Assembly: GCA_024653945.1 (NCBI GenBank)
Contig: JANLIT010000002.1
Coordinates: 11,940-75,939 of the forward strand
DNA length: 64,000 nt
Origin: Candidatus Campbellbacteria bacterium
GTDB lineage: Bacteria > Patescibacteriota > Minisyncoccia > Phycocordibacterales > EsbW-18
Direction: 5' to 3'
The notes under the pieces are model-generated. The model was given only the letters and a program-made list of their open reading frames with translations, was not told the origin of the DNA and did no database searches. The position numbers were made by a program, and so were the translations under genes. Position 1 is the first letter of the stretch; the number at the start of each line of letters is the position of its first letter. Below, piece by piece: positions 1-64,000 of the stretch.

Positions 1-11
1 AGAAAACGAAA

Positions 12-45
12 GCGCCCCGCCGAGCACTTTGTGCTAGGCGGGGCA
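12..45. terminator. GC-rich hairpin gccccgcc..ggcggggc, member of a recurring terminator family (also near 50640, 58790, 31095, 41690)
   Basis: inverted repeat gcgccccgccgagcac/gtgctaggcggggc read directly. Confidence 0.4.
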
Positions 46-297
46 ATCGGTACTGCTTGAGGTCCAGGTATTTATGGGGTCAAGGTGCTCATGCAAGCCG
101 GACAGTATTTGTTGTTGCAGGGCCAACAAGGACAGTCTCTGCCGTCATGTGGCCTACCGCAGTTGTGCGGTTCTCGATGAGTGTCCTCGGGTTTCACTGT
201 GGACTCCAACTTCTCGGTGACGACGATTTTATTTTTCATAACAAAACCTCCTCAGGTTCAATGTCTGCGGGAAATATATCACACTCTCTTGAATACA

Positions 298-332
298 AAA
301 AACCACCATCGAGGTGGTTTTTTGTTTTTGTG
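298..332. terminator. bidirectional rho-independent terminator downstream of the tmRNA 3' end
   Basis: aaaaaccacc-atcga-ggtggttttttgttttt: stem flanked by A-run and T-run. Confidence 0.55.
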
Positions 333-386
333 GCGCCGCAAAATGCGGCATCCTACAAAATTATATTCGTCTGCGACTCATTAATT

Positions 387-760
387 TTGTGGAGATGGTG
401 GCGATGAAGCCACGTCCAATATGTGATGTCATACGAGTCTACGTAATCTAGCGTTGTCTTGAGGTCTTACACACTATCTTAAAGACAGGCGAAACGATAG
501 CGTGCCAGAACCGATTGGTGTTACGTATTCGTCGGAACATCCGAGTACGCTAGTTTGAATTGGTTTACACCCGCTAACACCTCTCAAACAAAGATGTCAG
601 AAGACGTCGCTTAGGCGTTAACGAAAGCGAAATCCGATACCGCGAGGTATGGACTTTTGACTGCAGATTGTGCAGGTATGTTTGTACTGTTTTAAGGAAG
701 TCAGCACACTTCCACCACGCACGTATAACAATCGTCACATTGTCGAAACGAGGCATCCCC
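387..760 (-). ncRNA. ssrA: tmRNA (SsrA), standard one-piece, ~370 nt
   Basis: Minus-strand 5' end GGGGATGCCTCGTTTCGACAATG matches the tmRNA 5' consensus GGGGnuG...GGAUUCGAC. 3' end ...GGACGTGGC-TTCATC-GCCAC-CATCTCC-A is a T-arm-like stem-loop followed by a 7-nt strand complementary (with G-U) to the 5' GGGGATG acceptor, then discriminator A. CCA is not encoded. Candidate tag ORF ..AVSDFAFVNA* around 611-645. Adjacent to smpB. Confidence 0.6.
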
Positions 761-871
761 CGACACGAAAGAAATAACAAAGCACAAATATCAAAGTTCA
801 AAAAATAGATGTTCTCCATTCTTTGGATTTTGAGTTTTGGATTTTGAACTTCCACCGCTTCGGTGGTGCCT

Positions 872-1321
872 CTAATATTCTCTTTTCAAAGTACGACGCA
901 TATCTTTTTGCGCTTCTTTCTTCTTCAGTGATTCACGCTTGTCTCCTTTTTTCTTCCCACGAACCAACGCGCAATCAACCTTTATCAATCCTTTCTTATT
1001 ATACATCGATAACGGTACTATTGTCAATCCCTTCTGTTTTTCGCCATCGGCCAATTCTCTGATTTCTTTCTTAGAAAGCAATAAACGGCGAGTTTTCTCG
1101 GGGTCGTAGTTTTCAGGCTGATTTTTTGGCTGATAGGGGCCAATGTGCATTTTCACCAAAAATGCTTCCCCTGCTCGCACGACAATATATGCTCCATCAA
1201 GCGAGCCATTACCTGCGCGTATTGATTTTACCTCGTATCCTTTGAGCTCAATACCCGCCTCAACGTGTTCAAGGACCTCAACGTCGCGGAGCACTTTTTT
1301 ATTTTGAATCAAGGACGCCAT
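872..1321 (-). CDS. smpB: SsrA-binding protein SmpB
   Basis: 149 aa; VKSIRAGNGSL..GAYIVVRAGEAFLV..GPYQPKN..DPEKTRRLLL.KKEI typical SmpB. Confidence 0.9.
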   Translation of the reverse strand: MASLIQNKKVLRDVEVLEHVEAGIELKGYEVKSIRAGNGSLDGAYIVVRAGEAFLVKMHIGPYQPKNQPENYDPEKTRRLLLSKKEIRELADGEKQKGLTIVPLSMYNKKGLIKVDCALVRGKKKGDKRESLKKKEAQKDMRRTLKREY

Positions 1322-1518
1322 ACACGTATCATACCACTACTGCCTGCCCCTTTAACAAAAAAGCCTCGCACGGCTTTCAAGTGCAGGGTTTTTTTGTTGT
1401 ATCCCAACCACGGTGGCGGGGTTACTTAGTTAATACTGATATATAGTCAAAATGTTACTTTCTGCTTACTACCTACTACTTTCTACTTTTGCTTCCTACT
1501 TACTACTTCTTACCATCC

Positions 1519-1917
1519 CTATCCCTTTGTGCCGTCTCTAGTGATTGAAAAGAGTTCATCAAAAATTTGTGAGGGAGGAAATGCCGCTTTAAAAATAAAT
1601 TTGTGCACGCCTAACTTTTTTGCTTCCGTCATGACCGCATCACCCGCCGTATTGGAAAGAATTGCAATCTCTGCGTTCGGTACTAGGTTCTCTTCACGAA
1701 TCACTTTCAACACATCCATGCCCGACATGCCCGGCATTGTAATATCAAGCGCAACAATATCTGGCACAAAGTCGTGTCCGCGAAGAATATCGAGTGCATC
1801 CTTTCCGTTCAGTGCGATACGCAAATTGAGACCCTCCTTTGCCGCACGTTTTTGGTACAACGACATGAGAAACTCATCATCATCAACCATGAGTACTTTG
1901 TGTGATGTCTGTATCAT
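1519..1917 (-). CDS. response-regulator receiver (CheY-like REC) single-domain protein
   Basis: VLMVDDDEF..D..LDITMPGMSGMDVLK..KLGVHKFIFK: acid pocket, phospho-acceptor Asp and conserved Lys. Confidence 0.8.
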   Translation of the reverse strand: MIQTSHKVLMVDDDEFLMSLYQKRAAKEGLNLRIALNGKDALDILRGHDFVPDIVALDITMPGMSGMDVLKVIREENLVPNAEIAILSNTAGDAVMTEAKKLGVHKFIFKAAFPPSQIFDELFSITRDGTKG

Positions 1918-1959
1918 ATGGAGAAAAGAGTTACTAATAATACATTTTCTCGTGCGTAG

Positions 1960-2352
1960 TTATTTGATGTGCGCAACAGAGAGCAGTTCGTCAAAAACCT
2001 GTGAGGGTAAGAGAGACGCTTTCATAATAAATTTTGAAACGTTCAGGTCTTGCATATCTTTTGCAAGGTCATTTTCATTGTTGTTGGAAAGAACAACGAT
2101 GCGCGCTTGTGGTACAAGTTTTTCTGCACGAATTGTTTTCAAGAGGTCCATACCGCTCATGCCCGCCATGGTTACATCAAGGGCAATAATATCAGGAACA
2201 AGTCCTTCGCGAAGTTGCGAGAGGGCCTCTTCACCACTGAATGCCGTAGAGAGTTCAACAGGATACCCCTCCGCCTTTTTTTGGTACAAGGACACGAGAA
2301 ACTGGTCGTCATCAACCATAAGAATCTTTTGTTTGTTTTGTGGCGTGTCCAT
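1960..2352 (-). CDS. response-regulator receiver (REC) single-domain protein, tandem paralog of 1519..1917
   Basis: ILMVDDDQF..LDVTMAGMSGMDLLK..NVSKFIMK; ~45% identical to its neighbour. Confidence 0.8.
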   Translation of the reverse strand: MDTPQNKQKILMVDDDQFLVSLYQKKAEGYPVELSTAFSGEEALSQLREGLVPDIIALDVTMAGMSGMDLLKTIRAEKLVPQARIVVLSNNNENDLAKDMQDLNVSKFIMKASLLPSQVFDELLSVAHIK

Positions 2353-2548
2353 ATCGTAAGGTCAACTATAGCAAAACCACAGGGGCACGCTATGGGTAAA
2401 AACCATTTTGGTGGACTACATAGAAATATTGTCTAAAGAGGAAAATGTGCTATAGTAACAGCGTAAAACACATTGCCCAAAACTATATAACAACCTACGC
2501 CTTCATTAACATCTTATTGCTTACTACTTTATTCTTACTTCTACCCTC

Positions 2549-3070
2549 TTGAGTACCCCAAACAGAAACCGCGTCCGCATGAATGCATTAATCACCGCAA
2601 CCGAAATGCGTGTGATGGGTCCCGATGGAGAAAATCTCGGTGTACTTCCACGTGAAGAAGCTCTCGCCAAAGCGCGCGAGTTCGGACTTGATCTTGTTGA
2701 AATTTCTCCAAACGCAACTCCTCCTGTGGTAAAGATTATCGAATACGGAAAATACTTGTACGAACAAGCAAAGAAAGCTCGTGAAAACAAGGCGAAGTCG
2801 CACCAAACCGAGACCAAGAGCGTGCAGGTCAAAATCGGTACCTCCGAGCACAGCATGGGTATCAAAGCCAAACAAGCATCACAGTGGCTTGCTGAAGGTC
2901 ACCGCGTGCGTTTTGAGCTCTATTTACAAGGCCGTGCTAAGTACTTGGACAAAACCTTCCTCAAAGAGCGTATGGAACGTTTCCTCAAGTTCATCACCGT
3001 GGACTTCAAAATTGCCGAACCTGTCAAACAGGCACCTAAGGGTATGAGTATGGTGCTTGAGAAAAAATAA
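2549..3070 (+). CDS. infC: translation initiation factor IF-3
   Basis: INEEI-like N-terminus (MNALITATEMRVMGPDGENLGVLPREEALAKAREFGLDLVEISPNATPPVVKI), C-terminal domain SVQVKIGTSEHSMGIK. Track start is TTG at 2549; an in-frame ATG lies at 2579. A non-AUG start is classic for infC. Confidence 0.9.
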   Translation: MSTPNRNRVRMNALITATEMRVMGPDGENLGVLPREEALAKAREFGLDLVEISPNATPPVVKIIEYGKYLYEQAKKARENKAKSHQTETKSVQVKIGTSEHSMGIKAKQASQWLAEGHRVRFELYLQGRAKYLDKTFLKERMERFLKFITVDFKIAEPVKQAPKGMSMVLEKK

Positions 3071-3083
3071 CTCTCCGCTCCTG

Positions 3084-3170
3084 CCCTATTTTTGAGAACA
3101 CGAAAACCGCCTGCTGGCGGTTTTCTCTCTCCGACGTCGCCACGCCTACAAAGTTTCTCAAAAATAGGGC
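3084..3170. repeat. palindromic terminator-like element (family also at 21444, 31153, 36855) directly 3' of infC
   Basis: ccctatttttgagaa...aaaaccgcc-tgct-ggcggtttt...ttctcaaaaataggg: outer inverted repeat enclosing a terminator hairpin. Confidence 0.6.
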
Positions 3171-3340
3171 TTCGCTACGTACACGCCGGACCCTGTATGC
3201 AACAGGCTCCGCCTATTAAAAATACAGAAACCACTTGCAAAAAGACAATAAAAATGTACTATGGGTAAGCCCATGTGGGCCTCTTTTTATGAGGACGGGG
3301 CTTCCAACCTCTCACTTCTAACCTCCAACTTCCACTTTAT

Positions 3341-3526
3341 ATGAAGACCAACAAAGCATATTCAAAACGACTTCGCATCACGAAAAACGGTAAGGTTATC
3401 GGCCGAAAAGCTGGTGGCAACCACTACAATGCTAAGGAGTCCCGAAGCACACAACTCGCACGCAAGCGTTCACGAATCATTTCACTTACACCAAAAATCC
3501 GCACGCGTTATTTGCCGTCAAAGTAG
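3341..3526 (+). CDS. rpmI: 50S ribosomal protein L35
   Basis: 61 aa basic protein MKTNKAYSKRLRITKNGKV..RKAGGNHYNAK between infC and rplT (conserved infC-rpmI-rplT order). Confidence 0.85.
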   Translation: MKTNKAYSKRLRITKNGKVIGRKAGGNHYNAKESRSTQLARKRSRIISLTPKIRTRYLPSK

Positions 3527-3574
3527 TTTTCTTATTTCCAACGTCTAACATCTAACTTCCAACTTCCACTTTAT

Positions 3575-3946
3575 ATGACCCGAGTAAAACGAGGAACAAT
3601 TGCACTCAAACGCCGTCGAAATGTGCTCAAACGAGCAAAGGGTTTTCGTAATACACGAAAGAGTAAGGAGAAGCTCGCAAAGGAGTCACTCGTAAAGTCA
3701 GGAATGCACGCATTTGCACACCGCAAAGATAAGAAAAATGATTTCCGTCGATTGTGGCAAACACGCATTTCCGCAGCGGTTGCTCCCCACAACATTTCAT
3801 ACAGCAAATTCATTGGTCTCGTGAATGCAAAAAAGATAACACTGAACCGCAAGATGCTCGCAGAAATCGCGATGACACATCCTCAAACATTTGAACGTAT
3901 CGTCAAACAAGTTCTCGCTCCTCAAACAAAGACAACCGCAAAATAA
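3575..3946 (+). CDS. rplT: 50S ribosomal protein L20
   Basis: MTRVKRGTIALKRRRNVLKRAKGF..RLWQTRISAA..ISYSKFI: L20 signature. Confidence 0.9.
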   Translation: MTRVKRGTIALKRRRNVLKRAKGFRNTRKSKEKLAKESLVKSGMHAFAHRKDKKNDFRRLWQTRISAAVAPHNISYSKFIGLVNAKKITLNRKMLAEIAMTHPQTFERIVKQVLAPQTKTTAK

Positions 3947-3956
3947 TAAAAACACC

Positions 3957-3992
3957 CCCAACATCCTATCGGGGGTATTTTTATGTCCACAA
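3957..3992. terminator. bidirectional intrinsic terminator between rplT (+) and the ABC exporter (-)
   Basis: aaaacaccccc-aacatcctatc-gggggtatttttat: hairpin with T-runs on both strands. Confidence 0.6.
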
Positions 3993-4012
3993 AAAATTAC
4001 TGTGTCTTTACA

Positions 4013-5827
4013 CTATTGATTCTTTTCCATAAAACCACTTACTTGCAAATCCCACAACTTCTTATACAAACCACTATCTTTGTTTGATAACTCATCGTGT
4101 GTTCCATCTTCAACAACTGAACCATTACCCATAACTATAATACGGTCCATTTTTTTCACAGTTGAAAGTCTGTGTGCAATAACAATCGTTGTACAGTCCT
4201 TCATAAGATTTTCTAAAGCACCCTGAATGAGCGACTCTGAGTATGAATCGAGACTTGACGTTGCCTCATCGAAAATAAGTATGGGAGCTTTTTTCAGTAT
4301 TGCTCGTGCGATAGCAACACGTTGACGTTCTCCCCCAGAAAGTTTTATTCCACGTTCACCAACAAACGTTTCATATTTCAAGGGCAAGGTATCAATAAAT
4401 TCATCGCAGTGTGCAAGACATGCGGCTTCCTTAACTTCTTCATCGGTAGCATCTCGACGACCATATCGAATATTTTCAATAAGTGTTCGATGAAAGAGGA
4501 CTGGGTCTTGAGGCACAAAACTGATGTTTTCACGGAGGGATTCCTGCGAAACAAGGCTGATATCTTGACTATCAATGCGTATTGAACCTTTTGTGAGGTT
4601 ATACAGTCGCATGATGAGCCGTACAAGGGTTGTCTTCCCAGCACCAGATGGACCAATAATAGCAACCTTTTCTCCTGGTTTAATGGTGAGGGTGATGTTG
4701 TGTAACACTTTATTATTTTCTCCAAACGCAAATGATATAGAGTCAAACACTATTTCACCTCGTGTCACAACTAACTTTTTTGCGTGTGGTATATTTTTGA
4801 TTTCATGCTTTGTAAGCAAAATATCAACCATCTCTTTTGAATCAGCGATACTTTGATAAATATTTCGAATTATTTTGTTGAGACCCCACAATTGGTTAGC
4901 AACACCAATAATGTACGTCTGTGCCAACACAAACGTACCTATCGTAATAAGACCAAGGCTCCAGTATCGTATCGCAAAGTAAAATACGAAAAATTCAACA
5001 ACAGATATCAGTAAAATTTGTATGGCATCTACAACGTTTCCCAAACGCCAAGAGAAGAGTATTTTTTGGGCCTGATCATTAGAAACTCCTTGGAAACCAA
5101 GTGATTCATGTTTATGGCCGGTGAAAAAAGATATCGCATTGTTGTTTGTTATAGAATCCGCCAAATACCCCGTGGTTCGAGAGTCAGCCTCAGCAACGGC
5201 CGTATCATATTTTAGTTTCCATGTAGAAAACACCACACTAAAGACAACAAATATGACAACCCACACCCCTAAAATAACAGAAATAACAGGAGCCACAGAC
5301 CATGTAATCCATATTGAACCAATAATAGTTATGGTAAGAGGCATCATATTAAAGGCCACGCTGTCAGTGAGAGCCTCAAACGCACGGCTGAAACGACCAA
5401 CCCTTTGAACAAGACTTCCACTAAAATTGTTAGCAAAAAAAGTATATGAATGCTCTATCATATAGGTAAAAGCATTCTGTTTTAAACGCGCCATAACACT
5501 GGACTGCATTTTTGTGAAAAAGTATGTTCCCGCTTGCCAAAAAAGTTGATTTCCTAAATGTAAAAATAAGATAATAAAAATTACTCTATTAAGATCTGAA
5601 ACTACAGAAACGGGGTCTGTGGATTTTCCAAGAATATCAAAAACGTCTTTGTAGTAGAGAGGAACAATAACGTTGACAATCTGAGCACAAAAAAAGAAGA
5701 CGTACGAAAAAACAAACCAGTTTTTCATTGGTCGTACACCATTCCAAAACTGGGTCATTATTTGACTAATGGAAATATTTTGACCTAATCTGCCACTTTC
5801 TTTCATAACCTTCACACTATACAACAA
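4013..5827 (-). CDS. ABC exporter, fused permease-ATPase (MsbA/bacteriocin-exporter type)
   Basis: 604 aa; N-terminal 6-TM domain; C-terminal NBD with Walker A GPSGAGKTT, signature LSGGERQRVAIARAIL, Walker B ILIFDEATSSLD, H-loop IAHRLST. Confidence 0.9.
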   Translation of the reverse strand: MLYSVKVMKESGRLGQNISISQIMTQFWNGVRPMKNWFVFSYVFFFCAQIVNVIVPLYYKDVFDILGKSTDPVSVVSDLNRVIFIILFLHLGNQLFWQAGTYFFTKMQSSVMARLKQNAFTYMIEHSYTFFANNFSGSLVQRVGRFSRAFEALTDSVAFNMMPLTITIIGSIWITWSVAPVISVILGVWVVIFVVFSVVFSTWKLKYDTAVAEADSRTTGYLADSITNNNAISFFTGHKHESLGFQGVSNDQAQKILFSWRLGNVVDAIQILLISVVEFFVFYFAIRYWSLGLITIGTFVLAQTYIIGVANQLWGLNKIIRNIYQSIADSKEMVDILLTKHEIKNIPHAKKLVVTRGEIVFDSISFAFGENNKVLHNITLTIKPGEKVAIIGPSGAGKTTLVRLIMRLYNLTKGSIRIDSQDISLVSQESLRENISFVPQDPVLFHRTLIENIRYGRRDATDEEVKEAACLAHCDEFIDTLPLKYETFVGERGIKLSGGERQRVAIARAILKKAPILIFDEATSSLDSYSESLIQGALENLMKDCTTIVIAHRLSTVKKMDRIIVMGNGSVVEDGTHDELSNKDSGLYKKLWDLQVSGFMEKNQ

Positions 5828-5880
5828 AAATCACGTTGAATCATCTCAAACTAAAGACAGAAACAAGAAAAGTTGCATAA

Positions 5881-5910
5881 TAAAAACCCTCGCTTCTGGC
5901 GAGGGTTTTT
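5881..5910. terminator. bidirectional terminator hairpin
   Basis: aaaaaccctcgc-ttct-ggcgagggttttta. Confidence 0.55.
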
Positions 5911-6370
5911 ATTTCTTGTTGTTCTGATTGATAACAGTAAGCCACTTACCCTTATCTTTTTGACATTTTCGTAGTGAAAGTTTTTCGGAAACCTTCCACA
6001 TACCACCATATATCTTTTTTGCAGTTTTGAGTGAATCTTGCAGGTTCCTTTCATCGCTTACAAAAATGCTTCTTTTACGAGGAAAGAACTGCCAAACCGA
6101 TGGGTCTATTGCATATACTACATTCTTTTCTTGTATCGCTAAAATATCGTGAGATTGCTTGGTGTTACACACCCTATTACCTTTCAACACATGTACAACG
6201 GCCTCCGGAAAGGATTTAAGAACAAAACACCCAGCTAATCGGGATAGTTCACTGCAGTTATCCGTAGCTAAACTAGCCAAAGATTGTCTTGTACCTCCAG
6301 ATTTTCTTAAAACTTTTTTGGCAAAGTTCTGTATCTTATCTATGTTCTTTTTTGTGATGCTGTTTTTCAC
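5909..6370 (-). CDS. hypothetical protein (153 aa, basic)
   Basis: ORF in AT-rich native composition, co-directional and 4-nt overlapping with the upstream gene; no recognisable motif. Confidence 0.45.
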   Translation of the reverse strand: MKNSITKKNIDKIQNFAKKVLRKSGGTRQSLASLATDNCSELSRLAGCFVLKSFPEAVVHVLKGNRVCNTKQSHDILAIQEKNVVYAIDPSVWQFFPRKRSIFVSDERNLQDSLKTAKKIYGGMWKVSEKLSLRKCQKDKGKWLTVINQNNKK

Positions 6371-7059
6371 TGGGTGCTTTTAACATATTCAAACAACCAC
6401 GGAATGTATGTGCCCACATCTGATTTCTCTTTCCATGTTGTTAATGCCTGTTTGAGCATCGGACGATGGTGTGGATAGAAAATCATTTTCTTTACGCCGT
6501 GTATAGATGAAAACGGTTGAGTCGAAAGAATCACTGAGTTGAAGATTTCAGACACATCCCATAAAAAAGGACTTTTATACAGTTTCGGAAAATATTTCTT
6601 CACATAATCAAAAAAGAAAAAATGTAGAATTTCGTGCGCAGTGACAAAACGAACACCATCTTGATGTTTCCAAAAAATTTGAAATGACTTCGTTTCCAAA
6701 AAACGAGGGTTGCAGTCTATTATCGACAGAAAAGCGCGATACCCCTTTCGTGGTGTTGGTTTTTTACCAAACATTTTTTCCACAGTAGTAAAATATATGT
6801 TTTCTGTAACAGACCATTCTTTCTTAAAGATAGAAAGTGTTTTGCGCAATTCTTTATTATGTTTTGTGTAAAAAGTATCCACGTACTTAGAAACCACCTC
6901 TTTTCTTTTTTTAAAAGAAAGCTCTTTCACTTTTTTAAGTTGGGGATGTACAGAAATAATACCTGCACCAAAATCAACCCCACCCTCTTCCGCTGATAAA
7001 AAATCGAGGATAATTTCTTTGTCTAGCTTTTTATTTAATTGAAATGATGTCTTTTTCAT
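6367..7059 (-). CDS. hypothetical protein with HExxH motif (putative Zn-metallopeptidase-like)
   Basis: ..VTAHEILHFFFFD..; ATG at 7059 (the track ORF extends to 7152 on an alternative start); overlaps the P-loop gene by 29 nt. Confidence 0.5.
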   Translation of the reverse strand: MKKTSFQLNKKLDKEIILDFLSAEEGGVDFGAGIISVHPQLKKVKELSFKKRKEVVSKYVDTFYTKHNKELRKTLSIFKKEWSVTENIYFTTVEKMFGKKPTPRKGYRAFLSIIDCNPRFLETKSFQIFWKHQDGVRFVTAHEILHFFFFDYVKKYFPKLYKSPFLWDVSEIFNSVILSTQPFSSIHGVKKMIFYPHHRPMLKQALTTWKEKSDVGTYIPWLFEYVKSTQ

Positions 7060-7510
7060 TTTTTGGTGTCCTTCTGGAAAAGACAACTGTTTGAACCTTA
7101 CGATTATCCCAATCGGTCGTCTTGAGTATTTTTTGAAGATGTAGAACCTCATCTCTCATACTCCTCGTTACAATAAAAATTGCGGGAGTTTGTATCTTTT
7201 TTAAGACTCTAAACCATCGAGCAACTTTTTGGAGGTATTTTTTACTGTAGTGGGGTTTTTCCGTTGAGCGTTTCTCCAAAAATTCTTTATCTTGAAAAGT
7301 TTCTACTTCATCAACGATTACTACCCTTCCCTTTGGTGAGGTACGTATCCGGTCACAATCGGGAAAATACGAAACTGCCATTTTTTTACGTTTTAGAAAT
7401 GGTATAAGTTCCTTCAAAACAAAGTATGTTTTCCCGGAATCACTTGTACCAACTAAAAAGACACTCTTCTTTTTCTTGAGTAAGTTATAAATCTTATTTT
7501 TACGGTTCAT
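7031..7510 (-). CDS. small P-loop NTPase
   Basis: Walker A VFLVGTSDSGKTYF, Walker B-like VVIVDEVE; ATG at 7510 preceded by TATAAT only ~6 nt upstream (leaderless-type start). Confidence 0.6.
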   Translation of the reverse strand: MNRKNKIYNLLKKKKSVFLVGTSDSGKTYFVLKELIPFLKRKKMAVSYFPDCDRIRTSPKGRVVIVDEVETFQDKEFLEKRSTEKPHYSKKYLQKVARWFRVLKKIQTPAIFIVTRSMRDEVLHLQKILKTTDWDNRKVQTVVFSRRTPKNEKDIISIK

Positions 7511-7532
7511 AGCTGAATTATATAAAAGAAAT

Positions 7533-7563
7533 ACGGAGAGAGGAACACTTCCCTCTCTCCGTA
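7533..7563 (-). terminator. intrinsic terminator after the rSAM-peptide pair
   Basis: minus-strand acggagagagg-gaagtgtt-cctctctccgt followed by atttctttt. Confidence 0.6.
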
Positions 7564-7575
7564 TGTAGTGCTGGA

Positions 7576-7698
7576 TCACTTCGTCCGGCACGGGATGTTC
7601 TTGGCCATCTTGCAGCCTGCGCCCGCCTTGGAGTGCTTGGAGCTGCAGGGACGCGGCTCGGAAGCCACAGCAATGCGGGTTCTGCGGTACTTACGCAT
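7576..7698 (-). CDS. 40-aa basic Cys-containing peptide MRKYRRTRIAVASEPRPCSSKHSKAGAGCKMAKNIPCRTK (candidate rSAM substrate/precursor)
   Basis: ATG 6 nt after the rSAM stop codon, SD-like GGGGGTGAAAG upstream, 3 Cys, ~62% GC against a ~40% background, followed by a terminator. Not in the ORF track because it is under 60 aa. Confidence 0.4.
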   Translation of the reverse strand: MRKYRRTRIAVASEPRPCSSKHSKAGAGCKMAKNIPCRTK

Positions 7699-7704
7699 GT
7701 TCTT

Positions 7705-9003
7705 TCACCCCCTTTCGTGTGCGTAGAAGTGGATAACGTCGCACTTATGCCTAGACGGTATCCTGTAGTCACCGCCCTCTACGAGAGCTAGGCCAATGCA
7801 ACTGTCGCAGTAATTCCGATTGCGACAGACCATGCACTGCTGCATCTCTCGAAGAGAGAACTGAGTGAGTACCTGTTTTCGTCGTCGGAGAATCTCGGCC
7901 AATGACTCAGAGGAAGTATCCCCCAACGGTACCCTGAGATCGAGACAAGGATAGACAACGCCCCGTGGGTCAATGGCTATTTGATCCCTACCAGCAAAAC
8001 ACACAGTGTGATTTCGACAGTCGCGATACTTCTTCTGGGTAGGAAAACCGCCGATGCGATCCAGAAAAGGCTTAAACTTCTCTTCCATCTCCTGATACGA
8101 AAGACGGAAAAGCACTTCTTTTCCTGGGCCACTACGGTTCGGTGTAATGTATGGACTGTAGAAAATCGACGCTCCGATTTTCGTTAGAACATCGTGGACC
8201 TCATCGATTCGGTCGATGTTGTGTTTTCCAACCAAAACCGAGAGTGTGACGGGTAGTCCGCACCGAAGCATCTGACGGACGCTCTCCTTGAGTCGATCAA
8301 ATCGATATACCGACCTGGTTAACTCTGAGTACCCAGTCCGTGTTTCATACACCGAAACCTGGATGTCGTACAGGTGAAATCGTGACAACTTTTCGACGGT
8401 ACCCAGAGTGAGAGCCGTTCCGTTCGTTTTTAGTTCCAGAACGAAACCAATCTCCTCAAGATCTTCCATCACAGAGATAGCGTCTCTGCGGAGAAAGAGC
8501 TCTCCTCCTGTAAGAAGAACAAAAACCACTCCCGCCGACTTCAATTCTTGTCCCAACTTCTGAATTCTGTCCCTGGACAAGCCCTTCTCATGGAAGTTGT
8601 CCAAATAGCACCAACTACAACGCTGGTTGCAAAGATACGTCAGCTCGAGATTCGCGTTGATAACCTGCCACTCGCGTATTGCGTAAGCAGACAACTCCTC
8701 TAATGCCGTCTTTTGGGTCCGAATCACTTTTTGTGGGAACCTGTACGCCGACTCATCAGACAAGGAACGAATCACTTCTTTGATTTCAGCAAAATCTGTT
8801 GTAATGTCACCACTATCCTCTGGACGAAATTGCTCCAGAAAATCGTTGGTGAGTTGATGCTGTGGTTCGTTGACAATTCTAACTGCCTGACTTGCAAGAG
8901 GACCCTCGAAAAAAGCTGATTTACGGGTCGTCTTATTAATGATGAATGAAGCGCCCCGAAAATCTCGTGAGATAAGGTTTTTCACGGCCACACCCCTTTT
9001 CAA
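7705..9003 (-). CDS. radical SAM enzyme with C-terminal SPASM-type auxiliary cluster domain and ~100-aa N-terminal extension (possible peptide-recognition domain)
   Basis: CNQRCSWCY (CxxxCxxC) about 120 aa in; C-terminal Cys cluster CFAGRD..YPC..CMVCRNRNYCDSC; GC higher than surroundings. Confidence 0.85.
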   Translation of the reverse strand: MKRGVAVKNLISRDFRGASFIINKTTRKSAFFEGPLASQAVRIVNEPQHQLTNDFLEQFRPEDSGDITTDFAEIKEVIRSLSDESAYRFPQKVIRTQKTALEELSAYAIREWQVINANLELTYLCNQRCSWCYLDNFHEKGLSRDRIQKLGQELKSAGVVFVLLTGGELFLRRDAISVMEDLEEIGFVLELKTNGTALTLGTVEKLSRFHLYDIQVSVYETRTGYSELTRSVYRFDRLKESVRQMLRCGLPVTLSVLVGKHNIDRIDEVHDVLTKIGASIFYSPYITPNRSGPGKEVLFRLSYQEMEEKFKPFLDRIGGFPTQKKYRDCRNHTVCFAGRDQIAIDPRGVVYPCLDLRVPLGDTSSESLAEILRRRKQVLTQFSLREMQQCMVCRNRNYCDSCIGLALVEGGDYRIPSRHKCDVIHFYAHERG

Positions 9004-9111
9004 AGAACTGTAGATGTCGCAGAAGTCTCTATCGTTCTGCTGGTGATAATAAAAGCTGCTACGTATTCTGTCAATACCTCCACAAAATCGACTTTAGAAA
9101 AATTTTATCCT

Positions 9112-9139
9112 CTACATTGCTGGGAATTCGACGAAAAAG
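9112..9139 (-). repeat. direct-repeat copy of the histidine-kinase 3' end (encodes FFVEFPAM*), att-like
   Basis: ctacattgctgggaattcgacgaaaaag aligns with 10702-10728 and 11403-11432, including the in-frame stop. Confidence 0.6.
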
Positions 9140-9142
9140 TGT

Positions 9143-10680
9143 TCACTTTTTAAAATATCCATTCTGTATGCTGTATTCTCTTGTTATCCCAAGGTGGCCA
9201 CATAAGTCTTCGTTGTGAGAAACAATCAGAATTGCACCCTTGAAGTTAGCGAGTGCCTCTGTAAATACAGAGATGGTAGAAATGTCCAAATTGTTAGTTG
9301 GTTCATCAAGAACTACACAATCAAAGTCAGCAATGGTTATCATCGCCAGAGAAAGTCGTGCCAACTCCCCACCGGAGAGTGACCCGGCTTTTTTATTTAC
9401 CTCTGGTGTTTCTCTAAAAAGAAATTGAGCCAAGTGTGTACGCAAAAGTTTGTCATCTGTTGTATGTGTAATACGCTGTATATTTTGAAGTACAGTAAGT
9501 TCTCGGGAAACCAAATCATAGTGCTGGTCTAAATACACCACCTTCAAACTTGGCGTTTTTTTGACTATGCCAACAAGTTTTGCAGGGGAGGTGTCGTCAA
9601 AAAGTGCTCTAAGAAGAAGTGTTTTACCAGACCCATTATCTCCCGTAATCCGTACCCTGTCTCCGGTAAACACATCAAAAGAAATATCCGATACCACTGT
9701 TTTATTTGGAAGAACGAGGTTGGCACCATCAACCGATACTACAAATCTTCTACCTATTTTTTTTGAAGGTACATCAAGCCGTACAATGTGTTTTTTAGAG
9801 AGTATGGCATCCTGCAAATCCTCTTCTTTTTCTTCTTTTGCACTCTTTAGTCTCGTGAGGTTCTTTCCTGATTGTTTCTCCGATTGTTCTTTAAAATATC
9901 CCTTTTCGTACGGCGACATATTGTTGTCCAGTTTCTCTTTTTTTCCAACAGATACAGACCTCTGCTTCTTTGTGTGTTCAACAACAAGTGCCAACTTCGC
10001 TTGTTTCACTATTTTTTTCTTTGCCTCAAACTGGCGCGTGGCAGCGGCGCGTTCGTTCTCAATCAATTGTGCATACGTCGTATAGGTACCTTCCGTGGTT
10101 CTAATTTTTTGATGTTCAATGGTCCAAATTTGGTTAGTTGTTGCATTCAAAAAGTCTATATCGTGTGACACGACGACATACGCACCCACAAAAACTTTTA
10201 GATAGGACTTCAGACGAGCAATTCCAGCAGAATCAAGATGATTGGTTGGTTCATCAAGTAATAGAATACCTGGGGCCAACACTCGAGCAAGAGAAAGATA
10301 TACTTTGATGTATTCCCCACCAGATAAGTTACTCATTTTTGAGTCGAAGGGTACTGTTTTTTTGAAAGGGTCAAAAACTCTTTCTCAAAAAGATGTTTTG
10401 AAACCGAGTGTTTGGATAAGAGAGTGGCAAGAGTGGCTTCTTTATCTGCATCTCTTTTTTGAGGAACAATAAATACTTTTCCATTCACTGTGCAAGAACC
10501 TGTGTCTGGCGCAATATCCCCATGTATCATTTTGAGCAATGTCGTTTTTCCTGTTCCGTTATCACCAATAAGACCAACACAATCTCCTGAAAACAGGGTG
10601 AGGTGCGAAATATGCCACAAAAGCTGATCTCTTATTGAGTAGGATGCGTCTTGTATGAGAATAAGAGGGTTCCTGTTCAT
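9143..10680 (-). pseudogene. ABC-F family ATPase (two NBDs, EttA/Uup-like), interrupted by a frameshift in a homopolymer
   Basis: Track ORFs 10333..10680 (Walker A GLIGDNGTGKTT) and 9143..10336 (starts MSNLSGGEY: signature, Walker B LLLDEPTNHLD, then a second NBD with GDNGSGKT, LSGGELARL, VVLDEPTNNLD) meet at a 7-T run (+ strand 10357-10363). Eight would restore one 500+-aa ABC-F reading frame. Confidence 0.7.
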
Positions 10681-10701
10681 ACCCCCATACTACACCGTAC
10701 C

Positions 10702-10728
10702 TACACCCCAGGGAATTCGACGAAAAAT
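10702..10728 (-). repeat. direct-repeat copy of the histidine-kinase 3' end (encodes FFVEFPGV*), att-like
   Basis: ctacaccccagggaattcgacgaaaaa; reverse complement reads TTT TTC GTC GAA TTC CCT GGG GTG TAG. Confidence 0.6.
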
Positions 10729-10761
10729 AAGGTTGGATATCTTTTATGTCATAATGAGTAC

Positions 10762-11406
10762 ATGGAAGAATCAATCAAACTATCTTTTGAATATTCAAAA
10801 TCTCTTGAGAAAGAGAGAGTTATCAATACAATCAAGCGCCTTCCGTGGTATCGGGATAATAGATATAACGTTGATATAATTGCTTTCCCAAAAAATCTCG
10901 ATACGAATAATCTCGTAAGTACTTCTGACGAGGACATTTTAAATGCTATCGATTTAGAATATAACCAAGAAAAACACATCTCCTCTGAAAAAGAAATGAC
11001 AAAACTTTTTAGCTTATACGAAGGTAGATTAGTATCTTTTTTGAAAGAGACTGAGTTGCCTATCATCTCAAATATTATCGTTCATTTGGTTATGTATGGC
11101 ACAGCAGGAAGTTATTCCTTGCCCAATAAGGTAATCGTTAATATTTCAAAGTTTTACAATGTTGGACTAATGAGAAATATACTCCATGAAATCATCCATC
11201 TACACATTCAACATCTGATAGATACATACAAAATTGGCCAGTGGGAAAAAGAACGAGTGGTTGATTTATTGATGGAGAAATGTTTTCCAGAAATAACAAA
11301 ACAACAACATATTCAGATAGATACCACAAAAATTGATGAGGTATTCAATACACACTACCCAAACGTGCCATATATACTAGAAACTATTGGAGAGATATCT
11401 CGCTAA
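10762..11406 (+). CDS. hypothetical protein with HExxH motif
   Basis: NILHEIIHLHIQH; ATG at 10762 (track ORF starts earlier at 10651); convergent with the HK and overlapping its stop. Confidence 0.5.
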   Translation: MEESIKLSFEYSKSLEKERVINTIKRLPWYRDNRYNVDIIAFPKNLDTNNLVSTSDEDILNAIDLEYNQEKHISSEKEMTKLFSLYEGRLVSFLKETELPIISNIIVHLVMYGTAGSYSLPNKVIVNISKFYNVGLMRNILHEIIHLHIQHLIDTYKIGQWEKERVVDLLMEKCFPEITKQQHIQIDTTKIDEVFNTHYPNVPYILETIGEISR

Positions 11407-13181
11407 ACCCCAGGAAATTCAACGAGGAAGGTGGAGCCTTTACCTCGTCCTTTGGACTCGGCCCATATGCGTCCATTGTGTGCAGTAACAATTTGCTTGG
11501 CAATAAAGAGTCCGTAGCCGGTGCTGTGCACATTGGTGATGCGTGAGTCTTTTCCGCGCCCACCCTCGGTGAAGAGCACCGCCTTGTCTTCGTCCGTCAG
11601 CCCCACACCGCTATCTTTAACAGAGAAAATAATCTTACCGTCTTTGTGTGCAAGAGACACGGTCACCGAACCCTCTGGCGTGTAGTTGATGGCGTTATCA
11701 ATAAGATTTTTAAGCACGTGATTGAAAATATAGTCGGCATCTCCTGAAATCGTATATTCATCCCCCTCTGGTATATCCAAAGCAAGTGCTAGTTTCTTGG
11801 TTTCGGCGCGCCTCTTCATGTCCTCAATCCCCTTCATAAGCAATTCCTTCAAACTCAAATTTTGCATTGCATATGTGACTTGCCCCGTCTTAAAGTCAGA
11901 CACATGCAAGAAATTTTTAACCTCAGTAACTCCCTCTTGTGTACGCCTCAATGCTTCTATAGATATCGCCTTAATATCGGGAGCAACGGGACCAAAACTT
12001 TCAGTGGCAATCGCATCAAACCCAGCCGATGCATCAGTAAGGTACCCTTTAACTTCGTGTGTGATGAACCGGAGTGTCTCAAGTTGTCGCACATTCGCAA
12101 ATTCCAAACTCTTTGCAAGTTTCTGTGTCTCCTCACGCAATCGCACTTCCTGTTTCACACTTTTAATAAGGGCTGTTCCGACGGCCGTAACTAGGCCAAG
12201 CGTCGCAATAATCACATATCGAACATTTTCAATTCTTCGAACAAAGAGCATCGCAAATACCAAGACACCAAGGGCTATCACAAGCATTTGCGTCCCAATA
12301 ATACGCGTGTTGAAGGCATGAAACTTCACCATCATGTATGCAAGAAAGGCAATGAAGAGAACCATTCCAATTGGTCCAATTAGGTTCACCTCATACACGG
12401 AAAAAATATCACCAGCAACGTTAGTTGCTGTAAATATGGAAAGGAAGAACACCGACGCTACTGAAAGCATGACAATCTGCTTTTTAAATTCACCTTCTGC
12501 CGTCTTACGGAAATAGTGAATTCCTAGGTAACCAACAAATGCAATTGCAAAGAATTCGAGAGCATAGATGTAATACCAGAGAGGCCCGTTTATACCCTCG
12601 CAATTAATAAGGTCAAAGGCAACCATATTAAAGCGCGAAGGTAACAAAGCAATAACCGGTGCATACAAGAGGAGAAGTACTCCGTTTTGGTTAATATTCA
12701 AACTCGACTTCTTTAAATAAGTCCAAGTAAAATAGACAACTAAAAACACTAGTGTTACCTGGAAAAATGCCGACATTTCCCAACCAAAATGAACAAAATC
12801 TGCTCGAACAGCTATCCACGTCACTACCTCATTTAAAATAAGTGACGCAAACGTTAGAGAAAGCGCGAGTAGTAGTCTTGAGTGTATTTGTTTTGGGTTT
12901 TTAAAAAAGATAAAAAATCCAAAAAAAACTGAAAAAATAGCGATTGGCAAATATGCATAATAAAGGAGCGTGGGTGCAATTGTTGTATCAAACAAACCAA
13001 GGAAGTTTGCTGTCGAATCGAGACAAAGTAACATTTCCATAACAAAATTGTATAATAGATTCATGAAAAAACAAAAGGGGTATTCGTGGATGAATAAGGG
13101 TTTAAAAGTTAAAAATACAAAAAAGTATGGGGGTGGGGTTTTTGCTACTAGAAATATAGCCAAAAACGAGATACTGGCCAT
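11403..13181 (-). CDS. sensor histidine kinase (multi-TM sensor, HisKA + HATPase_c)
   Basis: About 9 N-terminal TM helices, H-box FITHEVKGYL, N/G boxes (LKNLIDNAINYT, DSGVGL, GYGLFIAKQIV), C-terminus ..STFLVEFPGV*. Likely true start is the ATG near 13040 (MEMLL..). Confidence 0.85.
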   Translation of the reverse strand: MASISFLAIFLVAKTPPPYFFVFLTFKPLFIHEYPFCFFMNLLYNFVMEMLLCLDSTANFLGLFDTTIAPTLLYYAYLPIAIFSVFFGFFIFFKNPKQIHSRLLLALSLTFASLILNEVVTWIAVRADFVHFGWEMSAFFQVTLVFLVVYFTWTYLKKSSLNINQNGVLLLLYAPVIALLPSRFNMVAFDLINCEGINGPLWYYIYALEFFAIAFVGYLGIHYFRKTAEGEFKKQIVMLSVASVFFLSIFTATNVAGDIFSVYEVNLIGPIGMVLFIAFLAYMMVKFHAFNTRIIGTQMLVIALGVLVFAMLFVRRIENVRYVIIATLGLVTAVGTALIKSVKQEVRLREETQKLAKSLEFANVRQLETLRFITHEVKGYLTDASAGFDAIATESFGPVAPDIKAISIEALRRTQEGVTEVKNFLHVSDFKTGQVTYAMQNLSLKELLMKGIEDMKRRAETKKLALALDIPEGDEYTISGDADYIFNHVLKNLIDNAINYTPEGSVTVSLAHKDGKIIFSVKDSGVGLTDEDKAVLFTEGGRGKDSRITNVHSTGYGLFIAKQIVTAHNGRIWAESKGRGKGSTFLVEFPGV

Positions 13182-13632
13182 TTTTGGTGGGTTTATAATG
13201 ACACTGAAAGCAGAGCTGGAGCTTCCATCTTCAATCAGAGACCTAGCTCATCAAATACATGATCAATTTGTCATCGGTATAAAAACCCCCAGCGACAAAC
13301 AGTTGGTTGATAATTTTAACCACAGTTGTAGCCCAAATGCTGGTTTTAAGGGACAAATTTTTTTAGTTGCAATGCGTAAAATACGCAAACACGAAGAGGT
13401 GACCTTCGACTATGCCATGGTCTTAAGTAACCCGGTAAATAGTCCACCTTACAAACTTAGTTGCCTTTGTGGTTCAAAAATTTGTCGAAAAGTAATCAGT
13501 GGAGACGATTGGAAAAACCTTAATCTTCAAAAAAAATACGACGGTTACTTCCAATATTATCTGCAAGAAAAGATAAAAAACCCAAAAAAGAAGCTGTATA
13601 TACTTCCTAAGGATTTCTATGACACTAAGTAA
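13063..13632 (+). CDS. SET-domain protein (putative lysine methyltransferase)
   Basis: NFNHSCSPN, FDY, and a post-SET Cys cluster CLCGSKIC; ATG 13063 preceded by TATAAT at 13051-13056 (leaderless-type). Confidence 0.7.
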   Translation: MKKQKGYSWMNKGLKVKNTKKYGGGVFATRNIAKNEILAIFGGFIMTLKAELELPSSIRDLAHQIHDQFVIGIKTPSDKQLVDNFNHSCSPNAGFKGQIFLVAMRKIRKHEEVTFDYAMVLSNPVNSPPYKLSCLCGSKICRKVISGDDWKNLNLQKKYDGYFQYYLQEKIKNPKKKLYILPKDFYDTK

Positions 13633-13796
13633 TGTTTCTACTCCTCTGCCACTTCTTCTATAACTTCAAAGTCTTGTAAAACGACTGTTTTGTAGTAAGT
13701 ATATCCCACTGAAACAACAACGACTAACAAAAAGAGTACCAGTAGTATCTTTGATTTTTTGTCCATATACAGATACTATACTATGCATACCCTAAT

Positions 13797-15188
13797 ATGC
13801 GAATACTGTTTGTCTCAAAGGACACTATGGCCGGAAACCTTGCTTTCCTCTTAAAAAAAGAGGGGCATAGCGTACGACTTTTCGTTGAAGAACCAGACGG
13901 CAAAAGAAACTTCAACGGCCTCGTCTCCCATACAGATGATTGGAAAAAAGATCTCACATGGGTTGGAAAAGATGATGGGTTAATCATATTTGACGACATA
14001 GGATTCGGAAAAATACAAGACAAACTAAGAAAGGACGGGTATACCGTTTTTGGTGGGTCATACGAAGGTGAGAAACTCGAAATAAATCGATACATCGGAC
14101 AAGAGATTTTTAGACACCACGGAATAAAAACGATGCCCCTTCTTGATTTCCACCACATTGATGATGCGGTGGCTTTTTTAAAAGAAAATCGAGGTATGTG
14201 GGTTCTCAAACAAAATGGTCCTGAGCGTGAATTTAATTACGTCGGGCAATTTGAAGACGCAAGCGATACGATTAGTGTCTTGGAGAATTACAAAAAAGCA
14301 AACGGTAGTTATTCTCAAGGAACCATTTCGCTTCACCAAAGAGTCGTCGGTATTGAGATGGGGGCTGCTCGATATTTCAATGGTAAGAACTGGGTGGGAC
14401 CAACTGAAATTAGTCTGGAACACAAGCGTCTCTTCCCTGGGGACGTCGGACCAACCACGTCAGAAATGGGAACCCTTGCATGGTACGACGACAATGAAAA
14501 CAACAAATTATTTAAAGAGACCCTTGCGAAACTAAAACCCTTTCTACAAAAAGCAGACTTCCGGGGTGACTTCAGTATCAATTGTATTGTGAATGAAGAG
14601 GGTGCGTTCCCCACAGAGGCAACCGCACGTTTTGGTTGCCCGATAGTACACCTCCAGACAGAATTCCAGGAATCGCCGTGGGGAGAGTTCTTATACGCAG
14701 TGGCGAGCGGTAAACCATACAACCTCAAATGGAAAAAAGGGTACGGCCTCGTTGCGATAGTGGCTGTCCCACCTTTCCCGTACCATTTCAAAAATCATCC
14801 AATCACAAGCCGTGGTATGGATGTTTTTTTTAATGATATGACAGAGGAAGATTTTACACACATACACTTTGAGGAAATTTCAAAAAGAGACGACAAGGAG
14901 GGCGGTGGGTACTACATCTCTGATGACAGGGGGTACGCCCTGTATGTGACCGCTATGGGTGAAACCGTGCTTGAAACCCAACGATTACTTCATAAACGAA
15001 TCAAAAAAATACACATTCCTAAAATGTTTTATAGAAATGACATTGGAAGTAGTTTTATGAAATCTGACGCAAAAAAGCTGAAGGAGTGGGGATACCTCAA
15101 CGGTGTTTCAAACAAACCTCAAATACGTAAATCTCACGTGCTCGTGCACACAAAAAGAAAGCAGCACCCCTCACGGAATGCTGCCTGA
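13797..15188 (+). CDS. ATP-grasp family enzyme (PurD-like fold), function uncertain
   Basis: 463 aa; N-terminal Rossmann-like MRILFVSKD..GH.V, central ATP-grasp-like region; no unambiguous PurD signatures. Confidence 0.5.
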   Translation: MRILFVSKDTMAGNLAFLLKKEGHSVRLFVEEPDGKRNFNGLVSHTDDWKKDLTWVGKDDGLIIFDDIGFGKIQDKLRKDGYTVFGGSYEGEKLEINRYIGQEIFRHHGIKTMPLLDFHHIDDAVAFLKENRGMWVLKQNGPEREFNYVGQFEDASDTISVLENYKKANGSYSQGTISLHQRVVGIEMGAARYFNGKNWVGPTEISLEHKRLFPGDVGPTTSEMGTLAWYDDNENNKLFKETLAKLKPFLQKADFRGDFSINCIVNEEGAFPTEATARFGCPIVHLQTEFQESPWGEFLYAVASGKPYNLKWKKGYGLVAIVAVPPFPYHFKNHPITSRGMDVFFNDMTEEDFTHIHFEEISKRDDKEGGGYYISDDRGYALYVTAMGETVLETQRLLHKRIKKIHIPKMFYRNDIGSSFMKSDAKKLKEWGYLNGVSNKPQIRKSHVLVHTKRKQHPSRNAA

Positions 15189-15210
15189 GAATGTCTCCTT
15201 GACGTGCCCT

Positions 15211-15747
15211 TTAGAACATCGAGGAGACGGACTTGATGATCCACTCACCAGCCTCGAGGCCAGTGAAGACTGCGAGCGTCCACCACGTATTGGCGATGAC
15301 GAACGAGACGAGGAAGATTCTCCAGTCCCGAGCCGTCATGCCGTTGTACTGGTGTGCCCCACGGCGCATGTACACGGTGCAGATGAACGGGTCAAACTTC
15401 ACCGAGAGGATCAGCATGACCATCCAGTCGCCGCGGCGCATCGCCCACTGCATCACCTTGTGAAAGAACTTCTCCTTCTCATCGGCATCGCGAACCTCTT
15501 TGAGCGTCTCGATGCCCAACCAGTCGGTACGCGACCAGTCGTAGAAACGAATGGTTGCGTAGCAAACCGCGAGAGACAGAACCCACATGATGGCCGCGCC
15601 GACGAGCGTACCAAAGTACAACATGACGGCCGGGTAGAGCAGGTAGTCAAACCCCTGCACCATCAGGAAGTTGGCAGTAAGGCCAACTCCCAGAATGCCC
15701 AGACGCTCTTTCCATGTCTTGGGCTGCTGAGTATTGGACATTACCAA
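15211..15747 (-). CDS. GC-rich integral membrane protein, unknown function
   Basis: 178 aa, 4-5 TM segments, SD AAGGGAGG before the ATG, ~58% GC. Confidence 0.5.
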   Translation of the reverse strand: MVMSNTQQPKTWKERLGILGVGLTANFLMVQGFDYLLYPAVMLYFGTLVGAAIMWVLSLAVCYATIRFYDWSRTDWLGIETLKEVRDADEKEKFFHKVMQWAMRRGDWMVMLILSVKFDPFICTVYMRRGAHQYNGMTARDWRIFLVSFVIANTWWTLAVFTGLEAGEWIIKSVSSMF

Positions 15748-15850
15748 CCTCCCTTTCGGATCACAACATGAGGTTCATCCCCATGTTTTCTGTTGTCTAT
15801 TATAGCATAAAGAAGTGTGTTGTCAAGACACTCCACAGGTCCTGCCCGAG

Positions 15851-15942
15851 CAGCTAAAAAGCCCTTATTTAAAAGGATTTTCTATCCCCTATAGACTAAA
15901 TTATCTGGGTCAATTGAAATCGTGTCTGTTGTGCGTTTGACC
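15851..15942 (-). repeat. ~90-bp direct repeat, copy 1 (3' end of the M16 peptidase gene plus downstream hairpin)
   Basis: ~85% identical to 18310-18397; encodes ..TDTISIDPDNLVYRG* and the downstream cagctaaaaagccc. Confidence 0.65.
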
Positions 15943-17162
15943 ACCACAACTGCTGGAAACGATGCAAAAATTGTCTTCGCGGCATCTTGGATATCTTTTT
16001 TAGTTACCTTAGCGTAACGAGATTCTATATCAAGAAATTCTTCTGGGTGCTCGGCGTGAAGTGCAAACCACGAAAGAGATTCTGTCCGTTCCTGTGCCCT
16101 TTCATTTTTTACATAATAATTAAAGATACTTCTTTCTCTCGCTGGTTCAAGTTCCCCATCAGTACACTCCTCTGTGCACATACGTAATACCTCACGGCAC
16201 ACAATATCAAAGAGTTCGGGTAATAATTCTGGTGTAGTCCCTGAACTAATTCCAAACTTTCCACACTCAGAGTCAGATGACACAGAAGCTGACGTATCAT
16301 ATGAAAGACCTTTTTCATGTCGAACTGCTTTAAAAAGACGTGATGTCTTACCACCACCAAGAATAGTTGCAAGCATATCAACCGCAGGTTTTGTTTCATC
16401 AAAAAACGTTGGTGCGCGGTAGGAGATAAGTACTCGGTTTTGATCGGCCTGAGAATCGTCAATAAAAGAAAGACTTGGTGAGCGTATATCGCTAAATTGA
16501 AATAAGGTGGGAGAGATACTTGTATTTTTTTCTTCGTCCCAAAAAAATATTTCTTCAACAAGTTTTACAATACTTTCAAAATCCATATCGGCGACAACAC
16601 TCAAAACCGCATTGTGCGGAAGATATCTTTTGGTCCAGAAATCAATCGCATCTTTATGTTGTACATTCATCACCTCTTCGGGAGTCCCAAGAACTCTTCG
16701 TGCAAAAGGTGTTCCAGAAAAAAGAAGTGACTGTGCTTTGTCATATGACAAGGAAGAAGATTGTGATTCGTGTCTTTTTGCTTCTTGAAATACAACCTTC
16801 TGTTCGCGTATAAAATCTTCTTCTCGTAGGAGTGGTTGAAACGTTGCTTCAAAAACATATTTTAAAGCAGAATCCAGAGTATGGCTTGGCACAAGAGCCC
16901 AGTACCAAACATCTTCATACCAGGTCTTTCCACCTCCTCGACCACCACATTCAGAGACAAGATTTTCTAATTCGTTTTTTGTAGGATAGTTTTTTGTTCC
17001 ATCCAACACGAGGTGCTCAAGAAAATGAGCAACTCCGGGCTTTTCTCCGTACACGGCGCCCGCCTTCAAACGTATCGAAACGGCACTGATAGTGCTCCCC
17101 GCCCTTCGTTCGTGGATGAGTTTCATGCCATTTTTAAGCCGTTTTGTGGTGATATTTTGCAT
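15882..17162 (-). CDS. M16-family (pitrilysin-like) zinc peptidase
   Basis: inverted zinc motif HFLEHLVLDGT (HxxEH) about 45 aa in; 426 aa. Confidence 0.85.
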   Translation of the reverse strand: MQNITTKRLKNGMKLIHERRAGSTISAVSIRLKAGAVYGEKPGVAHFLEHLVLDGTKNYPTKNELENLVSECGGRGGGKTWYEDVWYWALVPSHTLDSALKYVFEATFQPLLREEDFIREQKVVFQEAKRHESQSSSLSYDKAQSLLFSGTPFARRVLGTPEEVMNVQHKDAIDFWTKRYLPHNAVLSVVADMDFESIVKLVEEIFFWDEEKNTSISPTLFQFSDIRSPSLSFIDDSQADQNRVLISYRAPTFFDETKPAVDMLATILGGGKTSRLFKAVRHEKGLSYDTSASVSSDSECGKFGISSGTTPELLPELFDIVCREVLRMCTEECTDGELEPARERSIFNYYVKNERAQERTESLSWFALHAEHPEEFLDIESRYAKVTKKDIQDAAKTIFASFPAVVVVKRTTDTISIDPDNLVYRG

Positions 17163-17380
17163 ATACGTGGATTATACCCCAAAAAAATATAAAAAAGAAA
17201 ATGGTGGTGTTTGGTGGTGTTTACCAATTACCACCATTGATCAAAAAATGTTTTCTCACCATCTAGGAATGAGTTTCTCAGGATGGTAAGTGGTCCAAAA
17301 CAGAGGACACCCACCTGCGCAGACGTTAAATTTTTCATACTCAACACGCCTCTGTGCCCGTCTGACAAATAAATAAGGAA

Positions 17381-17440
17381 GGCTACAGTTGGGACAGAAA
17401 ACCCAATCTTTGGGTATCTTTGTAGCCTTCCTTTTAATTC
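17381..17440 (-). terminator. intrinsic terminator after 17434..17967
   Basis: 13-bp stem aaggaaggctaca...tgtagccttcctt followed by a T-rich run on the minus strand. Confidence 0.55.
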
Positions 17441-17967
17441 GCCTTACGGAAATCCTTGATGATTTTGTCTGCACCGTCTCGGTCGATGATGTCCCACGCA
17501 CGTTTATAGTTCTCGTTTGTAGTGTTCCGTGCCACCTTCAACTGCCCACCGGACAGAATAAGCGACAGAATTGCATATGTCATCACGTGGTTGCGTACCT
17601 TTTGGCTTTCATTAGGAAACGGCAACGGCGCGTGTTCCGAACCAGACATCAATCGATGGGTGAGTTCATGGCACAGGGCAACAATGAACTCTTCTTCCGT
17701 GTATCGACTTTTGAGAACCAACGGACGCGAATGGTCTCGTATAGTCCCTGAAAGAACATAGCACTCAATGTGTGGCTCGAATGTGAGTCCTGTGATTTGC
17801 TCCATGTGAGCCATGAGTGCCGAACCAATCTGAGCCCAAATGCGCTCATAGTTGTCCCTGCGGGATTCCAGTTCCTCCTTTGACGGCGGCGTCCAAGTCG
17901 GATAGGCCTCAATTGCCTCCGCTTCGTGGAGACGATTGAGTTCCTCACTTGTGTGAAAGGTAATCAT
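17434..17967 (-). CDS. GC-rich hypothetical protein with HExxH motif (ALCHELTHRL)
   Basis: ATG at 17967 with SD GGAGAA 5 nt upstream (the track's TTG start is 17979). Confidence 0.5.
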   Translation of the reverse strand: MITFHTSEELNRLHEAEAIEAYPTWTPPSKEELESRRDNYERIWAQIGSALMAHMEQITGLTFEPHIECYVLSGTIRDHSRPLVLKSRYTEEEFIVALCHELTHRLMSGSEHAPLPFPNESQKVRNHVMTYAILSLILSGGQLKVARNTTNENYKRAWDIIDRDGADKIIKDFRKAN

Positions 17968-18038
17968 GGTGTTCTCCAATTAAAGATGCCCCCCGCGTAC
18001 TTATCAGGGGGGCAAGTGGTTCGGTAGAGACTTCAGTC

Positions 18039-18146
18039 GCTGGCAGGGAAGCTGTCCTCGCTGTAGTCGTCCTCCTCCGCGTCCATCAACGGACCGAACA
18101 TGGCCGTATCCTCGGTCGTGTCCCGCTCGTCGGGGTCGGGCATGTG
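18039..18146 (-). CDS. possible 35-aa acidic peptide MPDPDERDTTEDTAMFGPLMDAEEDDYSEDSFPASD
   Basis: SD GGAGGTGAGAACAGGTG before the ATG; ~62% GC patch; under the ORF-track length cutoff. Confidence 0.25.
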
Positions 18147-18309
18147 ATTGGGCACCTGTTCTCACCTCCTTTAGTGGGCTGGTTGCCAGTACTATCTACC
18201 TACAAAGATACAGAAGACACGAATAAAAGTCAAGTGCGAAGGGGCACCCCGTTCCAAGCACAAGGGCTTGCCGGGATTAAGTCAAGCAACTTAAGGACTC
18301 CACCAGAAC

Positions 18310-18397
18310 AGCTAAAAAGCCCCCTACGTAGGGGCTTTTCTAGCCCCTATAGACCAATTTGTCTGGGTCAATTGAAATAGTATCCGTTGGGCGTTTA
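18310..18397 (-). repeat. ~90-bp direct repeat, copy 2 (orphan copy of the M16 peptidase 3' end: encodes TDTISIDPDKLVYRG* out of context, plus the hairpin aagcccctacgtaggggctt)
   Basis: alignment with 15851-15942 read directly; lies immediately 3' of the LOG-like gene. Confidence 0.65.
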
Positions 18398-19015
18398 ACC
18401 CCTGAGTTCGCCTTCTTCGCCTGGGCGGTAGCTTGTGGTCATCCGGTCTGCCAATTTGTCCTGCTTCACCAGCTCAATCACTTTTGCCACAAGTTTTTTG
18501 GGGTTCGTGTCAAAAATAACTCGTTCGTGTGAACGATTGCTTCGCTCCAGAATAATTTTCATGGTTTCGTCTGTCGTCCATTCCCCTTCCAAGATACCAA
18601 TCGGCTTATTGTCTTCAAAGGCAATCGTAAATTCATGAATGGTTCCAATGCGTCCGCACCCAAAGAGTACGGCGTCTGATGAGCGTGTAAGAATAAGATC
18701 GCGTCCTGAATAGCCGAAACCTGTGTACACAATCATGTCCATGTAGTCCAACGGCAGGCGAAATGCTTCAACGTGCTCACGTTCAGACGCTGCCGGAGAA
18801 AAACCAATTGATTTGCCACCTGCTTCTTTTGCTCCAATGGCCGCCCACAGAGGAAAACCTGTCGTGGCACCCGTTACAAGAACCGCGCCATTTGCTGCGA
18901 TTTCGTGTCCAAGCTCTTTAGCAACTTCATATGCACGTGAACCACACGAAGCGGTCTCAGCAGCACCTGATACACAAATTTTTATATCGTGTTCTGTTCT
19001 TTTTCGCAAAGACAT
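18395..19015 (-). CDS. LOG/TIGR00725-like Rossmann-fold nucleotide-binding protein
   Basis: ICVSGAAE..GAVLVTGATTG..GFSPAASE..GFGYSG..LFGCGRIGTIHE pattern. Confidence 0.55.
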   Translation of the reverse strand: MSLRKRTEHDIKICVSGAAETASCGSRAYEVAKELGHEIAANGAVLVTGATTGFPLWAAIGAKEAGGKSIGFSPAASEREHVEAFRLPLDYMDMIVYTGFGYSGRDLILTRSSDAVLFGCGRIGTIHEFTIAFEDNKPIGILEGEWTTDETMKIILERSNRSHERVIFDTNPKKLVAKVIELVKQDKLADRMTTSYRPGEEGELRG

Positions 19016-19055
19016 ACGTCAATAGTATACAACAGGATAGTAGTAAGTAGTAAGC

Positions 19056-20468
19056 TTATTTCGAAATGGTGACGTTATCGCCAAGATTTGGATAGACCGC
19101 GTCAACACCAATGTAATCGCGAAGTCGTTGCGCAAGAAACTGGGATGTTTTTGGTTCACCCATTGTGACAAATACTTTCCGCAGGGTTAAGCTCATTGCA
19201 TTTACAAATGCCATAAGACCATTCACATCTCGGTGACCAGAATATCCTGATACAAAACGAACCGTTGCGTTCACTGGGATAGTTTCTTTTCCAATCGTTA
19301 CTTTTTTTGCACCATCAATCAATTGTCGTCCCAAACTTCCTGGAGATTGGTACCCAACAATGAGTAGTGTGCTGTTTGCATCTGAAAGATAGTGTTTTTC
19401 ATGTCCAATAATTCGTCCTCCATGTGACATTCCTGAGCCGGCAATAATAATTTTTGCCCCGGGAGTTTCGTAAATTGCTTTTGATTCTTGTGTTGACGCT
19501 ATCACTGTCAATCCTTTGAAAGCAAAAATATCATCTCCTCCCGCAATCGCTTCTTGCGTCTTTTCATTAAAACTTTCAGGATGGCGTTTATATATTTCAG
19601 TTACTTTTGTGGCAAGAGGGGAATCGAGAAAGACGGCAACTTTTGGAATTTTGTCCTGCTCAATAAGCATATTTATTTCGTACAAAATAGTTTGTGTACG
19701 TTCAATGGAGAATGTTGGGATAAGAAGTGTGCCATTATTTTTGATTGTGTTTTCAATAACATCTTCCAATTGTGCAAGGCGGTCGGGAACATTCTCGTGT
19801 ACACGATCACCATATACACTCTCCATCACCAGAATATTTGCATCCTCAATCACATCAGTATCTTTCATCATAAGTGACGGCATGTTGCCTAAGTCACCAG
19901 TAAAGATAATCTTCCCGACGGACGGGTGTGTGCACTGCACAATTGCCGAACCGAGGATGTGTCCTGCATTCTTAAATTCAAACGTCATATCAGCAACTTG
20001 AAACGGTGTGTAGTATGGGTACGTTTGCCACTGTGAGAATATAGGGGGCACGTCATCGGCTGTGTAGAGAGGTGTTGTGCCACACGAAATCGCCTCTTCG
20101 GTAAGAAGCTGGGCTGCATTTGGAAGCATTACCTCGGCAAGTTCTTTTGTTTCTGGCGTTGAGTAAATGTGCCCACGAAATCCATCTTTCACCAGTTTTG
20201 GAATACGTCCGATATGGTCAATGTGTGCATGTGTTACTACGAGCGCATCAAGTGTTGAAAGGTCGTAGCCGAACGTGTTTGCGTTGCTGACATCACACAT
20301 GCGGAGTCCTTGACGCATACCACAATCAATAAGAGCTTTCCCTTTCGGCGTGGTGAGGAGAAAATTTGCACCAGTTACTGAGCCAACTCCTCCATAAAAA
20401 CCCAACTGCACACTTCCTTTTTCTTTTGCTTTTTCTTTTGCTGTTTTTTTTGTTGTGTCTTGCATCAT
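19056..20468 (-). CDS. metallo-beta-lactamase / beta-CASP family ribonuclease (RNase J-like)
   Basis: HAHIDHIG (HxHxDH) plus later beta-CASP Asp/His motifs; 470 aa. Confidence 0.8.
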   Translation of the reverse strand: MMQDTTKKTAKEKAKEKGSVQLGFYGGVGSVTGANFLLTTPKGKALIDCGMRQGLRMCDVSNANTFGYDLSTLDALVVTHAHIDHIGRIPKLVKDGFRGHIYSTPETKELAEVMLPNAAQLLTEEAISCGTTPLYTADDVPPIFSQWQTYPYYTPFQVADMTFEFKNAGHILGSAIVQCTHPSVGKIIFTGDLGNMPSLMMKDTDVIEDANILVMESVYGDRVHENVPDRLAQLEDVIENTIKNNGTLLIPTFSIERTQTILYEINMLIEQDKIPKVAVFLDSPLATKVTEIYKRHPESFNEKTQEAIAGGDDIFAFKGLTVIASTQESKAIYETPGAKIIIAGSGMSHGGRIIGHEKHYLSDANSTLLIVGYQSPGSLGRQLIDGAKKVTIGKETIPVNATVRFVSGYSGHRDVNGLMAFVNAMSLTLRKVFVTMGEPKTSQFLAQRLRDYIGVDAVYPNLGDNVTISK

Positions 20469-20887
20469 GATGATTGGTTAGAAAGTGGATTTGGTGAAAG
20501 CATAGAACGCACCATGAGCCATGAGGTAATTGAGCCAATACAATCCATAATCAAATCTCCTGCGGTATCAGTTACAATATTTGTCTGTGCAACATACATC
20601 CCATTAAGATATTCAAAAAATTCCCAACTGATGCCAATAACTATCCCTGTTCCGAGTGCAACATACAACATCTGTTGGATCTGTGTATATGATGCTGGAG
20701 TAAAACGCACAAACGCCCATAGTCCAACTCCAGAAACAACAAAACCACCAAGAAAATGCATCATGATGTCGTACCACCAGAACGTCCAGTAATAAAAATT
20801 GACTTGTGCTATCTCATTAAGAAAATAGACAAGGAGTGCAGTGAATAAAAGTATGAAAAGAAAGATGTGTTGGTGTCGTGAGGGCAC
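20465..20887 (-). CDS. small integral membrane protein
   Basis: 4 predicted TM helices; 4-nt overlap with the upstream gene. Confidence 0.45.
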   Translation of the reverse strand: MPSRHQHIFLFILLFTALLVYFLNEIAQVNFYYWTFWWYDIMMHFLGGFVVSGVGLWAFVRFTPASYTQIQQMLYVALGTGIVIGISWEFFEYLNGMYVAQTNIVTDTAGDLIMDCIGSITSWLMVRSMLSPNPLSNQSS

Positions 20888-20974
20888 AAAAGTATCAAAT
20901 TAATGCGTGTAAGTATCGTTTCTATGTATGTAGTATAGCAAAAAAGTAGGATGTAGAAAGTAGTGAGTGACAAA

Positions 20975-21014
20975 CAGAAGCAAGACTCCTGAAGCTTCAG
21001 GAGTCTTGCTTCTG
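20975..21014. terminator. perfect 40-bp palindrome (20-bp arms, no spacer): CAGAAGCAAGACTCCTGAAG|CTTCAGGAGTCTTGCTTCTG
   Basis: read directly; lies 3' of the ndk transcription unit. Confidence 0.5.
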
Positions 21015-21443
21015 TTACAAACGAAAACTTCGACCTATGGGGGGCCGAAGTACTCGTGTGGGGGCTATCTCAGATGAGTTACCTAGCATGTGCTAGGTGG
21101 GTGTCCTAAGTACATACACCGGAGCGTATGGTTTGAAACAAAATCAGACTCCCTGTAACAATTAATTTGATCTAGATAATATCCAAAATAACCCCTACAC
21201 CAATCCTACTCCCTATCAAAGAACACTGACAAGGGGGATAATGCTTTGCACGACACTACACAAAAAAGTGAAGTATGTGTGTCAAAAAATCCGCCATGCA
21301 GACGGATTTTTTGTTTTGTCTGTTTCAAATAATTGACAGAAATTTTCTTTTTATTTGAGATGTGTATTTTTCTATCGTGTTTATGTCTTTTGAATTTAAA
21401 ATAGAACTTTTGTCTTACAAAAGTTCGTGTACGGAGCAAGCTT

Positions 21444-21525
21444 CTATTTTTGAAAGACTTTGAAGGCACGGCGGTGCCGGAGAGAGAAAACCGCCTGCTG
21501 GCGGTTTTCGTGCTTTCAAAAATAG
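21444..21525. repeat. palindromic terminator element (same family as 3084, 31153, 36855) directly 3' of ndk
   Basis: ctatttttgaaagactttgaaggcacggcggtgccggagagagaaaaccgcctgctggcggttttcgtgctttcaaaaatag. Confidence 0.65.
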
Positions 21526-21539
21526 AAGCAAGCGTAGGG

Positions 21540-22124
21540 CTAATTGTCAATTCCAAATCGTTTATATGAGTAAATTGGGCTTGTTCCAAACCAGTAGTCT
21601 ATCTCGTGCTTCGCTTCTTCGGGTGTTTCTGACGCATGCACCAGGTTCATAATTGCTCGTTTCTCGGCATTTGCCAGTACCGGAGAGTCAACGGAAAAAT
21701 CACCACGAATGGTGCCCATTTCTGCAAGGTACGGGAGAGTTGGACCGACAATTTTGCGCACCATGTCAACAGCATGCACACCTTCAACCACCATTCGTAC
21801 CGATGGTCCCATAATAAGGTATTCAATGAGCCACCCCCTCACCTTCTGGCCTATTTCCATGGTGTCTTTAGTTCCCATCTCCTCAATTGCGTCAATACCA
21901 TACTTCTCATATGTGCCCATGGTCTTTTCTCCAAGGCGGTTAATCCATTTTGTATCCTTAGGATAGTGGTCGTTCACACGGTCTTCTGTCGCCTGAAACA
22001 TCTCAAGAGCAACGATCTTCAAATCCCGTTGTTCAAAACGCTGAATAATCTCTCCCACAAGCCCCTTTCGGACTCCGTCGGGCTTTACCATCACAAATGT
22101 TTTCTCTTCTCTGGGGTTTCGCAT
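21540..22124 (-). CDS. ndk: nucleoside-diphosphate kinase-like protein, with insertions
   Basis: FVMVKPDGV..GLVGEII.RFE..G..IVALEM...NLVHASE (NDK active-site His context, NIIHGSD-like); 194 aa, longer than canonical. Confidence 0.7.
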   Translation of the reverse strand: MRNPREEKTFVMVKPDGVRKGLVGEIIQRFEQRDLKIVALEMFQATEDRVNDHYPKDTKWINRLGEKTMGTYEKYGIDAIEEMGTKDTMEIGQKVRGWLIEYLIMGPSVRMVVEGVHAVDMVRKIVGPTLPYLAEMGTIRGDFSVDSPVLANAEKRAIMNLVHASETPEEAKHEIDYWFGTSPIYSYKRFGIDN

Positions 22125-22276
22125 ACGTTGTAATTAGTTTTAACCGTTGCAGTGTAGCAAAAAGTGGCTCTTTTAGCCACCCGAGTTTGGATATCAAATA
22201 GTAAAATAGTAGTAAGTAGAAAGTAGTATGCAGGGGGCTTAGAAAATATCAAATGACAAATTTCAAATGGCAAATA

Positions 22277-25057
22277 TCAAATTTTATACATTGCGTTGAT
22301 TCCAGCTTCAAGTTCTTCGCGAGGACGGCCAAATTTTGCATAGGAAAGTTCCTTCAAGGTATCTACTTTCGTCATATCAGGTTTTTCTGGATACATGGTT
22401 GCGATTGAAAACGGTCGCTCTGTTTTATTTCGAACAAGCATCTTAAGGAATCCGTTGAAGTTGTCTACGTTCATCAAATCGTTTGCGGTAAACACGGGAG
22501 CGAACTGTTTTTCCAAAAATTCAGCATCATCAGAACCAACACGGAAGGAGCACATGGAACCGACGTTGCCAAAGACCGCGTCTTTAATTTTTTCATCCAA
22601 CTGTTTAATGTACTGATGAAAAATACTGAGTCCCAATTTGTATTTTCGTGCTTCCGAGAGAATGGTGGCGATTGAATTTGTGGTGATATTTTGAAATTCA
22701 TCAATGTAGAGATAAAAATTTGGAACATCTCCTTTGCCAACTGCATCAACGCGAGACAGTGCGGCCATGAGAATTTTTCCCACAATAATAAGTCCGACGA
22801 GGTTTGCGTTGATATCACCAAGTCGCCCCTTTGAGAGGTTTACTAAAAGAATTTTACGCTTGTCCATAATATCTCTGAAGTTAAATGCCGAATGTTTCTG
22901 CATCACAATAGGACGCATGATGTCATTGGCAAGAAAGATGTCAAATTTGCTCGTGATGTACGGAACCATGTTTGCAAGAGATGCTTCCCCACCCGCTTTT
23001 TCGGCAACTTCACGCCAAAATTGAACAACCACAGGATTTTTACATCTTGAGAGTTTCAAATCACGAAATGCTTTCTCTGACATGACACGCGACACATCAA
23101 ACAGTGTGTTGCCTGTATCAGGATCTTCAATCACGAGCATTGTCGCATTGCGGAAGTACTGCTCAAACATTGGTCCCATACTCTCAGGCACTCCTCCGTA
23201 CAATTTCTGGAAGATAGAAAAGAGTTCATTCACCACAAACGTCTTCTGTTCAGGGAACGCGGGGTCATATTCCAACATATTGAGTCCCATTGGACGTGCC
23301 GTGTACGCTGGGTCAAAATAAATAACGTCATCAAAACGCTCTTGAGGAACCGATGCGAGTACTTCCATAAGGTCGGTCCCGTGAGGGTCAATCATGCACA
23401 CACCTTCTCCATTCTTAATGTCCTGTATAATCATGTTTTTCAAAAGCGTCGTCTTTCCTGTTCCTGTCTGACCAATACAATAGAAGTGGCGCAACCGATC
23501 TCCCTCCGTCATGTAAATTGGCGTCTTGGTGTTACCGTACACGTTTTCGCCAAGCAACAAACCTTCAGTTGGCAAATCAACTGGTGCAGGAGAACCTCCT
23601 GCTTTTGCACGTTTGAGTTCACGCGATGAGTCACTTCCCACAGCAGGAACGTGGGCGAATGTTGCGAGCTCACGAAGATTCATGGGCAATATCTCATCTG
23701 TGGAGAAAAGTCGGAATGCAAATTCTTTTACCAATCCAGTGAGTTTTGTTTTAGTGAAGCGTGTAAACTTCAATGCGTTTCCACGCGGATCTTCAAGCTG
23801 GCTGAATGTTGCCTCAAGTTCAGACAAAATTGCATCTGAGCGCACTTGTGATGTTGATGACGCAAGGAGACGAATGTTTGTTTCAACGATGGTTTGGCTA
23901 AATTTTTGTTTGAGCTGTTCAATGGTGATGTCGTCCACTGGTCGCTCGCGCTCTTTTTCTTTTTTCTTGTCTTCTTTCTCTTTTGACGCAAAAAAGAATG
24001 AGTGCACCTCTTTACCAACTGACACGACAACCGATTTCTCTGCAAGCGCTTCCTTCATCGGCGTACCTTTCGCCATTTTTTCTATCACTTTTCGAATTTT
24101 GTCCGCATAATCGGTTTCTGCCGGTCGAATCAACACCTGCAATGCAGCGCCTTCACCAACGCGCAACAACTTTCCAAACGCCGACAAAAGAATCGTCAGT
24201 GGGTCGTAATCAAAATGTTCATGTGTTTTGAGAGGAAGCATATACGGCCGTGCGTATGCAGCAATAGAGCCGGCGGTTTTACCTTCTGGAAAGAAAATAT
24301 TGTAATCATTTTTGCGGTCGGCGACACGCGCTTGTGGAAAAATAGAGAGCAACTGTTTCTCAAAAATATCTTTCTTTTCCGTTGGTACCGACATATAGAG
24401 CGTGACGTGTTCAAGGTGCGCTTCAACAGCAAGTTCAATAGAGAAGTACTTTTTCTTTGAACCTTTTTCTGACGCAACTGAGAGTGCGCCGGCGTAGAGT
24501 TGTTCCATTGATGACAGGAGCTCTTTAAGCGGGCGTTGGTGCTCCTTTGCATCCTTGGCATCAAACGGGAGCGTTACCTCTAGGAGCGTCATGTGGAGCG
24601 CCTTCCAGAGTGGTTCGCCTTCTTTGATACCTTTTGTTATATATCCTTCTTTTAAGTATTCGGATAAAAAACGATGAAAGTCGTCTTCAACGTGCGGATT
24701 ATCCATTTTTTCAACAATAGACAGCGCATTACGTATTCCCTTTTCCTGCATTACCGAGAGAAGTTCAGCAATAATGGTATCGTGCTCCTCTGGGGCAAGG
24801 TCCAAAACAACGGCATCAATTTCTGGCTTCAGCATCTCGTGACCTTTCGCAAGCACTGTTTCTGGCGCATGCCCAGCATATGTGTGTATGACTTCTTTTT
24901 CTGGCGTTGGATGAGAGAGCTCGTGTGTTCCTGCATCTACATTTTTTTCAAGTTGTTTGAGTCGTTCACGCAAAAAATTCACCTCTTCATTGGGTGTGGT
25001 GAACTTTTTTTCAGGTGTCAAAGAGAACGTCTCCATATGCACTTTAGTATAGCGCAT
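22277..25057 (-). CDS. VirD4/TrwB/TraD-type coupling-protein-like P-loop ATPase with ~500-aa soluble N-terminal region (no TM helices)
   Basis: Walker A CIGQTGTGKTTLL followed ~25 aa later by MIDPHGTD (the GxTGxGKS...DPxG arrangement of type IV coupling proteins); Walker B FYLYIDEFQN. Confidence 0.65.
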   Translation of the reverse strand: MRYTKVHMETFSLTPEKKFTTPNEEVNFLRERLKQLEKNVDAGTHELSHPTPEKEVIHTYAGHAPETVLAKGHEMLKPEIDAVVLDLAPEEHDTIIAELLSVMQEKGIRNALSIVEKMDNPHVEDDFHRFLSEYLKEGYITKGIKEGEPLWKALHMTLLEVTLPFDAKDAKEHQRPLKELLSSMEQLYAGALSVASEKGSKKKYFSIELAVEAHLEHVTLYMSVPTEKKDIFEKQLLSIFPQARVADRKNDYNIFFPEGKTAGSIAAYARPYMLPLKTHEHFDYDPLTILLSAFGKLLRVGEGAALQVLIRPAETDYADKIRKVIEKMAKGTPMKEALAEKSVVVSVGKEVHSFFFASKEKEDKKKEKERERPVDDITIEQLKQKFSQTIVETNIRLLASSTSQVRSDAILSELEATFSQLEDPRGNALKFTRFTKTKLTGLVKEFAFRLFSTDEILPMNLRELATFAHVPAVGSDSSRELKRAKAGGSPAPVDLPTEGLLLGENVYGNTKTPIYMTEGDRLRHFYCIGQTGTGKTTLLKNMIIQDIKNGEGVCMIDPHGTDLMEVLASVPQERFDDVIYFDPAYTARPMGLNMLEYDPAFPEQKTFVVNELFSIFQKLYGGVPESMGPMFEQYFRNATMLVIEDPDTGNTLFDVSRVMSEKAFRDLKLSRCKNPVVVQFWREVAEKAGGEASLANMVPYITSKFDIFLANDIMRPIVMQKHSAFNFRDIMDKRKILLVNLSKGRLGDINANLVGLIIVGKILMAALSRVDAVGKGDVPNFYLYIDEFQNITTNSIATILSEARKYKLGLSIFHQYIKQLDEKIKDAVFGNVGSMCSFRVGSDDAEFLEKQFAPVFTANDLMNVDNFNGFLKMLVRNKTERPFSIATMYPEKPDMTKVDTLKELSYAKFGRPREELEAGINAMYKI

Positions 25058-25067
25058 CTATACCAAC

Positions 25068-28000
25068 CTATCCTACATTCTCACGTTGGATAACGACAGC
25101 AAGTGCACGCCTAATGAAAGCCTCTGTAGTTTCTTCCCCCCTAAAGATTCCTCCAATAGGACGCAGGCCTGAGTCTCGTGAAAGCATCATGAGGTAATGC
25201 TGGAGTTTTTTGGCTGGAGTGTCATCGGGAAATTGCATTTTCTCAAGAACCTTACGAGCATCCATTGTTTTCCACTGTGTCCACTCTGACCATTCTTCTT
25301 TGAGCGTTCCAAATATCGCACGCATATCACGATTCATCTCATGTTCGATATGTTCAGGACTCAATAAGTGTTCTAGAGAAAGGTTATCTGATACTAAAGG
25401 TCCAAGCCCTTCCCGTTCTTCGAACGGAAGATTTTCTATAGTGCCCGTAGTGTCCTCGGGTAAGGTTGCCGTTTCAGTATATTCTGTAGATGTATCATTC
25501 ACCCCTTGCTCCACGCTTCCTGCGAGGTCGCTAGCGACGACATCTTCTGGTATCTCTGTAGCAACGTCTTCGGGAACATTATTTGGAACAATTCCTTCCT
25601 CAAACCCTGAGGAGGGTATTTTTTCTATCCCATGTGTGCTATCCGGATGGAGCACGTCACTGTAATTAATACTTGAAGTATTTGAAAATTCAAAATGTGC
25701 CACTTCCCCATTTCCTGCAGGAACATACTGTAAAATGTCCCCTTCATGAACAAGGTTGAGTTCTGCAATTGGTATCTCGCGACCATCAGGAAGATGCGCC
25801 ACCGAATGAGACCACGCGTCAGCAAATCCTTTTTTATCAAGATGAAATCTTTCTCCAAGTTCTTTTGCTGAGTTCCAAATATTTCCTCCACGTTCAATAT
25901 CAATTAGTTCTGGGTGTGGAGCAGATTCAAATACACCTGATTCAACAGCGTCGGCATGGTGAGCTGACTTAATAATTTCTGCAATGTTTGCAGTACTTGC
26001 AGCATCTTTTGAATAGACAATTTCGTCTTGTGGACCAATACCATGGAACGTCCCACGGGACGGAATCATTGCAATATCATTTTCTGAAAGTTCTGTATTT
26101 CCCGATACTGATTTAAACATTTCTGGTGCCCGCTTTGGCCAACCAAACATATCTGGCGCAAAATGTCGCAGTACGTAACCAGCCATACTAAAGCCCGCAC
26201 CCATAATGGCACCGTGAACCATTTGATCTCGGAGAAATTTCTTTTGTGAGTCTTTAATTTTTTCCTCATGCAGACCGGTGAGTGCGTCAAGTCGTTGTTC
26301 TAGTTCAGCTTTGTGATTTGCATCACCAACACCCTCATGTGAAGCAACAAATGTAGAGGCGTGGCTCATTGCTTGAACAATATCTAGTTGATTTTTGAGA
26401 CGGTCATTAAACGTACCAAAATCCATTTTGCTGGTATATATTTTATTCTCGGTGTAGTAAATGCGCTCCTCAAGCTGTGAAAATAGTGTCTCCTTTTTGG
26501 CTTCATCGGTTTCATTTTCTATACGTTGTATGAGATGATTAATTTTCTTTTTTGATTCGTCTACATGAATAATATTTTCCGCAGTTGTACTTGTATCATC
26601 AACACCTCGGCGTGCACCTGCTTGTTGCTCTTTTAGTGTTTTTTGCGCGCGTCGTCGAGCCATAAAACCACCCATACCAGCGGCGGCAAGAGGAAGACCG
26701 AGTGTTCCGAGTAACGCACCCGTCATCGCACGAGTAGCAAAACCAGCACCAAAATAAATACCACGTTCAGTTACAATATCCTTGAGAGAACGTACCCACA
26801 CTTTTTCATCGGTGATTTTTTGTATTTGCGCCTCTGCTTCAGGATGTGTTGAAAATAGCTGGTCCATACGTACGCGAGCATATATGGTGTTCATCTGCTC
26901 GGCTAATGTCACCCTATCAGAACCGTTTTTTGCTTCGAGAAGTAGGAGCGCATTGGCGCGTGCTTGGATGAATTGTTTTTCAGCTTCCTCATATTTTTTT
27001 CGTTCTGAACGAGACGCGGTCTCACGTGCCCATTCTGTTGGAATATTTGTAAACACATGGGCTGCTGTATTGAACGAGCGCAGTGTTTCTTCTTCTGCTT
27101 CATTTTCCGCTTGTATTCCGTTTGTGTAGAGAACTTCAAGAGTGCCTTCTTTGTCAAAAACAGCGTCAAGACCAACTTCACGTGTACCAGTTACTAATTT
27201 TTCAATAACATCCCTGTATTCACCTATACCCGCTTTTTGTAGATCCTGCGCTGTTGCTTTTTCAAGTTTTGCAGATTGGTATCCTTTTGTAATACCACGC
27301 CAAAATCGTCCAAAAAATCCTGCCTTTTTATTTTCTTCTGCTCCATGCGCTGCAGCATCCTCCTTAATCTTACCGAGTATAATTTGTTGCAGGTTTTCTT
27401 GTACGAGTGCTTTTTGCCCGATGGTAAGTTCACTGTACCCAGGAACTGTTTCAAGATCTTCTGCCCTCATTCCTGTAAATATTTTTTCAAATTTCTCGTT
27501 TATCTGTGTCAATCTAGCCACAGATGGAAATTTTTCTGGCTTTTCTTCAATTGGTAGATTTGCAGGAGCTTCTGCGATAACCTTCACAGCATCGTGCGCA
27601 CCCTCAATTTGTTCTTTCGTTATACCAACCTCTACCCCCGTCGTAAGAATACTCAAAAGATGTCTTTTTCTTGCTCTCTTTTCCTTCAATTCTTCCGAGG
27701 AAAGTTTTTTTGTACGAAAATCTGTTTCAATTCCTTCTAATTCGTCGGTTAATTTCAAAAACTCATCTTTTGTCTTACGAGAAAGCGTCTCATCATTTTC
27801 TATTCCTATACGCCGACTGTCCAAATACTCCCGTTTCTCTTTTGGCAAAACTATCGTTTCTCCTACCGTTGGTTCTATTTTTGTCTCATCAAAATGCTGG
27901 AGAAAACTTTTATGTATCCTTTCAAACTTATCTCCTTCCTCTTCTGGTATCACGGCAGTATTAACTGTTTCGGGTACACTAACCGCGGTGGGAACTTCTT

Positions 28001-28487
28001 CGGATACGGCTTCTTCTTGAGTAGAAACTGGTGTCACTGTTTCTGGACTAACGGGAACGCTCTCTTTTTCCAGAGAGACGGTGAGTATCCCCGCATTGAT
28101 ACTAATTTTCTTAATTGGAGCATTAAATTTTTTCTCAAGATATTTTACGATACCCGGAATAAGATCGGGTAGATATTTAGTAAGCTTTCTTGTAACCAGT
28201 GCTCGTTTAACCATCCCTGCCCGAACTTTAAAATCACCCGCTTTTAGACGCTGACCATCACTTTCTAGTGATCCATCAACACCAAATTCACCCGCAAGAT
28301 CGTGAGTAAGCTCTGCAGAAATTGAGATTTTGTTTCCATCTCCACCAACCTTTAGTCCACGCACCTCTGCAAGCCCCTGCAGAAGAGTTCGAATCTCATT
28401 CTCCAGTTCTGGGGTAGTCAAAGATTCTTCTTTTAAAGTTTTTTCTTTTGCAGGTTCTTGAGGCAACTGTGGTCCTTCAAATGTCAT
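25068..28487 (-). CDS. 1139-aa protein with central membrane segment(s) and extended coiled-coil/charged regions; unknown function
   Basis: hydrophobic GIYFGAGFATRAMTGALLGTLGLPLAAAGMGGFM near the middle; 11-nt gap to the coupling-protein-like gene. Confidence 0.55.
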   Translation of the reverse strand: MTFEGPQLPQEPAKEKTLKEESLTTPELENEIRTLLQGLAEVRGLKVGGDGNKISISAELTHDLAGEFGVDGSLESDGQRLKAGDFKVRAGMVKRALVTRKLTKYLPDLIPGIVKYLEKKFNAPIKKISINAGILTVSLEKESVPVSPETVTPVSTQEEAVSEEVPTAVSVPETVNTAVIPEEEGDKFERIHKSFLQHFDETKIEPTVGETIVLPKEKREYLDSRRIGIENDETLSRKTKDEFLKLTDELEGIETDFRTKKLSSEELKEKRARKRHLLSILTTGVEVGITKEQIEGAHDAVKVIAEAPANLPIEEKPEKFPSVARLTQINEKFEKIFTGMRAEDLETVPGYSELTIGQKALVQENLQQIILGKIKEDAAAHGAEENKKAGFFGRFWRGITKGYQSAKLEKATAQDLQKAGIGEYRDVIEKLVTGTREVGLDAVFDKEGTLEVLYTNGIQAENEAEEETLRSFNTAAHVFTNIPTEWARETASRSERKKYEEAEKQFIQARANALLLLEAKNGSDRVTLAEQMNTIYARVRMDQLFSTHPEAEAQIQKITDEKVWVRSLKDIVTERGIYFGAGFATRAMTGALLGTLGLPLAAAGMGGFMARRRAQKTLKEQQAGARRGVDDTSTTAENIIHVDESKKKINHLIQRIENETDEAKKETLFSQLEERIYYTENKIYTSKMDFGTFNDRLKNQLDIVQAMSHASTFVASHEGVGDANHKAELEQRLDALTGLHEEKIKDSQKKFLRDQMVHGAIMGAGFSMAGYVLRHFAPDMFGWPKRAPEMFKSVSGNTELSENDIAMIPSRGTFHGIGPQDEIVYSKDAASTANIAEIIKSAHHADAVESGVFESAPHPELIDIERGGNIWNSAKELGERFHLDKKGFADAWSHSVAHLPDGREIPIAELNLVHEGDILQYVPAGNGEVAHFEFSNTSSINYSDVLHPDSTHGIEKIPSSGFEEGIVPNNVPEDVATEIPEDVVASDLAGSVEQGVNDTSTEYTETATLPEDTTGTIENLPFEEREGLGPLVSDNLSLEHLLSPEHIEHEMNRDMRAIFGTLKEEWSEWTQWKTMDARKVLEKMQFPDDTPAKKLQHYLMMLSRDSGLRPIGGIFRGEETTEAFIRRALAVVIQRENVG

Positions 28488-28491
28488 AGGT

Positions 28492-29304
28492 TTATTCTAA
28501 CATCGTTACAACTTCTGGTACGCCATCTGTGATAATGAGCGTATGTTCCCACTGCGCGGTTCGGGAACCATCAACTGTTTTGTATGTCCACTCGTCCTCA
28601 GCAATATCTACTTCACCGCTTCCTTCCGAGACCGTTGGTTCAATGGTAATCACCATCCCCGGCATTAATTTTTTCCCTTTGCTCTTTTGTGCGATATGAA
28701 AAATATGTGGTTCCTCGTGCACTGTGTGCCCCGTACCGTGTCCACCAAGTTCAGCAACAACCTCAAATCCTTCCTTGAGGATATATGGCTCTATTACATT
28801 TCCAATAGCACTAACATACGCTCCTGCACGCGCGACATCAATACCCTTGAAAAGCGCCTTTTTAGTCACTTCAATGAGTCGTTTGGCGGTAGCATCTACA
28901 GAACCGACGGGGACTGTGATGCACATATCTGCTATTCGCCCTTTGTGAATGAGGCCTGTATCCAAACTTACAATATCTCCTTCTTTCAAAATTCTATCTT
29001 TGCTCGGAATACCGTGCACCGCTTGGTTGTTTATTGAAACGCAGAGTGTTGCTGGATACGGAGATGGGGCACCCGCTGGTTTGTAATTTAAAAATGCTGG
29101 AATGTCACCACCCGCACGAATAAGGTCTTCGGCCATATCATTGAGTTCTTGTGTAGAAACACCTGGTGCAACCGCTTTGCCAATGGTATCCAAAATACGA
29201 GCAAGACGTTTCCCCGCAATGCGGATGAAATCTAAATCTTCAGGTGTTTTAATGAGAGACATATTTTCAATAGTGATGAACGTTGTACCGATATATCGGT
29301 ACAA
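28492..29304 (-). CDS. map: methionine aminopeptidase, type I
   Basis: metal ligands in HGIP..D.V.LD..........HTVHEEP..E...VITIEP context. Confidence 0.9.
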   Translation of the reverse strand: MYRYIGTTFITIENMSLIKTPEDLDFIRIAGKRLARILDTIGKAVAPGVSTQELNDMAEDLIRAGGDIPAFLNYKPAGAPSPYPATLCVSINNQAVHGIPSKDRILKEGDIVSLDTGLIHKGRIADMCITVPVGSVDATAKRLIEVTKKALFKGIDVARAGAYVSAIGNVIEPYILKEGFEVVAELGGHGTGHTVHEEPHIFHIAQKSKGKKLMPGMVITIEPTVSEGSGEVDIAEDEWTYKTVDGSRTAQWEHTLIITDGVPEVVTMLE

Positions 29305-29312
29305 CGTTATTT

Positions 29313-29906
29313 TTAGTTATTGGACAGTACGCTAACAATTTTTTCTTGCACCTCTTCAATCGTCCCCATACCGTCAATTTCAAGAAGCGTTCCTTGTTGT
29401 TTAAAGAAGTCCAGTGACCCTTGTGTGTTGTTTTGATACTCTTGGAGACGTTTTGTTATAATCGCTTCGTTGTCATCAGATCGTGTCTCAACTTGTGCTC
29501 GTCCTTTAATTCGCAAACGAAGTTCTTCATCGGGAATGTTGAGATACACAACCACATACGGTCGCTTCAAATAGCGCATCACCTCATCAAATAATTTTGC
29601 CTCCTCAAGTACACGAACCGCACCATCAAAAATAATTCCCTTATCATGACCGAGTGTAACCATTGCTGAAGTCCAGAGATATGACACAATCCAATGTGGA
29701 ACTAAAATTCCTTGGTCCATATCTTTTAAAATCTCTGCACCAATATCTGGATGTGACTGTGCAAGCGCCTTCAGATGTCCCGACGATGAAAAAACAGAAA
29801 ATCCTAATTTTTCTGAAAGCAGTTTTGCCTGCGTTCCCTTTCCAGAACCCGGCTTTCCAAGAATGACGATGGTGTTATATTGCATGCCTTCAGTATACCC
29901 GAGCAC
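29313..29906 (-). CDS. adk: adenylate kinase (short form, no zinc lid)
   Basis: P-loop ILGKPGSGKGTQA; ..GFLLDGFPR-like ..GIIFDGAVR. Confidence 0.9.
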   Translation of the reverse strand: MLGYTEGMQYNTIVILGKPGSGKGTQAKLLSEKLGFSVFSSSGHLKALAQSHPDIGAEILKDMDQGILVPHWIVSYLWTSAMVTLGHDKGIIFDGAVRVLEEAKLFDEVMRYLKRPYVVVYLNIPDEELRLRIKGRAQVETRSDDNEAIITKRLQEYQNNTQGSLDFFKQQGTLLEIDGMGTIEEVQEKIVSVLSNN

Positions 29907-30107
29907 TAACCCAAATAGAAACGGTTAGTGCTGGGCGAGCCTAAGCGAGGTTTAACCTCGCTAACCTCGGAAGTGCTTGTGACTTATAGTTACGACCGTA
30001 GCCATAAGTCACATTGAAATTGTGTCCGTAAGGTCGAACCTTACGTTTCTGAGGTAAATAAAAGAGCCGCCCGAGAGCGAGCGGCTCGTTGGGCGGCGGG
30101 TGGATAC

Positions 30108-30503
30108 CTACAGGATCGATTCCTCCTGAAAGGTGGGGATGTCCATACTCATGTTGTGCAACTCCTCGGCACCCCATGTTTGTGATTCTGTGTCGGTGTG
30201 GTGCGGACCACGGTCCTTGTGCCGAATAGCCCGTACAACGACCCACTGCTCGTCCTTAAAGTGCCACCGCGGATCCTTCTGTTTCGTGAACCACATTCCG
30301 ACTTCTCCGCCAGGAATCTTGAAGGAAACGACGACAAACTGTCTTCCTTCAGATTCCTCTTCTGTGGAGGTCATCGCCAGCACAACTGGCAACACGATGC
30401 GCCATTCGAAGACGCGATCCTGGTTGATGATCGCAGTAAGCACCATCAGGCCAAGCCGTTCCGGCACCGAGAACTGTGTTTCTTTTCCACGAATCTGCAC
30501 CAT
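30108..30503 (-). CDS. island hypothetical protein (131 aa)
   Basis: SD AAAGGAGAAG 8 nt before the ATG; terminator hairpin with T-run just downstream. Confidence 0.4.
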   Translation of the reverse strand: MVQIRGKETQFSVPERLGLMVLTAIINQDRVFEWRIVLPVVLAMTSTEEESEGRQFVVVSFKIPGGEVGMWFTKQKDPRWHFKDEQWVVVRAIRHKDRGPHHTDTESQTWGAEELHNMSMDIPTFQEESIL

Positions 30504-30746
30504 GGCGCTTCTCCTTTCCGGAGTAGACCGACAGGATTGTCGGCAGGCCTTTCCGGCCGTTTGGTACTGCTACCCGAACACTCGTCGGGGTTAATCTGGC
30601 AACACACTATGCTTATCTGCAAAGAAAGTCAAACCAAACGTCCCGCTTTCTCGGTCCTGTTGTGTTGGACACTGAGTGTCCAACACTCGGATACTGGAAA
30701 CAAAAGAGCCGCCCGAGAGCAAACGGCTCTTTGGACAGCCCAGACC

Positions 30747-31007
30747 CTACTTGGAAAGGATGGCAACTCCGATTATCAACTTCCGAGTAGCACCCCTATC
30801 TCGCAGAGTCCTCGATTTCTTGATCTTCTTCAAACTAAGGATTGCGTGGTGTTGCTTGCCCTCCTCATCTTGGACACTCAAATGCAGAGTTCCCATACCG
30901 CCCTCGAAAAGCCAGTTGGCAAGAGCAGAAGAAACAACCTCCTGCCCACCCAAAAGCGTTCCCGCGATACCAATGTTGCTCTGTGCGGTTACTTTTGGAT
31001 ATAGCAT
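30747..31007 (-). CDS. island hypothetical protein (~86 aa from the internal ATG MLYPKV..)
   Basis: SD AAAAAGGAGAAGG before the ATG at 31007; terminator hairpin downstream. Confidence 0.4.
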   Translation of the reverse strand: MLYPKVTAQSNIGIAGTLLGGQEVVSSALANWLFEGGMGTLHLSVQDEEGKQHHAILSLKKIKKSRTLRDRGATRKLIIGVAILSK

Positions 31008-31152
31008 TTCCTTCTCCTTTTTCCAAGGTCTATAGTTAAACAAATTCTGATAGGACAATACGCTTCTAGATAAGCAAAGTCAAACCAAACGTCCTTGTAT
31101 TTAAAGTCCCGCCCAGACATTGTCTGGGCGGGGCGTCGTACGAAGCGAGTCT

Positions 31153-31230
31153 CTATTTTTGAAAGACTTTGTAGGCACGGCGGTGCCGGAAAGAGAAAAC
31201 CGCCACCGGGCGGTTTTCGTGCTTTCAAAA
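31153..31230. repeat. palindromic terminator element directly 3' of secY
   Basis: ctatttttgaaagactttgtaggcacggcggtgccggaaagagaaaaccgccaccgggcggttttcgtgctttcaaaaata. Confidence 0.65.
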
Positions 31231-31249
31231 ATATGAGACGAGTGAAGAG

Positions 31250-32533
31250 CTAGTATTCACGTAATGACACTTGCGCGTCAATCTTTTTCACCAAATCAAT
31301 AATAACCGAGACGGCGATGAGGAGCCCTGTACCACCAACTGCAAGAGAGGTAATGCCAGTCAAACCTTGCATAATGAGAGGCAAAATAGCGATAACACCC
31401 AGAAATGAAGCGCCGAGAAGGGTTAACCGAGTGAGAATGTTTGCAATGTGTTCGGATGTTGATTGACCTGGGCGAACACCGGGAATAAACGCACCGCCCC
31501 GCTGAAGATTCTTTGAAATGGCATCTGGATCAAAGGTAACCGCGGTGTAAAAATACGTAAACAAAAACACAAGAAGGAAGTACGCGACACCGTACGACCA
31601 CCCATTATTCAAAAACCACTGCACGCCAGCAACCATCTTCTGCACGATTGGATTAGCAACTCCCGCAAGAAAGTTTGCAATCATACCTGGAAACAAGAGG
31701 ATGGAAAGCGCAAAAATGATTGGCATCACACCCGCTTGGTTCACGCGAAGTGGTAGGTATGTTGACACACCTCCGTATACTTTGTTGCCACGAATTTGTT
31801 TTGCGTAGGTAACAGGAATTGGTCGTTCTGCCTCTGTTACAATCACAACACCAATAACAATGATGAGTCCAACAACCAGAAAGGCGAGGTACATTGGCAA
31901 CTGTTCGGGTGTGAATGAAAATACGGTTGTTTGTAATGCGCTTGGAATACGTGACACAATACCTGCAAAGATGATGAGTGACATTCCGTTACCAATGCCA
32001 AATTCAGAAATAAGTTCACCAACCCACATGAGGAGTACCGAGCCCGCAACAATCACGATAATGTTGGTGATGAGTGACAAAGATGAGAGATCACCTATAA
32101 CCCCGTTTCGTTGGAGTAGTGTAATAAATCCAAATGCAGAGAGGGCGGCAAGTGGAACAGTGAGCAACCTAGAGTATTGTGCAATACGACGTCGTCCCGC
32201 CTCCCCTTCTTCATGAAACATCGCCTTGAGTTGTGGTGAAAGAATGGTGAGCAACTGCATGATGATTGAACCAGTGATGTATGGACCAACTCCGAGCATC
32301 ACAATTGAAAGACCTGAAAGTCCTCCTCCTGAAAAAAGGTTGAGAAGACCGAAAAATTGATTGTTTGCAAAAAACTGAGAAAGCGCATTAATATCAACAC
32401 CTGGAATTGGAATTGCGGCAAACACGCGCGTCAGTGCGAGTCCTGCAATAACAAAAAGAATGCGAGTTCGCAATTGGCGATCCCCCATAATAATGGAAAA
32501 TTTTTGTACAAAGTTTTTCATCATACGTAACAA
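31250..32533 (-). CDS. secY: preprotein translocase subunit SecY
   Basis: 10-TM SecY; likely true start is the MMKNF ATG near 32524. Confidence 0.9.
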   Translation of the reverse strand: MLRMMKNFVQKFSIIMGDRQLRTRILFVIAGLALTRVFAAIPIPGVDINALSQFFANNQFFGLLNLFSGGGLSGLSIVMLGVGPYITGSIIMQLLTILSPQLKAMFHEEGEAGRRRIAQYSRLLTVPLAALSAFGFITLLQRNGVIGDLSSLSLITNIIVIVAGSVLLMWVGELISEFGIGNGMSLIIFAGIVSRIPSALQTTVFSFTPEQLPMYLAFLVVGLIIVIGVVIVTEAERPIPVTYAKQIRGNKVYGGVSTYLPLRVNQAGVMPIIFALSILLFPGMIANFLAGVANPIVQKMVAGVQWFLNNGWSYGVAYFLLVFLFTYFYTAVTFDPDAISKNLQRGGAFIPGVRPGQSTSEHIANILTRLTLLGASFLGVIAILPLIMQGLTGITSLAVGGTGLLIAVSVIIDLVKKIDAQVSLREY

Positions 32534-32539
32534 TGTGCG

Positions 32540-32989
32540 TTATGCAACCGAACCTCCTGCCTTTTCAATACTTTCGCGCGCGGTGGCTGAGACAGTAACA
32601 CCGGAAACAACAAGCTTCTTGGTGAGTGCTCCCGTACCAAGAATCTTAACAATTGGATTATTACCCTCACGTGCACGAAGCACTTTCTTTGCAACAAGTG
32701 TCTGTGGAGTGACAGTGTCACCCGCATTGAATACTGCTTCAAGAACTGAAAGATTTACTGGAAAAGGCTTGCGACGATTGTCGTTTATGCTGTCTGCGCG
32801 GTGTTTACCGTATCCACGACGCTTTGGAAGCTTCTGAATCATGTCACGAAACTCTGGGCGAATGCGGTGTCCTGCGCGTGCCTTCTGTCCTTTGGTTCCA
32901 CGTCCTGACGTTTTACCACGCTTGCCACCACGACCAACGCGTTTGCCGGTCTTGTGTACTGTTTTTCTTTTGAGATTGTGGAGTTGCAT
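32540..32989 (-). CDS. rplO: 50S ribosomal protein L15
   Basis: MQLHNLKRK..GKRVGRGG.RGKTSGRG.KGQKAR. Confidence 0.9.
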   Translation of the reverse strand: MQLHNLKRKTVHKTGKRVGRGGKRGKTSGRGTKGQKARAGHRIRPEFRDMIQKLPKRRGYGKHRADSINDNRRKPFPVNLSVLEAVFNAGDTVTPQTLVAKKVLRAREGNNPIVKILGTGALTKKLVVSGVTVSATARESIEKAGGSVA

Positions 32990-32994
32990 AGTTG

Positions 32995-33078
32995 TGTAAA
33001 TCCGAAATTCGAATATCGAAATCCGAAAGAATATTTAATTTGTTTCGTGCTTCGTGCTTCGTGCTTCGTGCTTTGGTT
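32995..33078. repeat. r-protein leader repeat (short variant) upstream of rplO
   Basis: aaatccgaaattcgaatatcgaaatccgaaag..(ttcgtgc)x4. Confidence 0.55.
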
Positions 33079-33733
33079 TTTGTACGTTGTGCGTCTTAAT
33101 TTTCTTCGTGAGTTGTGAGAGTGCTTTAATTGTTGCGGTTGCGTTGTTGAGTTTGTTCTTACTACGAGAAAGAATCTTTGCACCAACACCACGAACTCCT
33201 GCGAGTTCAAGCACATCACGTACTGCACCTCCAGCAATAATACCGCGTCCTGGTGCTGGATAAAGCTTTACAATACCACTACTGTACTTCACTTGTACTT
33301 CGTGTGGAATTGAGCCGTCTTCAGTTTGTGAAATAACAATTTTATTTTTGAGTGCGCTTCGGTATGCCTTCTCTACTGCAAGTGCTGTGTCGCCCGCCTT
33401 ACCTGTGCCTACACCAACGGCACCACGGTGGTTTCCCGCAACAACACACACGCTGAAGCTAAAACGACGTCCTCCAGCAACCACACGAGTCACACGGCGA
33501 ATATCAATGATGCGCTGATCAAATTCAGGTTTAATACGGGGTGCGCGTCCGCGAGGAGTGCGACGAGAATTTTTCTGCATACGTCGGTCTTCACGTGATG
33601 CATTTACTGGCGCACTTCCTTTTGGAGCCACTACAACAACGTCTGCCTCAATGTCGGCAGCAAGTGTGTCCTCCACAACAGCGACCTCTGTTGTTTCAAT
33701 CTCGTTTTCTTTTGTACGAATATCGTCGGGCAT
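33035..33733 (-). CDS. rpsE: 30S ribosomal protein S5, with ~70-aa N-terminal extension
   Basis: core ..VTRVVAGGRRFSFSVCVVAGNHRGAVGVGTGKA..; no L30 gene between this and rplO. Confidence 0.9.
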   Translation of the reverse strand: MPDDIRTKENEIETTEVAVVEDTLAADIEADVVVVAPKGSAPVNASREDRRMQKNSRRTPRGRAPRIKPEFDQRIIDIRRVTRVVAGGRRFSFSVCVVAGNHRGAVGVGTGKAGDTALAVEKAYRSALKNKIVISQTEDGSIPHEVQVKYSSGIVKLYPAPGRGIIAGGAVRDVLELAGVRGVGAKILSRSKNKLNNATATIKALSQLTKKIKTHNVQKPKHEARSTKHETN

Positions 33734-33804
33734 AAATAATGGAAGTTGGAGGTTTGAGGTTAGAGGTTGGATGAGTTAGTGATTAGTTTTAGTTTGGTTA
33801 TTTG

Positions 33805-33824
33805 CCTGCCTGCCGGCAGGCAGG
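33805..33824. repeat. perfect 20-bp GC palindrome CCTGCCTGCCGGCAGGCAGG in the rpsE leader
   Basis: identical copy at 41223-41242. Confidence 0.6.
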
Positions 33825-33864
33825 AAATTTGATATTTGATATTGTTTCGTGTTTTGTACTTTTT

Positions 33865-34212
33865 TTAGAACTTTAATCCTCCTTTACGTGCACCATCTGC
33901 AACTTCTTTAATGACACCCGTGTATGCAAATCCTCCTCGATCAAATACTACAGCTGTAATCTTTTTTGTAAGTGATGTCTTTGCAACAATTTCTCCGAGT
34001 TCAAATGCTTTTTCTTTTGCAGTTCCCTTCTTCATTCCCTTTGTCGTACCGGCAACAAGCGTCATTCCTTTTGTATCATCAATAACTTGAAGCGTTGTGA
34101 ATCGATTTGATTTAAACACAGCCAAACGTGGGCGTACTGATGTACCAGAAATCTTCGCGCGGATACGTCCTTGTCGTCGAACTCGTTTTTCTTTTTTTGT
34201 TGGGGCTTTCAT
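33865..34212 (-). CDS. rplR: 50S ribosomal protein L18
   Basis: ..RPRLAVFKSNRFTTLQVIDD.. Confidence 0.9.
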   Translation of the reverse strand: MKAPTKKEKRVRRQGRIRAKISGTSVRPRLAVFKSNRFTTLQVIDDTKGMTLVAGTTKGMKKGTAKEKAFELGEIVAKTSLTKKITAVVFDRGGFAYTGVIKEVADGARKGGLKF

Positions 34213-34300
34213 ATAAAGTTGAAGTTGGAAGTTTGAGGTTGGGAGTTGGTTTTTGTTTTCTTTGTTATTTGCTATTTGTCATTTGCTATTTCCCCTTACT

Positions 34301-34834
34301 CTACGCTGCTCGTTTTCCTTCCTTACGACGAACCACTTCGTCAGAGTATCGGATTCCCTTTCCTTTGTATGGTTCTGGCACTTTTTGGGAACGAATTGTT
34401 GCAGCAAATTGTCCGAGAAGTTCTTTGTCTATAGAAGAAAGGGAGAGTGTGTTTTTCTCAATAGTGAGCGTAAGACCTTCAGGAATTGGGAGAACAACAG
34501 GATGTGAAAAACCAAGTTGCATGACCAAATCTTTTCCTTTCACTTCTGCGCGGTACCCAACTCCTTCAACAATAAGTTTTTTCTCGTAGAGTTTGTTGAC
34601 ACCCGCAACCATGTTCTTGATGTGTGATGCGTATGTTCCCCACAATGCTGACCACATTTCTGGATGCTCCTTTGGAGCAAGTGTCACCACGCCATCTGCA
34701 ACAGAAATGGAAATGTCGCTCTTGAACGTTCGGTGTAATTCACCAAGTGGTCCTTTTACGACAACGCTACCGTCAACAACAGTAATTTCTGTTTTTGGGG
34801 GAATTGTAATGTGTTGTTTGCCGATGCGGGACAT
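34301..34834 (-). CDS. rplF: 50S ribosomal protein L6
   Basis: MSRIGKQHITIP..V.V.GPLGEL. Confidence 0.9.
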   Translation of the reverse strand: MSRIGKQHITIPPKTEITVVDGSVVVKGPLGELHRTFKSDISISVADGVVTLAPKEHPEMWSALWGTYASHIKNMVAGVNKLYEKKLIVEGVGYRAEVKGKDLVMQLGFSHPVVLPIPEGLTLTIEKNTLSLSSIDKELLGQFAATIRSQKVPEPYKGKGIRYSDEVVRRKEGKRAA

Positions 34835-34835
34835 A

Positions 34836-34970
34836 CTATTTTTAAATTCGAAATACGAATATCGAAATTCGAAACAAATTCGAAGTTATAGATTTTAAAG
34901 TTTTAAGCATTTGAATATTCATATTTTGTGCTTGTTTCGAGCTTCGTGCTTCGATATTCGTGCTTATCTT
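34836..34970. repeat. ~130-bp r-protein leader repeat upstream of rplF
   Basis: tttttaaattcgaaatacgaatatcgaaattcgaaacaa...catttgaatattcatattttgtgcttgtttcgagcttcgtgcttcgatattcgtgcttat. Confidence 0.65.
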
Positions 34971-35363
34971 CTACCAGATCATAAAAAGCACTTCTCCTCC
35001 AACCTTCGCCTTTCGAGCTTGCTGACCAGTCATAACGCCTTCTGGTGTTGAAAGAATGAGGTGTCCATAGCCGTTCTTCACTGGGTACACTTCTGTTGAG
35101 CCAATGTAGACACGACGAGAGGGTTTTGAAAGACGTTTTACTCCGTGAATGAGTGCGTCACCGTTTTCATCAAATGCGAGCGTTGCTTCAATTTTGTTTG
35201 TTTTCTTTCCTTTGTGGTCAACGTTTGCAAGGTATCCTTCTTTTTTGAGAACAACTGCAACAGCGTCTTTAAGACGTGAGTGCGGAACAGAGACGGTCTC
35301 AACACCAACACGTGCTGCGTTTTGAAGAGCTGTTATGAAGTTTGCGAGTGGGTCGGTGGTCAT
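34971..35363 (-). CDS. rpsH: 30S ribosomal protein S8
   Basis: MTTDPLANFITALQNA..; C-terminal ..GGEVLFMIW. Confidence 0.9.
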   Translation of the reverse strand: MTTDPLANFITALQNAARVGVETVSVPHSRLKDAVAVVLKKEGYLANVDHKGKKTNKIEATLAFDENGDALIHGVKRLSKPSRRVYIGSTEVYPVKNGYGHLILSTPEGVMTGQQARKAKVGGEVLFMIW

Positions 35364-35414
35364 GGTAGTAAGTAGTATGTAGAAAGTAGTAGGTAGAAAG
35401 TAGTAAGCAAAAAA

Positions 35415-35684
35415 TTACCAAGATGCCTTCTTAATACCTGGAATCATTCCTTTATTTGCAAGTTCGCGGAAACAAATACGACAGAGACCGAATTCGCGCA
35501 TGTATCCTCGTGGGCGACCACATTTAAAACAACGGTTTTTTGTTCGAACTGGAGATGCGTTCTTGCGCAATGCCTGAAGACCCTCGTAATCGTGGGCCTC
35601 TTTCAATGCAGTTCGCTTTGGAGCGGATTTTGCCTGCATCACTGCTCTTTTTTTGTCTCGTGCAATAATTGCTTTTCGGGCCAT
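35415..35684 (-). CDS. rpsN: 30S ribosomal protein S14 (zinc-ribbon type, CxxC..CxxC)
   Basis: [13 protein letters not shown]...[38 protein letters not shown]; ATG at 35684 (track ORF starts at 35726). Confidence 0.85.
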
Positions 35685-35912
35685 ATACTTTTTTCCAAAA
35701 AAAATTCTGCCTCTCGATGTGTCCATGGACCAATTCGGACGAATTGGCCGGCTGACAGATAACGAGGCGGTGGTCTCCTCCGGCGCCTATTGGCTCTGAG
35801 AGGACAAGCTCCCTATTTAGAAGCCCCACCATACTACCAGAAGTCTCCAAAAAGGGCAAGAAAAAGAGAAGCCCCGCTAGCACAAAGTGCGCCGGCGGGG
35901 CGGAAAGAACAA

Positions 35913-36761
35913 CTACTTTGACCAGGATTGTCTGCCCTTTGCCGAAGCAATTCGGCACCACAACAGGGATTGGGCTATGAGCCGATTTCGATGCCGTCGC
36001 TCTTCCTCATCACGAAGGTCTCTTGGTGTCTTGTGCTTACCACCACCGAGGAGAGCCCCAACGGCAAGGCTGTTTATCAACCACTGTTCCTTGTATTTCC
36101 CGAACAATTCATCCGACACAAATTCAAGGTAGTGGAGAATCTGAGACGCTTGATCTCGTTCAGAAATCTTCCTGCTCTTTTCCTTTTCGGATGGTAGCCG
36201 AGTTCCACCGGTAAACGTGAGCATATCGGCAGAACCCCAAAGCGCAAGTGCTCGAACCAGTGGCCCTGATTCCTGATAGTGGAAGTGCCACGGGCGCCCG
36301 TTCGTCCTAGGACCCACTAGAAGCATGGATATCGCTTCTCTCCAGGTGTGAAATTCCTTGCAGAGAAACTGCTGGATTCGAGACGGGTACGGAGGACGTA
36401 GCAGACATTCGTGCACAACCCCAAAGAACGAAATGAGGTCATTACGAAGAATGGCCGACCCTTCTTCCTTTTCGTCTCGAGAAAGCAGGTAGGTCTTGCC
36501 CAAAACCTCATCTGAAGCGATGACTCTGCGTGCTGTGTCCGCGACCCTGCCCTCTTCACCAACTTCGCGAAACACATTGAGCAGAAAGCGGGCCTTGTCT
36601 TTGAACAACTGACGCCCTTCCTCATCCCCTTCGATGGGCGGGTCATTCCAAAGACTGCCACAGGCGTAGAGCAGGCCTATGGCCTCCGCTTCCGTACTGA
36701 CCCTCTGCCAGCACTCCTCGAACTGCTCCCACGTACTAATGACCAACAACTCTTTTTTCAC
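35913..36761 (-). CDS. GC-rich (~58%) 282-aa hypothetical protein inserted between rplE and rpsN
   Basis: GTG start with SD AAAGGAGATCCACC; composition step relative to the flanking r-protein genes. Confidence 0.5.
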   Translation of the reverse strand: MKKELLVISTWEQFEECWQRVSTEAEAIGLLYACGSLWNDPPIEGDEEGRQLFKDKARFLLNVFREVGEEGRVADTARRVIASDEVLGKTYLLSRDEKEEGSAILRNDLISFFGVVHECLLRPPYPSRIQQFLCKEFHTWREAISMLLVGPRTNGRPWHFHYQESGPLVRALALWGSADMLTFTGGTRLPSEKEKSRKISERDQASQILHYLEFVSDELFGKYKEQWLINSLAVGALLGGGKHKTPRDLRDEEERRHRNRLIAQSLLWCRIASAKGRQSWSK

Positions 36762-36854
36762 GGTGGATCTCCTTTCTATAGTGTCGCTCGATGTTTGAGC
36801 GACGGGTCGATCCGCCGTTTATTCTCCACACACAGACACACAAGTCAAGCTACG

Positions 36855-36897
36855 AAGAAAACCGCCTGCTGGCGGTTTTCGTGCTTCTACAAAATAT
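36855..36897. repeat. partial palindromic terminator element directly 3' of rplE
   Basis: gaaaaccgcctgctggcggttttcgtgcttctacaaaatatgag; shares the ttcgtgctt..aaaatatgagacgag tail with 31200-31240. Confidence 0.55.
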
Positions 36898-36912
36898 GAG
36901 ACGAGCGGAGAG

Positions 36913-37485
36913 TTATTTTTTAGCTGGTGTCTTCTTTGCTTTCACTTCTCCCGCTTTCTTAAAGGGAATGCCGATGTATTCAAGGTATTTCTCTGCTGTT
37001 TCTTTATTCTTTGCAGTCGTTACGATACTTACCGCGAGACCAAACACATCTCGAATTTCTTCGTCAGCTGTTTCAGGGAAAATAGTGTGCTCCTTAATAC
37101 CAATTGTGATGTTTCCCATCGGATCAATAGAATCGCGCTCAATACCACGAAAGTCGCGGGTACGAGGAAGTGCAATGTTGATGAGGCGGTCAAGAAAATC
37201 GTACATGCGGTCACCACGAAGTGTAATTTGGTATCCAATCACTTGTCCTTCGCGAAGTTTAAATGATGCAATTGATTTCTTAGCAACACGTCCAGCTGGT
37301 TTCTGTCCGGTAATCTTCATCAAACGGTCTTGAATCACTTCAATCTTGTTTTTGTCCTTTGCTGAACCCGTACCAACAGACACAATGACCTTGGAAACAC
37401 GGGGAACGGCCATCGGGTTTTTTACACCCAGTGTTTCTTTGAGGGCCTCAAATGCTTTATTCTGTTTTTCTTTTACGGTAAGCAT
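36913..37485 (-). CDS. rplE: 50S ribosomal protein L5
   Basis: 190 aa, L5 family. Confidence 0.9.
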   Translation of the reverse strand: MLTVKEKQNKAFEALKETLGVKNPMAVPRVSKVIVSVGTGSAKDKNKIEVIQDRLMKITGQKPAGRVAKKSIASFKLREGQVIGYQITLRGDRMYDFLDRLINIALPRTRDFRGIERDSIDPMGNITIGIKEHTIFPETADEEIRDVFGLAVSIVTTAKNKETAEKYLEYIGIPFKKAGEVKAKKTPAKK

Positions 37486-37490
37486 ATCTT

Positions 37491-37606
37491 TTTAAATCCG
37501 AAATCCGAATATCGAAATCCGAAACAATATCTAATTTCTAAGGTTTTAAACATTTGAACATTCATACTTTGTGTTTGTTTCGAGTTTCGTACTTCGATAT
37601 TCGTAC
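37491..37606. repeat. ~130-bp r-protein leader repeat upstream of rplE
   Basis: aaatccgaaatccgaatatcgaaatccgaaacaatatctaatttctaaggttttaaacatttgaacattcatactttgtgtttgtttcgagtttcgtacttcgatattcgtactt. Confidence 0.65.
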
Positions 37607-37822
37607 TTATATCTTCTTTACATTTGAAACGTGCAACGGCATCGACTTCTCAATAATCTGTCCTTTTTGGCTTCCCTTGCGTGCTTTCTGGTGTCGTTTT
37701 GATTTGTTAATTCCTTCAACAACAACCATGTCTTTCTTTGGCAACGCACGAAGAATCGTGCCCGTGGCACCCTTATCTTTTCCCGTCAATACTTTTATTT
37801 TGTCTCCTTTTTTAACGTGCAT
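37607..37822 (-). CDS. rplX: 50S ribosomal protein L24
   Basis: MHVKKGDKIKVLTGKDKG..G.I; ATG at 37822 (the track ORF extends spuriously into the repeat). Confidence 0.85.
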   Translation of the reverse strand: MHVKKGDKIKVLTGKDKGATGTILRALPKKDMVVVEGINKSKRHQKARKGSQKGQIIEKSMPLHVSNVKKI

Positions 37823-37955
37823 ATTTTTTAAATCCGAAATCCGAATGTCGAAATCCGAAACAAATTCGAAATCATGAGTGTTGGGGTTTTTAACATTTGA
37901 ACATTCATATTTTGTGCTTGTTTCGAGCTTCGTGCTTCGATATTCGTGCTTATTC
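37823..37955. repeat. ~130-bp r-protein leader repeat upstream of rplX
   Basis: near-identical to 39441-39570. Confidence 0.65.
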
Positions 37956-38327
37956 TTATACCACTTCCGGTGCCATTGAAACAATCTTTTGAAAACCGTG
38001 GTCGGCGAGTTCACGTGGAACGGGGCCAAAGATTCGGTTTGCCTTTGGCTCTGGCTTTATCTTATCAACAAGCACAACTGCATTTTCATCAAAACGAACG
38101 TACGAACCATCTTTACGACGAAATGCCTTTGTCTGACGAACAACCACCGCATGTACGACGTCTTTCTTTTTTGTTGCCTTACGAGGTTGTGCAACTTGAA
38201 TTGAAATAACCACCTTATCTCCAATCTCTGCGTAACGGCGCTTTGAACCACCGAGCACTTTGAATACACGTCCGAGAGTTCCTCCGGAGTTATCAGCTAT
38301 CACAACAATTGAACGTGGTTGAATCAT
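37956..38327 (-). CDS. rplN: 50S ribosomal protein L14
   Basis: MIQPRSIVVIADNSGG.. Confidence 0.9.
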   Translation of the reverse strand: MIQPRSIVVIADNSGGTLGRVFKVLGGSKRRYAEIGDKVVISIQVAQPRKATKKKDVVHAVVVRQTKAFRRKDGSYVRFDENAVVLVDKIKPEPKANRIFGPVPRELADHGFQKIVSMAPEVV

Positions 38328-38438
38328 AAATAATAGGGGTTGGGGGTTAGTAGTTGGTGGTTAGTGATTAGTTTTTGTTTGGTGGTTGGATTTGGTTTGT
38401 TTTTCCTAACGGTCAAACCAATGACCAACTTCTCATTC

Positions 38439-38690
38439 CTAACTTCTAACATCCATTACTTTGAAATGTTTATCTTTTGAAATTGGCCGTGTTGCAACAA
38501 TCGTTACCTTGTCTCCAATGTGCTTTGTGTTGCCAGCATCGTGTGCCTTAAACTTCTTGTGCTTGGTTACATACTTTCCATACTTTGGATCTTTGATGTA
38601 ACGCTCAACAAGCACCACAATAGTGTCTTTCATTTTATCTGACACAACTATGCCGACGAGTGTTTTTTGTTTTATTTCTTGTGTGTCCAT
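38439..38690 (-). CDS. rpsQ: 30S ribosomal protein S17
   Basis: ..KTLVGIVVSDKM.DTIVV.VER.. Confidence 0.9.
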   Translation of the reverse strand: MDTQEIKQKTLVGIVVSDKMKDTIVVLVERYIKDPKYGKYVTKHKKFKAHDAGNTKHIGDKVTIVATRPISKDKHFKVMDVRS

Positions 38691-38784
38691 ATAAAGTGGA
38701 GGTTGGAAGTTTGAGGTTGGTGATTGGTTTTAGTTTAGTATAGTTTTTGCTACTTGCTATTTGTCATTTGTCATTTGTCATTTG

Positions 38785-39003
38785 TTATTTATTGCCTCTA
38801 CTCGTAAGTTCTGTAAGCGCGCGGGCAACATCTTTCTTACTCTCTCGCATCTTCTTCACATCACGGCCTTTACTTCCTGACATTGCGAACCTATCTTGCC
38901 GTAGTGCTTCTCGCTTCTCAGCGATAAGAACCATGAGTTCAGTATCGTTTTTCTTTTGTATGTCAGTTGTTTTGGTCATGTTCGGGTATACTACAGTGCG
39001 CAT
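38785..39003 (-). CDS. rpmC: 50S ribosomal protein L29
   Basis: 72 aa helical; ..ELMVLIAEKREALRQDRF.. Confidence 0.85.
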   Translation of the reverse strand: MRTVVYPNMTKTTDIQKKNDTELMVLIAEKREALRQDRFAMSGSKGRDVKKMRESKKDVARALTELTSRGNK

Positions 39004-39017
39004 CTACTCTCCGCAAG

Positions 39018-39440
39018 CTAACGGCTTCGTGTCATAATCTTTGTTTTCAGTGGCATTTTTGCACCACCTTTGCGCAACACTTCTCGCGCAATCTCTTCAG
39101 ACACACCGTCTACTTCAAACAAAACGCGTCCTTGGAAAATTTCAACAACAAATCCTTTTGGATCTCCTTTTCCCTTACCCATACCTACTTCTGCACCTTT
39201 TGCTGTGTAGGGTCGGTCTGGAAACACGCGTGTCCAAAGGTTTCCGTTCTTACCAAGGGCTCGGCGTATAACACGACGAGATGCTTCAATCTGATTTGAG
39301 GTAACTCGTGATGAAGACATTGCCTTCAAACCAAAAGAACCAAATGCAAGTGTTGCTCCACGTGTTGCAGTAATAACCTTCTTGGGGTTTTGGCGTTTGG
39401 TTTGCCACTTTCGGTATTTAACTTTTTTAGGAAATAACAT
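39018..39440 (-). CDS. rplP: 50S ribosomal protein L16
   Basis: MLFPKKVKYRKWQTKR.. Confidence 0.9.
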   Translation of the reverse strand: MLFPKKVKYRKWQTKRQNPKKVITATRGATLAFGSFGLKAMSSSRVTSNQIEASRRVIRRALGKNGNLWTRVFPDRPYTAKGAEVGMGKGKGDPKGFVVEIFQGRVLFEVDGVSEEIAREVLRKGGAKMPLKTKIMTRSR

Positions 39441-39570
39441 ATATTTTTTTAAATTCGAAATCCGAATGTCGAAATCCGAAACAAATTCGAAATCATGAGT
39501 GTTGGGGTTTTAAACATTTGAACATTCATACTTTGTGCTTGTTTCGAGTTTCGTACTTCGATATTCGTGC
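39441..39570. repeat. ~130-bp r-protein leader repeat upstream of rplP
   Basis: tttttaaattcgaaatccgaatgtcgaaatccgaaacaaattcgaaatcatgagtgttggggttttaaacatttgaacattcatactttgtgcttgtttcgagtttcgtacttcgatattcgtgcttat. Confidence 0.65.
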
Positions 39571-40230
39571 TTATTTCTTGTCAAAGATATCCCCACGGTA
39601 AATCCACACACGGATACCAATCTGACCTTGTGGAATGTGTGCCTCATCATGTGCATAATCAATATCTGCACGGAATGTCTGCAACGGAATACGCCCACGC
39701 TTAATCTGTTCACGGCGTGCCATGTCAGATCCGCCGAGACGTCCTGAAAGATGAATACGGACTCCTTGTACGTCACGGTTTGCCATAACTTTCTCAACCG
39801 TCTGTTTCAACACACGACGAAATGGTGTTCGTTTCTCAATTCCTTCAACTGCCATCGCAGCCACAATTGCCGCGTGCGATTCGGGAGATTTTATTTCTTC
39901 AACTTCAAGTTTGAGTGTGTCCGCACTTGCAAGTTTGTTCTTAAGAACAAACGTGTCCAATTCTTTCTTGAGTTTTGCGATACCCTCACCAGAACGTCCA
40001 ATGATAAGACCGGGACGAGATGTTTTGATGACGATACGCAACTGTGAGTTACGTCGTTCGATATCCACACCACTCACATACATCATACGCGTAAGCTGTG
40101 TAATTTTTCGACGAAGTAACACGTCGGTTCGGAGAAACTTTTGATATTCACCCGCACGAGCAAACCATCGTGATTGCCAATCACGCAAGATACCTAGACG
40201 GTGTGCAAATGGATGTACTCGATGTGTCAT
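39571..40230 (-). CDS. rpsC: 30S ribosomal protein S3
   Basis: KH domain ..IIGRSGEGI..; 219 aa. Confidence 0.9.
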   Translation of the reverse strand: MTHRVHPFAHRLGILRDWQSRWFARAGEYQKFLRTDVLLRRKITQLTRMMYVSGVDIERRNSQLRIVIKTSRPGLIIGRSGEGIAKLKKELDTFVLKNKLASADTLKLEVEEIKSPESHAAIVAAMAVEGIEKRTPFRRVLKQTVEKVMANRDVQGVRIHLSGRLGGSDMARREQIKRGRIPLQTFRADIDYAHDEAHIPQGQIGIRVWIYRGDIFDKK

Positions 40231-40269
40231 ATAATAATTAATTTCAAAGTTACAATATCAAATTTCAAA

Positions 40270-40674
40270 TTATTTTACTGTTTTCTTTACTGTCTTTTTT
40301 GATGCGCTCTTTTTGACATTTGTTTTTTGAACTTTGTCATTTTTTAACTCTTGTACTGCAAGAGTTAAAATAATATTACTTGAGTGCTTATCAATCTTTG
40401 ATGAGCGACCTTGGGCACGTGGAAGTGATCGGTGCATTGTCAAACCCTTATCAACGCGAAATTCTTTTATAACCAAAGATCCTGTATCTGTAACACCGTG
40501 TGTCTTTGCATTTGCAGCTGCGGAGTTAATCATTTTTGCGAGAGGACCTGTCGCTCGTTTCTGTGTAGCGTTCAAAAGGACAAGCGCACGTGCAACCGTC
40601 TTACCCTTAACCAAGTTCGCAACAAGGCGAACTTTTCGTGGTGACTGGCGGTAATTTTTCAAGTACGCTTTCAT
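40270..40674 (-). CDS. rplV: 50S ribosomal protein L22
   Basis: 134 aa L22 family. Confidence 0.9.
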   Translation of the reverse strand: MKAYLKNYRQSPRKVRLVANLVKGKTVARALVLLNATQKRATGPLAKMINSAAANAKTHGVTDTGSLVIKEFRVDKGLTMHRSLPRAQGRSSKIDKHSSNIILTLAVQELKNDKVQKTNVKKSASKKTVKKTVK

Positions 40675-40753
40675 ATAAAGTGGGGGTTGGAAGTTTGATG
40701 TTAGAGGTTGGATGAGTATTTTTGTTACACGTTACATGTCTTGTGGTACATGC

Positions 40754-41101
40754 TTACTTCTTCGCCACTGTTGCATCAGCTGCAGTTTTTGCTGATTTAG
40801 CTGCTGTAATTTCGGCATCCTTCTTTGCTGTATCAAGTGCTTTCTGCATTTGACCTCCGTGACGCTTAAATGTTTTTGATGGTGAAAATTCACCAAGACG
40901 GTGACCCACCATTTCCTCCGTTACAAACACATCAATGAATGACTTACCGTTGTGAACGGCAAATGTGTACCCAACCATCTCGGGTGAAATCACACTTGGG
41001 CGTGCCCACGTCTTAATAGGGCCATCTGTGGCTTTTTGCTTCGCAACCTTCTCCATAAGGCGAACGTTGAGATATGGTCCTTTTTTGAGTGACCGTGTCA
41101 T
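40754..41101 (-). CDS. rpsS: 30S ribosomal protein S19, with Ala/Lys-rich C-terminal tail
   Basis: [34 protein letters not shown]. Confidence 0.9.
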
Positions 41102-41222
41102 AGTGAATAAAAATCGGCCTCGTGGCCTTTGGAGATAATAGCAAAAAGTGAGCGGATGTCAAACCCACTCTTATGATTCGGCGACTTGAGTTAACCTCAG
41201 ATATTTTCCAACTTCTAATTTC

Positions 41223-41242
41223 CCTGCCTGCCGGCAGGCAGG
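41223..41242. repeat. perfect 20-bp GC palindrome CCTGCCTGCCGGCAGGCAGG in the rpsS leader
   Basis: identical to 33805-33824. Confidence 0.6.
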
Positions 41243-41375
41243 CAACCTCCATTATTTTAGACTTTTCCACAGGGGTTGCTTTTTTGTATTGATACGGTAT
41301 AGTGCTTGAGGATGTTATTACGAGCGCACATACCCTATCCGCGGTTCAGCGGGTGGGTTTCTGGAGGAAGTAGCT

Positions 41376-41579
41376 ATGTGCAAGAAGTTTGAAGTGGTGG
41401 AACAAGCCCATCGAGAAAAGCGTAGAATCCGAGTCACTGGGCCTGGAACCAACTTCACCGGCACCGTCGAGAAGGTTAACCCCTCTCTCCTTTCGGCCGA
41501 AATCAGAGGTGAGGGGACTCACACCCACTTCTTCGCTGGCGGAGAAAGCGCCCGCGACTTCACTGTCACGCTGGTCTAG
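41376..41579 (+). CDS. GC-rich small protein (67 aa) within the rpsS-rplB insertion
   Basis: SD GGAGGAAGTAGCT before the ATG; ~60% GC. Confidence 0.4.
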   Translation: MCKKFEVVEQAHREKRRIRVTGPGTNFTGTVEKVNPSLLSAEIRGEGTHTHFFAGGESARDFTVTLV

Positions 41580-41757
41580 CTCCACAGGGCCAGAACCAAG
41601 AACCCCAAAAAGGCGGCAATCCTACAAGGAAGCCGCCTTTACTCATTTCTGAAACATACAGAGTAAGTTTCTTTTTTATATTTAACGTACGGAGTGAACC
41701 CCGCCCTATATACAAACCCCGCCTGCAGTCTTGCGGGCGGGGTTACAACCAAGCAAT

Positions 41758-42150
41758 TCAGTGGACTGTTTCTCCTGACGGGTAAAACATCTTCCAGTAG
41801 TGACGTCCCATACCAGTAATGCAGAAGCATTGAACGAGAGATGTTCTCCCGAAGACTAGCCCAACGAACTCGGGCTGGCGCTGAAGGCTGAACTCCACCA
41901 ACCCATCGGTGCACATTGCCCGAAGTTCGAGCAGTATCTTTTCCTCAGTGGTCACCCTTAGAGCAACCAGTGGGGAGAACGCCCGAACCCTCTTCACCAA
42001 AGACGGGAGGGACATCCAATCGTCGGCAGCAACCAAATGCTTGAGAATTTCCTCTTTGAGAGTCGGGCCACTCTTCTTGCCCCAATCTTCTTCGAGAAGT
42101 TCCAAGGCTCCCCACAACAAGGTCCTTACCCTGTTCCAGTTTGTGGCCAT
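41758..42150 (-). CDS. GC-rich hypothetical protein (130 aa) within the rpsS-rplB insertion
   Basis: SD AAAGGAGACTCGAA before the ATG. Confidence 0.4.
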   Translation of the reverse strand: MATNWNRVRTLLWGALELLEEDWGKKSGPTLKEEILKHLVAADDWMSLPSLVKRVRAFSPLVALRVTTEEKILLELRAMCTDGLVEFSLQRQPEFVGLVFGRTSLVQCFCITGMGRHYWKMFYPSGETVH

Positions 42151-42279
42151 TTCGAGTCTCCTTTTTCTGGTTTAGTCTCGATAATCAAATCTGATAAAAA
42201 TGTAGCCGAAAATAAAGTCACTGTCAAGTTTTGTTGAACATCTGTTGACAATCTTTCAACAACAAACTATACTCATTTC

Positions 42280-43062
42280 ATGTCCCCTACTACAAAACTC
42301 CGTGAACTCGGACTCAATAACAAAGAAATCACTGTGTATCTCGCCTTACTCAAACACGGCCGACGAACACCTGCCGCACTCTCACAACTTACAAAGATAA
42401 ACCGTGCGACGGTATACAGTGTTGCAAGAAATCTACAATCAAAGGGTCTTATTGCTGAGGATATCAGCGGTCATTCTCGTTTCTTTCTACCCCTTCCTCC
42501 CAACAATTTGAATCAACTTATTGATCGCCCAAAACGTGAGCTACAAGAAAAGGAAGATCTTGTTCGCAACACCATTGAAGAGTTATACCAACTCGCTTCA
42601 GAACATGAATATCCTGTTCCAAAAATTCGTTTTGTCCAGGAAGGCGATCTCGAAGATTTTTTGTTTGGTAATACAGTGAGATGGGAGAAGAGTGCTCTGG
42701 AACAAGACGGAACATGGTGGGGCTTTCAAGACCATAGTTTTGTGGAGGTGTATGAAAAGTGGATTCACTGGTCGTGGACAACACTTGAGGGAAAGGATGT
42801 GCGTCACCGCGCAAAAATCATAACGAACACATCGGAAATTGAAAAAAGGTTGCAGCCAAAATATTCAAGAGAAAAGCGCGACATGAGATTTCTCCCTGGA
42901 GAAAAGTTCATGTCCACGATGTGGGTCGTCGGCGAATACGTTATTATGATTGCAACCAAACATCACCCGTTTTATCTCGTCGAGATTCATGATGTGTTAC
43001 TTGCGCACAACATGCGAGAAATGTTTAAAAAACTTTGGGGGCAAACTCGCGAAATTACCTAA
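42280..43062 (+). CDS. TrmB-family winged-helix transcriptional regulator
   Basis: N-terminal HTH LGLNNKEITVYLALLKHGRRTPAALSQLTKINRATVYSVARNLQSKGLI plus a ~170-aa C-terminal domain. Confidence 0.65.
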   Translation: MSPTTKLRELGLNNKEITVYLALLKHGRRTPAALSQLTKINRATVYSVARNLQSKGLIAEDISGHSRFFLPLPPNNLNQLIDRPKRELQEKEDLVRNTIEELYQLASEHEYPVPKIRFVQEGDLEDFLFGNTVRWEKSALEQDGTWWGFQDHSFVEVYEKWIHWSWTTLEGKDVRHRAKIITNTSEIEKRLQPKYSREKRDMRFLPGEKFMSTMWVVGEYVIMIATKHHPFYLVEIHDVLLAHNMREMFKKLWGQTREIT

Positions 43063-43101
43063 CACTAAAACACCTGCGGATATACCGCAGGTGTTTTAGT
43101 G

Positions 43102-43944
43102 TTATTTTTTCTTGCCGACGCGACGTCGTGTGACGATGAGGAAGTTTGAGTACTTCTTTGGCTTGCGTGTCTTGTGTCCCTTTCCGACGTTCTTTCCGTG
43201 TCGTGTGCGCGCTCGGCGGTGTCCACGTCCCTGACGGCCTTCTCCTCCTCCGTGTGGGTGGTCTACTGGGTTCATCGCTGTTCCACGTACCTTTGGTTTC
43301 TTTCCGAGCCATCGATTGCGTCCTGCCTTTCCGAGATTAACGAGTTTATTTTCTGGATTTGAAACTTCTCCGACTGATGCCCATGCGTTTTCAGATACTT
43401 TGCGGGTCTCCGTTGATGGCATTTTCAAAAGTGTATAGCCACCATCATGAGCAATCACTTCAGCAAATACTCCAGCACTTCGTGCAATCTTTGCCCCATC
43501 GTTTGGCTTTCCTTCAATGTTGTACACGAACGTACCAACAGGAATCTTTGCGAGTGGAAGTCGGTTTCCAGGAGTAACGGGTGCTTTTTCAGACGCGAGG
43601 AATGTTGCTCCAACTTTGAGCGACTGTGGTGCAAGAATGTATCGGCGTTCACCATCTGCATAGCAAATAAGTGCAATAAATCCTGAACGGTTTGGATCGT
43701 ACTCAATTGTTTCAACACGTGCAGGAATATCTTTTTTGTTGTATACAAAATCAACATCACGGAATGCTCGTTTGTGACCAGCACCGATACTGATTGTGGT
43801 ACGTCGCCCAAACGCATTGTGTCCAAAACTGCGTCGGAATCCTTTCGTGAGCGCCTTGTGTGGTTTTCCGGCAATCAAAAGCTTGCGGTATTCAATACCG
43901 GTCATTCCACGGCGTCCTGCACTTGTTGGTTTATAGTGTTTCAT
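43102..43944 (-). CDS. rplB: 50S ribosomal protein L2
   Basis: 280 aa; ..GNVLPL..IP.GT.VHNIE..PGKGA. Confidence 0.9.
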   Translation of the reverse strand: MKHYKPTSAGRRGMTGIEYRKLLIAGKPHKALTKGFRRSFGHNAFGRRTTISIGAGHKRAFRDVDFVYNKKDIPARVETIEYDPNRSGFIALICYADGERRYILAPQSLKVGATFLASEKAPVTPGNRLPLAKIPVGTFVYNIEGKPNDGAKIARSAGVFAEVIAHDGGYTLLKMPSTETRKVSENAWASVGEVSNPENKLVNLGKAGRNRWLGKKPKVRGTAMNPVDHPHGGGEGRQGRGHRRARTRHGKNVGKGHKTRKPKKYSNFLIVTRRRVGKKK

Positions 43945-44070
43945 AAAAATAAATCTGAAATTCGAATATCGAAATCCGAAACAATATCTAATTTCTAAAT
44001 TCTAAGGTTTTAAACATTTGAATATTCATATTTTGTGCTTGTTTCGTATTTCGAAATTCGTGCTTCGTAT
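43945..44070. repeat. ~130-bp r-protein leader repeat upstream of rplB
   Basis: aaatctgaaattcgaatatcgaaatccgaaacaatatctaatttctaaattctaaggttttaaacatttgaatattcatattttgtgcttgtttcgtatttcgaaattcgtgcttcgtat. Confidence 0.65.
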
Positions 44071-44532
44071 TTATACTATTTCGATAGTATCTCCCTTTTT
44101 AAGCGTTACGTACGCCTTCTTTCCACCCCCTACGGTTGCCGCTTTTCCACGTCGTGACAGTTTTACCTTTGTTGCAATCTTTGTCACGCGAACGTGTACT
44201 GGTGTGATACCGTACACATCTTTTATCGCGGATGCAATGAGACTCTTGTTTGCATATGACGCGACATCAAAGACATACACATTGTTTTGAGACACGCTCG
44301 TTGCTTTTTCAGTGATGCGTGGGCGCGTGAGAATATCTGCGTTTACTTTTCCAGACGCAATTGTTTGTTTGATTTTCTTTTCAGGTTGCTTTTTCTCTAC
44401 GGCAACAACTTTCTTTGGTGCGTCGTCATGAATATCGTCTTTCACGTGTACTGTGTCGGCAACAGCTTTGCGCGCAAACAAAGAGGTCTTTGCCTTTGCA
44501 CCGCTTGAGTTGTCTTTTTTTCGAAATAACAT
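44071..44532 (-). CDS. rplW: 50S ribosomal protein L23, with ~50-aa Lys-rich N-terminal extension
   Basis: core ..DILTRPRITEKATSV...KAYVTLKKGDTIE; start MLFRKK in the same context as the rplP start MLFPKK. Confidence 0.8.
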   Translation of the reverse strand: MLFRKKDNSSGAKAKTSLFARKAVADTVHVKDDIHDDAPKKVVAVEKKQPEKKIKQTIASGKVNADILTRPRITEKATSVSQNNVYVFDVASYANKSLIASAIKDVYGITPVHVRVTKIATKVKLSRRGKAATVGGGKKAYVTLKKGDTIEIV

Positions 44533-44664
44533 ATATTTTTTAAATTCGAAACCCGAATGTCGAAATCCGAAGCAGGTTCGAAATCATGGGCGTTTGGGTT
44601 TTAAATATTTGAACATTCATATTTTGTGTTTGTTTCGAGTTTCGTGTTTCGATATTCGTGTTTA
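44533..44664. repeat. ~130-bp r-protein leader repeat upstream of rplW
   Basis: tttttaaattcgaaacccgaatgtcgaaatccgaagcaggttcgaaatcatgggcgtttgggttttaaatatttgaacattcatattttgtgtttgtttcgagtttcgtgtttcgatattcgtgtttac. Confidence 0.65.
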
Positions 44665-45423
44665 CTACTGTTTCTTTTCAACCCACCGTTTTACGGCTTC
44701 ATCTGGATTAACCACAATGAGGTATGTGTATGTCATTGCGTCAACGGCATTGAGATTGCGAACCTCTTCAACGGCAACATTTCCTAGGTTTCTAAAGCTT
44801 TTCTTTACCATCTCGTCTGCTGTTGTTGTAAGAATGAGCGCTGCGTTTTGCTTTTTACCAATCATTTTTTCAAAACCTGCAATCTTTGAAAATACACCGA
44901 GAATATCTTTGGCTTCTGCTGTTTTTGGTGTACCAAATGTAATTGAGTCAACAAAGAGAATTTCTTTATCCTTAAGTTTGCGTGAGAGGACGCTGAAAAG
45001 AGCTGATGCGCGCATCTTTTTAGGAATCGTCACACTGTAATCCTTGTCTGAACGTGGGCCGTGAGTCACACCTCCTCCCTTCCATAATGGAGAGCGGATT
45101 GAACCGTGACGTGCGCGTCCTGTTCCTTTTTGTCGCCATGGCTTTTTGCCTCCACCACGAACTTCACCGCGACCTTTTGTGTGAGCACCTGCACGACCTG
45201 CGCGTGCATTGTTCTGCATGCCGAGTACCACTTGGTGCACGAGGTCTGCGTTCCAATTCACACCAAAAATCTGCCCCGGAAGTGTAACGGTGCTTACCTC
45301 TTTTCCTTTGATATCAAAAATAGGAGCTTTCAAATCCTTGCCGTCTTTTGCAACAACAACCTTCTTTGGTTTGAGTGCCTTAGTTGTTTTTACTGTTTTC
45401 TTTTGTGCTGGTTTTTTTTCCAT
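44665..45423 (-). CDS. rplD: 50S ribosomal protein L4, with N-terminal extension
   Basis: 252 aa L4/L1e family. Confidence 0.9.
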   Translation of the reverse strand: MEKKPAQKKTVKTTKALKPKKVVVAKDGKDLKAPIFDIKGKEVSTVTLPGQIFGVNWNADLVHQVVLGMQNNARAGRAGAHTKGRGEVRGGGKKPWRQKGTGRARHGSIRSPLWKGGGVTHGPRSDKDYSVTIPKKMRASALFSVLSRKLKDKEILFVDSITFGTPKTAEAKDILGVFSKIAGFEKMIGKKQNAALILTTTADEMVKKSFRNLGNVAVEEVRNLNAVDAMTYTYLIVVNPDEAVKRWVEKKQ

Positions 45424-45464
45424 TTTGTTTGAATTCTTTGGAAGCTAAGCTTCCAAAAGGAAGC

Positions 45465-46103
45465 TTAGCTTCCCATCACTTCAACAACGGTACCACGTCG
45501 TCCTGGGACTGCTCCGGAAATAAAAATCTGTCCGTTTGCAACGTCAACGAGAAGAACCTTGAGGTTTTTAACCGTGATTCGGTCTCCACCCATACGTCCA
45601 CCCATACGACGTCCTTTCATAACACGCTGAACTCCACCAGCTCCGATTGAACCTGGCTCACGCTCAGAGTGTTTCTGTCCGTGTGTTCGGCGACCTCCTT
45701 TGAAACCGTGTCGCTTCACCACACCCTGAAAACCTTTTGATTTGGATGTACCTGAAACGGTCACTGTGTCGCCAGGAGTAAACACACCCGCATCAATCAT
45801 AGTCCCGAGTGGGAGTTCTGCAGGATCAGAAACCGGAAATTCCATAAATCCCGCAAACATACCCTTTGACTTTTGTGCGTTGTTCACATTTTTTTCTTTT
45901 CGTACGTCATACCCAACCTGCACAGCAGTGTACCCGTCAATATCTTTTGTTTTGATTTGTGTGACAACGGCAGGAGAAACACGAATAAGCGTTGCTGGGT
46001 GCACAACACCGTTGTCATCAAAGACTTGTGTCATTTCTTGTTTTGTTCCGACGAGAAATTTCATGAATTTGTTTTGAATACGAGTGAGCCCTGGCTCGGA
46101 CAC
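45465..46103 (-). CDS. rplC: 50S ribosomal protein L3
   Basis: ..KQEMTQVFDDNG...ATLIRVSPAVVTQIKT; 212 aa. Confidence 0.9.
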   Translation of the reverse strand: MSEPGLTRIQNKFMKFLVGTKQEMTQVFDDNGVVHPATLIRVSPAVVTQIKTKDIDGYTAVQVGYDVRKEKNVNNAQKSKGMFAGFMEFPVSDPAELPLGTMIDAGVFTPGDTVTVSGTSKSKGFQGVVKRHGFKGGRRTHGQKHSEREPGSIGAGGVQRVMKGRRMGGRMGGDRITVKNLKVLLVDVANGQIFISGAVPGRRGTVVEVMGS

Positions 46104-46297
46104 ATCCGAGCTAGGGCTCTAGTGTCCAGAGGTTCCTGTGGGAACATGGCGCATACGTGGGGACTACTATACACGACCACCTTTCAGAGTGCAAGTTCTC
46201 AGTGATAAAATACTTGACAAACATACTTTTCGTAGTACCATACACACCAGAACCTGACCGAAATGAATTCGGCAGAATTGACCTTTGGGAGGATGGG

Positions 46298-46603
46298 ATG
46301 ACGAAAAAACTCAACGGAAGGTTCATGGTGTTGCAGATGCGCCTAAACAAACTGCTCTTCGAGCAGATCAAGCTTAACGCTAGAGTTGCCACGTACGAGA
46401 CACAGAAGGCAACGGTGCGAGGAGAAATCAACTTCCTATTGCGTAGCCAGGGAGCGAGGACTATCTTGGGTGAAAGGGTCTATGCACTGATTGAGTCAAA
46501 CCACGCCGATGCATCTCAACGGGCCAGCGCAAACAATCTCGAAATCATGGGAATCATGATCGAGATGAACAAAGAGATTCCCGCACCCGATTCGAAACTC
46601 TGA
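46298..46603 (+). CDS. small hypothetical protein (~101 aa), cassette gene 1 between rplC and rpsJ
   Basis: SD GGGAGGATGGG before the ATG; followed by terminator cgaccagctagtacagctggtcgttttttt (46613-46650). Confidence 0.45.
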   Translation: MTKKLNGRFMVLQMRLNKLLFEQIKLNARVATYETQKATVRGEINFLLRSQGARTILGERVYALIESNHADASQRASANNLEIMGIMIEMNKEIPAPDSKL

Positions 46604-46767
46604 TGTCCACAACAACGCCTCGACCAGCTAGTACAGCTGGTCGTTTTTTTATCCAGCACTTAAAGTTAAGTGCTGGATTTATTCCGATTTGATTTTTGAT
46701 TGACAAGACACACCACAAAGAATATTGTTGCCCCAGAAATGTATCCCAACTCCAGAAAGGAGCGCGT

Positions 46768-47085
46768 ATGAAATTTGCCATCGCCATAGGTCCAAAAGGT
46801 GGTGGACCTCACAAAGGCTTCATCGCTGAATCTGAGGAAAACATCAAAATACGAACCGCACGTCTTCGAGAACATGGATTCACCATCGTTCCTATCAACG
46901 TTTCCCTTCTACCGTCTGACACTGAGGTCGCAAAGATGTTTGCGGAGAGTCAAATTCACCGGTCTATCGACCCAACTACCACCGAACTCTTTGAGGCCGT
47001 CATGAACTTGGGAATCAAGATTGGCTGGAAAGCTAGGGGACAAGACATCGTCTCCCACATCAGTGGTTGTTGTCGAAAAAAGTAA
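46768..47085 (+). CDS. small hypothetical protein (~105 aa), cassette gene 2; paralogous context to gene 3
   Basis: sigma70-like promoter TTGACA-17-TATTGT (about 46692-46720), SD AGGAGCGCGT, terminator cacgaccagcccaccagctggtcgtttttg (47107-47140). Confidence 0.5.
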   Translation: MKFAIAIGPKGGGPHKGFIAESEENIKIRTARLREHGFTIVPINVSLLPSDTEVAKMFAESQIHRSIDPTTTELFEAVMNLGIKIGWKARGQDIVSHISGCCRKK

Positions 47086-47210
47086 CTTCAACCAAACACG
47101 CTCTCACGACCAGCCCACCAGCTGGTCGTTTTTGTTTTATTGACAAAACAGACCATGAAGAATAGTGTTACCCCAGAATCAATCACGCGTTCCACATAAG
47201 GAGAAAAGTT

Positions 47211-47510
47211 ATGAAGCTCGGCGTCGTACTTCGCTCTGATGGTACAGTTTTCGGAGACATCATGTCTCCAACCGCGGAAGGCTTCGGCAACGCAATGGCT
47301 CGTGTACCAGATGGATTCATGGTCATTGAGGTCTCCGTCGACCTCGATCCAGAACAAGCTTCTGCGGTTCAGAAGCTTGGAAACAACGAGCTCTCAATGG
47401 AAGAGCTCCGACGCATAAGCCATTTGATCCGTCTCGGAATTCAGATGGGAATTGAGGTTCAGAAAGTACTCGCCATCTTCCGCATCCATGATGGCCGTCG
47501 AAAAAAGTAG
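47211..47510 (+). CDS. small hypothetical protein (99 aa), cassette gene 3
   Basis: promoter TTGACAAAACAGACCATGAAGAATAGTGTT, SD AAGGAGAAAAGTT, near-identical terminator (47527-47560). Confidence 0.5.
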   Translation: MKLGVVLRSDGTVFGDIMSPTAEGFGNAMARVPDGFMVIEVSVDLDPEQASAVQKLGNNELSMEELRRISHLIRLGIQMGIEVQKVLAIFRIHDGRRKK

Positions 47511-47639
47511 CGACCGCCGGATGTACCCCACGACCAGCCCACCAGCTGGTCGTTTTTGTCTTAAAACATACGGAGCGAGCCCTAAAGGATTGCTGTTTGT
47601 AGTCAATCACTTCGTTCTTGAACAAACAGGGAACCTCTA

Positions 47640-47758
47640 TTTTTTGAATTTTTTTGTATTTAACATACGAAGTGAGCCTATTACAACAAAGAAACTCTCG
47701 GAGCCCGATGAGGGTGAGAGTGAGTGCGTTTTCAGTAGAAAACGACACGTGTTCTTTG
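47640..47758 (+). repeat. dispersed ~100-nt element (candidate small RNA / cassette-border repeat): ..tttaacatacgaagtgagcc..aaactctcggagcccgatgagggtgagagtgagtgcgttttcagtagaaaacgacacgtg
   Basis: homologous copies at 51588-51700 (opposite strand), 53340-53400 (3' part) and 41670-41712 (5' part). Confidence 0.55.
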
Positions 47759-47780
47759 TTGTAAGTAGGTGAGCGGAGAG

Positions 47781-48149
47781 CTACATCATTTTCACTTCAA
47801 TGTTTACTCCGGATGGGAGTGAAAGAGATGTGAGAGATTCAATAACTTTTGGGGTTGGGTTGAGAATATCAAGTACTCGTTTGTGCACACGCATTTCAAA
47901 TTGTTCTCGTGCATCTTTGTCAATGAATGCTGCACGGTTGACAGTAAAGAGTGAGCGTTCGGTAGGAAGAGGAATTGGACCAACAACAACAGCTTCATAT
48001 TTTACAGCGGTATCCATAATCTGCTTTACGGATTCATCAAGAAGTTTACTTTCATACGCACGAATACGGATGCGCAACTTGTGTGGCGCCTCATCGTGCA
48101 CTTTCTCTTTCTTTGTCTTTCGTGTTGTTTTTGGTTTCAAGGTACTCAT
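47781..48149 (-). CDS. rpsJ: 30S ribosomal protein S10
   Basis: ..KLRIRIRAYESKLLDESVKQIMDTA...VVGPIPLPT. Confidence 0.9.
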   Translation of the reverse strand: MSTLKPKTTRKTKKEKVHDEAPHKLRIRIRAYESKLLDESVKQIMDTAVKYEAVVVGPIPLPTERSLFTVNRAAFIDKDAREQFEMRVHKRVLDILNPTPKVIESLTSLSLPSGVNIEVKMM

Positions 48150-48314
48150 ACGCTACGCGGGGACACTGTATCCCATTGTTTGCCCTTTGTCCAGAACGCA
48201 TTCTAGAGCCCTCAGATACGAGGCGCGAGCGAGGATTCGACTGAGCGATATTGCAATATCGTGAAGAAGAACCGGAGCTCGCAACAAAGTAGATGAGGGC
48301 TATCGAATGCGTTC

Positions 48315-49517
48315 TTACGCTACGATTTTTGTAACCACACCAGCTCCAACAGTCTTACCTCCCTCTCGGATAGCAAAGCGCTGTTGTGCTTCAAGCGCGA
48401 TTGGTGCTGTAAGTTTTACTTTGAATGTAACGGTGTCTCCAGGCATAACCATCTGCACTCCTTCGTTAAGCGTCACTTCTCCCGTCACATCCGTTGTGCG
48501 GATGTAGAACTGAGGCTTGTATCCAGAGATAAATGGTGTGTGGCGACCACCTTCTTCCTTTGTGAGGATGAGCACTTCTGCTTCAAATTCTGTGTGAGGT
48601 GTCACACTACCAGGAGCTGAGATAACTTGTCCGCGCGTAACATCTTCTTTCTTCAAACCACGGATGAGAATACCTGCATTGTCTCCTGCTATACCAGAAT
48701 CAAGTGACTTGTTGAACATTTCAATTCCTGTCACTGTTGATTTTTGTGTTGGCGTAAGACCGACAACTTCAATATCCTGACCAACCTTAATTGTTCCTCG
48801 TTCAATACGGCCGGTTACTACAGTACCGCGTCCTTCAATTGAGAAGATGTCTTCAACTGGCATAAGGAACGGCTTGTCAACTTCACGAACAGGTTCAGGA
48901 ATGTATGAGTCCAGAGTGTTGACGAGTTCAAAGACGCCCTTTGCCCATTCATCATCCATAGATGTTGCAGCAAGCGCTTTTAATCCAGAACCACGAATCA
49001 CTGGTGTCTCTTTTCCGTCAAATCCGTACTTCGTGAGCATTTCGCGTACTTCCTCTTCAACGAGGTCAACAAGGTCCTTGTCAGACACCATGTCAACTTT
49101 GTTCAAGAAAACAATCATTTTTGGAACTCCAACCTGTTTTGCAAGGAGAATGTGTTCTCGTGTTTGTGGCATTGCTCCATCTGAAGCGGCGACAACGAGA
49201 ATTGCGCCGTCCATTTGAGCAGCACCGGTAATCATGTTCTTGATGTAGTCGGCGTGTCCAGGAGCATCAATGTGCGCGTAGTGGCGAAGTGGTGTCCAGT
49301 ACTCGGAGTGGTGGAGCGCAATAGTAATACCGCGTGCCTTTTCTTCCGGTGCACTGTCAATTTTATCAATTGCTTCAACGCGAGCGCCGTATCCCTTGTC
49401 CTTGTTCATGTCCAAGATTTTGAGGATTGCTGCGGTGAGCGTAGTCTTGCCGTGGTCAACGTGTCCGATGGTACCGACGTTAACGTGAGGCTTTGAACGG
49501 TCAAATGTTTCTGCCAT
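48315..49517 (-). CDS. tuf: elongation factor Tu
   Basis: [22 protein letters not shown]; 400 aa. Confidence 0.95.
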
Positions 49518-49630
49518 AAATTTGTTGATTATTAAAAATAACTATTGTTTGTAATGGTTTTGTGCCCCACACGAGGATGCACATGCTGAGAACAAAAACA
49601 CGCGTAGCGCGCATTTTGTAAGGCGTTGCC

Positions 49631-49659
49631 ATTGTACACAACCATTTTGATATCGTCAA
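49631..49659 (-). promoter_or_regulatory. sigma70-type promoter for tuf: TTGACG-17 nt-TACAAT (minus strand), ~105-nt leader
   Basis: read on the reverse complement: ttgacgatatcaaaatggttgtgtacaatggc. Confidence 0.55.
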
Positions 49660-49769
49660 TCCCGTTGCCGCTCTTTACGTGCAAAACTGTGGAGAAACTG
49701 TGGATTAAAAACAAAACGAGCCCGTTCTCCAAAGCGTGCGCATGCACACAATGAAGGAACGGACTCTGC

Positions 49770-49976
49770 TCAAAGAACGACATCCTGTGTCTCATCGGAA
49801 TGGAACTCGGGCACATCTTCCGAGCGCACGCCGTAATCCAACCACGTATCGTGCGTCTCGAGGTATGACGCGCACCACCTCAAGAAAAGCTTTGTGCTGA
49901 TTCCTGCCACCACCATACATCCGATGGTGATGAGGAACGGCATGGGTGAAATGTCTGGCGGAAGCGGGAGGCTCAT
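49770..49976 (-). CDS. GC-rich small membrane protein (68 aa)
   Basis: SD GAGGTGA before the ATG; 10 nt after the upstream gene's stop. Confidence 0.4.
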   Translation of the reverse strand: MSLPLPPDISPMPFLITIGCMVVAGISTKLFLRWCASYLETHDTWLDYGVRSEDVPEFHSDETQDVVL

Positions 49977-49985
49977 GTTGTCACC

Positions 49986-50519
49986 TCACTTCGTGTTGTG
50001 CAGAGGCATTGATGTCGGTGTGGGAAGAAGTGCGGCGGACACTGGCACCCACGACTCCCGCGCCTTCGTCTCCGAGAGCGCGCGAATGAATTCTGGGGAG
50101 AAGGCGAAGGTGTCGTCATCAGCCTCGTGGCACATGAACCGTGTCTCAAAGGCCAAAATGTCAAAACCACGTTGTGCTTCGAGACGCATTTTTCGAGAAT
50201 CCTCAATCAACGTCTCCAGAAGTACGCGCTCGAAACTCTCCCAGGGACTCTTCGTGCCACTCAGCATTTTCTCCAAAAAGAAGTTGACACAGACAACGCT
50301 GTACTCAACCTCGATGTGAGAATGCTTGTGCTCTCGAAAATGCGTACGGATGATATCGGGAATGTGCTTCCGAATATCATCCGTCGACGGGCGAGGTGCC
50401 TGCACGCTCTTCTGCCAGGCGGCGTCACGTTCAGAGGTGCTTGTGATAAGTCCTCTGACAAGAAGTGCACAAAAAGCCACGATGAGAGTCATGATAAGTA
50501 AAGCGAGCGAGAACGGCAT
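49986..50519 (-). CDS. GC-rich membrane-anchored protein (177 aa)
   Basis: N-terminal TM helix, SD GAAAGGGG, promoter-like TTGACA-18-TATTAT upstream (about 50580-50615). Confidence 0.5.
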   Translation of the reverse strand: MPFSLALLIMTLIVAFCALLVRGLITSTSERDAAWQKSVQAPRPSTDDIRKHIPDIIRTHFREHKHSHIEVEYSVVCVNFFLEKMLSGTKSPWESFERVLLETLIEDSRKMRLEAQRGFDILAFETRFMCHEADDDTFAFSPEFIRALSETKARESWVPVSAALLPTPTSMPLHNTK

Positions 50520-50639
50520 GGTGGACCCCTTTCCAGAGAGTTGCGACGTTTAGCGTGAACACAGGTTATTTTCCGAGGTCAATAATACACCAAAGTATAC
50601 ATCTTTGTCAATCCCATTCTTTTGTATCCTGTGGATACG

Positions 50640-50680
50640 CAAAAGCCCCGCCGACTCGTGGTCGGCGGGGCTTTTTAAGC
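50640..50680. terminator. bidirectional terminator aaaagccccgccgactcgtggtcggcggggcttttta
   Basis: hairpin plus T-run. Confidence 0.6.
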
Positions 50681-50704
50681 TTTTGAATCTAGTGTTTCTT
50701 CAGA

Positions 50705-51403
50705 CTAGTCGTGCTTCATCTCGTGTCCAAGGTGCTCAAGGTAACGACCTGCTGCGCTCTGACCGCCGAGGCCGAATGCCAAACCGAAGGCGAGTGAGAG
50801 AGCAATCACTACTCCTGTAAAGAGTGTCTGCAAGAATGCAACACCAATACCGAGTTGTGAAAGTGAAACCAAGAGAGCAAAAATCCAGATTGCCCACTTT
50901 GAAAGTGTGCCGAGGAATCCTGCTGATGCGATGTTTGCGGCCTTTGCTGATGCAACAACAATTCTACGAACCGCTTCAGCAAGTACAACCGACACAAGCA
51001 TGATGAGAACTGCAACAATCACCTGTGGCAAGTATCCCAACACAACATCTCGTAAGAAAGCAGTTACCTGTGTGAGATTCACGATTTCAAGTGATGCAAT
51101 CAAGAAGACAACGATAATGAACCATCGTACAAGCTCCCCAATGAATTTTCCTGAGTTGAGTGAGAAACCTGCTCGTGCAAGTGTTTGTTCCAAGCCAGCA
51201 CCACGAAGTGCGCTGTCCAACTTAATTGACTTAAGAATCTGTTCTACCGCACGCGCAAGAAGCGATGCAATAATCCAACCGATGATAAAAATAATGAGCG
51301 CAACAAGAAGTTTTGGCAGGAATGCAATGACTCCTCCCCACACTGTTGCAAGTGATGTTGCGACAGTGACACCTGTTGTCTGAAGAACTGTGGTTCCTAA
51401 CAT
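50705..51403 (-). CDS. membrane protein built of repeated TM-helix units (TM-helix-repeat / mechanosensitive-channel-like)
   Basis: 232 aa, about 6 TM segments with recurring LxxLxxVxxxL pattern. Confidence 0.5.
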   Translation of the reverse strand: MLGTTVLQTTGVTVATSLATVWGGVIAFLPKLLVALIIFIIGWIIASLLARAVEQILKSIKLDSALRGAGLEQTLARAGFSLNSGKFIGELVRWFIIVVFLIASLEIVNLTQVTAFLRDVVLGYLPQVIVAVLIMLVSVVLAEAVRRIVVASAKAANIASAGFLGTLSKWAIWIFALLVSLSQLGIGVAFLQTLFTGVVIALSLAFGLAFGLGGQSAAGRYLEHLGHEMKHD

Positions 51404-51587
51404 AGTATTGTTAAATTAATTTAAATTATACGTAATAATCAGTTTTTAATGATTTTCAGGATGTGTGCCTGAACACCGTGCCACAAGGGCAGTTTTTCGA
51501 CTTTTAATGTCTTTAATGATAGCACCGCAAGGAATGTCCTTTAATGCCCCTGTGGACAACTCTACGCTCGCCCCGCCCTTCCACAAA

Positions 51588-51700
51588 CACGTGTCGTTTT
51601 CTGCTGAAAACGCACTCACTCTCGCCCTCACGGGCTCCGAGAGTTTTGTGTATAGGGCGGGGCTCGTTCCGTACCACGAATTTTTGTTGCTACAAAAATT
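51588..51700 (-). repeat. dispersed ~100-nt element, copy 2 (orientation opposite to 47640-47758)
   Basis: cgtgtcgttttctgctgaaaacgcactcactctcgccctcacgggctccgagagttttgtgtatagggcggggctcgttccgtaccacg. Confidence 0.55.
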
Positions 51701-51819
51701 CTGTAAAAAGAAAACAATTGACAGATACTGTTTTCAGGCGTACGTTTGCGACAGAACATACGCAGGTTAACGCATGTATCCTCTTGAGCCTTGGCTAGGA
51801 GGAAGAAAGGGTCCATCCA

Positions 51820-52494
51820 ATGAACGCTGGAGAACTGAAGGTATTGGTGGGAAAGTGTTTCGGACAATTTTTCCTCAAAATCTGGACATCCGTGGCTTTG
51901 GTGGCCATCGGCACGGTCATACTCGGCATCGAACTTTTCGTACGTGAGAGTGGGCCGAATCTTTTTCTTTTCCTTATCGGGGTAATACTCATCGTTTGGG
52001 GGCTTGCTCTCTCGATACGGTTCACCAACAAGCTGAGGGGGCTCCGACGGACCCTGGCCGAGTACGAGGAGGCGTGGCGCACACGGATGTGGACGGGAGG
52101 AAATCTCGGTCTTGTGATTTCTTCTCTCGTGGAAAACCGTCTGGTGGATATGTGGCAGCGGGGCGTCTTTGCCGAAGAGCTGGTTAAGACACTTGGTGTC
52201 GGCCCATACCAAGTGGATGCTCTTTTCGAGGTGCCGTTCACGAATGGGGACATTCGCGATGAAGAGGTTGATTTACAGACCGGGTTGGGATGGCTACTCC
52301 ACGGTAAGTATCTCGTTCCGGCGGAGCACGGCTTTGGGGCGTTCGTCTGGTCGGACACGAAGGTGTACGAGAAATTCTTCGCACTTCCAGAGAATAGGAT
52401 GCGCGACGACTTCGACCCGAACAAGGAACCCGAGCTTCTCGACGCCGTGCGCGATGGCCGTGTTTCACTCCCCGGTGGTGTAAAAATCACCTAA
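51820..52494 (+). CDS. GC-rich membrane-anchored hypothetical protein (224 aa)
   Basis: 2 N-terminal TM helices; AGGAGG upstream; terminator cccgag..ctcggg after the stop, plus palindromic ggaagccaggcttcc hairpins. Confidence 0.5.
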   Translation: MNAGELKVLVGKCFGQFFLKIWTSVALVAIGTVILGIELFVRESGPNLFLFLIGVILIVWGLALSIRFTNKLRGLRRTLAEYEEAWRTRMWTGGNLGLVISSLVENRLVDMWQRGVFAEELVKTLGVGPYQVDALFEVPFTNGDIRDEEVDLQTGLGWLLHGKYLVPAEHGFGAFVWSDTKVYEKFFALPENRMRDDFDPNKEPELLDAVRDGRVSLPGGVKIT

Positions 52495-52597
52495 ACTGCA
52501 CTGCTCTTTTCACGAAGAACCCGAGTTCGCTCACGCGACCTCGGGCTTTCTTTTTGGAAGCCAGGCTTCCCCGTTGGAAGCCTGGCTTCCAAAAATG

Positions 52598-53152
52598 CTA
52601 CAACCCCAATTTATTCACTAATTTTCGATGCGGATAGTCAAACACATCGCGCAGGAGTTTGTCATTCATGCTCGTGCGGTAGGAAAAATCTTTTGTTGAA
52701 AATGCAGAGTAGCGAATGTCAGTTCCGCATTCCGCTTCAAGTTGTGTGATTGCTTTTGCTAATGCTTTATCATCAATTCTATCGGCAATAACAAGCACAT
52801 CCGTTCGTGAATCTTCTTCTTCAATAAAAATACCAGACACAACAAGTAATTTGAGTGCACCACATTTTGAAACACGTGACACCACAGGTACATCTGCAAG
52901 CATGTTGCCGAGCATGAGGTGTTTCACACTCATCATGTGTGGAAATTCTGGGTTGAGTAACCATCCACGTGCGCGTTTTTTAAGAAAGCCTGCTGACTTC
53001 AAACGCGCGAGTGGTGTCTTGAGCGACGATGATACAATACTTGTTTTTTCAGCAAGCGTTGCTGTCCCGTAGATACCTTCTGGGTGAAACAGAAAAAAAC
53101 GCATCAGTCGAACCGGCGCACTTCCTCCAAATAATTTTGCGAGTAGATCCAT
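52598..53152 (-). CDS. hypothetical protein, possible winged-helix regulator
   Basis: 184 aa; weak HTH-like segment; low confidence on function. Confidence 0.35.
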   Translation of the reverse strand: MDLLAKLFGGSAPVRLMRFFLFHPEGIYGTATLAEKTSIVSSSLKTPLARLKSAGFLKKRARGWLLNPEFPHMMSVKHLMLGNMLADVPVVSRVSKCGALKLLVVSGIFIEEEDSRTDVLVIADRIDDKALAKAITQLEAECGTDIRYSAFSTKDFSYRTSMNDKLLRDVFDYPHRKLVNKLGL

Positions 53153-53319
53153 CCCGATAGTGTTATATGCCGAATAATATGTAGAACCTTACAATACTCT
53201 TTTCTATTAAAATACCATGATACACGGGTCACTGAAAAAACTATCGGGATCCATACAAGAGTTAGTATACCCTCCTTTTAAAACAAAAACACCCCTTTTG
53301 GGGGTGTTTTTATGCACTT

Positions 53320-53645
53320 TTGTGCTGAAAAAGATTACTTCAAAGTTACATGTCACGCGTCGTTTTCTATTGAAAACGCGCTCGGAGCCTCCTTCGGCAC
53401 AACCTACTGGTTGCCCACCTCAATGAGTACATTGTTATAACCAAGTTACAAATCTACTAATTTGCCTACTGGGTCGCACCGTCGTGCTCCGTCTCAAAGT
53501 GACTCTATTTGAGAGTCACTTTGCCACGAGTTTCTAGCTTCCTCATTGTGCTTCGCACAATTCCGTCGCAAGAACTCTCGGCCCCGTCTCGGTGCTCTCT
53601 CCTGCTTACGCAGGCGCACCTGCGACCGAAAAGTAACTTTGAAAT
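53320..53645 (-). ncRNA. candidate structured non-coding region (~300 nt, ~52% GC) between the rplL stop and an intrinsic terminator (53290-53318)
   Basis: several perfect hairpins (aaagtgactct-attt-gagagtcacttt; gcagg-tgcg-cctgc), bounded by inverted repeats ttacttcaaagttac / gtaactttgaa; contains the 3' module of the dispersed element (cgcgttttcaatagaaaacgacgcg). Confidence 0.25.
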
Positions 53646-54140
53646 TTATTTTAAAGTTACCTTTCCGCCGGCTTCCTCAATCTTCTTCTTCATAACCTCT
53701 GCATCTTCTTTCTTCACTGCCTCCTTGATAACGCCAGGTGCGCCATCAACGAGATCCTTTGCTTCCTTGAGACCAAGACCTGAAACTTCCTTCACAGCCT
53801 TGATAACAGCAATCTTGTTCTCCCCAACTGATGTAAGTTCAACAGTGTACTCGCTCTTTTCATCTGCACCTGCTGCACCTGCTGCAGGAGCTGCTGCGAC
53901 AGCAACTGCTGACACCCCAAACTTTTCCTCAAACACCTTCACGAGTCGGTTCAAATCCAACACGCTCATTTGTTCAATTGCGTCAATAATTTTCTTGAAC
54001 TCGGCTGGAATTGCTACATCCGCAGTTTTCTCTACTGTCTTTGCAACTGGCTTGTCCGCCACAGCTGGGGTTGTTGTTTCCTCTACTGGCTTGTCCGCCG
54101 TAGCATCTGCGGAGGCGGAAGTTTTTGTTTGTTCATCCAT
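53646..54140 (-). CDS. rplL: 50S ribosomal protein L7/L12, with ~35-aa N-terminal extension
   Basis: ..[70 protein letters not shown]; ATG at 54140. Confidence 0.85.
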
Positions 54141-54281
54141 ATGTATTAGGTTAAATTCGAAATTCAAATATCGAAATCCGAGACAATATCTCATTTTCTA
54201 AATCAAAATGTTTTAAACATTTGTACATTAGAATTTTGAATTTGTTTCGTGTTTCGTACTTCGATTTTCGTGCTTATAGTA
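54141..54281. repeat. ~130-bp r-protein leader repeat upstream of rplL
   Basis: ttaaattcgaaattcaaatatcgaaatccgagacaatatctcattttctaaatcaaaatgttttaaacatttgtacattagaattttgaatttgtttcgtgtttcgtacttcgattttcgtgcttat. Confidence 0.6.
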
Positions 54282-54782
54282 TTATTTCTTTTCTGCAATG
54301 GCACCAAGCGCAATAACCAATCGTTGAATTGGCGAGTTAATGACGTTGGCAAACATTCCACGCAATACTGTTTGTGAAGGAATTGTTGCAATCTCAAGCA
54401 TGCGCTCGCGATTCAAAAATTCACCATCAAAAATACCACCGAGAATACCGAGGTGTCCTTCAAATTTTTTCTGGAACGTGTAGATGTTTCGCGCTGGTGC
54501 TGTTGTATCAACTGCGTCTGCACTTTGTGGATATGCGATTGCTACCTCACCATCAAGCGCAGGAATATCTCCCTTTGCTTTTGAACTTGTGAGTGCTTTC
54601 TTGATGAGTGTCTTTTTTGCAACAGTGTATCCAACGTCATTTGCTTTCAACTCTTTTCGAATTTCCATAGCATCACGCACCGTGAGACCGTGGAAGTTAA
54701 CAAAAACAGCCGAGGGAACACGCTTAATGATGTCCTGAAGCTTTTCAAGAATTGTTTCTTTTTGCTTTCGTGTAATTGGCAT
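54282..54782 (-). CDS. rplJ: 50S ribosomal protein L10
   Basis: 166 aa L10 family. Confidence 0.9.
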   Translation of the reverse strand: MPITRKQKETILEKLQDIIKRVPSAVFVNFHGLTVRDAMEIRKELKANDVGYTVAKKTLIKKALTSSKAKGDIPALDGEVAIAYPQSADAVDTTAPARNIYTFQKKFEGHLGILGGIFDGEFLNRERMLEIATIPSQTVLRGMFANVINSPIQRLVIALGAIAEKK

Positions 54783-55042
54783 ATGTTTTTTGTGTTAAAC
54801 AAAAAAACGGCTACAAGTGCCGCCGCTCTAAGAGTGGTCGACCTCAGTAGGACCTCTGACTCTTGTACGTGTGAGTCTGCCTACTTTCTCCGGCCTTGTG
54901 AAAACAACTATACTCAATCCCTCTCATAAATGCAACATCCCATGCGCAAAGCCCCGCTCGAGTACGAGCGGGGCTTTCCTTACTACTTACTACTTCCTAC
55001 TTTCTACTCTTGGCTTTCTACCTACTACTTTCTACTTCCCAC

Positions 55043-58000
55043 TTATCTTTCTTCAACATCTGGATCATCAAGCTCTGAATTGTCGAGTGGGTCTGCACAT
55101 CCTGGATCTACTGGGCCACCCGCTCCATCAAAATCCTTTAGCCCATCGCCATCATTATCAAATGTGTCATTACACTGTGCAATAGGGAGATCTCGCTCAT
55201 CGTTGTCTTCAGTAGTTGTACATCCGGGGTCAGCTGGGTAATCAATGAGGCCGTCGGGTGTACTTTCATTGTCCTCACCGTCACGACACTGTGGAATAGG
55301 TGCATCATATTCAGTCGGATCACATAATGCTCCGATACATGATGTTGGACACAGTGCCGGATTGTCACTTTGGCACGAACCACATCCCGGGTCATTATCA
55401 TCTGGAGTTAAAAGATTTCCATCTGCACCTGCAAAATCAATAAATGCATCCCCGTCATCGTTGTTTATCTCATCAAAACATTCCGCGTAGTGCACATCGA
55501 CAGTGACCGAGTCAGAGATTTCAAGACCGTTATCAATATTGGTGCAGGTAAGTGTAAACACTGTATTGTCGGCCATAATCACACCGCTTGCCTCGCTACC
55601 GTCATCCGTTTTTGCACCAATCCAGTTTGGTACACCTCCAGTGCCTTCGCAGTTTTGTACATTTGTCGTCTCCCACGTAAGGTTTACTGGGACACCGATG
55701 AGAACATCAACTGGAACGGAAACATTATTCACATACAAATTTACGGTGCCCGAGGATGCATCTGGTGTGTAGGTAAGATTGAAGGTAATTGAACCACCTA
55801 AAGATGAAATTGTTTGTGAATGAGTTGGTAACACAAGATTTTTTGCACTCCTCACCACAAGAGTATATCCGGGTTTGTCTGCTGAAATTGTATAGTCATA
55901 CCCTCCTAGAATATCTCCGTATGATATAGGACCGATTATTTGGCCTGGTTCGTGTATCAAAACGGGACCAGTGATGTCCCACGCTGTTGGTATGTTTGAC
56001 CTTACGATAATATTTCCAACCACATCCACAGAACATTGAGCAGTTAATGAGTTGCTTGTAACGGTCACGGTTTTTGGTGTTCCTTCGGTTATGTATGTTG
56101 TTACACAAGAAGAACCAAATGAATTACATGCGGTTCCGCCACCCACACCACCATTGCTGGTATCCCATGTGTATGTTCCGTTACCTCCGCCTGCAGTGAG
56201 AGTGACGGGAACTTCAACACCTATGGGTTGGGTTGCGGGTGAACATGTTGGACCCACGTTCACCGTCACACTTGCGGGTGCACTCGTTCCTCCTGGGCCA
56301 GAACAGGTAATTGTAAATGTTGTTGCGCTGGTAAGTGCTATTGATGTGTCTGAACCCGCTGGTGTGTTGGCAGGAATAACAAAACCTGACGTTCCTCCAG
56401 CGGTCACCGAACACGATGTTGCATTTGTTGAACTCCAGTTAAGTGTTGCGGTGGTGTTATAAGTAATAGGATTTGCTGTCGCGGTGAGTGTTGCTGTTGG
56501 TGTGATATTCACAAGAACACTATCCGTTGCGCTTCCCCCTGCGTTTGCACAGGTGATTGTGTATGTCCGTACGGTCGCGCCGTTTGCAATACTTGTCTGC
56601 GCATACGTACCATTGGGAGAGTATGTTTTTGAACCAGTCCACCCCGTAACCGCCGGTGATGCTGATGCCGTACATGACGTTGCATTTCCAGAAACTATCC
56701 ATTGCAAATCAACGTTTGCTCCTCCGGCAGGAAGTGACAATGGACCTTCACCATATGAACTACCGCCTGACTGTTTTCCTTGAAGATTAACGGTTGGTGC
56801 TGGGAGTGCAGTAATCGTCAGATTAAATGTATCCGAACGAACAGTTGCTCCTGATGTACCAGTAACGGTAATGGGGTAGGTACCTGCAGTAGCAGTTCCA
56901 CTATTAATCGTCAATATAGGCGCGGGCGTACACGTCAGGTTTGGTGTACAAGGTGTTGAAGAATATGAAGCAGATGCACCACTTGGAATTCCTGATGACG
57001 TGAGCGCAACAGAGGCTGCAGTTCCTGCTGTTTTTGTAACGGTGATTGTGTTGGTGACCGATAGTCCTTGCACGACACTTTTATCGCCTGCGTCTGCCAC
57101 CGTGAAGTTGAAGGCTGGTGCAGTCACGATAACTCGGCAGGATTCAGATTCATTAGTCCAAGGAGTGGGGAGCTCTGACCAAGGTTCATTTGAGCCTTTT
57201 CTTACCCTAACATCATAGGTCCCTTGAGTTGAAAACGTACGGGTACATGATTGGGTAGAACACGCCGTTGTTCCACCGTCCATATCCCATTGGTATGTTG
57301 TGCCGATACCCCCAGAGGCCGTAAGTGTGACACTGCTTCCAGCTGTGATTGATGAAGAAAGTGGTGAACAGGATGCAATACATCGAGGTACGGAACCCGT
57401 CTTTGCGGCGTACAAATAATCGGTATAATCAGGAGGATTTGGAGCTCCATCTGACACAAGGTCAATTTGATACGCACAGTTCACCGGAGAACCCGACGAG
57501 GGATATGGTACCGAGAAAGTGTGAGAGTAGCCCGCTCCTGTTCCTGATGTGTCCGGTAGCATTGTAAACGAAGTGATACTTTTCCGGATTTGTGTGGAAA
57601 GATAATCGGAAGCACCCCACGCCCTGAACACATACCAAGACACCAGACTCACAGGGAACGAACAACGGGGAGATGTGTTCTTCACCGTGATTGACGCCTG
57701 ACCAGTGGCTGGGTTGGTTGTTATCTTATCGCTATCGGGATAGGAAAAGGATTGGCCATCTACACCTTTAATATAGCTATCAGGATTACAGGCAATAGTT
57801 GTCGGCGTACACGTTTTGTCTCCACCAGACATAGTAACCGAACCACCCACACAGTTAGAGGAAGCTGTCCATCCGCCCCAATCTGTCCCATCCCCAAAAT
57901 AACCAGTTAAAGATACAACCGTGTTGGCATTATACGTTTCTGTACAATTTGTGTGGCCCGAAACATTACCACAATCAATACCGTTACCACCAGAAACTCC

Positions 58001-58696
58001 CACAGGCGCTGTAATGTACAAAGTGCCGTACCCTATTGAATTTGGATTAATGGTGAGTGTGTACTCGGTAACGGCGACGGGAGTAAATGTTGCAGTAACT
58101 GTACAATTGGCCATAATTGGCCCCGTGGTAAAGGTTGTTCCATTAAGTGTTCCTCCACAACCCGAGGCCGATGCGGTGTAATTAGCATTTGGAGTAACGG
58201 TGAAAGTTGTGCTACCACCGGAACTAACAGATCTCGAAGCTGGAGAAATAGTACCCTGTGCTCCAGATGTAGGTGACGTTCTTCCCAACACGGTGTACGA
58301 AGCGCCAGTAACGGTGACAGTAACATCGCGGGATAATGAGTATGAATCATTTTCGCATGTAATCGTAAATGTTGTTGTGGTTGTGAGTGCGGTTGATGCA
58401 TCAGAGCCGTCTACTGGTAATTGTGGTCCAAAACCAGGACCACTACCAGAACAAATATATGCGTGACTAGAGTTCCAAGTAAGTGTAGTGGTTTGACCAG
58501 AACCAACTGAGGTTGGACTTGCAGAGAACGACGTTATGGCAACAGGTTGATCACAGGGATACTCCTCTGGTGGACACTGTTCTATAGCAAGAACTGGCTG
58601 CGGACTGATGAGCGACCACGCGACAAAGAGCGCACACCCAACGAGCATGCCAGCTGAAATATTTTTTAAAAGACGTGTGTGTTTTAGAAAAAACAT
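55043..58696 (-). CDS. giant (1217 aa) secreted Thr/Ser/Gly-rich beta-sandwich repeat protein with three C-terminal Cys-bracketed Asp-rich DxDxDG-type (calcium-binding-like) repeats
   Basis: N-terminal signal/anchor MFFLKHTRLLKNISAGMLVGCALFVAWSLISP; C-terminal repeats such as QCNDTFDNDGDGLKDFDGAGGPVDPGCADPLDNSELDDPDVEER*. Confidence 0.8.
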   Translation of the reverse strand: MFFLKHTRLLKNISAGMLVGCALFVAWSLISPQPVLAIEQCPPEEYPCDQPVAITSFSASPTSVGSGQTTTLTWNSSHAYICSGSGPGFGPQLPVDGSDASTALTTTTTFTITCENDSYSLSRDVTVTVTGASYTVLGRTSPTSGAQGTISPASRSVSSGGSTTFTVTPNANYTASASGCGGTLNGTTFTTGPIMANCTVTATFTPVAVTEYTLTINPNSIGYGTLYITAPVGVSGGNGIDCGNVSGHTNCTETYNANTVVSLTGYFGDGTDWGGWTASSNCVGGSVTMSGGDKTCTPTTIACNPDSYIKGVDGQSFSYPDSDKITTNPATGQASITVKNTSPRCSFPVSLVSWYVFRAWGASDYLSTQIRKSITSFTMLPDTSGTGAGYSHTFSVPYPSSGSPVNCAYQIDLVSDGAPNPPDYTDYLYAAKTGSVPRCIASCSPLSSSITAGSSVTLTASGGIGTTYQWDMDGGTTACSTQSCTRTFSTQGTYDVRVRKGSNEPWSELPTPWTNESESCRVIVTAPAFNFTVADAGDKSVVQGLSVTNTITVTKTAGTAASVALTSSGIPSGASASYSSTPCTPNLTCTPAPILTINSGTATAGTYPITVTGTSGATVRSDTFNLTITALPAPTVNLQGKQSGGSSYGEGPLSLPAGGANVDLQWIVSGNATSCTASASPAVTGWTGSKTYSPNGTYAQTSIANGATVRTYTITCANAGGSATDSVLVNITPTATLTATANPITYNTTATLNWSSTNATSCSVTAGGTSGFVIPANTPAGSDTSIALTSATTFTITCSGPGGTSAPASVTVNVGPTCSPATQPIGVEVPVTLTAGGGNGTYTWDTSNGGVGGGTACNSFGSSCVTTYITEGTPKTVTVTSNSLTAQCSVDVVGNIIVRSNIPTAWDITGPVLIHEPGQIIGPISYGDILGGYDYTISADKPGYTLVVRSAKNLVLPTHSQTISSLGGSITFNLTYTPDASSGTVNLYVNNVSVPVDVLIGVPVNLTWETTNVQNCEGTGGVPNWIGAKTDDGSEASGVIMADNTVFTLTCTNIDNGLEISDSVTVDVHYAECFDEINNDDGDAFIDFAGADGNLLTPDDNDPGCGSCQSDNPALCPTSCIGALCDPTEYDAPIPQCRDGEDNESTPDGLIDYPADPGCTTTEDNDERDLPIAQCNDTFDNDGDGLKDFDGAGGPVDPGCADPLDNSELDDPDVEER

Positions 58697-58842
58697 AATA
58701 TAAAATAGTTTGTTGTTGAGAACAGCAATCGTTCTCAGTGTACTGTTAGTATAGTACCGCTGTATACAACTAATACCAATTGCGAGTGTTAATAAAAAGC
58801 CCCGCCTAGCACACTGTGCGTAGGCGGGGCTTTTCTTTCTAT

Positions 58843-58923
58843 TTTTTGTTATTTGCTATTTGCTATTTGAATTGCTTCCTACTTCCTACAAGCTACAAGC
58901 TACAAGCTACAAGCTACAAGCTA
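58843..58923. repeat. tandem heptanucleotide repeats: (tatttgc)~3, (cttccta)2, (caagcta)5, in the spacer between the two giant genes
   Basis: read directly. Confidence 0.7.
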
Positions 58924-58924
58924 C

Positions 58925-61369
58925 TTATATCTCTTCAATTGTTGGGTCGTCTAACTCCGATGGGTCCAATTCACTTGCACATCCTGGGTCGGCTTCTTTA
59001 TTGGGAGGGGTAACTTCCCAGTAATCAATCTTTCCATCACCATCATCATCAAGTCCGTTGTTACATTGTGTTACTGGTTTAATTGGCGCCGGTTTACAGC
59101 GTGGATCTGTCGGGTCAACATCACACTGCGGAGGTTTTTGATCACTTTCACTATCATCTTCCCCGCTCGTGCACCCTGGGTCGTCATCTCTTGTGCCGCG
59201 AATTCCATCTTTACCAAGATAATCAACAAAAGTATCGCCATCATTGTCTAACATATCGGAACACTGCGGTGGGCGCGTTCCAATTTGTACTGAATCCGAA
59301 AGAGTACCGCTCGTTGCGGCCACAGTTACAGCTGCAGTTGGAACTACGACTTTGGTACACGTAATGGTGAACATGAGCAAGTCATCAGAAGTAATTGGAT
59401 TACTTGGCAACGTGCCATTATCAGGTTTAGTACCTGTCCAACCACCACTAGCAACACACGAACCCACACCCCTACTCGTCCAAGAAAGCGTTGCTGATTT
59501 GTTGTACAAAACTCTCACTGGTCCATCTGATAGCGGACCACCAACTTCACCTGCCTTAAGGTCAAGCTTGGGACCCGTATCATCGTCGTCGTCTCCAATT
59601 GGAGTATAGGTAATTGTAAAGGTGATGTCGGAACCTGTATCTGGGATACTTTGTGATGCCGTTGCTGGTTCAATAACTGGACCTGTAAAGTTTGGAAGTG
59701 TTGGAACGTTTGAAATGGTGTAATCGCCCGGTTTTTGGTTTGCATACGTTTCACTTTGTGATGGTGTGTCCTGTTCAAGCGGTGCACCACTGCTTCTTGT
59801 GATACTCCATGTTGTTGGTTGGTTTGATACAACCCGCACACTTCCTTTGACAACAACGTCACATGTTCTTGTGACACCCCCGCTAGTTAAGCTCACTGTT
59901 TTTGTGTTTGCGACTGCGTACGCTGGGGTACATGGTGAAACGTTTGCCTCACACGTAGGGCTCCCGCCCGTATTCCATGTGTATGGAATAGTTGCATTTT
60001 GTGCTTCGATAGATGCTGGAACAAGAACTCCTTTTTGTTGTGTTGCAGGAGAACATGCGAGTCCTACAGGCGGTACTGCAGAAACCGTTACAGCACAGGT
60101 AGCAGTTTCTATACCCCGCGTGACAACGACTGATTTTGCACCCGCAGTACCCCATTGTGTTGTAAATGTCGCCGTGTTTCCACCGGTTGCCGGCGTACCT
60201 CCTCCTGTCCAACTGTATGTTCCAGAACCATTTGTTGCTGTAAATTGTTGGTTCGTGTTGAGAGGAACTATTACTGGTGTCGGGGAACAGATAAGAGCTG
60301 TTGGGGGGGCGACGGGGACCGTTACCGAAACACTGTCACTGTCACTTCCTCCTGCATTTGAACAAATGATGGTGTATGTTCTGTTTGAAGTGCCGTTCAC
60401 AATACCTGCTTGCACATTTGTTGGAGAAACTCCTTTTGTTCCACTCCACCCAGCAACTGTCGGCGAAGCGGATGCAGTACACGTTGTTGGGTTGTTTGTT
60501 GTTATCCATTGAAGATCTATTGAACCACCCGTTGCTGGTAGTGAGATTGGTCCGTTCGTATAACCACCCGTATTTGCAATGCGACCCCTAAGGGCGACTG
60601 TCGGTGGTGGATTAGCAATATCATCGTTGGTAATCGTACACGTCTTATTCTGTTCTCCGGCGAGTGTTACAGAACCACTTGCAGTACAATCGCCTCCCCA
60701 CGTGCCGGCCGTATATCCAGGAAGATTGGTTTCAGACACGGTGTATGTTCCTGCGTGAAAGTAGTTGCTGGCACCACTTGTTACTGATGTGGTATTTACG
60801 CGCAAAGGAAAGGCCGAAACGAGTGCGGTTCCGCCACTGTTGTTAATAACAGTTTTAGTAACGGTAAGGTGTGGTCCACACAAAGGCAGAGGGTAGGACG
60901 CAAATTCATAGTCAAAAACCGTGTAGGCCGGCATTTGTGCAAAATCTGGGTTTGTTGTGGGTGCACTTGGACCTTCAAAGAAATCGGATTGATATTGACA
61001 CGTGGAAGGTTGTGACCTTGATATTGTTCTTGTTATACCAGGTCCAATTGAATTCGTGGCATCACTATAGAGCGTTTGTGTTGCAAGGAATGTCGTCCCC
61101 GAGCCCCCTTGCCACTCATCAAATACCTTGTATGTAGCCATGTGAATTGAATACGTACACTCTGTTGAGAAATTTTTTACTTCAATTGACGTGGGAAGAT
61201 TGCTGGTAACGCTAAATGGATTACCGTTTGGCTGACGGAGGTCTGCTCGTGGATTAGGAACGCATGTTGCATACGCGGGTGTTGGTGCAACAAAAAAAGC
61301 ACCGAAGACCGTGAGGGTGGCGAGGAGAAGTGTGGTGTTACTTATTTTAGATACAGTGTGTGTGGTCAT
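58925..61369 (-). CDS. giant (814 aa) secreted paralog with the same C-terminal Cys/Asp-rich repeat module and the same C-terminal ending
   Basis: signal peptide MTTHTVSKISNTTLLLATLTVFGAFFVAPTPAYA; internal domain ~45% identical to the neighbour's; C-terminus ..TQCNNGLDDDGDGKIDYWEV....DPGCASELDPSELDDPTIEEI*. Confidence 0.8.
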   Translation of the reverse strand: MTTHTVSKISNTTLLLATLTVFGAFFVAPTPAYATCVPNPRADLRQPNGNPFSVTSNLPTSIEVKNFSTECTYSIHMATYKVFDEWQGGSGTTFLATQTLYSDATNSIGPGITRTISRSQPSTCQYQSDFFEGPSAPTTNPDFAQMPAYTVFDYEFASYPLPLCGPHLTVTKTVINNSGGTALVSAFPLRVNTTSVTSGASNYFHAGTYTVSETNLPGYTAGTWGGDCTASGSVTLAGEQNKTCTITNDDIANPPPTVALRGRIANTGGYTNGPISLPATGGSIDLQWITTNNPTTCTASASPTVAGWSGTKGVSPTNVQAGIVNGTSNRTYTIICSNAGGSDSDSVSVTVPVAPPTALICSPTPVIVPLNTNQQFTATNGSGTYSWTGGGTPATGGNTATFTTQWGTAGAKSVVVTRGIETATCAVTVSAVPPVGLACSPATQQKGVLVPASIEAQNATIPYTWNTGGSPTCEANVSPCTPAYAVANTKTVSLTSGGVTRTCDVVVKGSVRVVSNQPTTWSITRSSGAPLEQDTPSQSETYANQKPGDYTISNVPTLPNFTGPVIEPATASQSIPDTGSDITFTITYTPIGDDDDDTGPKLDLKAGEVGGPLSDGPVRVLYNKSATLSWTSRGVGSCVASGGWTGTKPDNGTLPSNPITSDDLLMFTITCTKVVVPTAAVTVAATSGTLSDSVQIGTRPPQCSDMLDNDGDTFVDYLGKDGIRGTRDDDPGCTSGEDDSESDQKPPQCDVDPTDPRCKPAPIKPVTQCNNGLDDDGDGKIDYWEVTPPNKEADPGCASELDPSELDDPTIEEI

Positions 61370-61449
61370 AGGAATAAGTGATAAGGCGGAGGAGTTTGGC
61401 TCCTCTGGAGGAGCTAAACTCCTCCGACTTATAGTGGTAATAGTATTTA

Positions 61450-62043
61450 TTATTGTCGAGCAACGTACGCAATGTGCACCTTCACACCCGTAGCACCACT
61501 GGAAAGCGTTATATTTACATCATTTCCGTCCTTTGTGGCATAGAAATTAGTCACAGGATTCTCTGTAGGTGTTGCCTCTTTCACAATCGTCCACCCTTGT
61601 GTGGTCAAAAGATTCTTGAAAAGAGCGATGTTTTCCTCGAGTGTCTTTGCCGACACATATTCAACTGTTGGAAGCTGTTCGTTACGGTTTGTGTACGTAA
61701 GTTTTGCACTAGTACCAATAGTGACACCTTCTTCAGGTAGAAGTTCCTGCGGAAAACCTGCAATAATCTGTCCTTGTTCGGCAACTTCAGACGTGTAATC
61801 CTTTTCTTCTTCTACAGGAGCTACTGGTTGTTTGTTCAGAAGAGCAAAGAGTCCCCACCCAATGAGAATAATAAGCAAAATAATCAGAAACACACGAAGT
61901 GGTTTCATGTGGTGTCCTTGTGTCGGCATTCCGCCAGAAACTTCCTGACTAAGTGGTGTTGTGCGCATGTCTTCCATATATAAAAGGTTAGTAGAATAAA
62001 TGTTGTATGTAGTACTACAAATAATACACCTTATATAGTACAC
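61450..62043 (-). CDS. membrane-anchored hypothetical protein (true start probably an internal Met near 61910-61980)
   Basis: single TM LRVFLIILLIILIGWGLFALL followed by a ~130-aa soluble domain. Confidence 0.45.
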   Translation of the reverse strand: MYYIRCIICSTTYNIYSTNLLYMEDMRTTPLSQEVSGGMPTQGHHMKPLRVFLIILLIILIGWGLFALLNKQPVAPVEEEKDYTSEVAEQGQIIAGFPQELLPEEGVTIGTSAKLTYTNRNEQLPTVEYVSAKTLEENIALFKNLLTTQGWTIVKEATPTENPVTNFYATKDGNDVNITLSSGATGVKVHIAYVARQ

Positions 62044-62089
62044 GCCACGGGTGGTCTACCATATCGCATCTGTGGATATACAGATGTCA

Positions 62090-62118
62090 TTGACTTTTGC
62101 CACAATGGGGAGTATGCT
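62090..62118 (+). promoter_or_regulatory. sigma70-type promoter TTGACT-17-TATGCT for nusA; leader contains terminator-like hairpin gtcgcgccagaatggtcgcgattttt (~62150-62178)
   Basis: read directly. Confidence 0.45.
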
Positions 62119-62295
62119 CCATGGTGTTAGTGCAGAGAGGAATGTCGCGCCAGAATGGTCGCGATTTTTGTTTAAAGTATTGGGTTAGGTGTTGGCAATT
62201 AGTTTTGGTTTAGTTTTTTATTCTTAATACATACTACTTTCTACATACCACTTTCTACTTACTACATTCTACTTACTACTTAACCCTATCCACAT

Positions 62296-63621
62296 ATGCC
62301 ATTTGATATCAAAGCACTTACCACAGTCCTCGGAGAACTTGAGGAAGAGCGGGGTGTTACAAAAGAAAAAGTTATGGAGGCAATTGAATTTGCTCTCGCT
62401 ACTGCGTACAAAAAAGAGTACGGCAAGCGTGACCAGGTTGTGCGTGCACGATTTGACATCAACACTGGTACGACAGAGTTTGAACAAATCAAAACAATTG
62501 TTGATGATTCGACTGTTCGCTTCAAAGAAGACGCGGATGACGAAATTTTAGAAGAAACGGATGCATCACAAACAAAAAAAATTCTTGTTGCAACAGGCGA
62601 TGCTCCACGTGCTACAGATGTTGTTGAGGATGAAATAAAACTTCCCCTTTTCAACACTGAAAAGCACATGTTGCTTGAAGATGCGAAGAAAATTAAAAAA
62701 GATGCAAAAGTTGGTGATGAGATTGTATTCCCTCTTGAAATGCATGACGACTTCGGACGCATCGCCGCACAAACTGCAAAGCAGGTTATCATTCAAAAAA
62801 TTCGCGAGGCAGAAAAAGAGCACCTCTCACATGAATATGGTGAACGTGAAGGAGAAATTCTGTCCGGAACGGTGCAACGCGTTGAGCGCGGAAACGTGTT
62901 TGTAGACCTTGGACGCGCCGTTGGAATCTTGCCCTACGATGAACAAATTCCTGGTGAACGATTCCGTGCGGGCGAACGTATTCGCGCATATCTTTTTAAA
63001 GTTGAGGAAACACCTCGTGGCGTCTTTTTGCGCATGTCACGTTCACACCCACAATTTCTCGTTCGTCTTTTTGAAAACGAATCACCAGAAGTTGCACAAG
63101 GTGTTGTTGAAATAAAAGCAATCGCACGCGAGCCGGGAAGTCGTTCAAAGGTTGCGGTGTTCTCAAACGATGAACACATTGATCCTGTTGGTTCGCTTGT
63201 TGGACAACGCGGTGTTCGTGTTTCAACTGTCATGTCTGAACTCGCTGGAGAAAAAATTGATGTTATTGAGTGGTCCGAAACCGCCGAGCACTTTATTGAA
63301 GATGCACTCTCTCCGGCAAAAGTGTTGTCTGTTGAAATTGTTGACGAAGAAACACATAGCGCAGTTGTTCGCGTAACCGAAGACCAGCAATCACTTGCCA
63401 TCGGACGCGGAGGACAAAACGTTCGTCTCGCAGCAAAATTGACAGGATGGCGCATTGATATCCGCTCCGCCGGCACAGAAGAAGGTGCCGAAGATGGTGA
63501 AACGGAAGGAGCGTCTGAAATTTCAAAAGAGGCAGACCAACCATCCGAAACCGAAGTTTCAAAGGATGAAACAACTACACCCGAAAAAGAAACTGGCACT
63601 CCTGAAAAAGGGGACAAATAA
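62296..63621 (+). CDS. nusA: transcription termination/antitermination factor NusA with acidic C-terminal tail
   Basis: N-terminal domain, S1, two KH (..IGRGGQNVRLA..). Confidence 0.9.
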   Translation: MPFDIKALTTVLGELEEERGVTKEKVMEAIEFALATAYKKEYGKRDQVVRARFDINTGTTEFEQIKTIVDDSTVRFKEDADDEILEETDASQTKKILVATGDAPRATDVVEDEIKLPLFNTEKHMLLEDAKKIKKDAKVGDEIVFPLEMHDDFGRIAAQTAKQVIIQKIREAEKEHLSHEYGEREGEILSGTVQRVERGNVFVDLGRAVGILPYDEQIPGERFRAGERIRAYLFKVEETPRGVFLRMSRSHPQFLVRLFENESPEVAQGVVEIKAIAREPGSRSKVAVFSNDEHIDPVGSLVGQRGVRVSTVMSELAGEKIDVIEWSETAEHFIEDALSPAKVLSVEIVDEETHSAVVRVTEDQQSLAIGRGGQNVRLAAKLTGWRIDIRSAGTEEGAEDGETEGASEISKEADQPSETEVSKDETTTPEKETGTPEKGDK

Positions 63622-63939
63622 AGGGTATTTTGGCGGAGATAAAATAAAAATAAAATCTAGATAAAGTGTTTCATGGCAGTTGTGAAACGAGTTTGGACGC
63701 CAACCGCGTAACGTACCGACCTCTTTTGCACATACACAGTTGACGACCTGCTCTGGGTTGTACATTATTGTAGCCACTATCTATTAATTACTAATTACTA
63801 CACAATTATACGTCGCGCCCTGTGTCACGTCTTAAGTCACGTTTTAGTTGACGTTAACGTGACATGATTCCGCGGAATCAGGTACGTGACATGATTTCGT
63901 AAAATCAACAGTTGCGCGACGCGATTTTGTGAAATCGTA

Positions 63940-64000
63940 TGAAAAAATTTCTTATAGGAACACTCGCGGTTGTATTGTTAGCAAGTCCATTTGCCCTTCT
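63940..64000 (+). CDS. 5' end of a gene encoding a signal-peptide protein (MKKFLIGTLAVVLLASPFAL...), truncated by the window edge
   Basis: ATG plus hydrophobic signal-like N-terminus. Confidence 0.3.

What the first reader, a model, noticed from the sequence alone, without database searches (positions are those of the whole stretch)
6367..17967. Three small HExxH-motif proteins, each in a cassette or border position
6367..7059 (HEILH), 10762..11406 (HEIIH) and 17434..17967 (HELTH) are ~180-230-aa proteins whose only recognisable feature is a HExxH. One is in the rSAM locus, one is an HK-3'-repeat cassette, and one lies inside the M16 repeat-flanked module. They may be a family of minimal metallopeptidases or immunity/anti-toxin-like proteins associated with mobile cassettes. 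The second peptidase could serve as a leader peptidase for the rSAM product.
Basis: inference. Interest (0 to 1): 0.5.

Follow-up and report, generated by a model that had tools for sequence, protein, structure and literature searches.

The report
Three related small zincin-fold proteins
Three small proteins with the HExxH metal-binding motif are distant relatives sharing a metalloprotease-type fold. In related bacteria, two of their families sit beside radical-SAM enzymes and cysteine-rich peptide genes, which points to a role in maturing modified peptides, but in this genome those partners are missing or reduced to a remnant.

Summary

Comparative genomics gives the function lead. The ORF2 family lies next to one radical-SAM/SPASM subfamily plus a Cys/Asp-rich precursor peptide (13 and 10 of 31 loci). 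The ORF1 family lies next to another rSAM/SPASM maturase plus a CxC-rich precursor (38 of 83 loci). ORF3 orthologues always follow a conserved 36-39-aa acidic peptide gene. The most likely role is peptide-processing (leader-removing) metalloenzymes of RiPP cassettes. An aKG-HExxH-type oxygenase role is the main rival.

In this window ORF1 and ORF2 are orphans. ORF2's partner rSAM survives only as a 29-codon remnant (17259-17345) beside ORF3. Immunity or antitoxin roles and phage carriage are not supported.

The parts
6367..7059 (-). ORF1, 230 aa. Zincin-fold protein with HEILH at residues 142-146, invariant Glu171 and Tyr195-Pro196, and a CNPRF motif at 116-120.
10762..11406 (+). ORF2, 214 aa. 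Zincin-fold protein with HEIIH at 142-146 and invariant W161, K163 and E164.
17434..17967 (-). ORF3, 177 aa. HELTH at 100-104, with nearly invariant His127 downstream. It belongs to the large family that bridges ORF1 and ORF2.
   Evidence: Translation. 545 cluster representatives at E<=1e-3. Alignment A4. hhalign 97% to the ORF1 family and 94% to the ORF2 family.
18033..18143 (-). Conserved 36-aa acidic peptide gene directly upstream of ORF3 (MPDPDERDTTEDTAMFGPLMDAEEDDYSEDSFPASD), preceded by AAAGGAGGTGA.
   Evidence: Found by comparison with L125 and L040, where a 36-39-aa homologue also directly precedes the ORF3 orthologue.
17256..17345 (-). Remnant: the last 29 codons plus stop of the rSAM/SPASM gene that normally partners ORF2-family genes.
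   Evidence: tblastn with the L009 rSAM gives 61% identity over 23 aa, E 3.5e-6. Reading VEYEKFNVCAGGCPLFWTTYHPEKLIPRW* against L005 ...CEKFNICAGGCPLYWTLYHPEELIPGW.
7705..9003 (-). rSAM/SPASM protein of the window, 432 aa. It is not the usual partner of either the ORF1 or the ORF2 family.
   Evidence: Pfam Radical_SAM plus SPASM. Only cluster-motif similarity to the L009 type. 24% identity at best among ORF1-family loci. 90% identical in the close relative L004.
7031..7591 (-). 186-aa P-loop protein between the rSAM and ORF1. It recurs in a complete ORF1-type cassette.
   Evidence: Walker A/B motifs visible in the translation. 84% identical in L004. 45% identical in L112, next to precursor, ORF1 homologue, rSAM and ABC exporter.
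5909..6370 (-). 153-aa protein of unknown function downstream of ORF1. It is split into two ORFs in L004.
4013..5827 (-). ABC exporter (transmembrane domain plus nucleotide-binding domain) ending the co-directional block. Absent from relative L004.
   Evidence: Pfam ABC_membrane plus ABC_tran. L004/window DNA comparison. Homologues occur in 8 ORF1-family loci.
15882..17162 (-). M16 (insulinase-type, HxxEH) peptidase in the same repeat-flanked module as ORF3.
   Evidence: Pfam Peptidase_M16 plus M16_C. HFLEH motif.
15845..15942 (.). Left copy of a ~100-nt direct repeat (3' end of M16 plus a terminator-like element).
   Evidence: the repeat finder D1 and D16. Alignment.
18303..18400 (.). Right copy of the direct repeat (3' end of the SLOG gene plus a terminator hairpin at 18321-18334).
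11403..13181 (-). Histidine kinase convergent with ORF2. This is conserved synteny, not a cassette.
   Evidence: Pfam HATPase_c. Same arrangement in L005. HK family present in 5 of 31 ORF2-family loci.

Best explanation
The three genes encode remote paralogues of one zincin-fold (gluzincin-like) protein superfamily. Its named members are almost all Patescibacteria, and no curated library describes it. They are small and have no visible signal peptide.

Shown:
- They are homologous.
- ORF1 and ORF2 have a metalloprotease-type fold. HExxH lies on the active-site helix and an invariant Glu lies on the following helix. ORF3 has a His at the equivalent place.
- In relatives, ORF1-family genes are the third member of cassettes made of a Cys-rich precursor and an rSAM/SPASM thioether-type maturase.
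- ORF2-family genes are the third member of a different cassette: rSAM/SPASM, then a Cys/Asp-rich precursor, then the HExxH gene.
- ORF3 orthologues are always preceded by a small acidic peptide gene.

Inferred:
- Each protein binds a divalent metal and processes the peptide encoded next to it. The most likely reaction is cutting the leader from the rSAM-modified core, because these minimal cassettes contain no other protease.
- In this window, rearrangements have stripped ORF1 and ORF2 of their usual partners. The ORF2 partner rSAM survives only as a 29-codon remnant next to ORF3, and ORF1 now sits with a different rSAM/SPASM, a P-loop protein and an ABC exporter, without a recognisable precursor. 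They are therefore either orphans acting in trans or rewired to other substrates. Only ORF3 keeps its peptide partner.
For: Homology:
- hhalign ORF3-family profile against ORF1 family: 96.6%, E 5.8e-10.
- With enlarged alignments: ORF1-ORF3 97.2% (E 4.4e-11), ORF2-ORF3 94.3% (E 1e-7), ORF1-ORF2 61%.
- The ORF3-family HMM hits ORF1-family proteins directly at E 1e-5 to 1e-7.
- One protein (L101 1561-2334) hits both the ORF2 and ORF3 profiles.

Fold:
- AF2 pLDDT is 95.3 and 94.9, with the same order of secondary-structure elements and HExxH at 142-146 in both models.
- Catalytic set is invariant: H142/E143/H146/E171/Y195 in ORF1 and H142/E143/H146/E164 in ORF2.

ORF2-family context (31 loci):
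- An orthologous rSAM/SPASM (27-75% identity in tblastn) occurs in 13 of 31 loci. It lies directly upstream on the same strand in nine of them.
- A ~50-aa peptide with an MxxLxxLxxVTGI leader and a ...DDCxNPDDCDCDC core lies between the rSAM and the HExxH gene in 10 loci.

ORF1-family context (83 loci):
- A FibroRumin/PapB/SCIFF-like rSAM maturase occurs in 33 of 83 loci, in three different gene arrangements.
- A CxCTxCxSCRCTPCK-type precursor occurs in 30 loci. One or both occur in 38 loci, and in 20 of the 38 loci of 5 kb or more.
- rSAM-to-HExxH gaps are 26-59 nt in the co-directional cases.
- Linked and orphan members interleave in clustering, so the link is ancestral.

Family co-location:
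- ORF1-family genes lie next to ORF2-family genes in 5-9 of 31 loci.

ORF3:
- The acidic peptide gene is conserved in the window, L125/L126 and L040.

Window rearrangement:
- The rSAM remnant.
- Synteny with L005/L006 and L004.
Against: - No biochemical activity can be shown here.
- About half of ORF1- and ORF2-family members, including those of this window, have no adjacent rSAM or precursor. The proteins may therefore have a function independent of RiPP cassettes.
- A strong hairpin, visible by eye in the printed sequences, often separates the precursor from the ORF2-family gene. Many ORF1-family genes are convergent with the rSAM. Co-transcription is therefore not general.
- Known HExxH proteins associated with rSAM enzymes include non-hydrolytic Fe/aKG hydroxylases (PMC12636437, PMC13060819).
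- ORF3 has no structural model. Its third ligand appears to be His, not Glu.
- The distant ORF3-family member P0090 sits in a different operon: ADC-like, then an ICMT-like methyltransferase.
Confidence: 0.5

Rival explanations
1. They are stand-alone relatives of the aKG-HExxH enzymes: Fe(II)/alpha-ketoglutarate-dependent oxygenases with a zincin-like fold. On this reading they tailor the rSAM-modified peptide, for example by beta-hydroxylating the many Asp residues of the Cys/Asp-rich cores, rather than cutting it.
For: - aKG-HExxH enzymes are typically fused or adjacent to rSAM enzymes in RiPP clusters, and were formerly annotated as metallopeptidases (PMC12636437, PMC13060819).
- TIGR04267 (aKG-HExxH hydroxylase) is the only NCBIfam model hit repeatedly by ORF3-family members: 8 of 89, best E 0.03.
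- The precursor cores are Asp-rich.
Against: - No TIGR04267 hit at E<=1 for any of the three window proteins or for any ORF1- or ORF2-family member.
- No sequence match to 8s5f in PDB profile searches at E<=10.
- The proteins are 180-230 aa, whereas the ChlH domain is 342 aa.
- The HExxH plus downstream Glu (and Tyr195 in ORF1) is the classical gluzincin hydrolytic set.
- From general knowledge, not tested here: Patescibacteria are mostly anaerobic fermenters, which fits poorly with O2- and aKG-dependent chemistry.
Confidence: 0.17
2. They are general-purpose small cytoplasmic metallopeptidases or peptide-binding proteins of Patescibacteria. Frequent adjacency to rSAM/precursor genes would then be inherited synteny or a shared genomic hot spot, not a shared pathway.
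For: - Half of the loci lack rSAM and precursor.
- Orphan members keep all catalytic residues.
- Some homologues lie among housekeeping genes, for example P0022 between an EPSP_synthase-domain gene and GrpE.
- The families co-locate with one another and with further HExxH genes in tandem arrays, as gene-family hot spots do.
Against: - The rSAM is by far the most frequent neighbour: 16 of 31 and 37 of 80 loci by clustering, against at most 10 for any other real gene family.
- Adjacency survives three different gene orders and 31-73% rSAM divergence.
- Two different HExxH families pair with two different rSAM-plus-precursor families.
Confidence: 0.18
3. They are immunity, antitoxin or toxin-type proteins carried on mobile cassettes or phages. 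ORF3 plus its small acidic partner would then form a two-gene toxin-antitoxin-like or phage module.
For: - ORF3 lies in a module flanked by ~100-nt direct repeats.
- ORF3 is preceded by a small acidic protein gene, as in type II modules.
- Its orthologues in L125, L126 and L040 follow an 88-aa gene and an SLT-like lysozyme gene; the L125 88-aa product reads as membrane-spanning, holin-like. L040 also carries NinG and many small ORFs.
- The ORF1 locus shows gene-content flux on both sides relative to L004.
- A VirD4/TraG-like gene lies at 22277-25057.
Against: - No relatives of any of the three families were found in 2.9 million IMG/VR contigs.
- No BFVD structural match.
- ORF2 is in conserved synteny with the histidine kinase.
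- No tRNA was found in window 1-26000. No integrase turned up among the annotated genes, although no dedicated integrase search was run.
- ORF1 and ORF2 have no small partner gene in the window.
Confidence: 0.1
4. The HExxH motifs are chance occurrences in unrelated proteins.
For: Pairwise BLASTP among the three finds nothing. The first shallow profile comparisons gave 2-6% probability.
Against: Motif invariance in each family. Deep profile-profile matches. Zincin fold of both models.
Confidence: 0.01

Closest known systems
Gluzincin metallopeptidases (clan MA(E): M1 aminopeptidases such as ERAP1 and LTA4H, and thermolysin M4)
   Different: About 9-13% identity. No sequence-level match. Stand-alone 180-230-aa proteins without the flanking domains of M1. 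They carry a distinctive N-terminal strand plus helical bundle. ORF3 has His rather than Glu at the third-ligand position.
Minimal zincins: Wss1/WLM, SprT/Spartan and YbeY
   Different: All matches are below the gathering score. Those families act on DNA-protein crosslinks or rRNA and have no link to rSAM or peptide genes.
aKG-HExxH peptide beta-hydroxylases (IPR026337 / TIGR04267; ChlH, BpmH, PflC/PosC, PesO)
   Same: Zincin-like fold, HExxH, and residence in RiPP clusters beside or fused to rSAM enzymes. PflC can also hydrolyse peptides (PMC12636437).
   Different: No significant sequence match for ORF1 or ORF2, and only weak hits for 8 of 89 ORF3-family members. Smaller proteins. The hosts are probably anaerobic. 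The Glu third ligand is typical of hydrolases.
Dedicated RiPP leader peptidases of rSAM/thioether systems (M16 AlbE/AlbF-type, TldD/E, PqqF/G)
   Same: Zinc-dependent enzymes encoded in rSAM RiPP clusters that remove leaders. An M16 gene sits beside ORF3 and the rSAM remnant in the window.
   Different: Different folds and families. The proteins here are much smaller and belong to no described peptidase family.
Sactipeptide, ranthipeptide and SCIFF-type rSAM/SPASM systems (PapB, SCIFF maturase, FibroRumin system)
   Same: The partner rSAM of the ORF1 family scores best against TIGR04136 FibroRumin (E 3.4e-84), PapB and SCIFF maturases. The precursors are short and Cys-rich.
   Different: Scores are below every family cut-off (283 against 400 bits). 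The precursor families (CxCTxCxSCRCTPCK and DDCxNPDDCDCDC) and the obligatory HExxH partner were not found in the literature searches run here.

Membership tests
Zincin / gluzincin fold (clan MA) | HExxH motif conserved and located on a long alpha-helix | tested here: met
   Invariant in A1 and A2. In A4, E and the second H are invariant and the first H is at least 90% conserved. Residues 142-146 lie inside helices 135-156 (ORF1) and 133-156 (ORF2). ORF3 has no model.
Zincin / gluzincin fold (clan MA) | Third metal ligand (Glu) on the following helix, about 18-25 residues after the second His | tested here: met
   ORF1 E171 is invariant and lies in helix 166-178. ORF2 E164 is invariant and lies in helix 160-174. 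For ORF3 the equivalent conserved residue is His127 (alignment), so ORF3 is better described as zincin with a His third ligand. 3-D proximity of the ligands was not measured.
Zincin / gluzincin fold (clan MA) | Overall structural similarity to solved zincin catalytic domains | tested here: met
Zincin / gluzincin fold (clan MA) | Zinc binding and peptide-bond hydrolysis | not testable with these tools
   Needs metal analysis and an enzyme assay.
aKG-HExxH peptide beta-hydroxylase (TIGR04267 / IPR026337) | Match to the family model at or above its cut-off | tested here: not met
   No hit at E<=1 for the three proteins or for any ORF1- or ORF2-family member. 8 of 89 ORF3-family members hit weakly, best E 0.03.
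aKG-HExxH peptide beta-hydroxylase (TIGR04267 / IPR026337) | Closer structural similarity to ChlH (8s5f) than to hydrolytic zincins | tested here: not met
aKG-HExxH peptide beta-hydroxylase (TIGR04267 / IPR026337) | Genomic association with rSAM enzymes and RiPP precursors | tested here: met
   Met for the ORF1 and ORF2 families in relatives. Not met by their usual partners in the window itself.
aKG-HExxH peptide beta-hydroxylase (TIGR04267 / IPR026337) | Fe(II), aKG and O2 dependence, with aKG-binding residues | not testable with these tools
   The ligand and aKG-binding residues of ChlH were not available in the papers held. Needs an assay.
Pfam zincin families (DUF6782, SprT-like, Peptidase_M78, DUF3267, WLM) | Score at or above the gathering threshold | tested here: not met
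   Best scores are 15-18 bits against cut-offs of 22-27. The hits are confined to the region around HExxH.
RiPP leader peptidase (functional class) | Encoded in a cassette with a precursor peptide and its maturase | tested here: met
   ORF2 family: 13 of 31 loci with the rSAM and 10 with the precursor. ORF1 family: 38 of 83 loci with rSAM and/or precursor. In the window itself this is not met: no precursor was found and the partner rSAM is reduced to a remnant.
RiPP leader peptidase (functional class) | Cleaves at the leader-core junction of the cognate precursor | not testable with these tools
   Needs co-expression and mass spectrometry.
Mobile cassette / phage-borne immunity or toxin-antitoxin protein | Flanking repeats or integration signatures, presence on viral or mobile contigs, small partner gene | tested here: inconclusive
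   ORF3: direct repeats, a small acidic upstream gene and a phage-like relative contig. ORF1 and ORF2: none of these. No IMG/VR relatives for any family. No tRNA nearby.

The most novel reading that the evidence does not exclude
The three proteins sample an undescribed superfamily of stand-alone zincin-fold enzymes whose named members are almost all Patescibacteria. These enzymes would be obligatory third components of at least two new rSAM/SPASM RiPP cassette types: a CxC-rich core CxCTxCxSCRCTPCK and a Cys/Asp-rich core DDCxNPDDCDCDC. They would be either the long-missing dedicated leader peptidases of thioether (sacti/ranthi-type) peptides, or an anaerobic, non-canonical branch of the HExxH tailoring enzymes. 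The ORF3 branch would process a different, acidic peptide.
Probability: 0.3. Interest if true: 0.75.

Novelty: new variant of a known kind. Interest (0 to 1): 0.55.

Why it matters
Candidate-phyla-radiation (Patescibacteria) bacteria have tiny genomes and are thought to have little secondary metabolism.

The comparative results point to two compact three-gene peptide-maturation cassettes that recur in these bacteria: precursor, rSAM/SPASM and small zincin. They also give a first functional handle on three sizeable families of hypothetical proteins: at least 409 metagenomic relatives for ORF1 and 545 cluster representatives for ORF3.

If the zincins are leader peptidases, they would fill a gap for thioether-type rSAM peptides, where the protease is often unknown. 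If they are oxygenase-like, they would extend the recently discovered aKG-HExxH chemistry to small stand-alone proteins.

For this window itself the result is more modest. The genes are orphaned family members in a rearranged region.

Tried and rejected
- Pairwise BLASTP among the three proteins: nothing.
- Shallow profile-profile comparison (A1, A2, A3): 2-6% probability. It succeeded only after the ORF3 family was enlarged with the exhaustive HMM search.
- Pfam and NCBIfam on the three proteins and on every family member: no family at threshold.
- PDB sequence-profile searches: only noise.
- Idea that the window's own rSAM (7705-9003) is the usual partner of ORF1 or ORF2: rejected.
- Search for either precursor type in the window with HMMs, and inspection of all ORFs of 20 aa or more in 5800-10800: none found.
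- Idea that the window's 153-aa protein matches the transglutaminase-core gene of L004: rejected, no alignment. It corresponds instead to the split 71-aa plus 52-aa ORFs of L004.
- Phage or mobile origin: IMG/VR scans with A1, A2 and A3 were negative. BFVD Foldseek was negative.
- Metagenome scans for ORF3: A4, A5 and A6 gave no usable pattern, and A3 found nothing.
- A Cys-window scan of the six-frame translation was too noisy to use.
- The exact series of inversions relating the window to L005/L006 was not resolved.

Full report
**1. Observation**

The window comes from a Candidatus Campbellbacteria (Patescibacteria) MAG contig of 238,534 bp. ORF2 and ORF3 are identical to the database proteins NUW02_00545 and NUW02_00580.

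The three ORFs are present as described: 6367-7059(-) with HEILH, 10762-11406(+) with HEIIH, and 17434-17967(-) with HELTH.

The window has 7 HExxH in ORFs of 100 aa or more, against 0.85 expected from composition. More importantly, HExxH is invariant in 46 ORF1-family and 35 ORF2-family sequences. In 89 ORF3-family sequences E and the second H are invariant and the first H is at least 90% conserved.

**2. Not in any curated family**

None of the three proteins, and no member of their families, reaches a Pfam or NCBIfam threshold. Only sub-threshold hits occur around the motif:
- ORF3 family: SprT-like 20 of 89, Peptidase_M78 15 of 89, DUF6782 12 of 89, TIGR04267 8 of 89.
- ORF1 family: DUF3267 6 of 46.
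- ORF2 family: nothing consistent.

PDB sequence-profile searches gave only noise.

Where sources name the homologues, they come from Patescibacteria: WWE3, Taylorbacteria, Vogelbacteria, Campbellbacteria, Staskawiczbacteria and Paceibacterota. There is one Nanoarchaeota and one 'Gammaproteobacteria' MAG record.

**3. Are the three related?**

Pairwise BLASTP finds nothing, and shallow profiles give 2-6% probability.

An exhaustive HMM search with the ORF3 profile found 545 cluster representatives at E<=1e-3. With an 89-sequence alignment of these:
- hhalign links the ORF3 family to the ORF1 family at 96.6% (E 5.8e-10, 113 columns).
- It links the ORF3 family to the ORF2 family at 55%.

After enlarging the ORF1 and ORF2 alignments with sequences from fetched loci, the values become:
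- ORF1-ORF3: 97.2% (E 4.4e-11).
- ORF2-ORF3: 94.3% (E 1e-7, 143 columns from the N-terminal strand to the helix after HExxH).
- ORF1-ORF2: 61%.

Two further results support this. The ORF3-family HMM also hits ORF1-family proteins directly (E 1e-5 to 1e-7 in a set of 1,317 ORFs). One protein, L101 1561-2334, hits both the ORF2 and ORF3 profiles. The three are therefore remote members of one superfamily, bridged by the ORF3 family.

**4. Fold**

AlphaFold2 models built from the family alignments are confident: ORF1 pLDDT 95.3 and pTM 0.91, ORF2 pLDDT 94.9 and pTM 0.91.

Both show the same element order:
- an N-terminal strand,
- a helical bundle,
- two or three strands (about residues 104-129),
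- a long helix carrying HExxH at residues 142-146 in both,
- a second helix carrying the invariant Glu (E171 in ORF1, E164 in ORF2),
- two C-terminal helices.

ORF1 also has an invariant Tyr195-Pro196 and a CNPRF motif on the strand region.

In ORF3 the conserved residue at the place of the Glu ligand is His127.

**5. Genomic context of the ORF2 family**

The sample is 31 distinct loci, drawn from GTDB genomes and look-ups.
- The commonest neighbour by far is one rSAM/SPASM subfamily. It is found in 13 loci by tblastn at 1e-15 and in 16 by clustering.
- It lies directly upstream on the same strand in nine loci and downstream in L024. Its orthologues in L005 and L009 are 49% identical.
- Between the rSAM and the HExxH gene lies a conserved ~50-aa ORF. 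It has a leader MxxLxxLxxVTGI... and a Cys/Asp-rich core, for example ...GDCDCSPDSDDCSNPDDCDCDCGA. By eye, a strong hairpin follows it in several loci. An HMM of this ORF detects it in 10 loci, with a divergent copy in L024.

This is the anatomy of an rSAM RiPP cassette. Its only further conserved gene is the zincin.

**6. Genomic context of the ORF1 family**

A metagenome scan found 409 relatives, of which 80 loci were fetched.
- A ~455-aa rSAM/SPASM maturase is adjacent in 33 of 83 loci. Its best matches are TIGR04136 FibroRumin (E 3.4e-84, below cut-off), PapB and the SCIFF maturase.
- It occurs in three arrangements: rSAM then zincin with gaps of 26-59 nt, zincin convergent with rSAM, and zincin then rSAM. 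rSAM divergence spans 31-73% identity.
- A Cys-rich precursor is found in 30 loci. Its leader is ..vVP...d..i.GKI.d and its core is CxCTxCxSCRCTPCK or a variant. It lies either upstream of the rSAM or directly upstream of the zincin.
- Either partner is present in 38 of 83 loci, and in 20 of the 38 loci of 5 kb or more.
- Linked and orphan members interleave in identity clustering. The window's ORF1 falls in a cluster rich in linked members.

**7. The families co-locate with one another**

- ORF1-family genes lie next to ORF2-family genes in L029, L016, L018, L027 and L030. Weaker ORF1-like paralogues occur in L038, L025 and L007.
- A further HExxH family (HELSH...WLNEG) sits in tandem in L018, L022 and L028.
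- ORF2- or ORF3-family genes occur in several ORF1 loci: L065, L071, L101, L083 and L073.

**8. ORF3**

Close orthologues are rare: 5 in the word-indexed search.

In the window, in L125/L126 and in L040, the gene is directly preceded by a conserved 36-39-aa acidic peptide gene. The window copy is at 18033-18143(-): MPDPDERDTTEDTAMFGPLMDAEEDDYSEDSFPASD, with a good ribosome-binding site.

In the relatives this pair follows an 88-aa gene and an SLT-type lysozyme-like gene; the L125 88-aa product reads as membrane-spanning. L040 is a 43-kb contig of many small ORFs that includes NinG.

A distant family member, P0090, sits in a different operon: small ORF, zincin, ADC-like, ICMT-like methyltransferase. 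It lies near an MvdD-type ATP-grasp gene.

**9. What the window itself contains**

Neither usual partner rSAM and neither precursor type is present.

ORF1 lies in a co-directional block on the minus strand, in this order:
- rSAM/SPASM (7705-9003), a different subfamily;
- a P-loop protein (7031-7591);
- ORF1;
- a 153-aa protein (5909-6370);
- an ABC exporter (4013-5827).

The P-loop protein, ORF1 and an ABC exporter recur together with a precursor and the usual rSAM in L112.

The close relative L004 (ORF1 83% identical; rSAM 90% identical) lacks the exporter. It carries two extra genes between the P-loop gene and ORF1. ORF1 is therefore bordered by variable insertion points.

ORF2 keeps its ancestral neighbour, the convergent histidine kinase. 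In relatives L005/L006 the order is infC-rpmI-rplT, then rSAM, precursor, ORF2, then HK or NDK.

In the window, the rSAM and precursor have been replaced upstream of ORF2. The last 29 codons of that rSAM survive at 17259-17345(-), between the ORF3 stop and the M16 start.

The segment M16, remnant, ORF3, peptide is flanked by ~100-nt direct repeats (15845-15942 and 18303-18400). These include the 3' ends of the M16 and SLOG genes and a terminator hairpin.

**10. Interpretation**

Shown:
- homology of the three proteins;
- zincin fold of ORF1 and ORF2;
- a conserved catalytic-type residue set;
- strong and repeated genomic linkage of the ORF1 and ORF2 families to rSAM/SPASM maturases and Cys-rich precursors;
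- the peptide partner of ORF3;
- loss of the partners in the window.

Inferred: the proteins are metal-dependent peptide-processing enzymes, most simply the leader peptidases of these minimal cassettes.

The main rival comes from recent literature. aKG-HExxH enzymes have a zincin-like fold, are often fused to rSAM enzymes, and hydroxylate Asp, His, Gln or Pro in RiPPs. One of them also hydrolyses peptides (PMC12636437, PMC13060819). In the tests available here:
- membership of that family is not met by sequence for ORF1 and ORF2, and is only hinted at for ORF3;
- ChlH is not their closest structural match;
- the function cannot be excluded without an assay.

A housekeeping role with inherited synteny remains possible, because half of the family members are orphans. 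Immunity or antitoxin roles and phage carriage lack support except, weakly, for ORF3.

**11. Verdict**

The RiPP link is right in kind, but it involves partners that this genome has lost.

The proteins are new, uncurated branches of a known fold in a known type of gene cluster, so I rate them a new variant of a known kind. Interest is moderate (0.55). It is higher for the comparative discovery of the two cassette types than for the orphaned genes of this window.

Noticed in passing
window 17256-17345 (-): A 29-codon remnant of an rSAM/SPASM gene (C-terminal end plus stop) lies between ORF3 and the M16 gene. Its intact orthologue in relatives lies directly upstream of ORF2-family genes.
   Followed up: yes
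window 18033-18143 (-): Small gene, missed by ordinary ORF listing because it is only 36 aa, for a conserved 36-aa acidic peptide with a strong ribosome-binding site, directly upstream of ORF3. Homologues occur in L125, L126 and L040.
   Followed up: yes
window 3086-3185 and 21426-21525: 100-nt inverted repeat (82% complementary) containing an identical 24-nt palindromic hairpin (GAAAACCGCCTGCTGGCGGTTTTC). It brackets the whole 18-kb segment that holds all three HExxH genes. Gene order relative to L005/L006 is inverted or rearranged across this segment.
   Followed up: partly
window 9143-10680 (-): An ABC-F-type ATPase is split into two overlapping ORFs (10333-10680 and 9143-10336), which suggests a frameshift or pseudogene. 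The gene is bracketed by a 27-nt direct repeat (9112-9138 and 10701-10727, 85% identical).
   Followed up: no
window 3302-3344 and 3536-3578: A 43-nt direct repeat (91% identical) ends at the start codons of the 61-aa ORF at 3341-3526 (probably rpmI, by synteny with L005) and of rplT. It may be a shared leader or operator element.
   Followed up: no
window 22277-25057 (-): A 926-aa VirD4/TraG-like type IV coupling protein lies just beyond the region, hinting at a conjugative or integrated element nearby.
   Followed up: no
L018 3563-4192; also L022 and L028: A further small HExxH family (HELSH ... WLNEG, M1-like motif pair) is encoded in tandem with ORF1- and ORF2-family genes. Patescibacteria thus carry arrays of different small zincin genes.
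   Followed up: partly
L101 1561-2334: This protein hits both the ORF2-family profile (E 4e-21) and the ORF3-family profile (E 1.5e-8). It is an intermediate linking the two families.
   Followed up: partly
L121-L124 (about 9900-11700 in L121); L007 5439-7204: DUF6624 genes recur near these zincins. They flank the ORF2 homologue in L007. In L121 one follows an MvdD-type ATP-grasp gene and a 45-aa ORF (a graspetide-like pair) near an ORF3-family gene.
   Followed up: no
L040 (43-kb contig carrying the ORF3 orthologue P0088): The contig looks phage-like: dozens of small same-strand ORFs, NinG, DUF2828 and Band_7. An 88-aa gene plus an SLT lysozyme-like gene lie upstream of the peptide-ORF3 pair, and the same pair of genes occurs in L125/L126.
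   Followed up: partly
window 13797-15188 (+): A 463-aa ATP-grasp protein with only weak GARS_A and GARS_C matches. It is conserved next to the histidine kinase in relative L005. Function unclear.
   Followed up: no

Follow-up and report, generated by a model that had tools for sequence, protein, structure and literature searches.

Directly behind a gene for a radical-SAM (rSAM)/SPASM enzyme in a Candidatus Campbellbacteria genome lies an open reading frame (ORF) of only 40 codons, and the question raised by this locus is whether so short a frame is a gene and, if so, what its product does next to such an enzyme. The ORF begins with ATG, lies on the reverse strand of the window (the whole stretch of 64,000 nucleotides analyzed here), and encodes MRKYRRTRIAVASEPRPCSSKHSKAGAGCKMAKNIPCRTK. 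A first-pass annotation, made from the letters of the window, had described a 40-residue ORF translationally coupled to the rSAM gene, with its ATG 6 nt after the rSAM TGA, a Shine-Dalgarno (SD) sequence in front, and a strong intrinsic terminator behind it; all of these elements are found in the window (table 1). The rSAM TGA (7705-7707) is followed by six nucleotides (AAGAAC) and then by the peptide ATG (7696-7698), and the SD sits in the 3′ end of the rSAM gene. The terminator, read from 7564 to 7531, begins 11 nt past the peptide stop; 7 of its 15 stem pairs are G-C, and the T-run following it reads TTCTTTTATA. A hairpin and T-run, different in sequence, stand at the equivalent place in other loci. 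The order of promoter-like site, rSAM gene, peptide gene, and terminator marks out a single predicted transcription unit and, as the ribosome-binding site for the peptide is located inside the end of the rSAM gene, peptide and enzyme would be made together. The GC content that had been given for the ORF (~62%) agrees with the computed 62.6% (GC3 80.5%); the ~40% given for the genome is slightly off, the window mean being 44.2% and the flanking genes ranging from 34% to 40%.

Table 1.— Features of the rSAM–peptide locus and neighboring genes, in positions of the window.
Feature	Position	Strand	Remarks
ABC exporter (ABC_membrane + ABC_tran), possible exporter of the product	4013..5827	(-)	Pfam; 1.7 kb downstream of the peptide gene
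P-loop AAA-like ATPase, ~159 aa, conserved third gene	7031..7510	(-)	Walker A GTSDSGKT, Walker B VIVDEVE; predicted function
Intrinsic terminator closing the rSAM–peptide transcript	7531..7564	(-)	15-bp stem, then T-run
Peptide gene, putative precursor	7576..7698	(-)	40 aa, MRKYRRTRIAVASEPRPCSSKHSKAGAGCKMAKNIPCRTK; conserved beside the rSAM gene in 25/25 distinct loci
Peptide residues 17-40, conserved core and tail	7579..7650	(-)	P-C18-S-S-K21-H-S23-K24-A-G-A-G-C29-K, tail MAKNIPC37RTK; alignment
Peptide residues 1-16, variable basic strand-like segment, putative leader	7651..7698	(-)	Alignments; leader role by analogy
Shine-Dalgarno GGGGGTGA for the peptide	7705..7712	(-)	Embedded in the last rSAM codons and stop
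rSAM/SPASM peptide-maturase gene	7705..8985	(-)	Pfam Radical_SAM + SPASM; mechanical ORF reaches TTG 9003 (432 aa)
Promoter-like site TTGACA-17-TATTAT	9046..9074	(-)	Upstream of the rSAM gene; 11/12 consensus matches; putative function

A 40-codon ORF is not significant on its own; its significance comes from the frame, motif, and position being kept in every related locus. Genome and metagenome collections, together with look-ups of exact proteins, supplied a comparison set of 25 distinct loci whose enzymes are 32-76% identical to the rSAM of the window; L013 and L014 stem from assemblies of the Hainich aquifer. A small ORF of the same family adjoins the enzyme gene in all 25. It lies directly downstream of the rSAM gene, behind a GGAGG-type SD, in 24 loci and upstream in L099/L100; the counterpart of the peptide SD found at the same position in the homologous loci is GGAGGTGA. 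The 4-nt overlap of the two genes in L004, L017, and L094-L096 further supports the translational coupling. Single loci show irregularities: The contig of L005 terminates within the peptide, L003 has a 1-nt insertion in the peptide gene, the tail is truncated in L001, and L018 encodes a divergent peptide lacking the first Cys. Co-occurrence also holds from the peptide side, as an rSAM gene adjoins all three peptides that were looked up in this direction; one is present in every peptide context examined. In a control set of 73 loci with rSAM/SPASM genes of at most 30% identity the motif is absent, save for one chance match in a long ORF.

Both outcomes named in the first-pass annotation as refuting it, another conserved frame or none in the homologous regions and a lack of co-occurrence with rSAM homologues, are contradicted by the comparison. 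The homologous regions keep the frame of the peptide. Differences between the window and L002 at codon positions 1, 2, and 3 number 3, 4, and 12 (dN 0.08, dS 0.66), those between the window and L013 number 4, 7, and 11, and the corresponding counts are 1, 2, and 8 for L007 against L008, and 2, 0, and 9 for L007 against L019 (dN 0.03, dS 0.74); third-position changes predominate, and dN/dS ranges from 0.04 to 0.30 in close pairs. The overlapping 84-aa ORF in an alternative frame (7518..7772, reverse strand), to which the first-pass annotation had drawn attention, is present in the window; it is reduced to 25 aa in L002 and absent elsewhere, and was rejected as a gene. The view that the 40-codon ORF is no gene, being either a chance frame in a GC-rich 3′ UTR or part of a structured RNA, could appeal to this overlap, to the GC richness of the region, and to its folding better than shuffled sequences (z = -3.2). 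However, the terminator hairpin explains much of this z-score, and Rfam returned no match, either at permissive thresholds for 7000-9200 or at gathering thresholds for the whole window. The frame-specific conservation with low dN/dS, the break of the alternative frame in relatives, and the occurrence of the same amino acid motif, written with quite different codons, in loci of 23-64% GC all speak against this view, including its structured-RNA form; we consider it refuted by the comparative data and assign it next to no probability. For the same reasons, we conclude from the compared sequences that the 40-codon ORF is a real, conserved protein-coding gene.

An alignment of 37 distinct peptides separates a basic N-terminal half, which varies, from a conserved core of the form C-x2-K-[HQK]-S-K-x(2-4)-C. 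The N-terminal segment follows roughly the pattern M-[KR]-x-[YF]-x-[KR]-x-[RK]-[IV]-x-[IV], with an aromatic residue and alternating hydrophobics. Within the core C29 is invariant, and each of C18, K21, S23, and K24 occurs in at least 90% of the 37 peptides. His22 is replaced by Q or K in some members, and single exceptions are seen at other core positions (KHAK in P0098, KHSA in L103, and the missing first Cys of L018). The peptide in the window has the composition that was first attributed to it, namely a pI above 11 (computed as 11.05, with 12 K+R against 1 D+E) and three Cys spaced 11 and 8 residues apart (residues 18, 29, and 37). The third Cys belongs to a tail, K-x2-[KR]-N-[IV]-P-C-R, found only in the long form of the peptide and missing from the Peribacteria-type peptides, which stop just past the second Cys (...YECNGKHSKNAC[R]), and from some others.

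No curated model exists for this family, which is rare: Among 1.84 billion representative proteins, a profile search retrieved only 11 true peptide clusters, and a word-indexed search of 5.8 billion gave 25 clusters at 90% identity; none of the clusters has an informative name (one is a "hypothetical protein") or a Pfam domain. Searches of the peptide against Pfam, NCBIfam (E up to 1), and PADLOC gave no match, and the literature search, which included motif strings, found no description of the family. One match of the peptide profile, the 968-aa P0100, was discarded as a false positive with a eukaryote-like tandem repeat.

The partner enzyme is recognized by Pfam as Radical_SAM (PF04055; E=7e-15, 56 bits against a cutoff of 29.5) and SPASM (PF13186; E=4.6e-8, 33.7 bits against a cutoff of 21.5). 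Its start is probably the GTG at 8985, which has an SD (AGGGGTG) and gives a homologue-like length of 426 aa, and not the TTG reached by the mechanical ORF. The CX3CX2C motif (C125/C129/C132) is invariant in 19 of 19 sequences, the set of seven SPASM Cys (C335, C353, C390, C393, C399, C402, and C421) is invariant or near-invariant, and an eighth Cys, C329, occurs in 14 of 19 homologues. There are 68 strong homologues (E <1e-56), with source names almost all from Patescibacteria/CPR (among them Zambryskibacteria, Parcubacteria, Gracilibacteria, and Peribacteraceae); judged by these names, the rSAM–peptide pair is a system mainly of the ultra-small CPR/Patescibacteria.

An AlphaFold (AF2) model of the enzyme, built on a 19-sequence alignment, reached a pLDDT of 88 and a pTM of 0.88. 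Before the rSAM barrel, three strands followed by three helices (residues 10-82) are predicted with high confidence, a topology which we take to be that of a RiPP recognition element (RRE), as in PqqD-like domains. The best structural matches of the model are SkfB, CteB, and SuiB, with full-length alignment to the RRE-bearing SuiB and SkfB; enzymes that do not form thioethers are also among the structural neighbors, at nearly equal scores (similar Z). At the level of sequence, PF05402/PqqD was not detected in Pfam scans of 16 N-terminal domains, nor did these find a PDB match even by profile. On the strength of the model, the N-terminal domain is likely to be an RRE. The best NCBIfam matches of the enzyme are NirJ2, MftC, MoaA, ScmE, WgkB, PqqE, StsB, SkfB, PapB, and AlbA, and all fall far below their cutoffs (SkfB 50.1 bits against 300, StsB 58.9 against 625, AlbA 40.4 against 850, PapB 44.7 against 340, PqqE 59.7 against 381, and MftC 69.9 against 265), so that the enzyme belongs to no curated family. 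By its modeled structure it is of the peptide-maturase type.

The first-pass annotation had suggested that the ORF could encode either a RiPP precursor or a small basic nucleic-acid- or ribosome-associated protein. The former fits: The structures closest to the enzyme, an rSAM/SPASM protein that has an RRE-like domain, are those of peptide maturases. The latter is not supported, as no family match was found and the peptide occurs sporadically, as an accessory trait. Taken together, the sequence comparisons make it probable that the 40-aa ORF is a genuine gene for the precursor, that is the substrate peptide, of the adjacent upstream rSAM/SPASM enzyme. The gene order is atypical and counts against the precursor reading: The peptide gene comes after that of the enzyme, and with translation of the two coupled no obvious excess of precursor over enzyme would result.

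If the peptide is the substrate, its variable, basic, strand-forming N-terminal half would act as a leader, docking on the RRE-like N-terminal domain of the enzyme by analogy with RRE-dependent RiPPs, and the 5′-deoxyadenosyl radical of the enzyme would modify the core. As a guess, one or two intramolecular thioethers could form between the conserved Cys, above all Cys29, and Lys21 or Lys24, yielding a small cationic macrocyclic peptide. The guess is motivated by the persistence of Cys and Lys in nearly all variants, by the core offering no aromatic residue to which a SuiB-type C-C link could be made, and by the two top structural neighbors being thioether synthases; we hold such a Cys-Lys cross-link to be possible, though less probable than its absence. 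An additional argument, that of an open iron site, was dropped. It reportedly applies to a thioether synthase through the structure of CteB; here C329, present in most homologues, means that the auxiliary clusters may be fully protein-ligated, which makes a CteB-type argument unusable.

The gene encoded right after the peptide is the third conserved member of the locus, a small P-loop AAA-like ATPase that may serve an ATP-dependent step. Homologues of about 150 aa directly follow the peptide gene in 12 distinct loci on 16 contigs from several CPR classes, and share the motifs KPYYS and TDW in addition to a Walker A (GxxDSGKT) and a Walker B (hhhDEhE). The gene lies beyond the terminator in most of these loci, as it does in the window; its ATG is preceded at 6-9 nt by a TATAAT box (7517..7522 in the window, at 6 nt) and by no SD, so that its mRNA may be leaderless. 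The order differs in L099/L100, running promoter, peptide, terminator, P-loop gene, and rSAM, the last behind an SD of its own 26 nt after the P-loop gene. That the adjacency of peptide and ATPase is kept here, with the ATPase now co-operonic with the enzyme, argues for a functional link. Family matches of the ATPase are weak and express generic AAA similarity (AAA_22, nSTAND3, and midasin AAA at E=2e-5 in a profile search), and a structure model from the single sequence (pLDDT 51) was too poor for a structure search.

Export of the product would probably fall to an ABC exporter, which is adjacent in Peribacteria and nearby in the window. The homologous exporter gene directly follows the peptide in five Peribacteria-type loci (L007, L008, L009, L019, and L097) and lies within 3 kb of it in L002 and L004; this adjacency suggests a link to the peptide product, a weak one since ABC exporters are common. 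A C39 peptidase domain was not seen on the ABC exporters, nor a leader-cleaving protease at the loci. Other genes near the peptide in the window were considered as partners and set aside, as they have no homologues in the other loci: the downstream genes of 261 and 153 aa, a 251-aa HExxH-like protein, and an ABC-F gene.

Several described systems come close to the locus. Sactipeptide and ranthipeptide systems (SkfA/SkfB, CteA/CteB of the SCIFF type, PapA/PapB, and AlbA of subtilosin) have Cys donors in the core, as has the peptide here, with its invariant C29 and C18 in at least 90% of 37 sequences, the thioether in our case being a guess. They differ in that the SkfB, StsB, AlbA, and PapB models score 40-59 bits against cutoffs of 300-850, that the present precursor has 2-3 Cys in a Lys/Ser-rich core unlike any described member, that it is encoded downstream and translationally coupled, and that the loci have a small P-loop ATPase as a conserved partner. 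The six-Cys pattern of SCIFF peptides (~45 aa) is likewise absent, and NCBIfam yields no match for the peptide at E up to 1. With the streptide system (SuiA/SuiB or StrA/StrB) there is a structural likeness: SuiB, composed of RRE, rSAM core, and SPASM, is the best full-length Foldseek match (about 460 columns, TM 0.58-0.62), and the conserved, potentially reactive Lys of the core is reminiscent of the Lys-Trp cross-link in streptide. The core here has, however, no Trp or other aromatic partner, and the enzyme is only 13-14% identical to SuiB.

The PQQ (PqqA/PqqD/PqqE) and mycofactocin (MftA/MftB/MftC) systems also combine an rSAM/SPASM enzyme with a small peptide that has a conserved, reactive C-terminal part and a variable leader, and PqqE and MftC are found among both the sequence and the structure matches. 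In contrast to these systems, the scores lie far below the family cutoffs, the genes for the later pathway steps (PqqB/C/F, MftD/E/F) are missing, the enzyme has its binding domain fused to it instead of a separate PqqD or MftB, the peptide has neither E-x3-Y nor a C-terminal VY motif, and the distribution is rare and patchy. CPR bacteria are known to have graspetide clusters, which are of RiPP type with unannotated small precursors and in some cases a SPASM enzyme (Makarova et al. 2022, PMC8939145); unlike these, the present loci have no ATP-grasp ligase and a different precursor motif. As each family test failed, the pair, which by its predicted parts works like an rSAM/SPASM RiPP system, is a member of no curated sactipeptide, ranthipeptide, SCIFF, PQQ, or mycofactocin family.

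The cassette appears in variable surroundings. The enzyme and peptide genes are GC-richer than their flanks in the window (flanks 0.34-0.40, enzyme GC3 0.52) and in L002 (flanks 0.34, enzyme GC3 0.46), which suggests acquisition by transfer, and two members are found on high-GC contigs binned outside the CPR (L011, a Rhodospirillales MAG, and L098, with flanks of 66% GC). In a raw count, 6 of about ten distinct wider contexts have defense or mobile genes within 5 kb: AbiJ/Abi_C in L097, SNF2 with an MZB helicase and Schlafen-AlbA2 in L098, CBASS genes and an IS630 HTH in L105, Eco57I/HEPN-AbiA in L103, PIN and Rad52/SSB/primase in L101, and an IS4-like transposase with an NB-ARC/TPR protein in L011. 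Together with the GC contrast, these neighbors indicate that the cassette behaves as an accessory island gene set, which fits a role in competition or conflict; from its genomic placement we take it to be accessory and to move between lineages. Phage and plasmid collections contained no close homologue (best <28% identity).

These contexts bear on the nature of the product, for which other readings have to be weighed. The peptide could be the substrate of the rSAM enzyme and yet serve as scaffold for an intracellular, cofactor-like or house-kept molecule, in the way of PqqA for PQQ, MftA for mycofactocin, or the SCIFF peptides, instead of becoming an exported bioactive product. Between loci separated by phylum-level distances (about 40% rSAM identity) its core persists and its leader drifts, as in PqqA, MftA, and SCIFF; most antimicrobial RiPPs show the opposite pattern, and since such a conserved core with a variable leader is unlike most bacteriocins, a role akin to that of a cofactor or SCIFF peptide stays in contention. 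The absence of a dedicated protease, the fact that about half of the loci have no exporter in their 3-5 kb flanks, and the place of MftC and PqqE among the better NCBIfam matches point in the same direction. A sporadic distribution, with 11 peptide clusters in 1.84 billion representatives, is nevertheless ill-suited to a cofactor, there is no conserved dehydrogenase or oxidoreductase partner nearby, the Peribacteria do have adjacent ABC exporters, and the scores just mentioned are far under cutoff (MftC 70 against 265, PqqE 60 against 381); we judge a cofactor-like product unlikely. A slightly smaller chance still goes to the proposal that rSAM, cationic peptide, and small ATPase form an island-borne conflict system, anti-phage or inter-bacterial, acting in the producer or a neighboring cell and not as a classical secreted bacteriocin. 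The defense and mobile genes in the six contexts and the GC of the rSAM and peptide genes above that of their flanks in the window, with its hint of transfer, would agree with this. PADLOC, however, matched the rSAM core to pVip models only (47 bits, residues 118-272), a generic rSAM-core similarity to viperins, gave a marginal Csx3 match for the ATPase (E=0.003), and found nothing for the peptide and no specific defense system for any component; bacteriocin and other accessory cassettes likewise occupy variable islands, and the surroundings in the window itself are not a defense island.

Quite improbable, in our estimation, is a small basic protein with a function of its own, binding ribosome, nucleic acid, or metal without being modified by the rSAM enzyme, and adjacent to it through co-regulation. 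The pI of 11 with 12 K+R in 40 residues, the three Cys and one His that could bind metal, and the peptide gene exceeding its neighbors in GC3 in 12 of 13 loci, which could suit a highly expressed gene, would be in keeping with such a protein. Against it, many members lack the third Cys, Q or K can stand in place of His22, neither Pfam nor NCBIfam gives a match, and the enzyme beside it has the structure of a peptide maturase, RRE-like domain included. The peptide belongs to no known ribosomal or nucleic-acid-binding family and has no near-universal, rSAM-independent presence: It is rare and accessory, with only 11 clusters among the 1.84 billion representatives, and in the contexts examined it always lies beside an rSAM gene. 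The precursor reading is therefore retained. It may be extended, in a bolder form that we consider rather unlikely, to the proposal that the conserved trio, in which a minimal AAA-like ATPase joins the rSAM/SPASM enzyme and the cationic C-x2-K-x-S-K-xn-C peptide, represents a new class of rSAM peptide system with undescribed chemistry, for example a Lys-Cys cross-link, carried on mobile or defense islands of CPR and a few other lineages, and with a role in conflict or host interaction (defense against phages, or attacking or signaling to the host bacterium) in place of that of an ordinary bacteriocin.

Our best reading is that the rSAM–peptide pair is a precursor/enzyme system so far undescribed in the literature searched. 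As many uncharacterized rSAM–peptide pairs exist, such a system is not surprising in principle. Tiny genomes and dependence on other cells characterize the CPR/Patescibacteria, which have widely been reported to possess little or no natural-product biosynthesis. One survey counted zero gene clusters in its Patescibacteria genomes (PMC11613949). A compact system under purifying selection across several CPR classes would offer a testable handle on chemical interaction with hosts, competitors, or phages, and a core so simple, with its Cys invariant and its Lys nearly so, is an attractive target in the search for a new radical-SAM cross-link, of interest mainly to specialists in RiPPs and CPR bacteria. 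The peptide gene was left uncalled by gene callers in 6 of the 7 distinct rSAM-anchored loci examined and goes unannotated in most assemblies, so that genome-mining pipelines will under-count systems of this kind.

The peptide gene, at 7576..7698 in the window, stands apart from its surroundings in codon composition: its GC3 exceeded that of the adjacent radical-SAM/SPASM gene (rSAM), and that of the flanking genes, in 12 of the 13 loci compared (the window and 12 homologous loci from other genomes or metagenomes, which carry L-numbers and their own coordinates). The respective values in the window are 0.81 for the peptide gene, 0.52 for rSAM, and about 0.33 for the flanks. This excess points to codon-level selection on the peptide gene, favoring either expression or mRNA stability and acting in addition to any signal of transfer.

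The conserved third gene, encoding a P-loop ATPase, lacks a Shine-Dalgarno sequence; instead, a TATAAT-like box lies only 6–9 nt 5' of its ATG, directly after the T-tract of the terminator. This layout suggests that the ATPase mRNA is leaderless and that its promoter overlaps the preceding terminator. The same arrangement is repeated in several related loci (L001, L002, L003, L013, L017, and L099, 4500-4524). A different gene order is seen in L099/L100 (4340-6290), where a promoter (TTGACA-17-TATACT) is followed by the peptide gene, with GTG as its start codon, the terminator, the P-loop ATPase gene, and rSAM; this puts the peptide gene at the head of the cassette, the position that a precursor has in classical RiPP operons.

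Some copies of the cassette show signs of decay or assembly error: the peptide of L001 ends early, with its tail readable in a different frame (1374-1491), the peptide gene of L003 carries a 1-nt insertion within KHSK (4281-4407), and in L097 the enzyme is reduced to a 130-aa SPASM fragment adjoining an AbiJ gene (5590-5982).

A 3' UTR of ~130 nt lies behind the peptide gene in loci of Peribacteria and Peregrinibacteria; in it, a hairpin (GACAGC...GCTGTC), the element (C)TTAAACTCTAGCCGGCCTTAAG, and the terminator occur in this order. The element is nearly invariant across these 3' UTRs, with divergent sequence surrounding it; it is not present in the window. Scans of the whole window (1..64000) detected no tRNA, no tmRNA, and no Rfam family at the gathering threshold.

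Directly upstream of the cassette in the window lies an ABC-F "ribosomal protection-like" gene that is broken into two ORFs, which overlap and are read in different frames, and is therefore a frameshift or pseudogene; it was not found beside the cassette in the other loci. The two flanking proteins with HExxH-like motifs show no detectable mutual relatedness, and neither is conserved at the other loci. Neighbors of the cassette elsewhere are often defense or mobile genes, as listed below.

Coordinates of features in the window and in homologous loci
Feature	Locus	Position	Strand	Remark
Peptide 3' UTR	L007	4417-4560
Peptide 3' UTR	L097	6094-6230
Peptide 3' UTR	L008, L009, L019, L010
Split ABC-F gene	window	9143..10336 (397 aa) + 10333..10680 (115 aa)	-	ATGA overlap
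HEILH protein, no family match	window	6367..7152	-	flanks cassette
HEIIH protein, no family match	window	10651..11406	+	flanks cassette
TATAAT-like box region before P-loop ATPase, no Shine-Dalgarno	window	7511..7530	-	
CBASS operon (SMODS, E2/ThiF, JAB, patatin)	L105/L106	8002-11323
Eco57I/HEPN-AbiA fusion	L103	1-4098
MZB helicase + Schlafen-AlbA2	L098	6291-12123
IS4-like transposase with NB-ARC/TPR protein	L011	14-1168 and 4377-6878

Follow-up and report, generated by a model that had tools for sequence, protein, structure and literature searches.

Downstream copies of a histidine kinase 3′ end appear to be leftover tails of displaced alleles in Candidatus Campbellbacteria

A sensor histidine kinase gene of a Candidatus Campbellbacteria bacterium is followed by two extra, short copies of its own 3′ end. 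Comparing this locus with its relatives, we consider it probable, on balance, that the two extra copies are the leftover tails of earlier kinase alleles, removed by serial displacement through recombination, and that they are not att sites. The kinase locus appears to be a replacement hot spot in this group of CPR bacteria. A recombination hot spot had been one of the alternatives raised in the preliminary description of this DNA, and it agrees with our observation that relatives differ in the kinase allele, the gene upstream of it, and the blocks downstream.

Duplicated 3′ ends of the kinase gene

The window analyzed here is the whole 64-kb (64,000-nt) stretch of DNA. A repeat search of the window found three direct copies of the kinase 3′ end, all in register (Table 1), with the sequences CTACATTGCTGGGAATTCGACGAAAAA in copy 1, CTACACCCCAGGGAATTCGACGAAAAA in copy 2, and CTAAACCCCAGGAAATTCAACGAGGAA in copy 3. 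On the minus strand these translate to FFVEFPAM*, FFVEFPGV*, and FLVEFPGV*, respectively, with TAG as the stop codon. Copies 1 and 2 share the exact 17-mer GGGAATTCGACGAAAAA, which has no other occurrence in the 64 kb, and no run of at least 6 nt is common to all three copies. With indels, copy 2 probably reaches about 10738, and copy 1 about 9142. In a six-frame search of the window for F.[VFLI]E[FL]P only the three copies matched, a profile made from the copies matched only the same three sites, and F[FL]VEFP..* was observed three times versus 0 matches in 300 Markov-shuffled windows. The repeat search, the motif search, and the shuffles thus confirm the three same-orientation copies reported in the preliminary description. 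They are also true duplicates of the kinase 3′ end, as that description had claimed.

We considered whether the copies could serve as a short functional motif (a terminator, or the operator of a response regulator) or be a chance match, since copy 1 directly precedes a strong promoter-like site and copy 2 falls within a divergent intergenic region. This is extremely improbable given the result of the shuffles, the lack of the motif elsewhere in the 64 kb, the lack of any hairpin, terminator, or inverted-repeat structure at the copies, and the lack of any Rfam match in 8500-14000. The collinearity of the copies with intact kinase tails in relatives effectively refutes it.

Table 1. Features of the kinase locus (window coordinates)
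Feature	Position	Strand	Description
Radical-SAM/SPASM gene	7705..9003	-	First gene of the operon; Pfam Radical_SAM and SPASM
A/T-rich element AGGATAAAATTTTTCTAAAGTCGA and promoter-like TTGACA-17-TATTAT	9046..9111	-	Upstream of the radical-SAM/SPASM operon
Copy 1	9112..9138	-	Putative older fossil tail, FFVEFPAM+TAG; begins 4 nt past the ABC-F stop
ABC-F type ATPase gene	9143..10680	-	Between copies 1 and 2; Pfam ABC_tran in both pieces
ABC-F leader, GTACGGTGTAGTATGGGGGT	10681..10700	-	Same leader after the intact kinase in L012
Copy 2	10701..10727	-	Putative fossil tail of displaced kinase allele HK_a, FFVEFPGV+TAG
HExxH-motif gene, 214 aa, HEIIH	10762..11406	+	Convergent with kinase
Copy 3	11403..11429	-	Authentic 3′ end of the current kinase (FLVEFPGV, TAG)
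Sensor histidine kinase, current allele HK_b, 545 aa	11403..13040	-	Pfam HATPase_c E=2e-22
SET-domain gene	12970..13632	+	Divergent from kinase; Pfam SET
Block with no nucleotide counterpart in L012	10728..13749	.	HExxH gene, whole kinase, SET gene, 3′ part of small TM ORF

The kinase, whose mechanical ORF extends to 13181, joins an N-terminal sensor half with several TM segments to a conserved kinase core, and is 100% identical to P0001, a Ca. Campbellbacteria protein. Its stop overlaps that of the convergent HExxH gene, for whose product a Pfam scan gave no match. On the other side, the true start of the SET gene is probably near 13072. The preliminary description placed the kinase, HExxH, and ABC-F genes correctly, but the ABC-F gene is split. 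Compared with its intact 512-aa orthologue in the relative L012, the gene has lost 1 nt from an A-run and is frameshifted into two ORFs (10333..10680 and 9143..10336), which are 89-93% identical to the L012 protein. In L014 a 153-aa gene lies ahead of ABC-F, and about 9-11 nt of its 3′ end survive as a relic, ACGGTGTAG, in the ABC-F leader of the window; the L014 counterpart is ACGTTGTAGTATGAGGGGGT, in which TTG TAG ends the 153-aa gene. The promoter-like site downstream of copy 1 (9074-9046, minus strand) scores 11/12 in a promoter scan.

Probable replacement of the kinase block

All relatives used are metagenome assemblies; those of L007/L008 and of L097/L099 are independent and mutually agreeing. 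Flanking proteins of the window are 84-94% identical to those of the close relative L012. The amino acid identities are 94% for GARS, 89% for NDK, 84% for beta-CASP, 87% for LDcluster4, and 91% for ABC-F, but only 65% for the kinase. The gene upstream of the kinase differs as well, with a methyltransferase gene in L012, L007, and L015 where the window has the SET gene. By blastn, nucleotide homology between the window and L012 is missing across the L012 methyltransferase and kinase genes. On the left it reaches L012 7138 (window 13750), within a small MDKKSK... ORF. On the right it restarts at L012 9756 (window 10727), which is the 5′ edge of copy 2 and lies exactly 27 nt ahead of the stop of the intact L012 kinase. 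From there it runs for 1610 nt at 90.4% identity, spanning the leader and ABC-F and stopping inside copy 1 at 9123. What distinguishes the window from L012 is the replacement of a block of about 3 kb comprising the upstream gene, the whole kinase, and the HExxH gene, and not a HExxH insertion.

The point at which homology restarts, and its continuation through ABC-F, suggest that copy 2 is the tail of a displaced kinase allele still joined to the old downstream gene of that allele. Copy 2 matches the L012 kinase tail at 24 of 27 positions and the window's own kinase tail at 22 of 27. The last 810 nt of the kinase are 79% identical between the window and L012 (57% at third codon positions), compared with 91% (82% at third positions) for ABC-F, and the whole kinase is therefore a different allele. 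The window allele is mosaic, its N-terminal 240 aa being 27-50% identical to the L012 kinase and 62-78% identical to the L097 kinase.

Other relatives show the same boundaries in other combinations. In L015 the kinase directly precedes the element that follows copy 1 in the window, forming an empty site, and copy 1 with its downstream promoter and sequence is collinear with the intact L015 kinase tail and the sequence beyond it. The A/T-rich element comes right after the last fossil in L007, and in L013 it is followed by a radical-SAM gene. The A/T-rich element and promoter-like site would thus be the ancestral sequence directly past the kinase stop, and the radical-SAM/SPASM operon appears to be what followed the oldest kinase allele. 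The L013 kinase directly precedes the sequence that in L012 follows the fossil after ABC-F; for the ABC-F unit these two loci look like a simple occupied/empty pair, but their kinases differ too (55% aa identity). L007 and L013 have flanks that are 97% identical at the nucleotide level and kinase N-terminal halves that are 25-32% identical at the amino acid level. The fossil region of L035 is collinear with the intact kinase end of L075. Synteny thus bears out the suggestion that the blocks bounded by the copies vary between relatives, empty sites (L015, L013) included.

A homologue of the HExxH gene, 61% identical, occupies the same convergent place beside the kinase and SET genes in L097 and L099. 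There the order is rSAM-51aa-HExxH (+), kinase (-), SET (+), and GARS (+), with divergence from the window at background level, and the HExxH gene forms the end of a small-peptide/radical-SAM cluster. The SET-kinase-HExxH block is thus a native arrangement in other Campbellbacteria.

In the displacement model, an early allele, HK_0, would have stood directly ahead of the ATAAAATTTT/TTGACA promoter of the radical-SAM operon. DNA with allele HK_a and ABC-F would then have recombined in, leaving only about 31 nt of HK_0 as copy 1. Later, DNA with the native SET-HK_b-HExxH block would have entered, with a left crossover in the conserved GARS/small-ORF flank and a right join 27-38 nt ahead of the HK_a stop. 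This would yield copy 2, still linked to the HK_a leader and ABC-F, and 10728..13749 would be the incoming segment. Through successive entries, each fossil would stand ahead of the former downstream gene of its own allele. The direction of events is suggested by one close relative per comparison. The joining chemistry is most likely RecA-type homologous recombination on one side and an illegitimate or short-homology join on the other, a process that would correspond to homology-facilitated illegitimate recombination, which is rare where measured (PMC5361080). Fossils already present could later act as portable homology for further gain and loss.

Putative tail fossils across the kinase family

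Among the kinase orthologues we found 21 tail fossils in 13 loci, and all 21 are downstream of and co-oriented with the kinase (binomial p about 2e-13). Duplicated 3′ ends occur at 13 of 87 kinase loci; among other genes the figure is 16 of 802 (Fisher p = 6e-7). The fossils measure 27, about 31, 42, 43, 62, 69, 70, 80, 84, 87, 105, 113, 119-144, and >300 nt. A preferred join site is hinted at by the short fossils of window copies 1 and 2, L007, and L035/L075, four independent cases that all start no more than about 10 nt from the GKGST codons. The neighbors in these arrays include ABC-F, HExxH, and CYTH genes, toxin-antitoxin pairs, glycosyltransferases, and housekeeping genes. Arrays are rich in toxin-antitoxin modules and contain up to five copies (L070). 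Some blocks between kinase and fossil carry housekeeping genes (HisRS, aspartokinase, ASD), in some cases on the opposite strand.

Nearly all fragments are 3′-anchored. The fossils are probably short and 3′-anchored because the join must spare the expression signals of the downstream gene, and often an addictive toxin-antitoxin pair as well. Alternatively, several complete tandem kinases could have existed, the downstream ones being eroded by deletions to their 3′ ends, and full-length tandem paralogues are in fact present in L031 (three) and L061 (two). We regard such decay as very unlikely. Random erosion should also leave 5′ and internal pieces, L012 has one kinase and no trace of a second where the window has copy 2, and more events are needed than for displacement.

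Search for integrases and att sites

The preliminary description read the copies as att scars of successive site-specific integrations. In such a model, small elements with an attP mimicking the kinase 3′ end would have entered, and would since have decayed or been mobilized in trans by a recombinase elsewhere. The repeats are direct, reach the stop codon, and restore the reading frame; relatives have empty sites; arrays reach five copies and are rich in toxin-antitoxin modules, a content that resembles integron arrays; and the four short fossils begin near the same codons. We nevertheless find this reading improbable. In about 100 ORFs drawn from 15 arrays, Pfam searches turned up neither integrases nor recombinases nor transposases, and the 20 larger ORFs of the window matched no recombinase family. 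There was likewise no recombinase in the Pfam annotations of orthologous genes in related loci, which cover the remaining flanks, in agreement with the earlier statement that the window lacks an integrase. A recombinase encoded elsewhere in the genome could still act in trans. No tRNA or tmRNA that could serve as a target was found in window 1-26000. The fossil lengths of 27 to >300 nt in the 13 loci indicate that there is no fixed crossover point, the window copies lack a common core, and an attR would have no reason to show homology to the target gene 5′ of the crossover. Occupied and empty sites do not differ by an element alone, as the comparison with L012 shows replacement of the kinase and upstream gene and not mere cassette gain, and some of the would-be cassettes carry opposite-strand housekeeping genes.

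A different possibility is that only cassettes were inserted. A circular or linear piece with a cassette and part of a kinase 3′ end, for example one excised in another cell by recombination between a tail and a fossil, would integrate Campbell-style at the resident tail and duplicate exactly the kinase fragment carried, with allele exchange as a separate matter. Circular intermediates have been proposed for Rhs tip displacement (PMC2935791). Several of our observations fit this. The window and L012 have the same junction between ABC-F and its fossil, yet the sequence beyond differs, with the switch inside the fossil (9123). In L040, a 113-nt duplication is essentially identical over its first 90 nt or so and diverged over its last 20 or so, a pattern for which cassette insertion with target duplication, or later gene conversion, fits better than whole-allele replacement. 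In L092, a 52-nt stretch is the same in fossils 2 and 3, and the real tail differs from it at 5 positions. For the locus as a whole we still think insertion of cassettes alone rather unlikely. It needs a second, independent event for the kinase and upstream gene to differ exactly up to copy 2, with 27-31 nt of homology RecA-type recombination would be working at its lower limit, and the first fossil still requires an illegitimate origin. Moreover, no cassette is common to two arrays except that of the window and L012.

Comparison with known systems

Serial displacement has precedents. Orphan immunity arrays of the V. cholerae T6SS result from sequential displacement of effector genes, for which a homologous anchor plus an illegitimate join, without an integrase, has been proposed, and whole arrays later spread through ordinary homologous recombination (Kirchberger et al. 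2017, PMC5361080). As here, an intact gene and a new neighbor are followed by the 3′ remnant of a displaced gene and its old neighbor, and so on repeatedly. In the kinase family the partial copies are all downstream of and co-oriented with the intact gene, fragment and neighbor are collinear with an intact pair elsewhere (L012, L015, L013, L075), and the intact gene is an allele other than the source of the fossil, as the kinase identity to L012 indicates. Unlike in T6SS arrays, the displaced gene is a two-component sensor kinase and not a toxin, its variable half is the 5′ sensor half, the retained neighbors are a mixed set and not immunity genes, and the hosts are CPR bacteria. The locus is therefore a variant, not a member, of the displacement arrays. 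Rhs loci have arrays of dissociated tips formed by C-terminal displacement (Jackson et al. 2009), with circular intermediates and homologous recombination proposed (PMC2935791). They share with the kinase locus serial displacement, co-oriented partial fragments downstream, and the use of the conserved part of the gene as recombination anchor. However, displaced Rhs pieces are entire variable 3′ tips, preceded by a short stretch of core and open to re-use, whereas the pieces here are non-functional tails of 27 to about 300 nt from the conserved end.

Integrases that target the 3′ ends of protein genes include those of e14 and phage 21 in icd, and ICESt1/ICESt3 and CIMEs accrete at fda. The att duplications in such cases are direct 3′-end repeats that restore the frame, tandem accretion leads to several repeats, and integrase-less, CIME-like units exist. 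They also have a fixed crossover position, a common core, and an integrase in at least some elements at the site, none of which is seen here. In chromosomal integrons, small units that lack promoters or are self-contained, many of them toxin-antitoxin cassettes, line up in one direction, and new units enter at the head. The kinase arrays are similarly one-directional and toxin-antitoxin-rich, with older units pushed back, and a parallel between displacement arrays and integron cassette arrays has been drawn (PMC5361080). Here, unlike in integrons, there is no IntI, attI, or attC with hairpin-forming imperfect inverted repeats, and the repeat is coding-derived and variable in length.

The agrBDCA and comQXP pherotype loci have a hypervariable N-terminal membrane sensor half of the kinase together with variable adjacent upstream genes, a conserved core, and breakpoints inside the kinase gene. 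The locus described here shares the variable sensor half and upstream genes, the conserved core, and the in-gene recombination breakpoints, the likeness being one of sequence variation and not of a signalling peptide or processing enzyme. To our knowledge, arrays of tail fossils are not a described feature of agrBDCA or comQXP loci. A more speculative reading, to which we give little credence, is that the conserved kinase 3′ end anchors a recombinase-independent, integron-like gene-capture array in CPR bacteria, in which homologous or short-homology recombination would bring in sensor alleles and/or cassettes at the tail. Old tails would then be portable homology arms, through which cassettes could pass from strain to strain or drop out, arrays would ratchet to greater length through addictive toxin-antitoxin cassettes, and the small TM ORF, SET/methyltransferase gene, and sensor half could constitute a pherotype-like specificity module.

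The putative hot spot covers the small TM ORF, the SET or methyltransferase gene, the hypervariable sensor half of the kinase, and varied downstream content.

Kinase-tail copies in the window

The preliminary description had reported three direct copies of the histidine-kinase 3′ end, with an ABC-F ATPase gene and an HExxH gene each lying between two of them, and both observations hold. The copies are all co-oriented and in-register; copies 1 and 2 flank ABC-F, and copies 2 and 3 flank HExxH. The 17-mer common to copies 1 and 2 is unique within the window, and the peptide pattern of the tails is found at three places only in the six frames and in 0 of 300 shuffled windows. Against the possibility that the tail core is a common motif unrelated to the kinase, a nucleotide profile made from the copies had no further match in the 64 kb. 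A terminator, promoter or structured-RNA role of the copies was rejected, as there is no hairpin at the copies and no tRNA gene, tmRNA gene or Rfam family near them; a strong promoter-like site lies just past copy 1. We regard chance or a functional motif as a barely credible origin of the copies.

Kinase homology places the source organism in Candidatus Campbellbacteria (CPR). Relative to the intact gene of the close relative L012, ABC-F has lost 1 nt in an A-run and is thereby frameshifted; either the gene is now a pseudogene, that of a displaced, "orphaned" neighbor, or the split is a homopolymer assembly error.

Coordinates of kinase-tail copies and other features in the window and in related loci
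Feature	Locus	Positions	Strand	Details	Sequence
Kinase-tail copy 1	window	9112-9138	minus	FFVEFPAM*	CTACATTGCTGGGAATTCGACGAAAAA
Kinase-tail copy 2	window	10701-10727	minus	FFVEFPGV*	CTACACCCCAGGGAATTCGACGAAAAA
Kinase-tail copy 3	window	11403-11429	minus	FLVEFPGV*; true end of histidine kinase gene (HATPase_c)	CTAAACCCCAGGAAATTCAACGAGGAA
Promoter-like site	window	9074-9046	minus		TTGACA-17-TATTAT
ABC-F A-run with deletion	window	about 10336-10360
Small single-TM ORF	window	about 13632-13760	minus
Small single-TM ORF	L007	8981-9133
Small single-TM ORF	L012	7122-7274
Small single-TM ORF	L009	9257-9403
SET gene and copy of its 3′ end	L001	29-89 and 1456-1971	minus	two small paralogous genes in between
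Region X	L013	about 5060-5260
Region X	L012	about 11460-11660
Repeated element after kinase tail	L007	4757-4781 and 12270-12294		25/25 identical	GAGATAAAATTTTGATAAAGTCGA
ORF that includes a kinase fossil	L093	8318-8716			MADCPFNAHHKTLLVFHLVCPVKYRRKVF
Kinase paralogues	L031	10001-14921
Kinase paralogues	L061	983-6760
M16-tail pair	window	18333-18400 and 15875-15942		copy directly after LDcluster4 stop, about 1.2 kb upstream of intact M16	TDTISIDPDKLVYRG
Radical-SAM fragment	window	17259-17357	minus	33 codons
Intergenic repeats	window	32986-54278		eight sites, e.g. 37824-37954, 39445-39575	AAATCCGAAATCCGAATATCGAAATCCGAAAC
96-nt pair	window	21429-21524 and 31138-31233		91% identical	AGAAAACCGCCTGCTGGCGGTTTTC
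Hairpin part of 96-nt pair	window	3101-3138 and 36856-36893		two of four copies	AGAAAACCGCCTGCTGGCGGTTTTC
7/14-nt periodic repeats	window	1456-1488, 54977-55037, 62214-62295			TACTTTCTACTT
7/14-nt periodic repeats	window	34252-34299, 38737-38784			TTTGCTATTTGTCATTTG

Comparison with close relatives

Loci around kinase orthologues were found by homology searches; exact-protein look-ups of the kinase and HExxH ORFs gave no match because the deposited kinase start differs, and a species-genome scan gave one useful relative only, on a 4-kb contig. In L012, the kinase is followed by ABC-F behind the same 20-nt leader and then by a second kinase-tail copy (FFVEFLGA*), whose junction to the ABC-F stop is the same as that of window copy 1. 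The L013 kinase runs directly into the sequence that in L012 comes after the second tail copy, and the L015 kinase directly into AGGAATAAAATTTTGATAAAGT...TTGAC, the element after window copy 1. In L007 (complete genome CP064977.1) and the independent assembly L008, a CYTH gene and a 42-nt tail copy (GTGSTLLVKFPGV*) lie between the kinase and this same element. From these layouts, therefore, the region downstream of the kinase is variable: empty sites exist, as in L013 and L015, and extra tails recur. By eye, the ABC-F leader is all that the flanks of the fossils (the extra tail copies) share in the three Campbellbacteria cases, and descent accounts for it; a conserved cassette-borne motif was not found. 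An element after the L007 kinase tail recurs upstream of an acetyltransferase gene and may be a reused promoter UP-like element.

Window and L012 proteins are 94% (GARS), 89% (NDK), 84% (beta-CASP), 87% (LDcluster4) and about 91-93% (ABC-F) identical, whereas the kinases share just 65% amino acid identity, and the gene upstream of the kinase encodes a methyltransferase in L012 and a SET-domain protein in the window. By blastn, homology extends on the left to L012 7138 (window 13750), is absent across the methyltransferase and kinase genes, and restarts at L012 9756 (window 10727), which is the 5′ edge of copy 2 and lies exactly 27 nt before the stop of the intact L012 kinase. It then continues for 1610 nt at 90.4% identity through the leader and ABC-F into copy 1. 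Copy 2 matches the L012 kinase tail at 24/27 positions, at background divergence, and is the orthologue of that intact kinase's tail, joined still to that kinase's downstream gene.

Two other readings of this comparison were rejected. Recent horizontal transfer of the ABC-F cassette (93% identity to L012 vs 65% for the kinase) fails because the genome background is 84-94% and the kinase is the outlier. A swap of the kinase sensor half alone would suit the C-terminal half, which is 77-97% identical to L012 per 60-aa window; at the nucleotide level, however, identity over the last 810 nt of the kinase is 79% (57% at third codon positions), vs 91% and 82% for ABC-F, and the whole window kinase gene is thus a different allele from that of L012.

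L097 and L099 encode a homologue of the HExxH protein (61% identical), and the gene order there is IF3-L35-L20 (-), a 37-aa ORF, radical SAM, a 51-aa ORF, HExxH (+), kinase (-), SET (+) and GARS (+). Their SET-kinase-HExxH block is that of the window, convergent overlap included, and its identity to the window (kinase 63%, HExxH 61%) equals the genome-pair background of 64-79%. The N-terminal sensor half of the kinase is 62-78% identical to L097 vs 27-50% to L012. In the simplest history, the genome was once L012-like, and its methyltransferase-kinase block gave way to a native SET-kinase-HExxH block. A small single-TM ORF contains the left breakpoint of the variable block; the left crossover would have fallen there, in conserved flank, and the right join 27-38 nt before the stop of the old kinase. 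This conserved ORF (MDKKSK...YK[ST]V[IV]L[KQ]D...), whose acidic tail varies, has GARS on one side and the SET or methyltransferase gene on the other; with that gene and the kinase sensor half it forms a co-varying unit that recalls pherotype loci. About 1.4 kb downstream of the SET gene that adjoins the kinase in L001 lies a 61-nt duplicate of that gene's 3′ end (95% identical); tail fossils are therefore not confined to the kinase side of the SET-kinase pair.

Copy 1 would record an earlier displacement of the same kind, its junction being common to the window and L012. Homology between the two stops inside copy 1, at 9123, and L012 and L013 have an extra region X, whose end, immediately ahead of the ATAAATTTT element, is a degenerate tail-like ...CCCGGCAGCTTTGTTTTTTAG. 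We suggest, with low confidence, that window copy 1 may be a hybrid left when X was lost between two tails. The product of region X is a small peptide rich in Cys (MTNEHSVFLPDQSGTESTEPKCTRCGCPMEAH...CTGCGLRCQGY...); its gene precedes a radical-SAM gene and an HExxH homologue, and the group may be a RiPP-like cluster.

Tail fossils across the kinase family

A metagenome scan with the kinase alignment gave 80 more loci (kinases 34-51% identical), in which fossils were sought by peptide motifs, blastn and tblastn, counting short-ORF, 3′-anchored kinase tails. Four extra tails were found in L070, two each in L020, L035, L092 and L093, and one each in L040, L042, L071, L075 and L090, for a total of 21 fossils at 13 loci with L007, L012 and the window included. 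All 21 are downstream of an intact kinase and on the kinase strand (p about 2e-13), and they range from 27 to over 300 nt. The fossil region of L035 is collinear with the intact kinase end of L075 plus a 40-nt hairpin and an older 43-nt fossil, the same logic as for the window and L012. Duplication of the 3′ 120 nt was seen for the kinase in 13/87 loci vs 16/802 for other genes (150 aa or longer; Fisher p = 6e-7), an enrichment of about eight-fold. About six of those 16 cases involve kinase paralogues. The kinase sensor half and the upstream gene turn over between near-identical genomes, because L007 and L013 have flanks 97% identical in nucleotides and kinase N-terminal halves just 25-32% identical in amino acids (C-terminal halves 90-98%). 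Decay of tandem kinase paralogues as the source of the fossils is highly improbable. Some distant relatives do carry two to three tandem or near-tandem full-length kinase paralogues.

Blocks between kinase and fossil contain toxin-antitoxin pairs (PemK/MazF x2, HicAB x2, AbiEii x2, HepT, Phd-VapC-like and DUF4258/DUF2283-like), a glycosyltransferase cluster, CYTH, ABC-F and methyltransferases, and at some loci housekeeping genes (HisRS, aspartokinase, ASD). By tblastx, no cassettes are common to the arrays save those of the window-L012 pair, so within this sample they do not act as a circulating family. Among about 100 block ORFs and the window's non-housekeeping ORFs, Pfam detected no integrase, recombinase or transposase, which for the latter ORFs confirms the lack of an integrase noted earlier. 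One L093 ORF fuses a short N-terminal stretch (MADCPFNAHHKTLLVFHLVCPVKYRRKVF) to a roughly 300-nt kinase fossil (Pfam: HATPase_c only); by eye, the stretch looks like the N-terminus of an IS200/IS605-type transposase, and if so the ORF would be an illegitimate junction with an insertion sequence.

The preliminary description had read the copies as att-like scars of site-specific integration or as a recombination hot spot. The hot spot, the cassette-like blocks and the empty sites are real. Att status is not demonstrated and most likely wrong: the repeats vary in length and have no common core, no integrases were found, and the kinase is replaced along with the block, all of which makes an att/integrase model improbable.

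Recombinational displacement as a probable origin

The architecture is, in order, the intact gene, a new neighbor, the displaced gene's tail and the old neighbor. The same architecture is found in the V. cholerae T6SS orphan-immunity arrays, where the mechanism put forward is homology-facilitated illegitimate recombination; an integron-like process was considered there as well, but an integrase was missing (PMC5361080). Rhs C-terminal displacement also has this architecture, and homologous recombination by way of circular intermediates has been suggested for it (PMC2935791). We think it probable that the tail copies are products of recombinational displacement. The main rival, Campbell-type insertion of the cassette only, draws support from the near-perfect duplication over 90 nt in L040, the identical fossils in L092 and the breakpoint within copy 1; we consider it unlikely. 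Displacement does not account for four independent short fossils that begin within about 10 nt of the GKGST codons. Under displacement, fossils would be short and 3′-anchored if the join, in compact genomes, must spare the next gene's expression signals and cannot delete an addictive toxin-antitoxin pair; long kinase-core fragments would probably be harmful or unstable.

The tail arrays thus most likely arose by displacement at a CPR sensor-kinase gene, a kind of array of which a full-text literature search found no description. The genomes of CPR bacteria (Patescibacteria) are small and come from uncultivated organisms; they are regarded as streamlined, and their gene gain and exchange are little understood. 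Present across a wide set of kinase orthologues, tail fossils would be a legible record of how alleles and gene blocks at a single locus were replaced again and again, as well as a marker to trace recombination in metagenomes, and they point to turnover of a kinase's sensor half among genomes that are otherwise nearly identical. They would also extend to a signaling gene a "sequential displacement" architecture until now tied to polymorphic toxin loci. For annotation, the lesson is that an integrase-borne element should not be assumed from direct repeats of a gene 3′ end alone.

Other gene-tail fossils and repeats in the window

The M16 peptidase gene (15882..17162, minus strand) also has a copied 3′ end (68 nt, 85% identical, ...TDTISIDPDKLVYRG*), another gene-tail fossil, here upstream of the intact gene. 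The block 15808-18406 is missing entirely from L012, and a solo M16-tail copy was sought at the corresponding L012 site and none found. A fragment 70% identical to the 3′ end of the L097 radical-SAM gene that precedes HExxH adjoins a 181-aa ORF (17434..17979) with a HELTH motif, and together they look like a broken remnant of an L097-type small-peptide/rSAM/HExxH cluster. These M16 and radical-SAM tails hint that 3′-tail fossils may be a general phenomenon. An intergenic repeat family (56-131 nt, seven to eight copies) occupies the ribosomal-protein gene region. A 96-nt pair ends in the hairpin AGAAAACCGCCTGCTGGCGGTTTTC, of which four copies exist and which looks like a repeated terminator, its flank duplicated as well in the one pair. 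Repeats with a period of 7/14 nt (TACTTTCTACTT... and TTTGCTATTTGTCATTTG...) form short runs in several intergenic regions.
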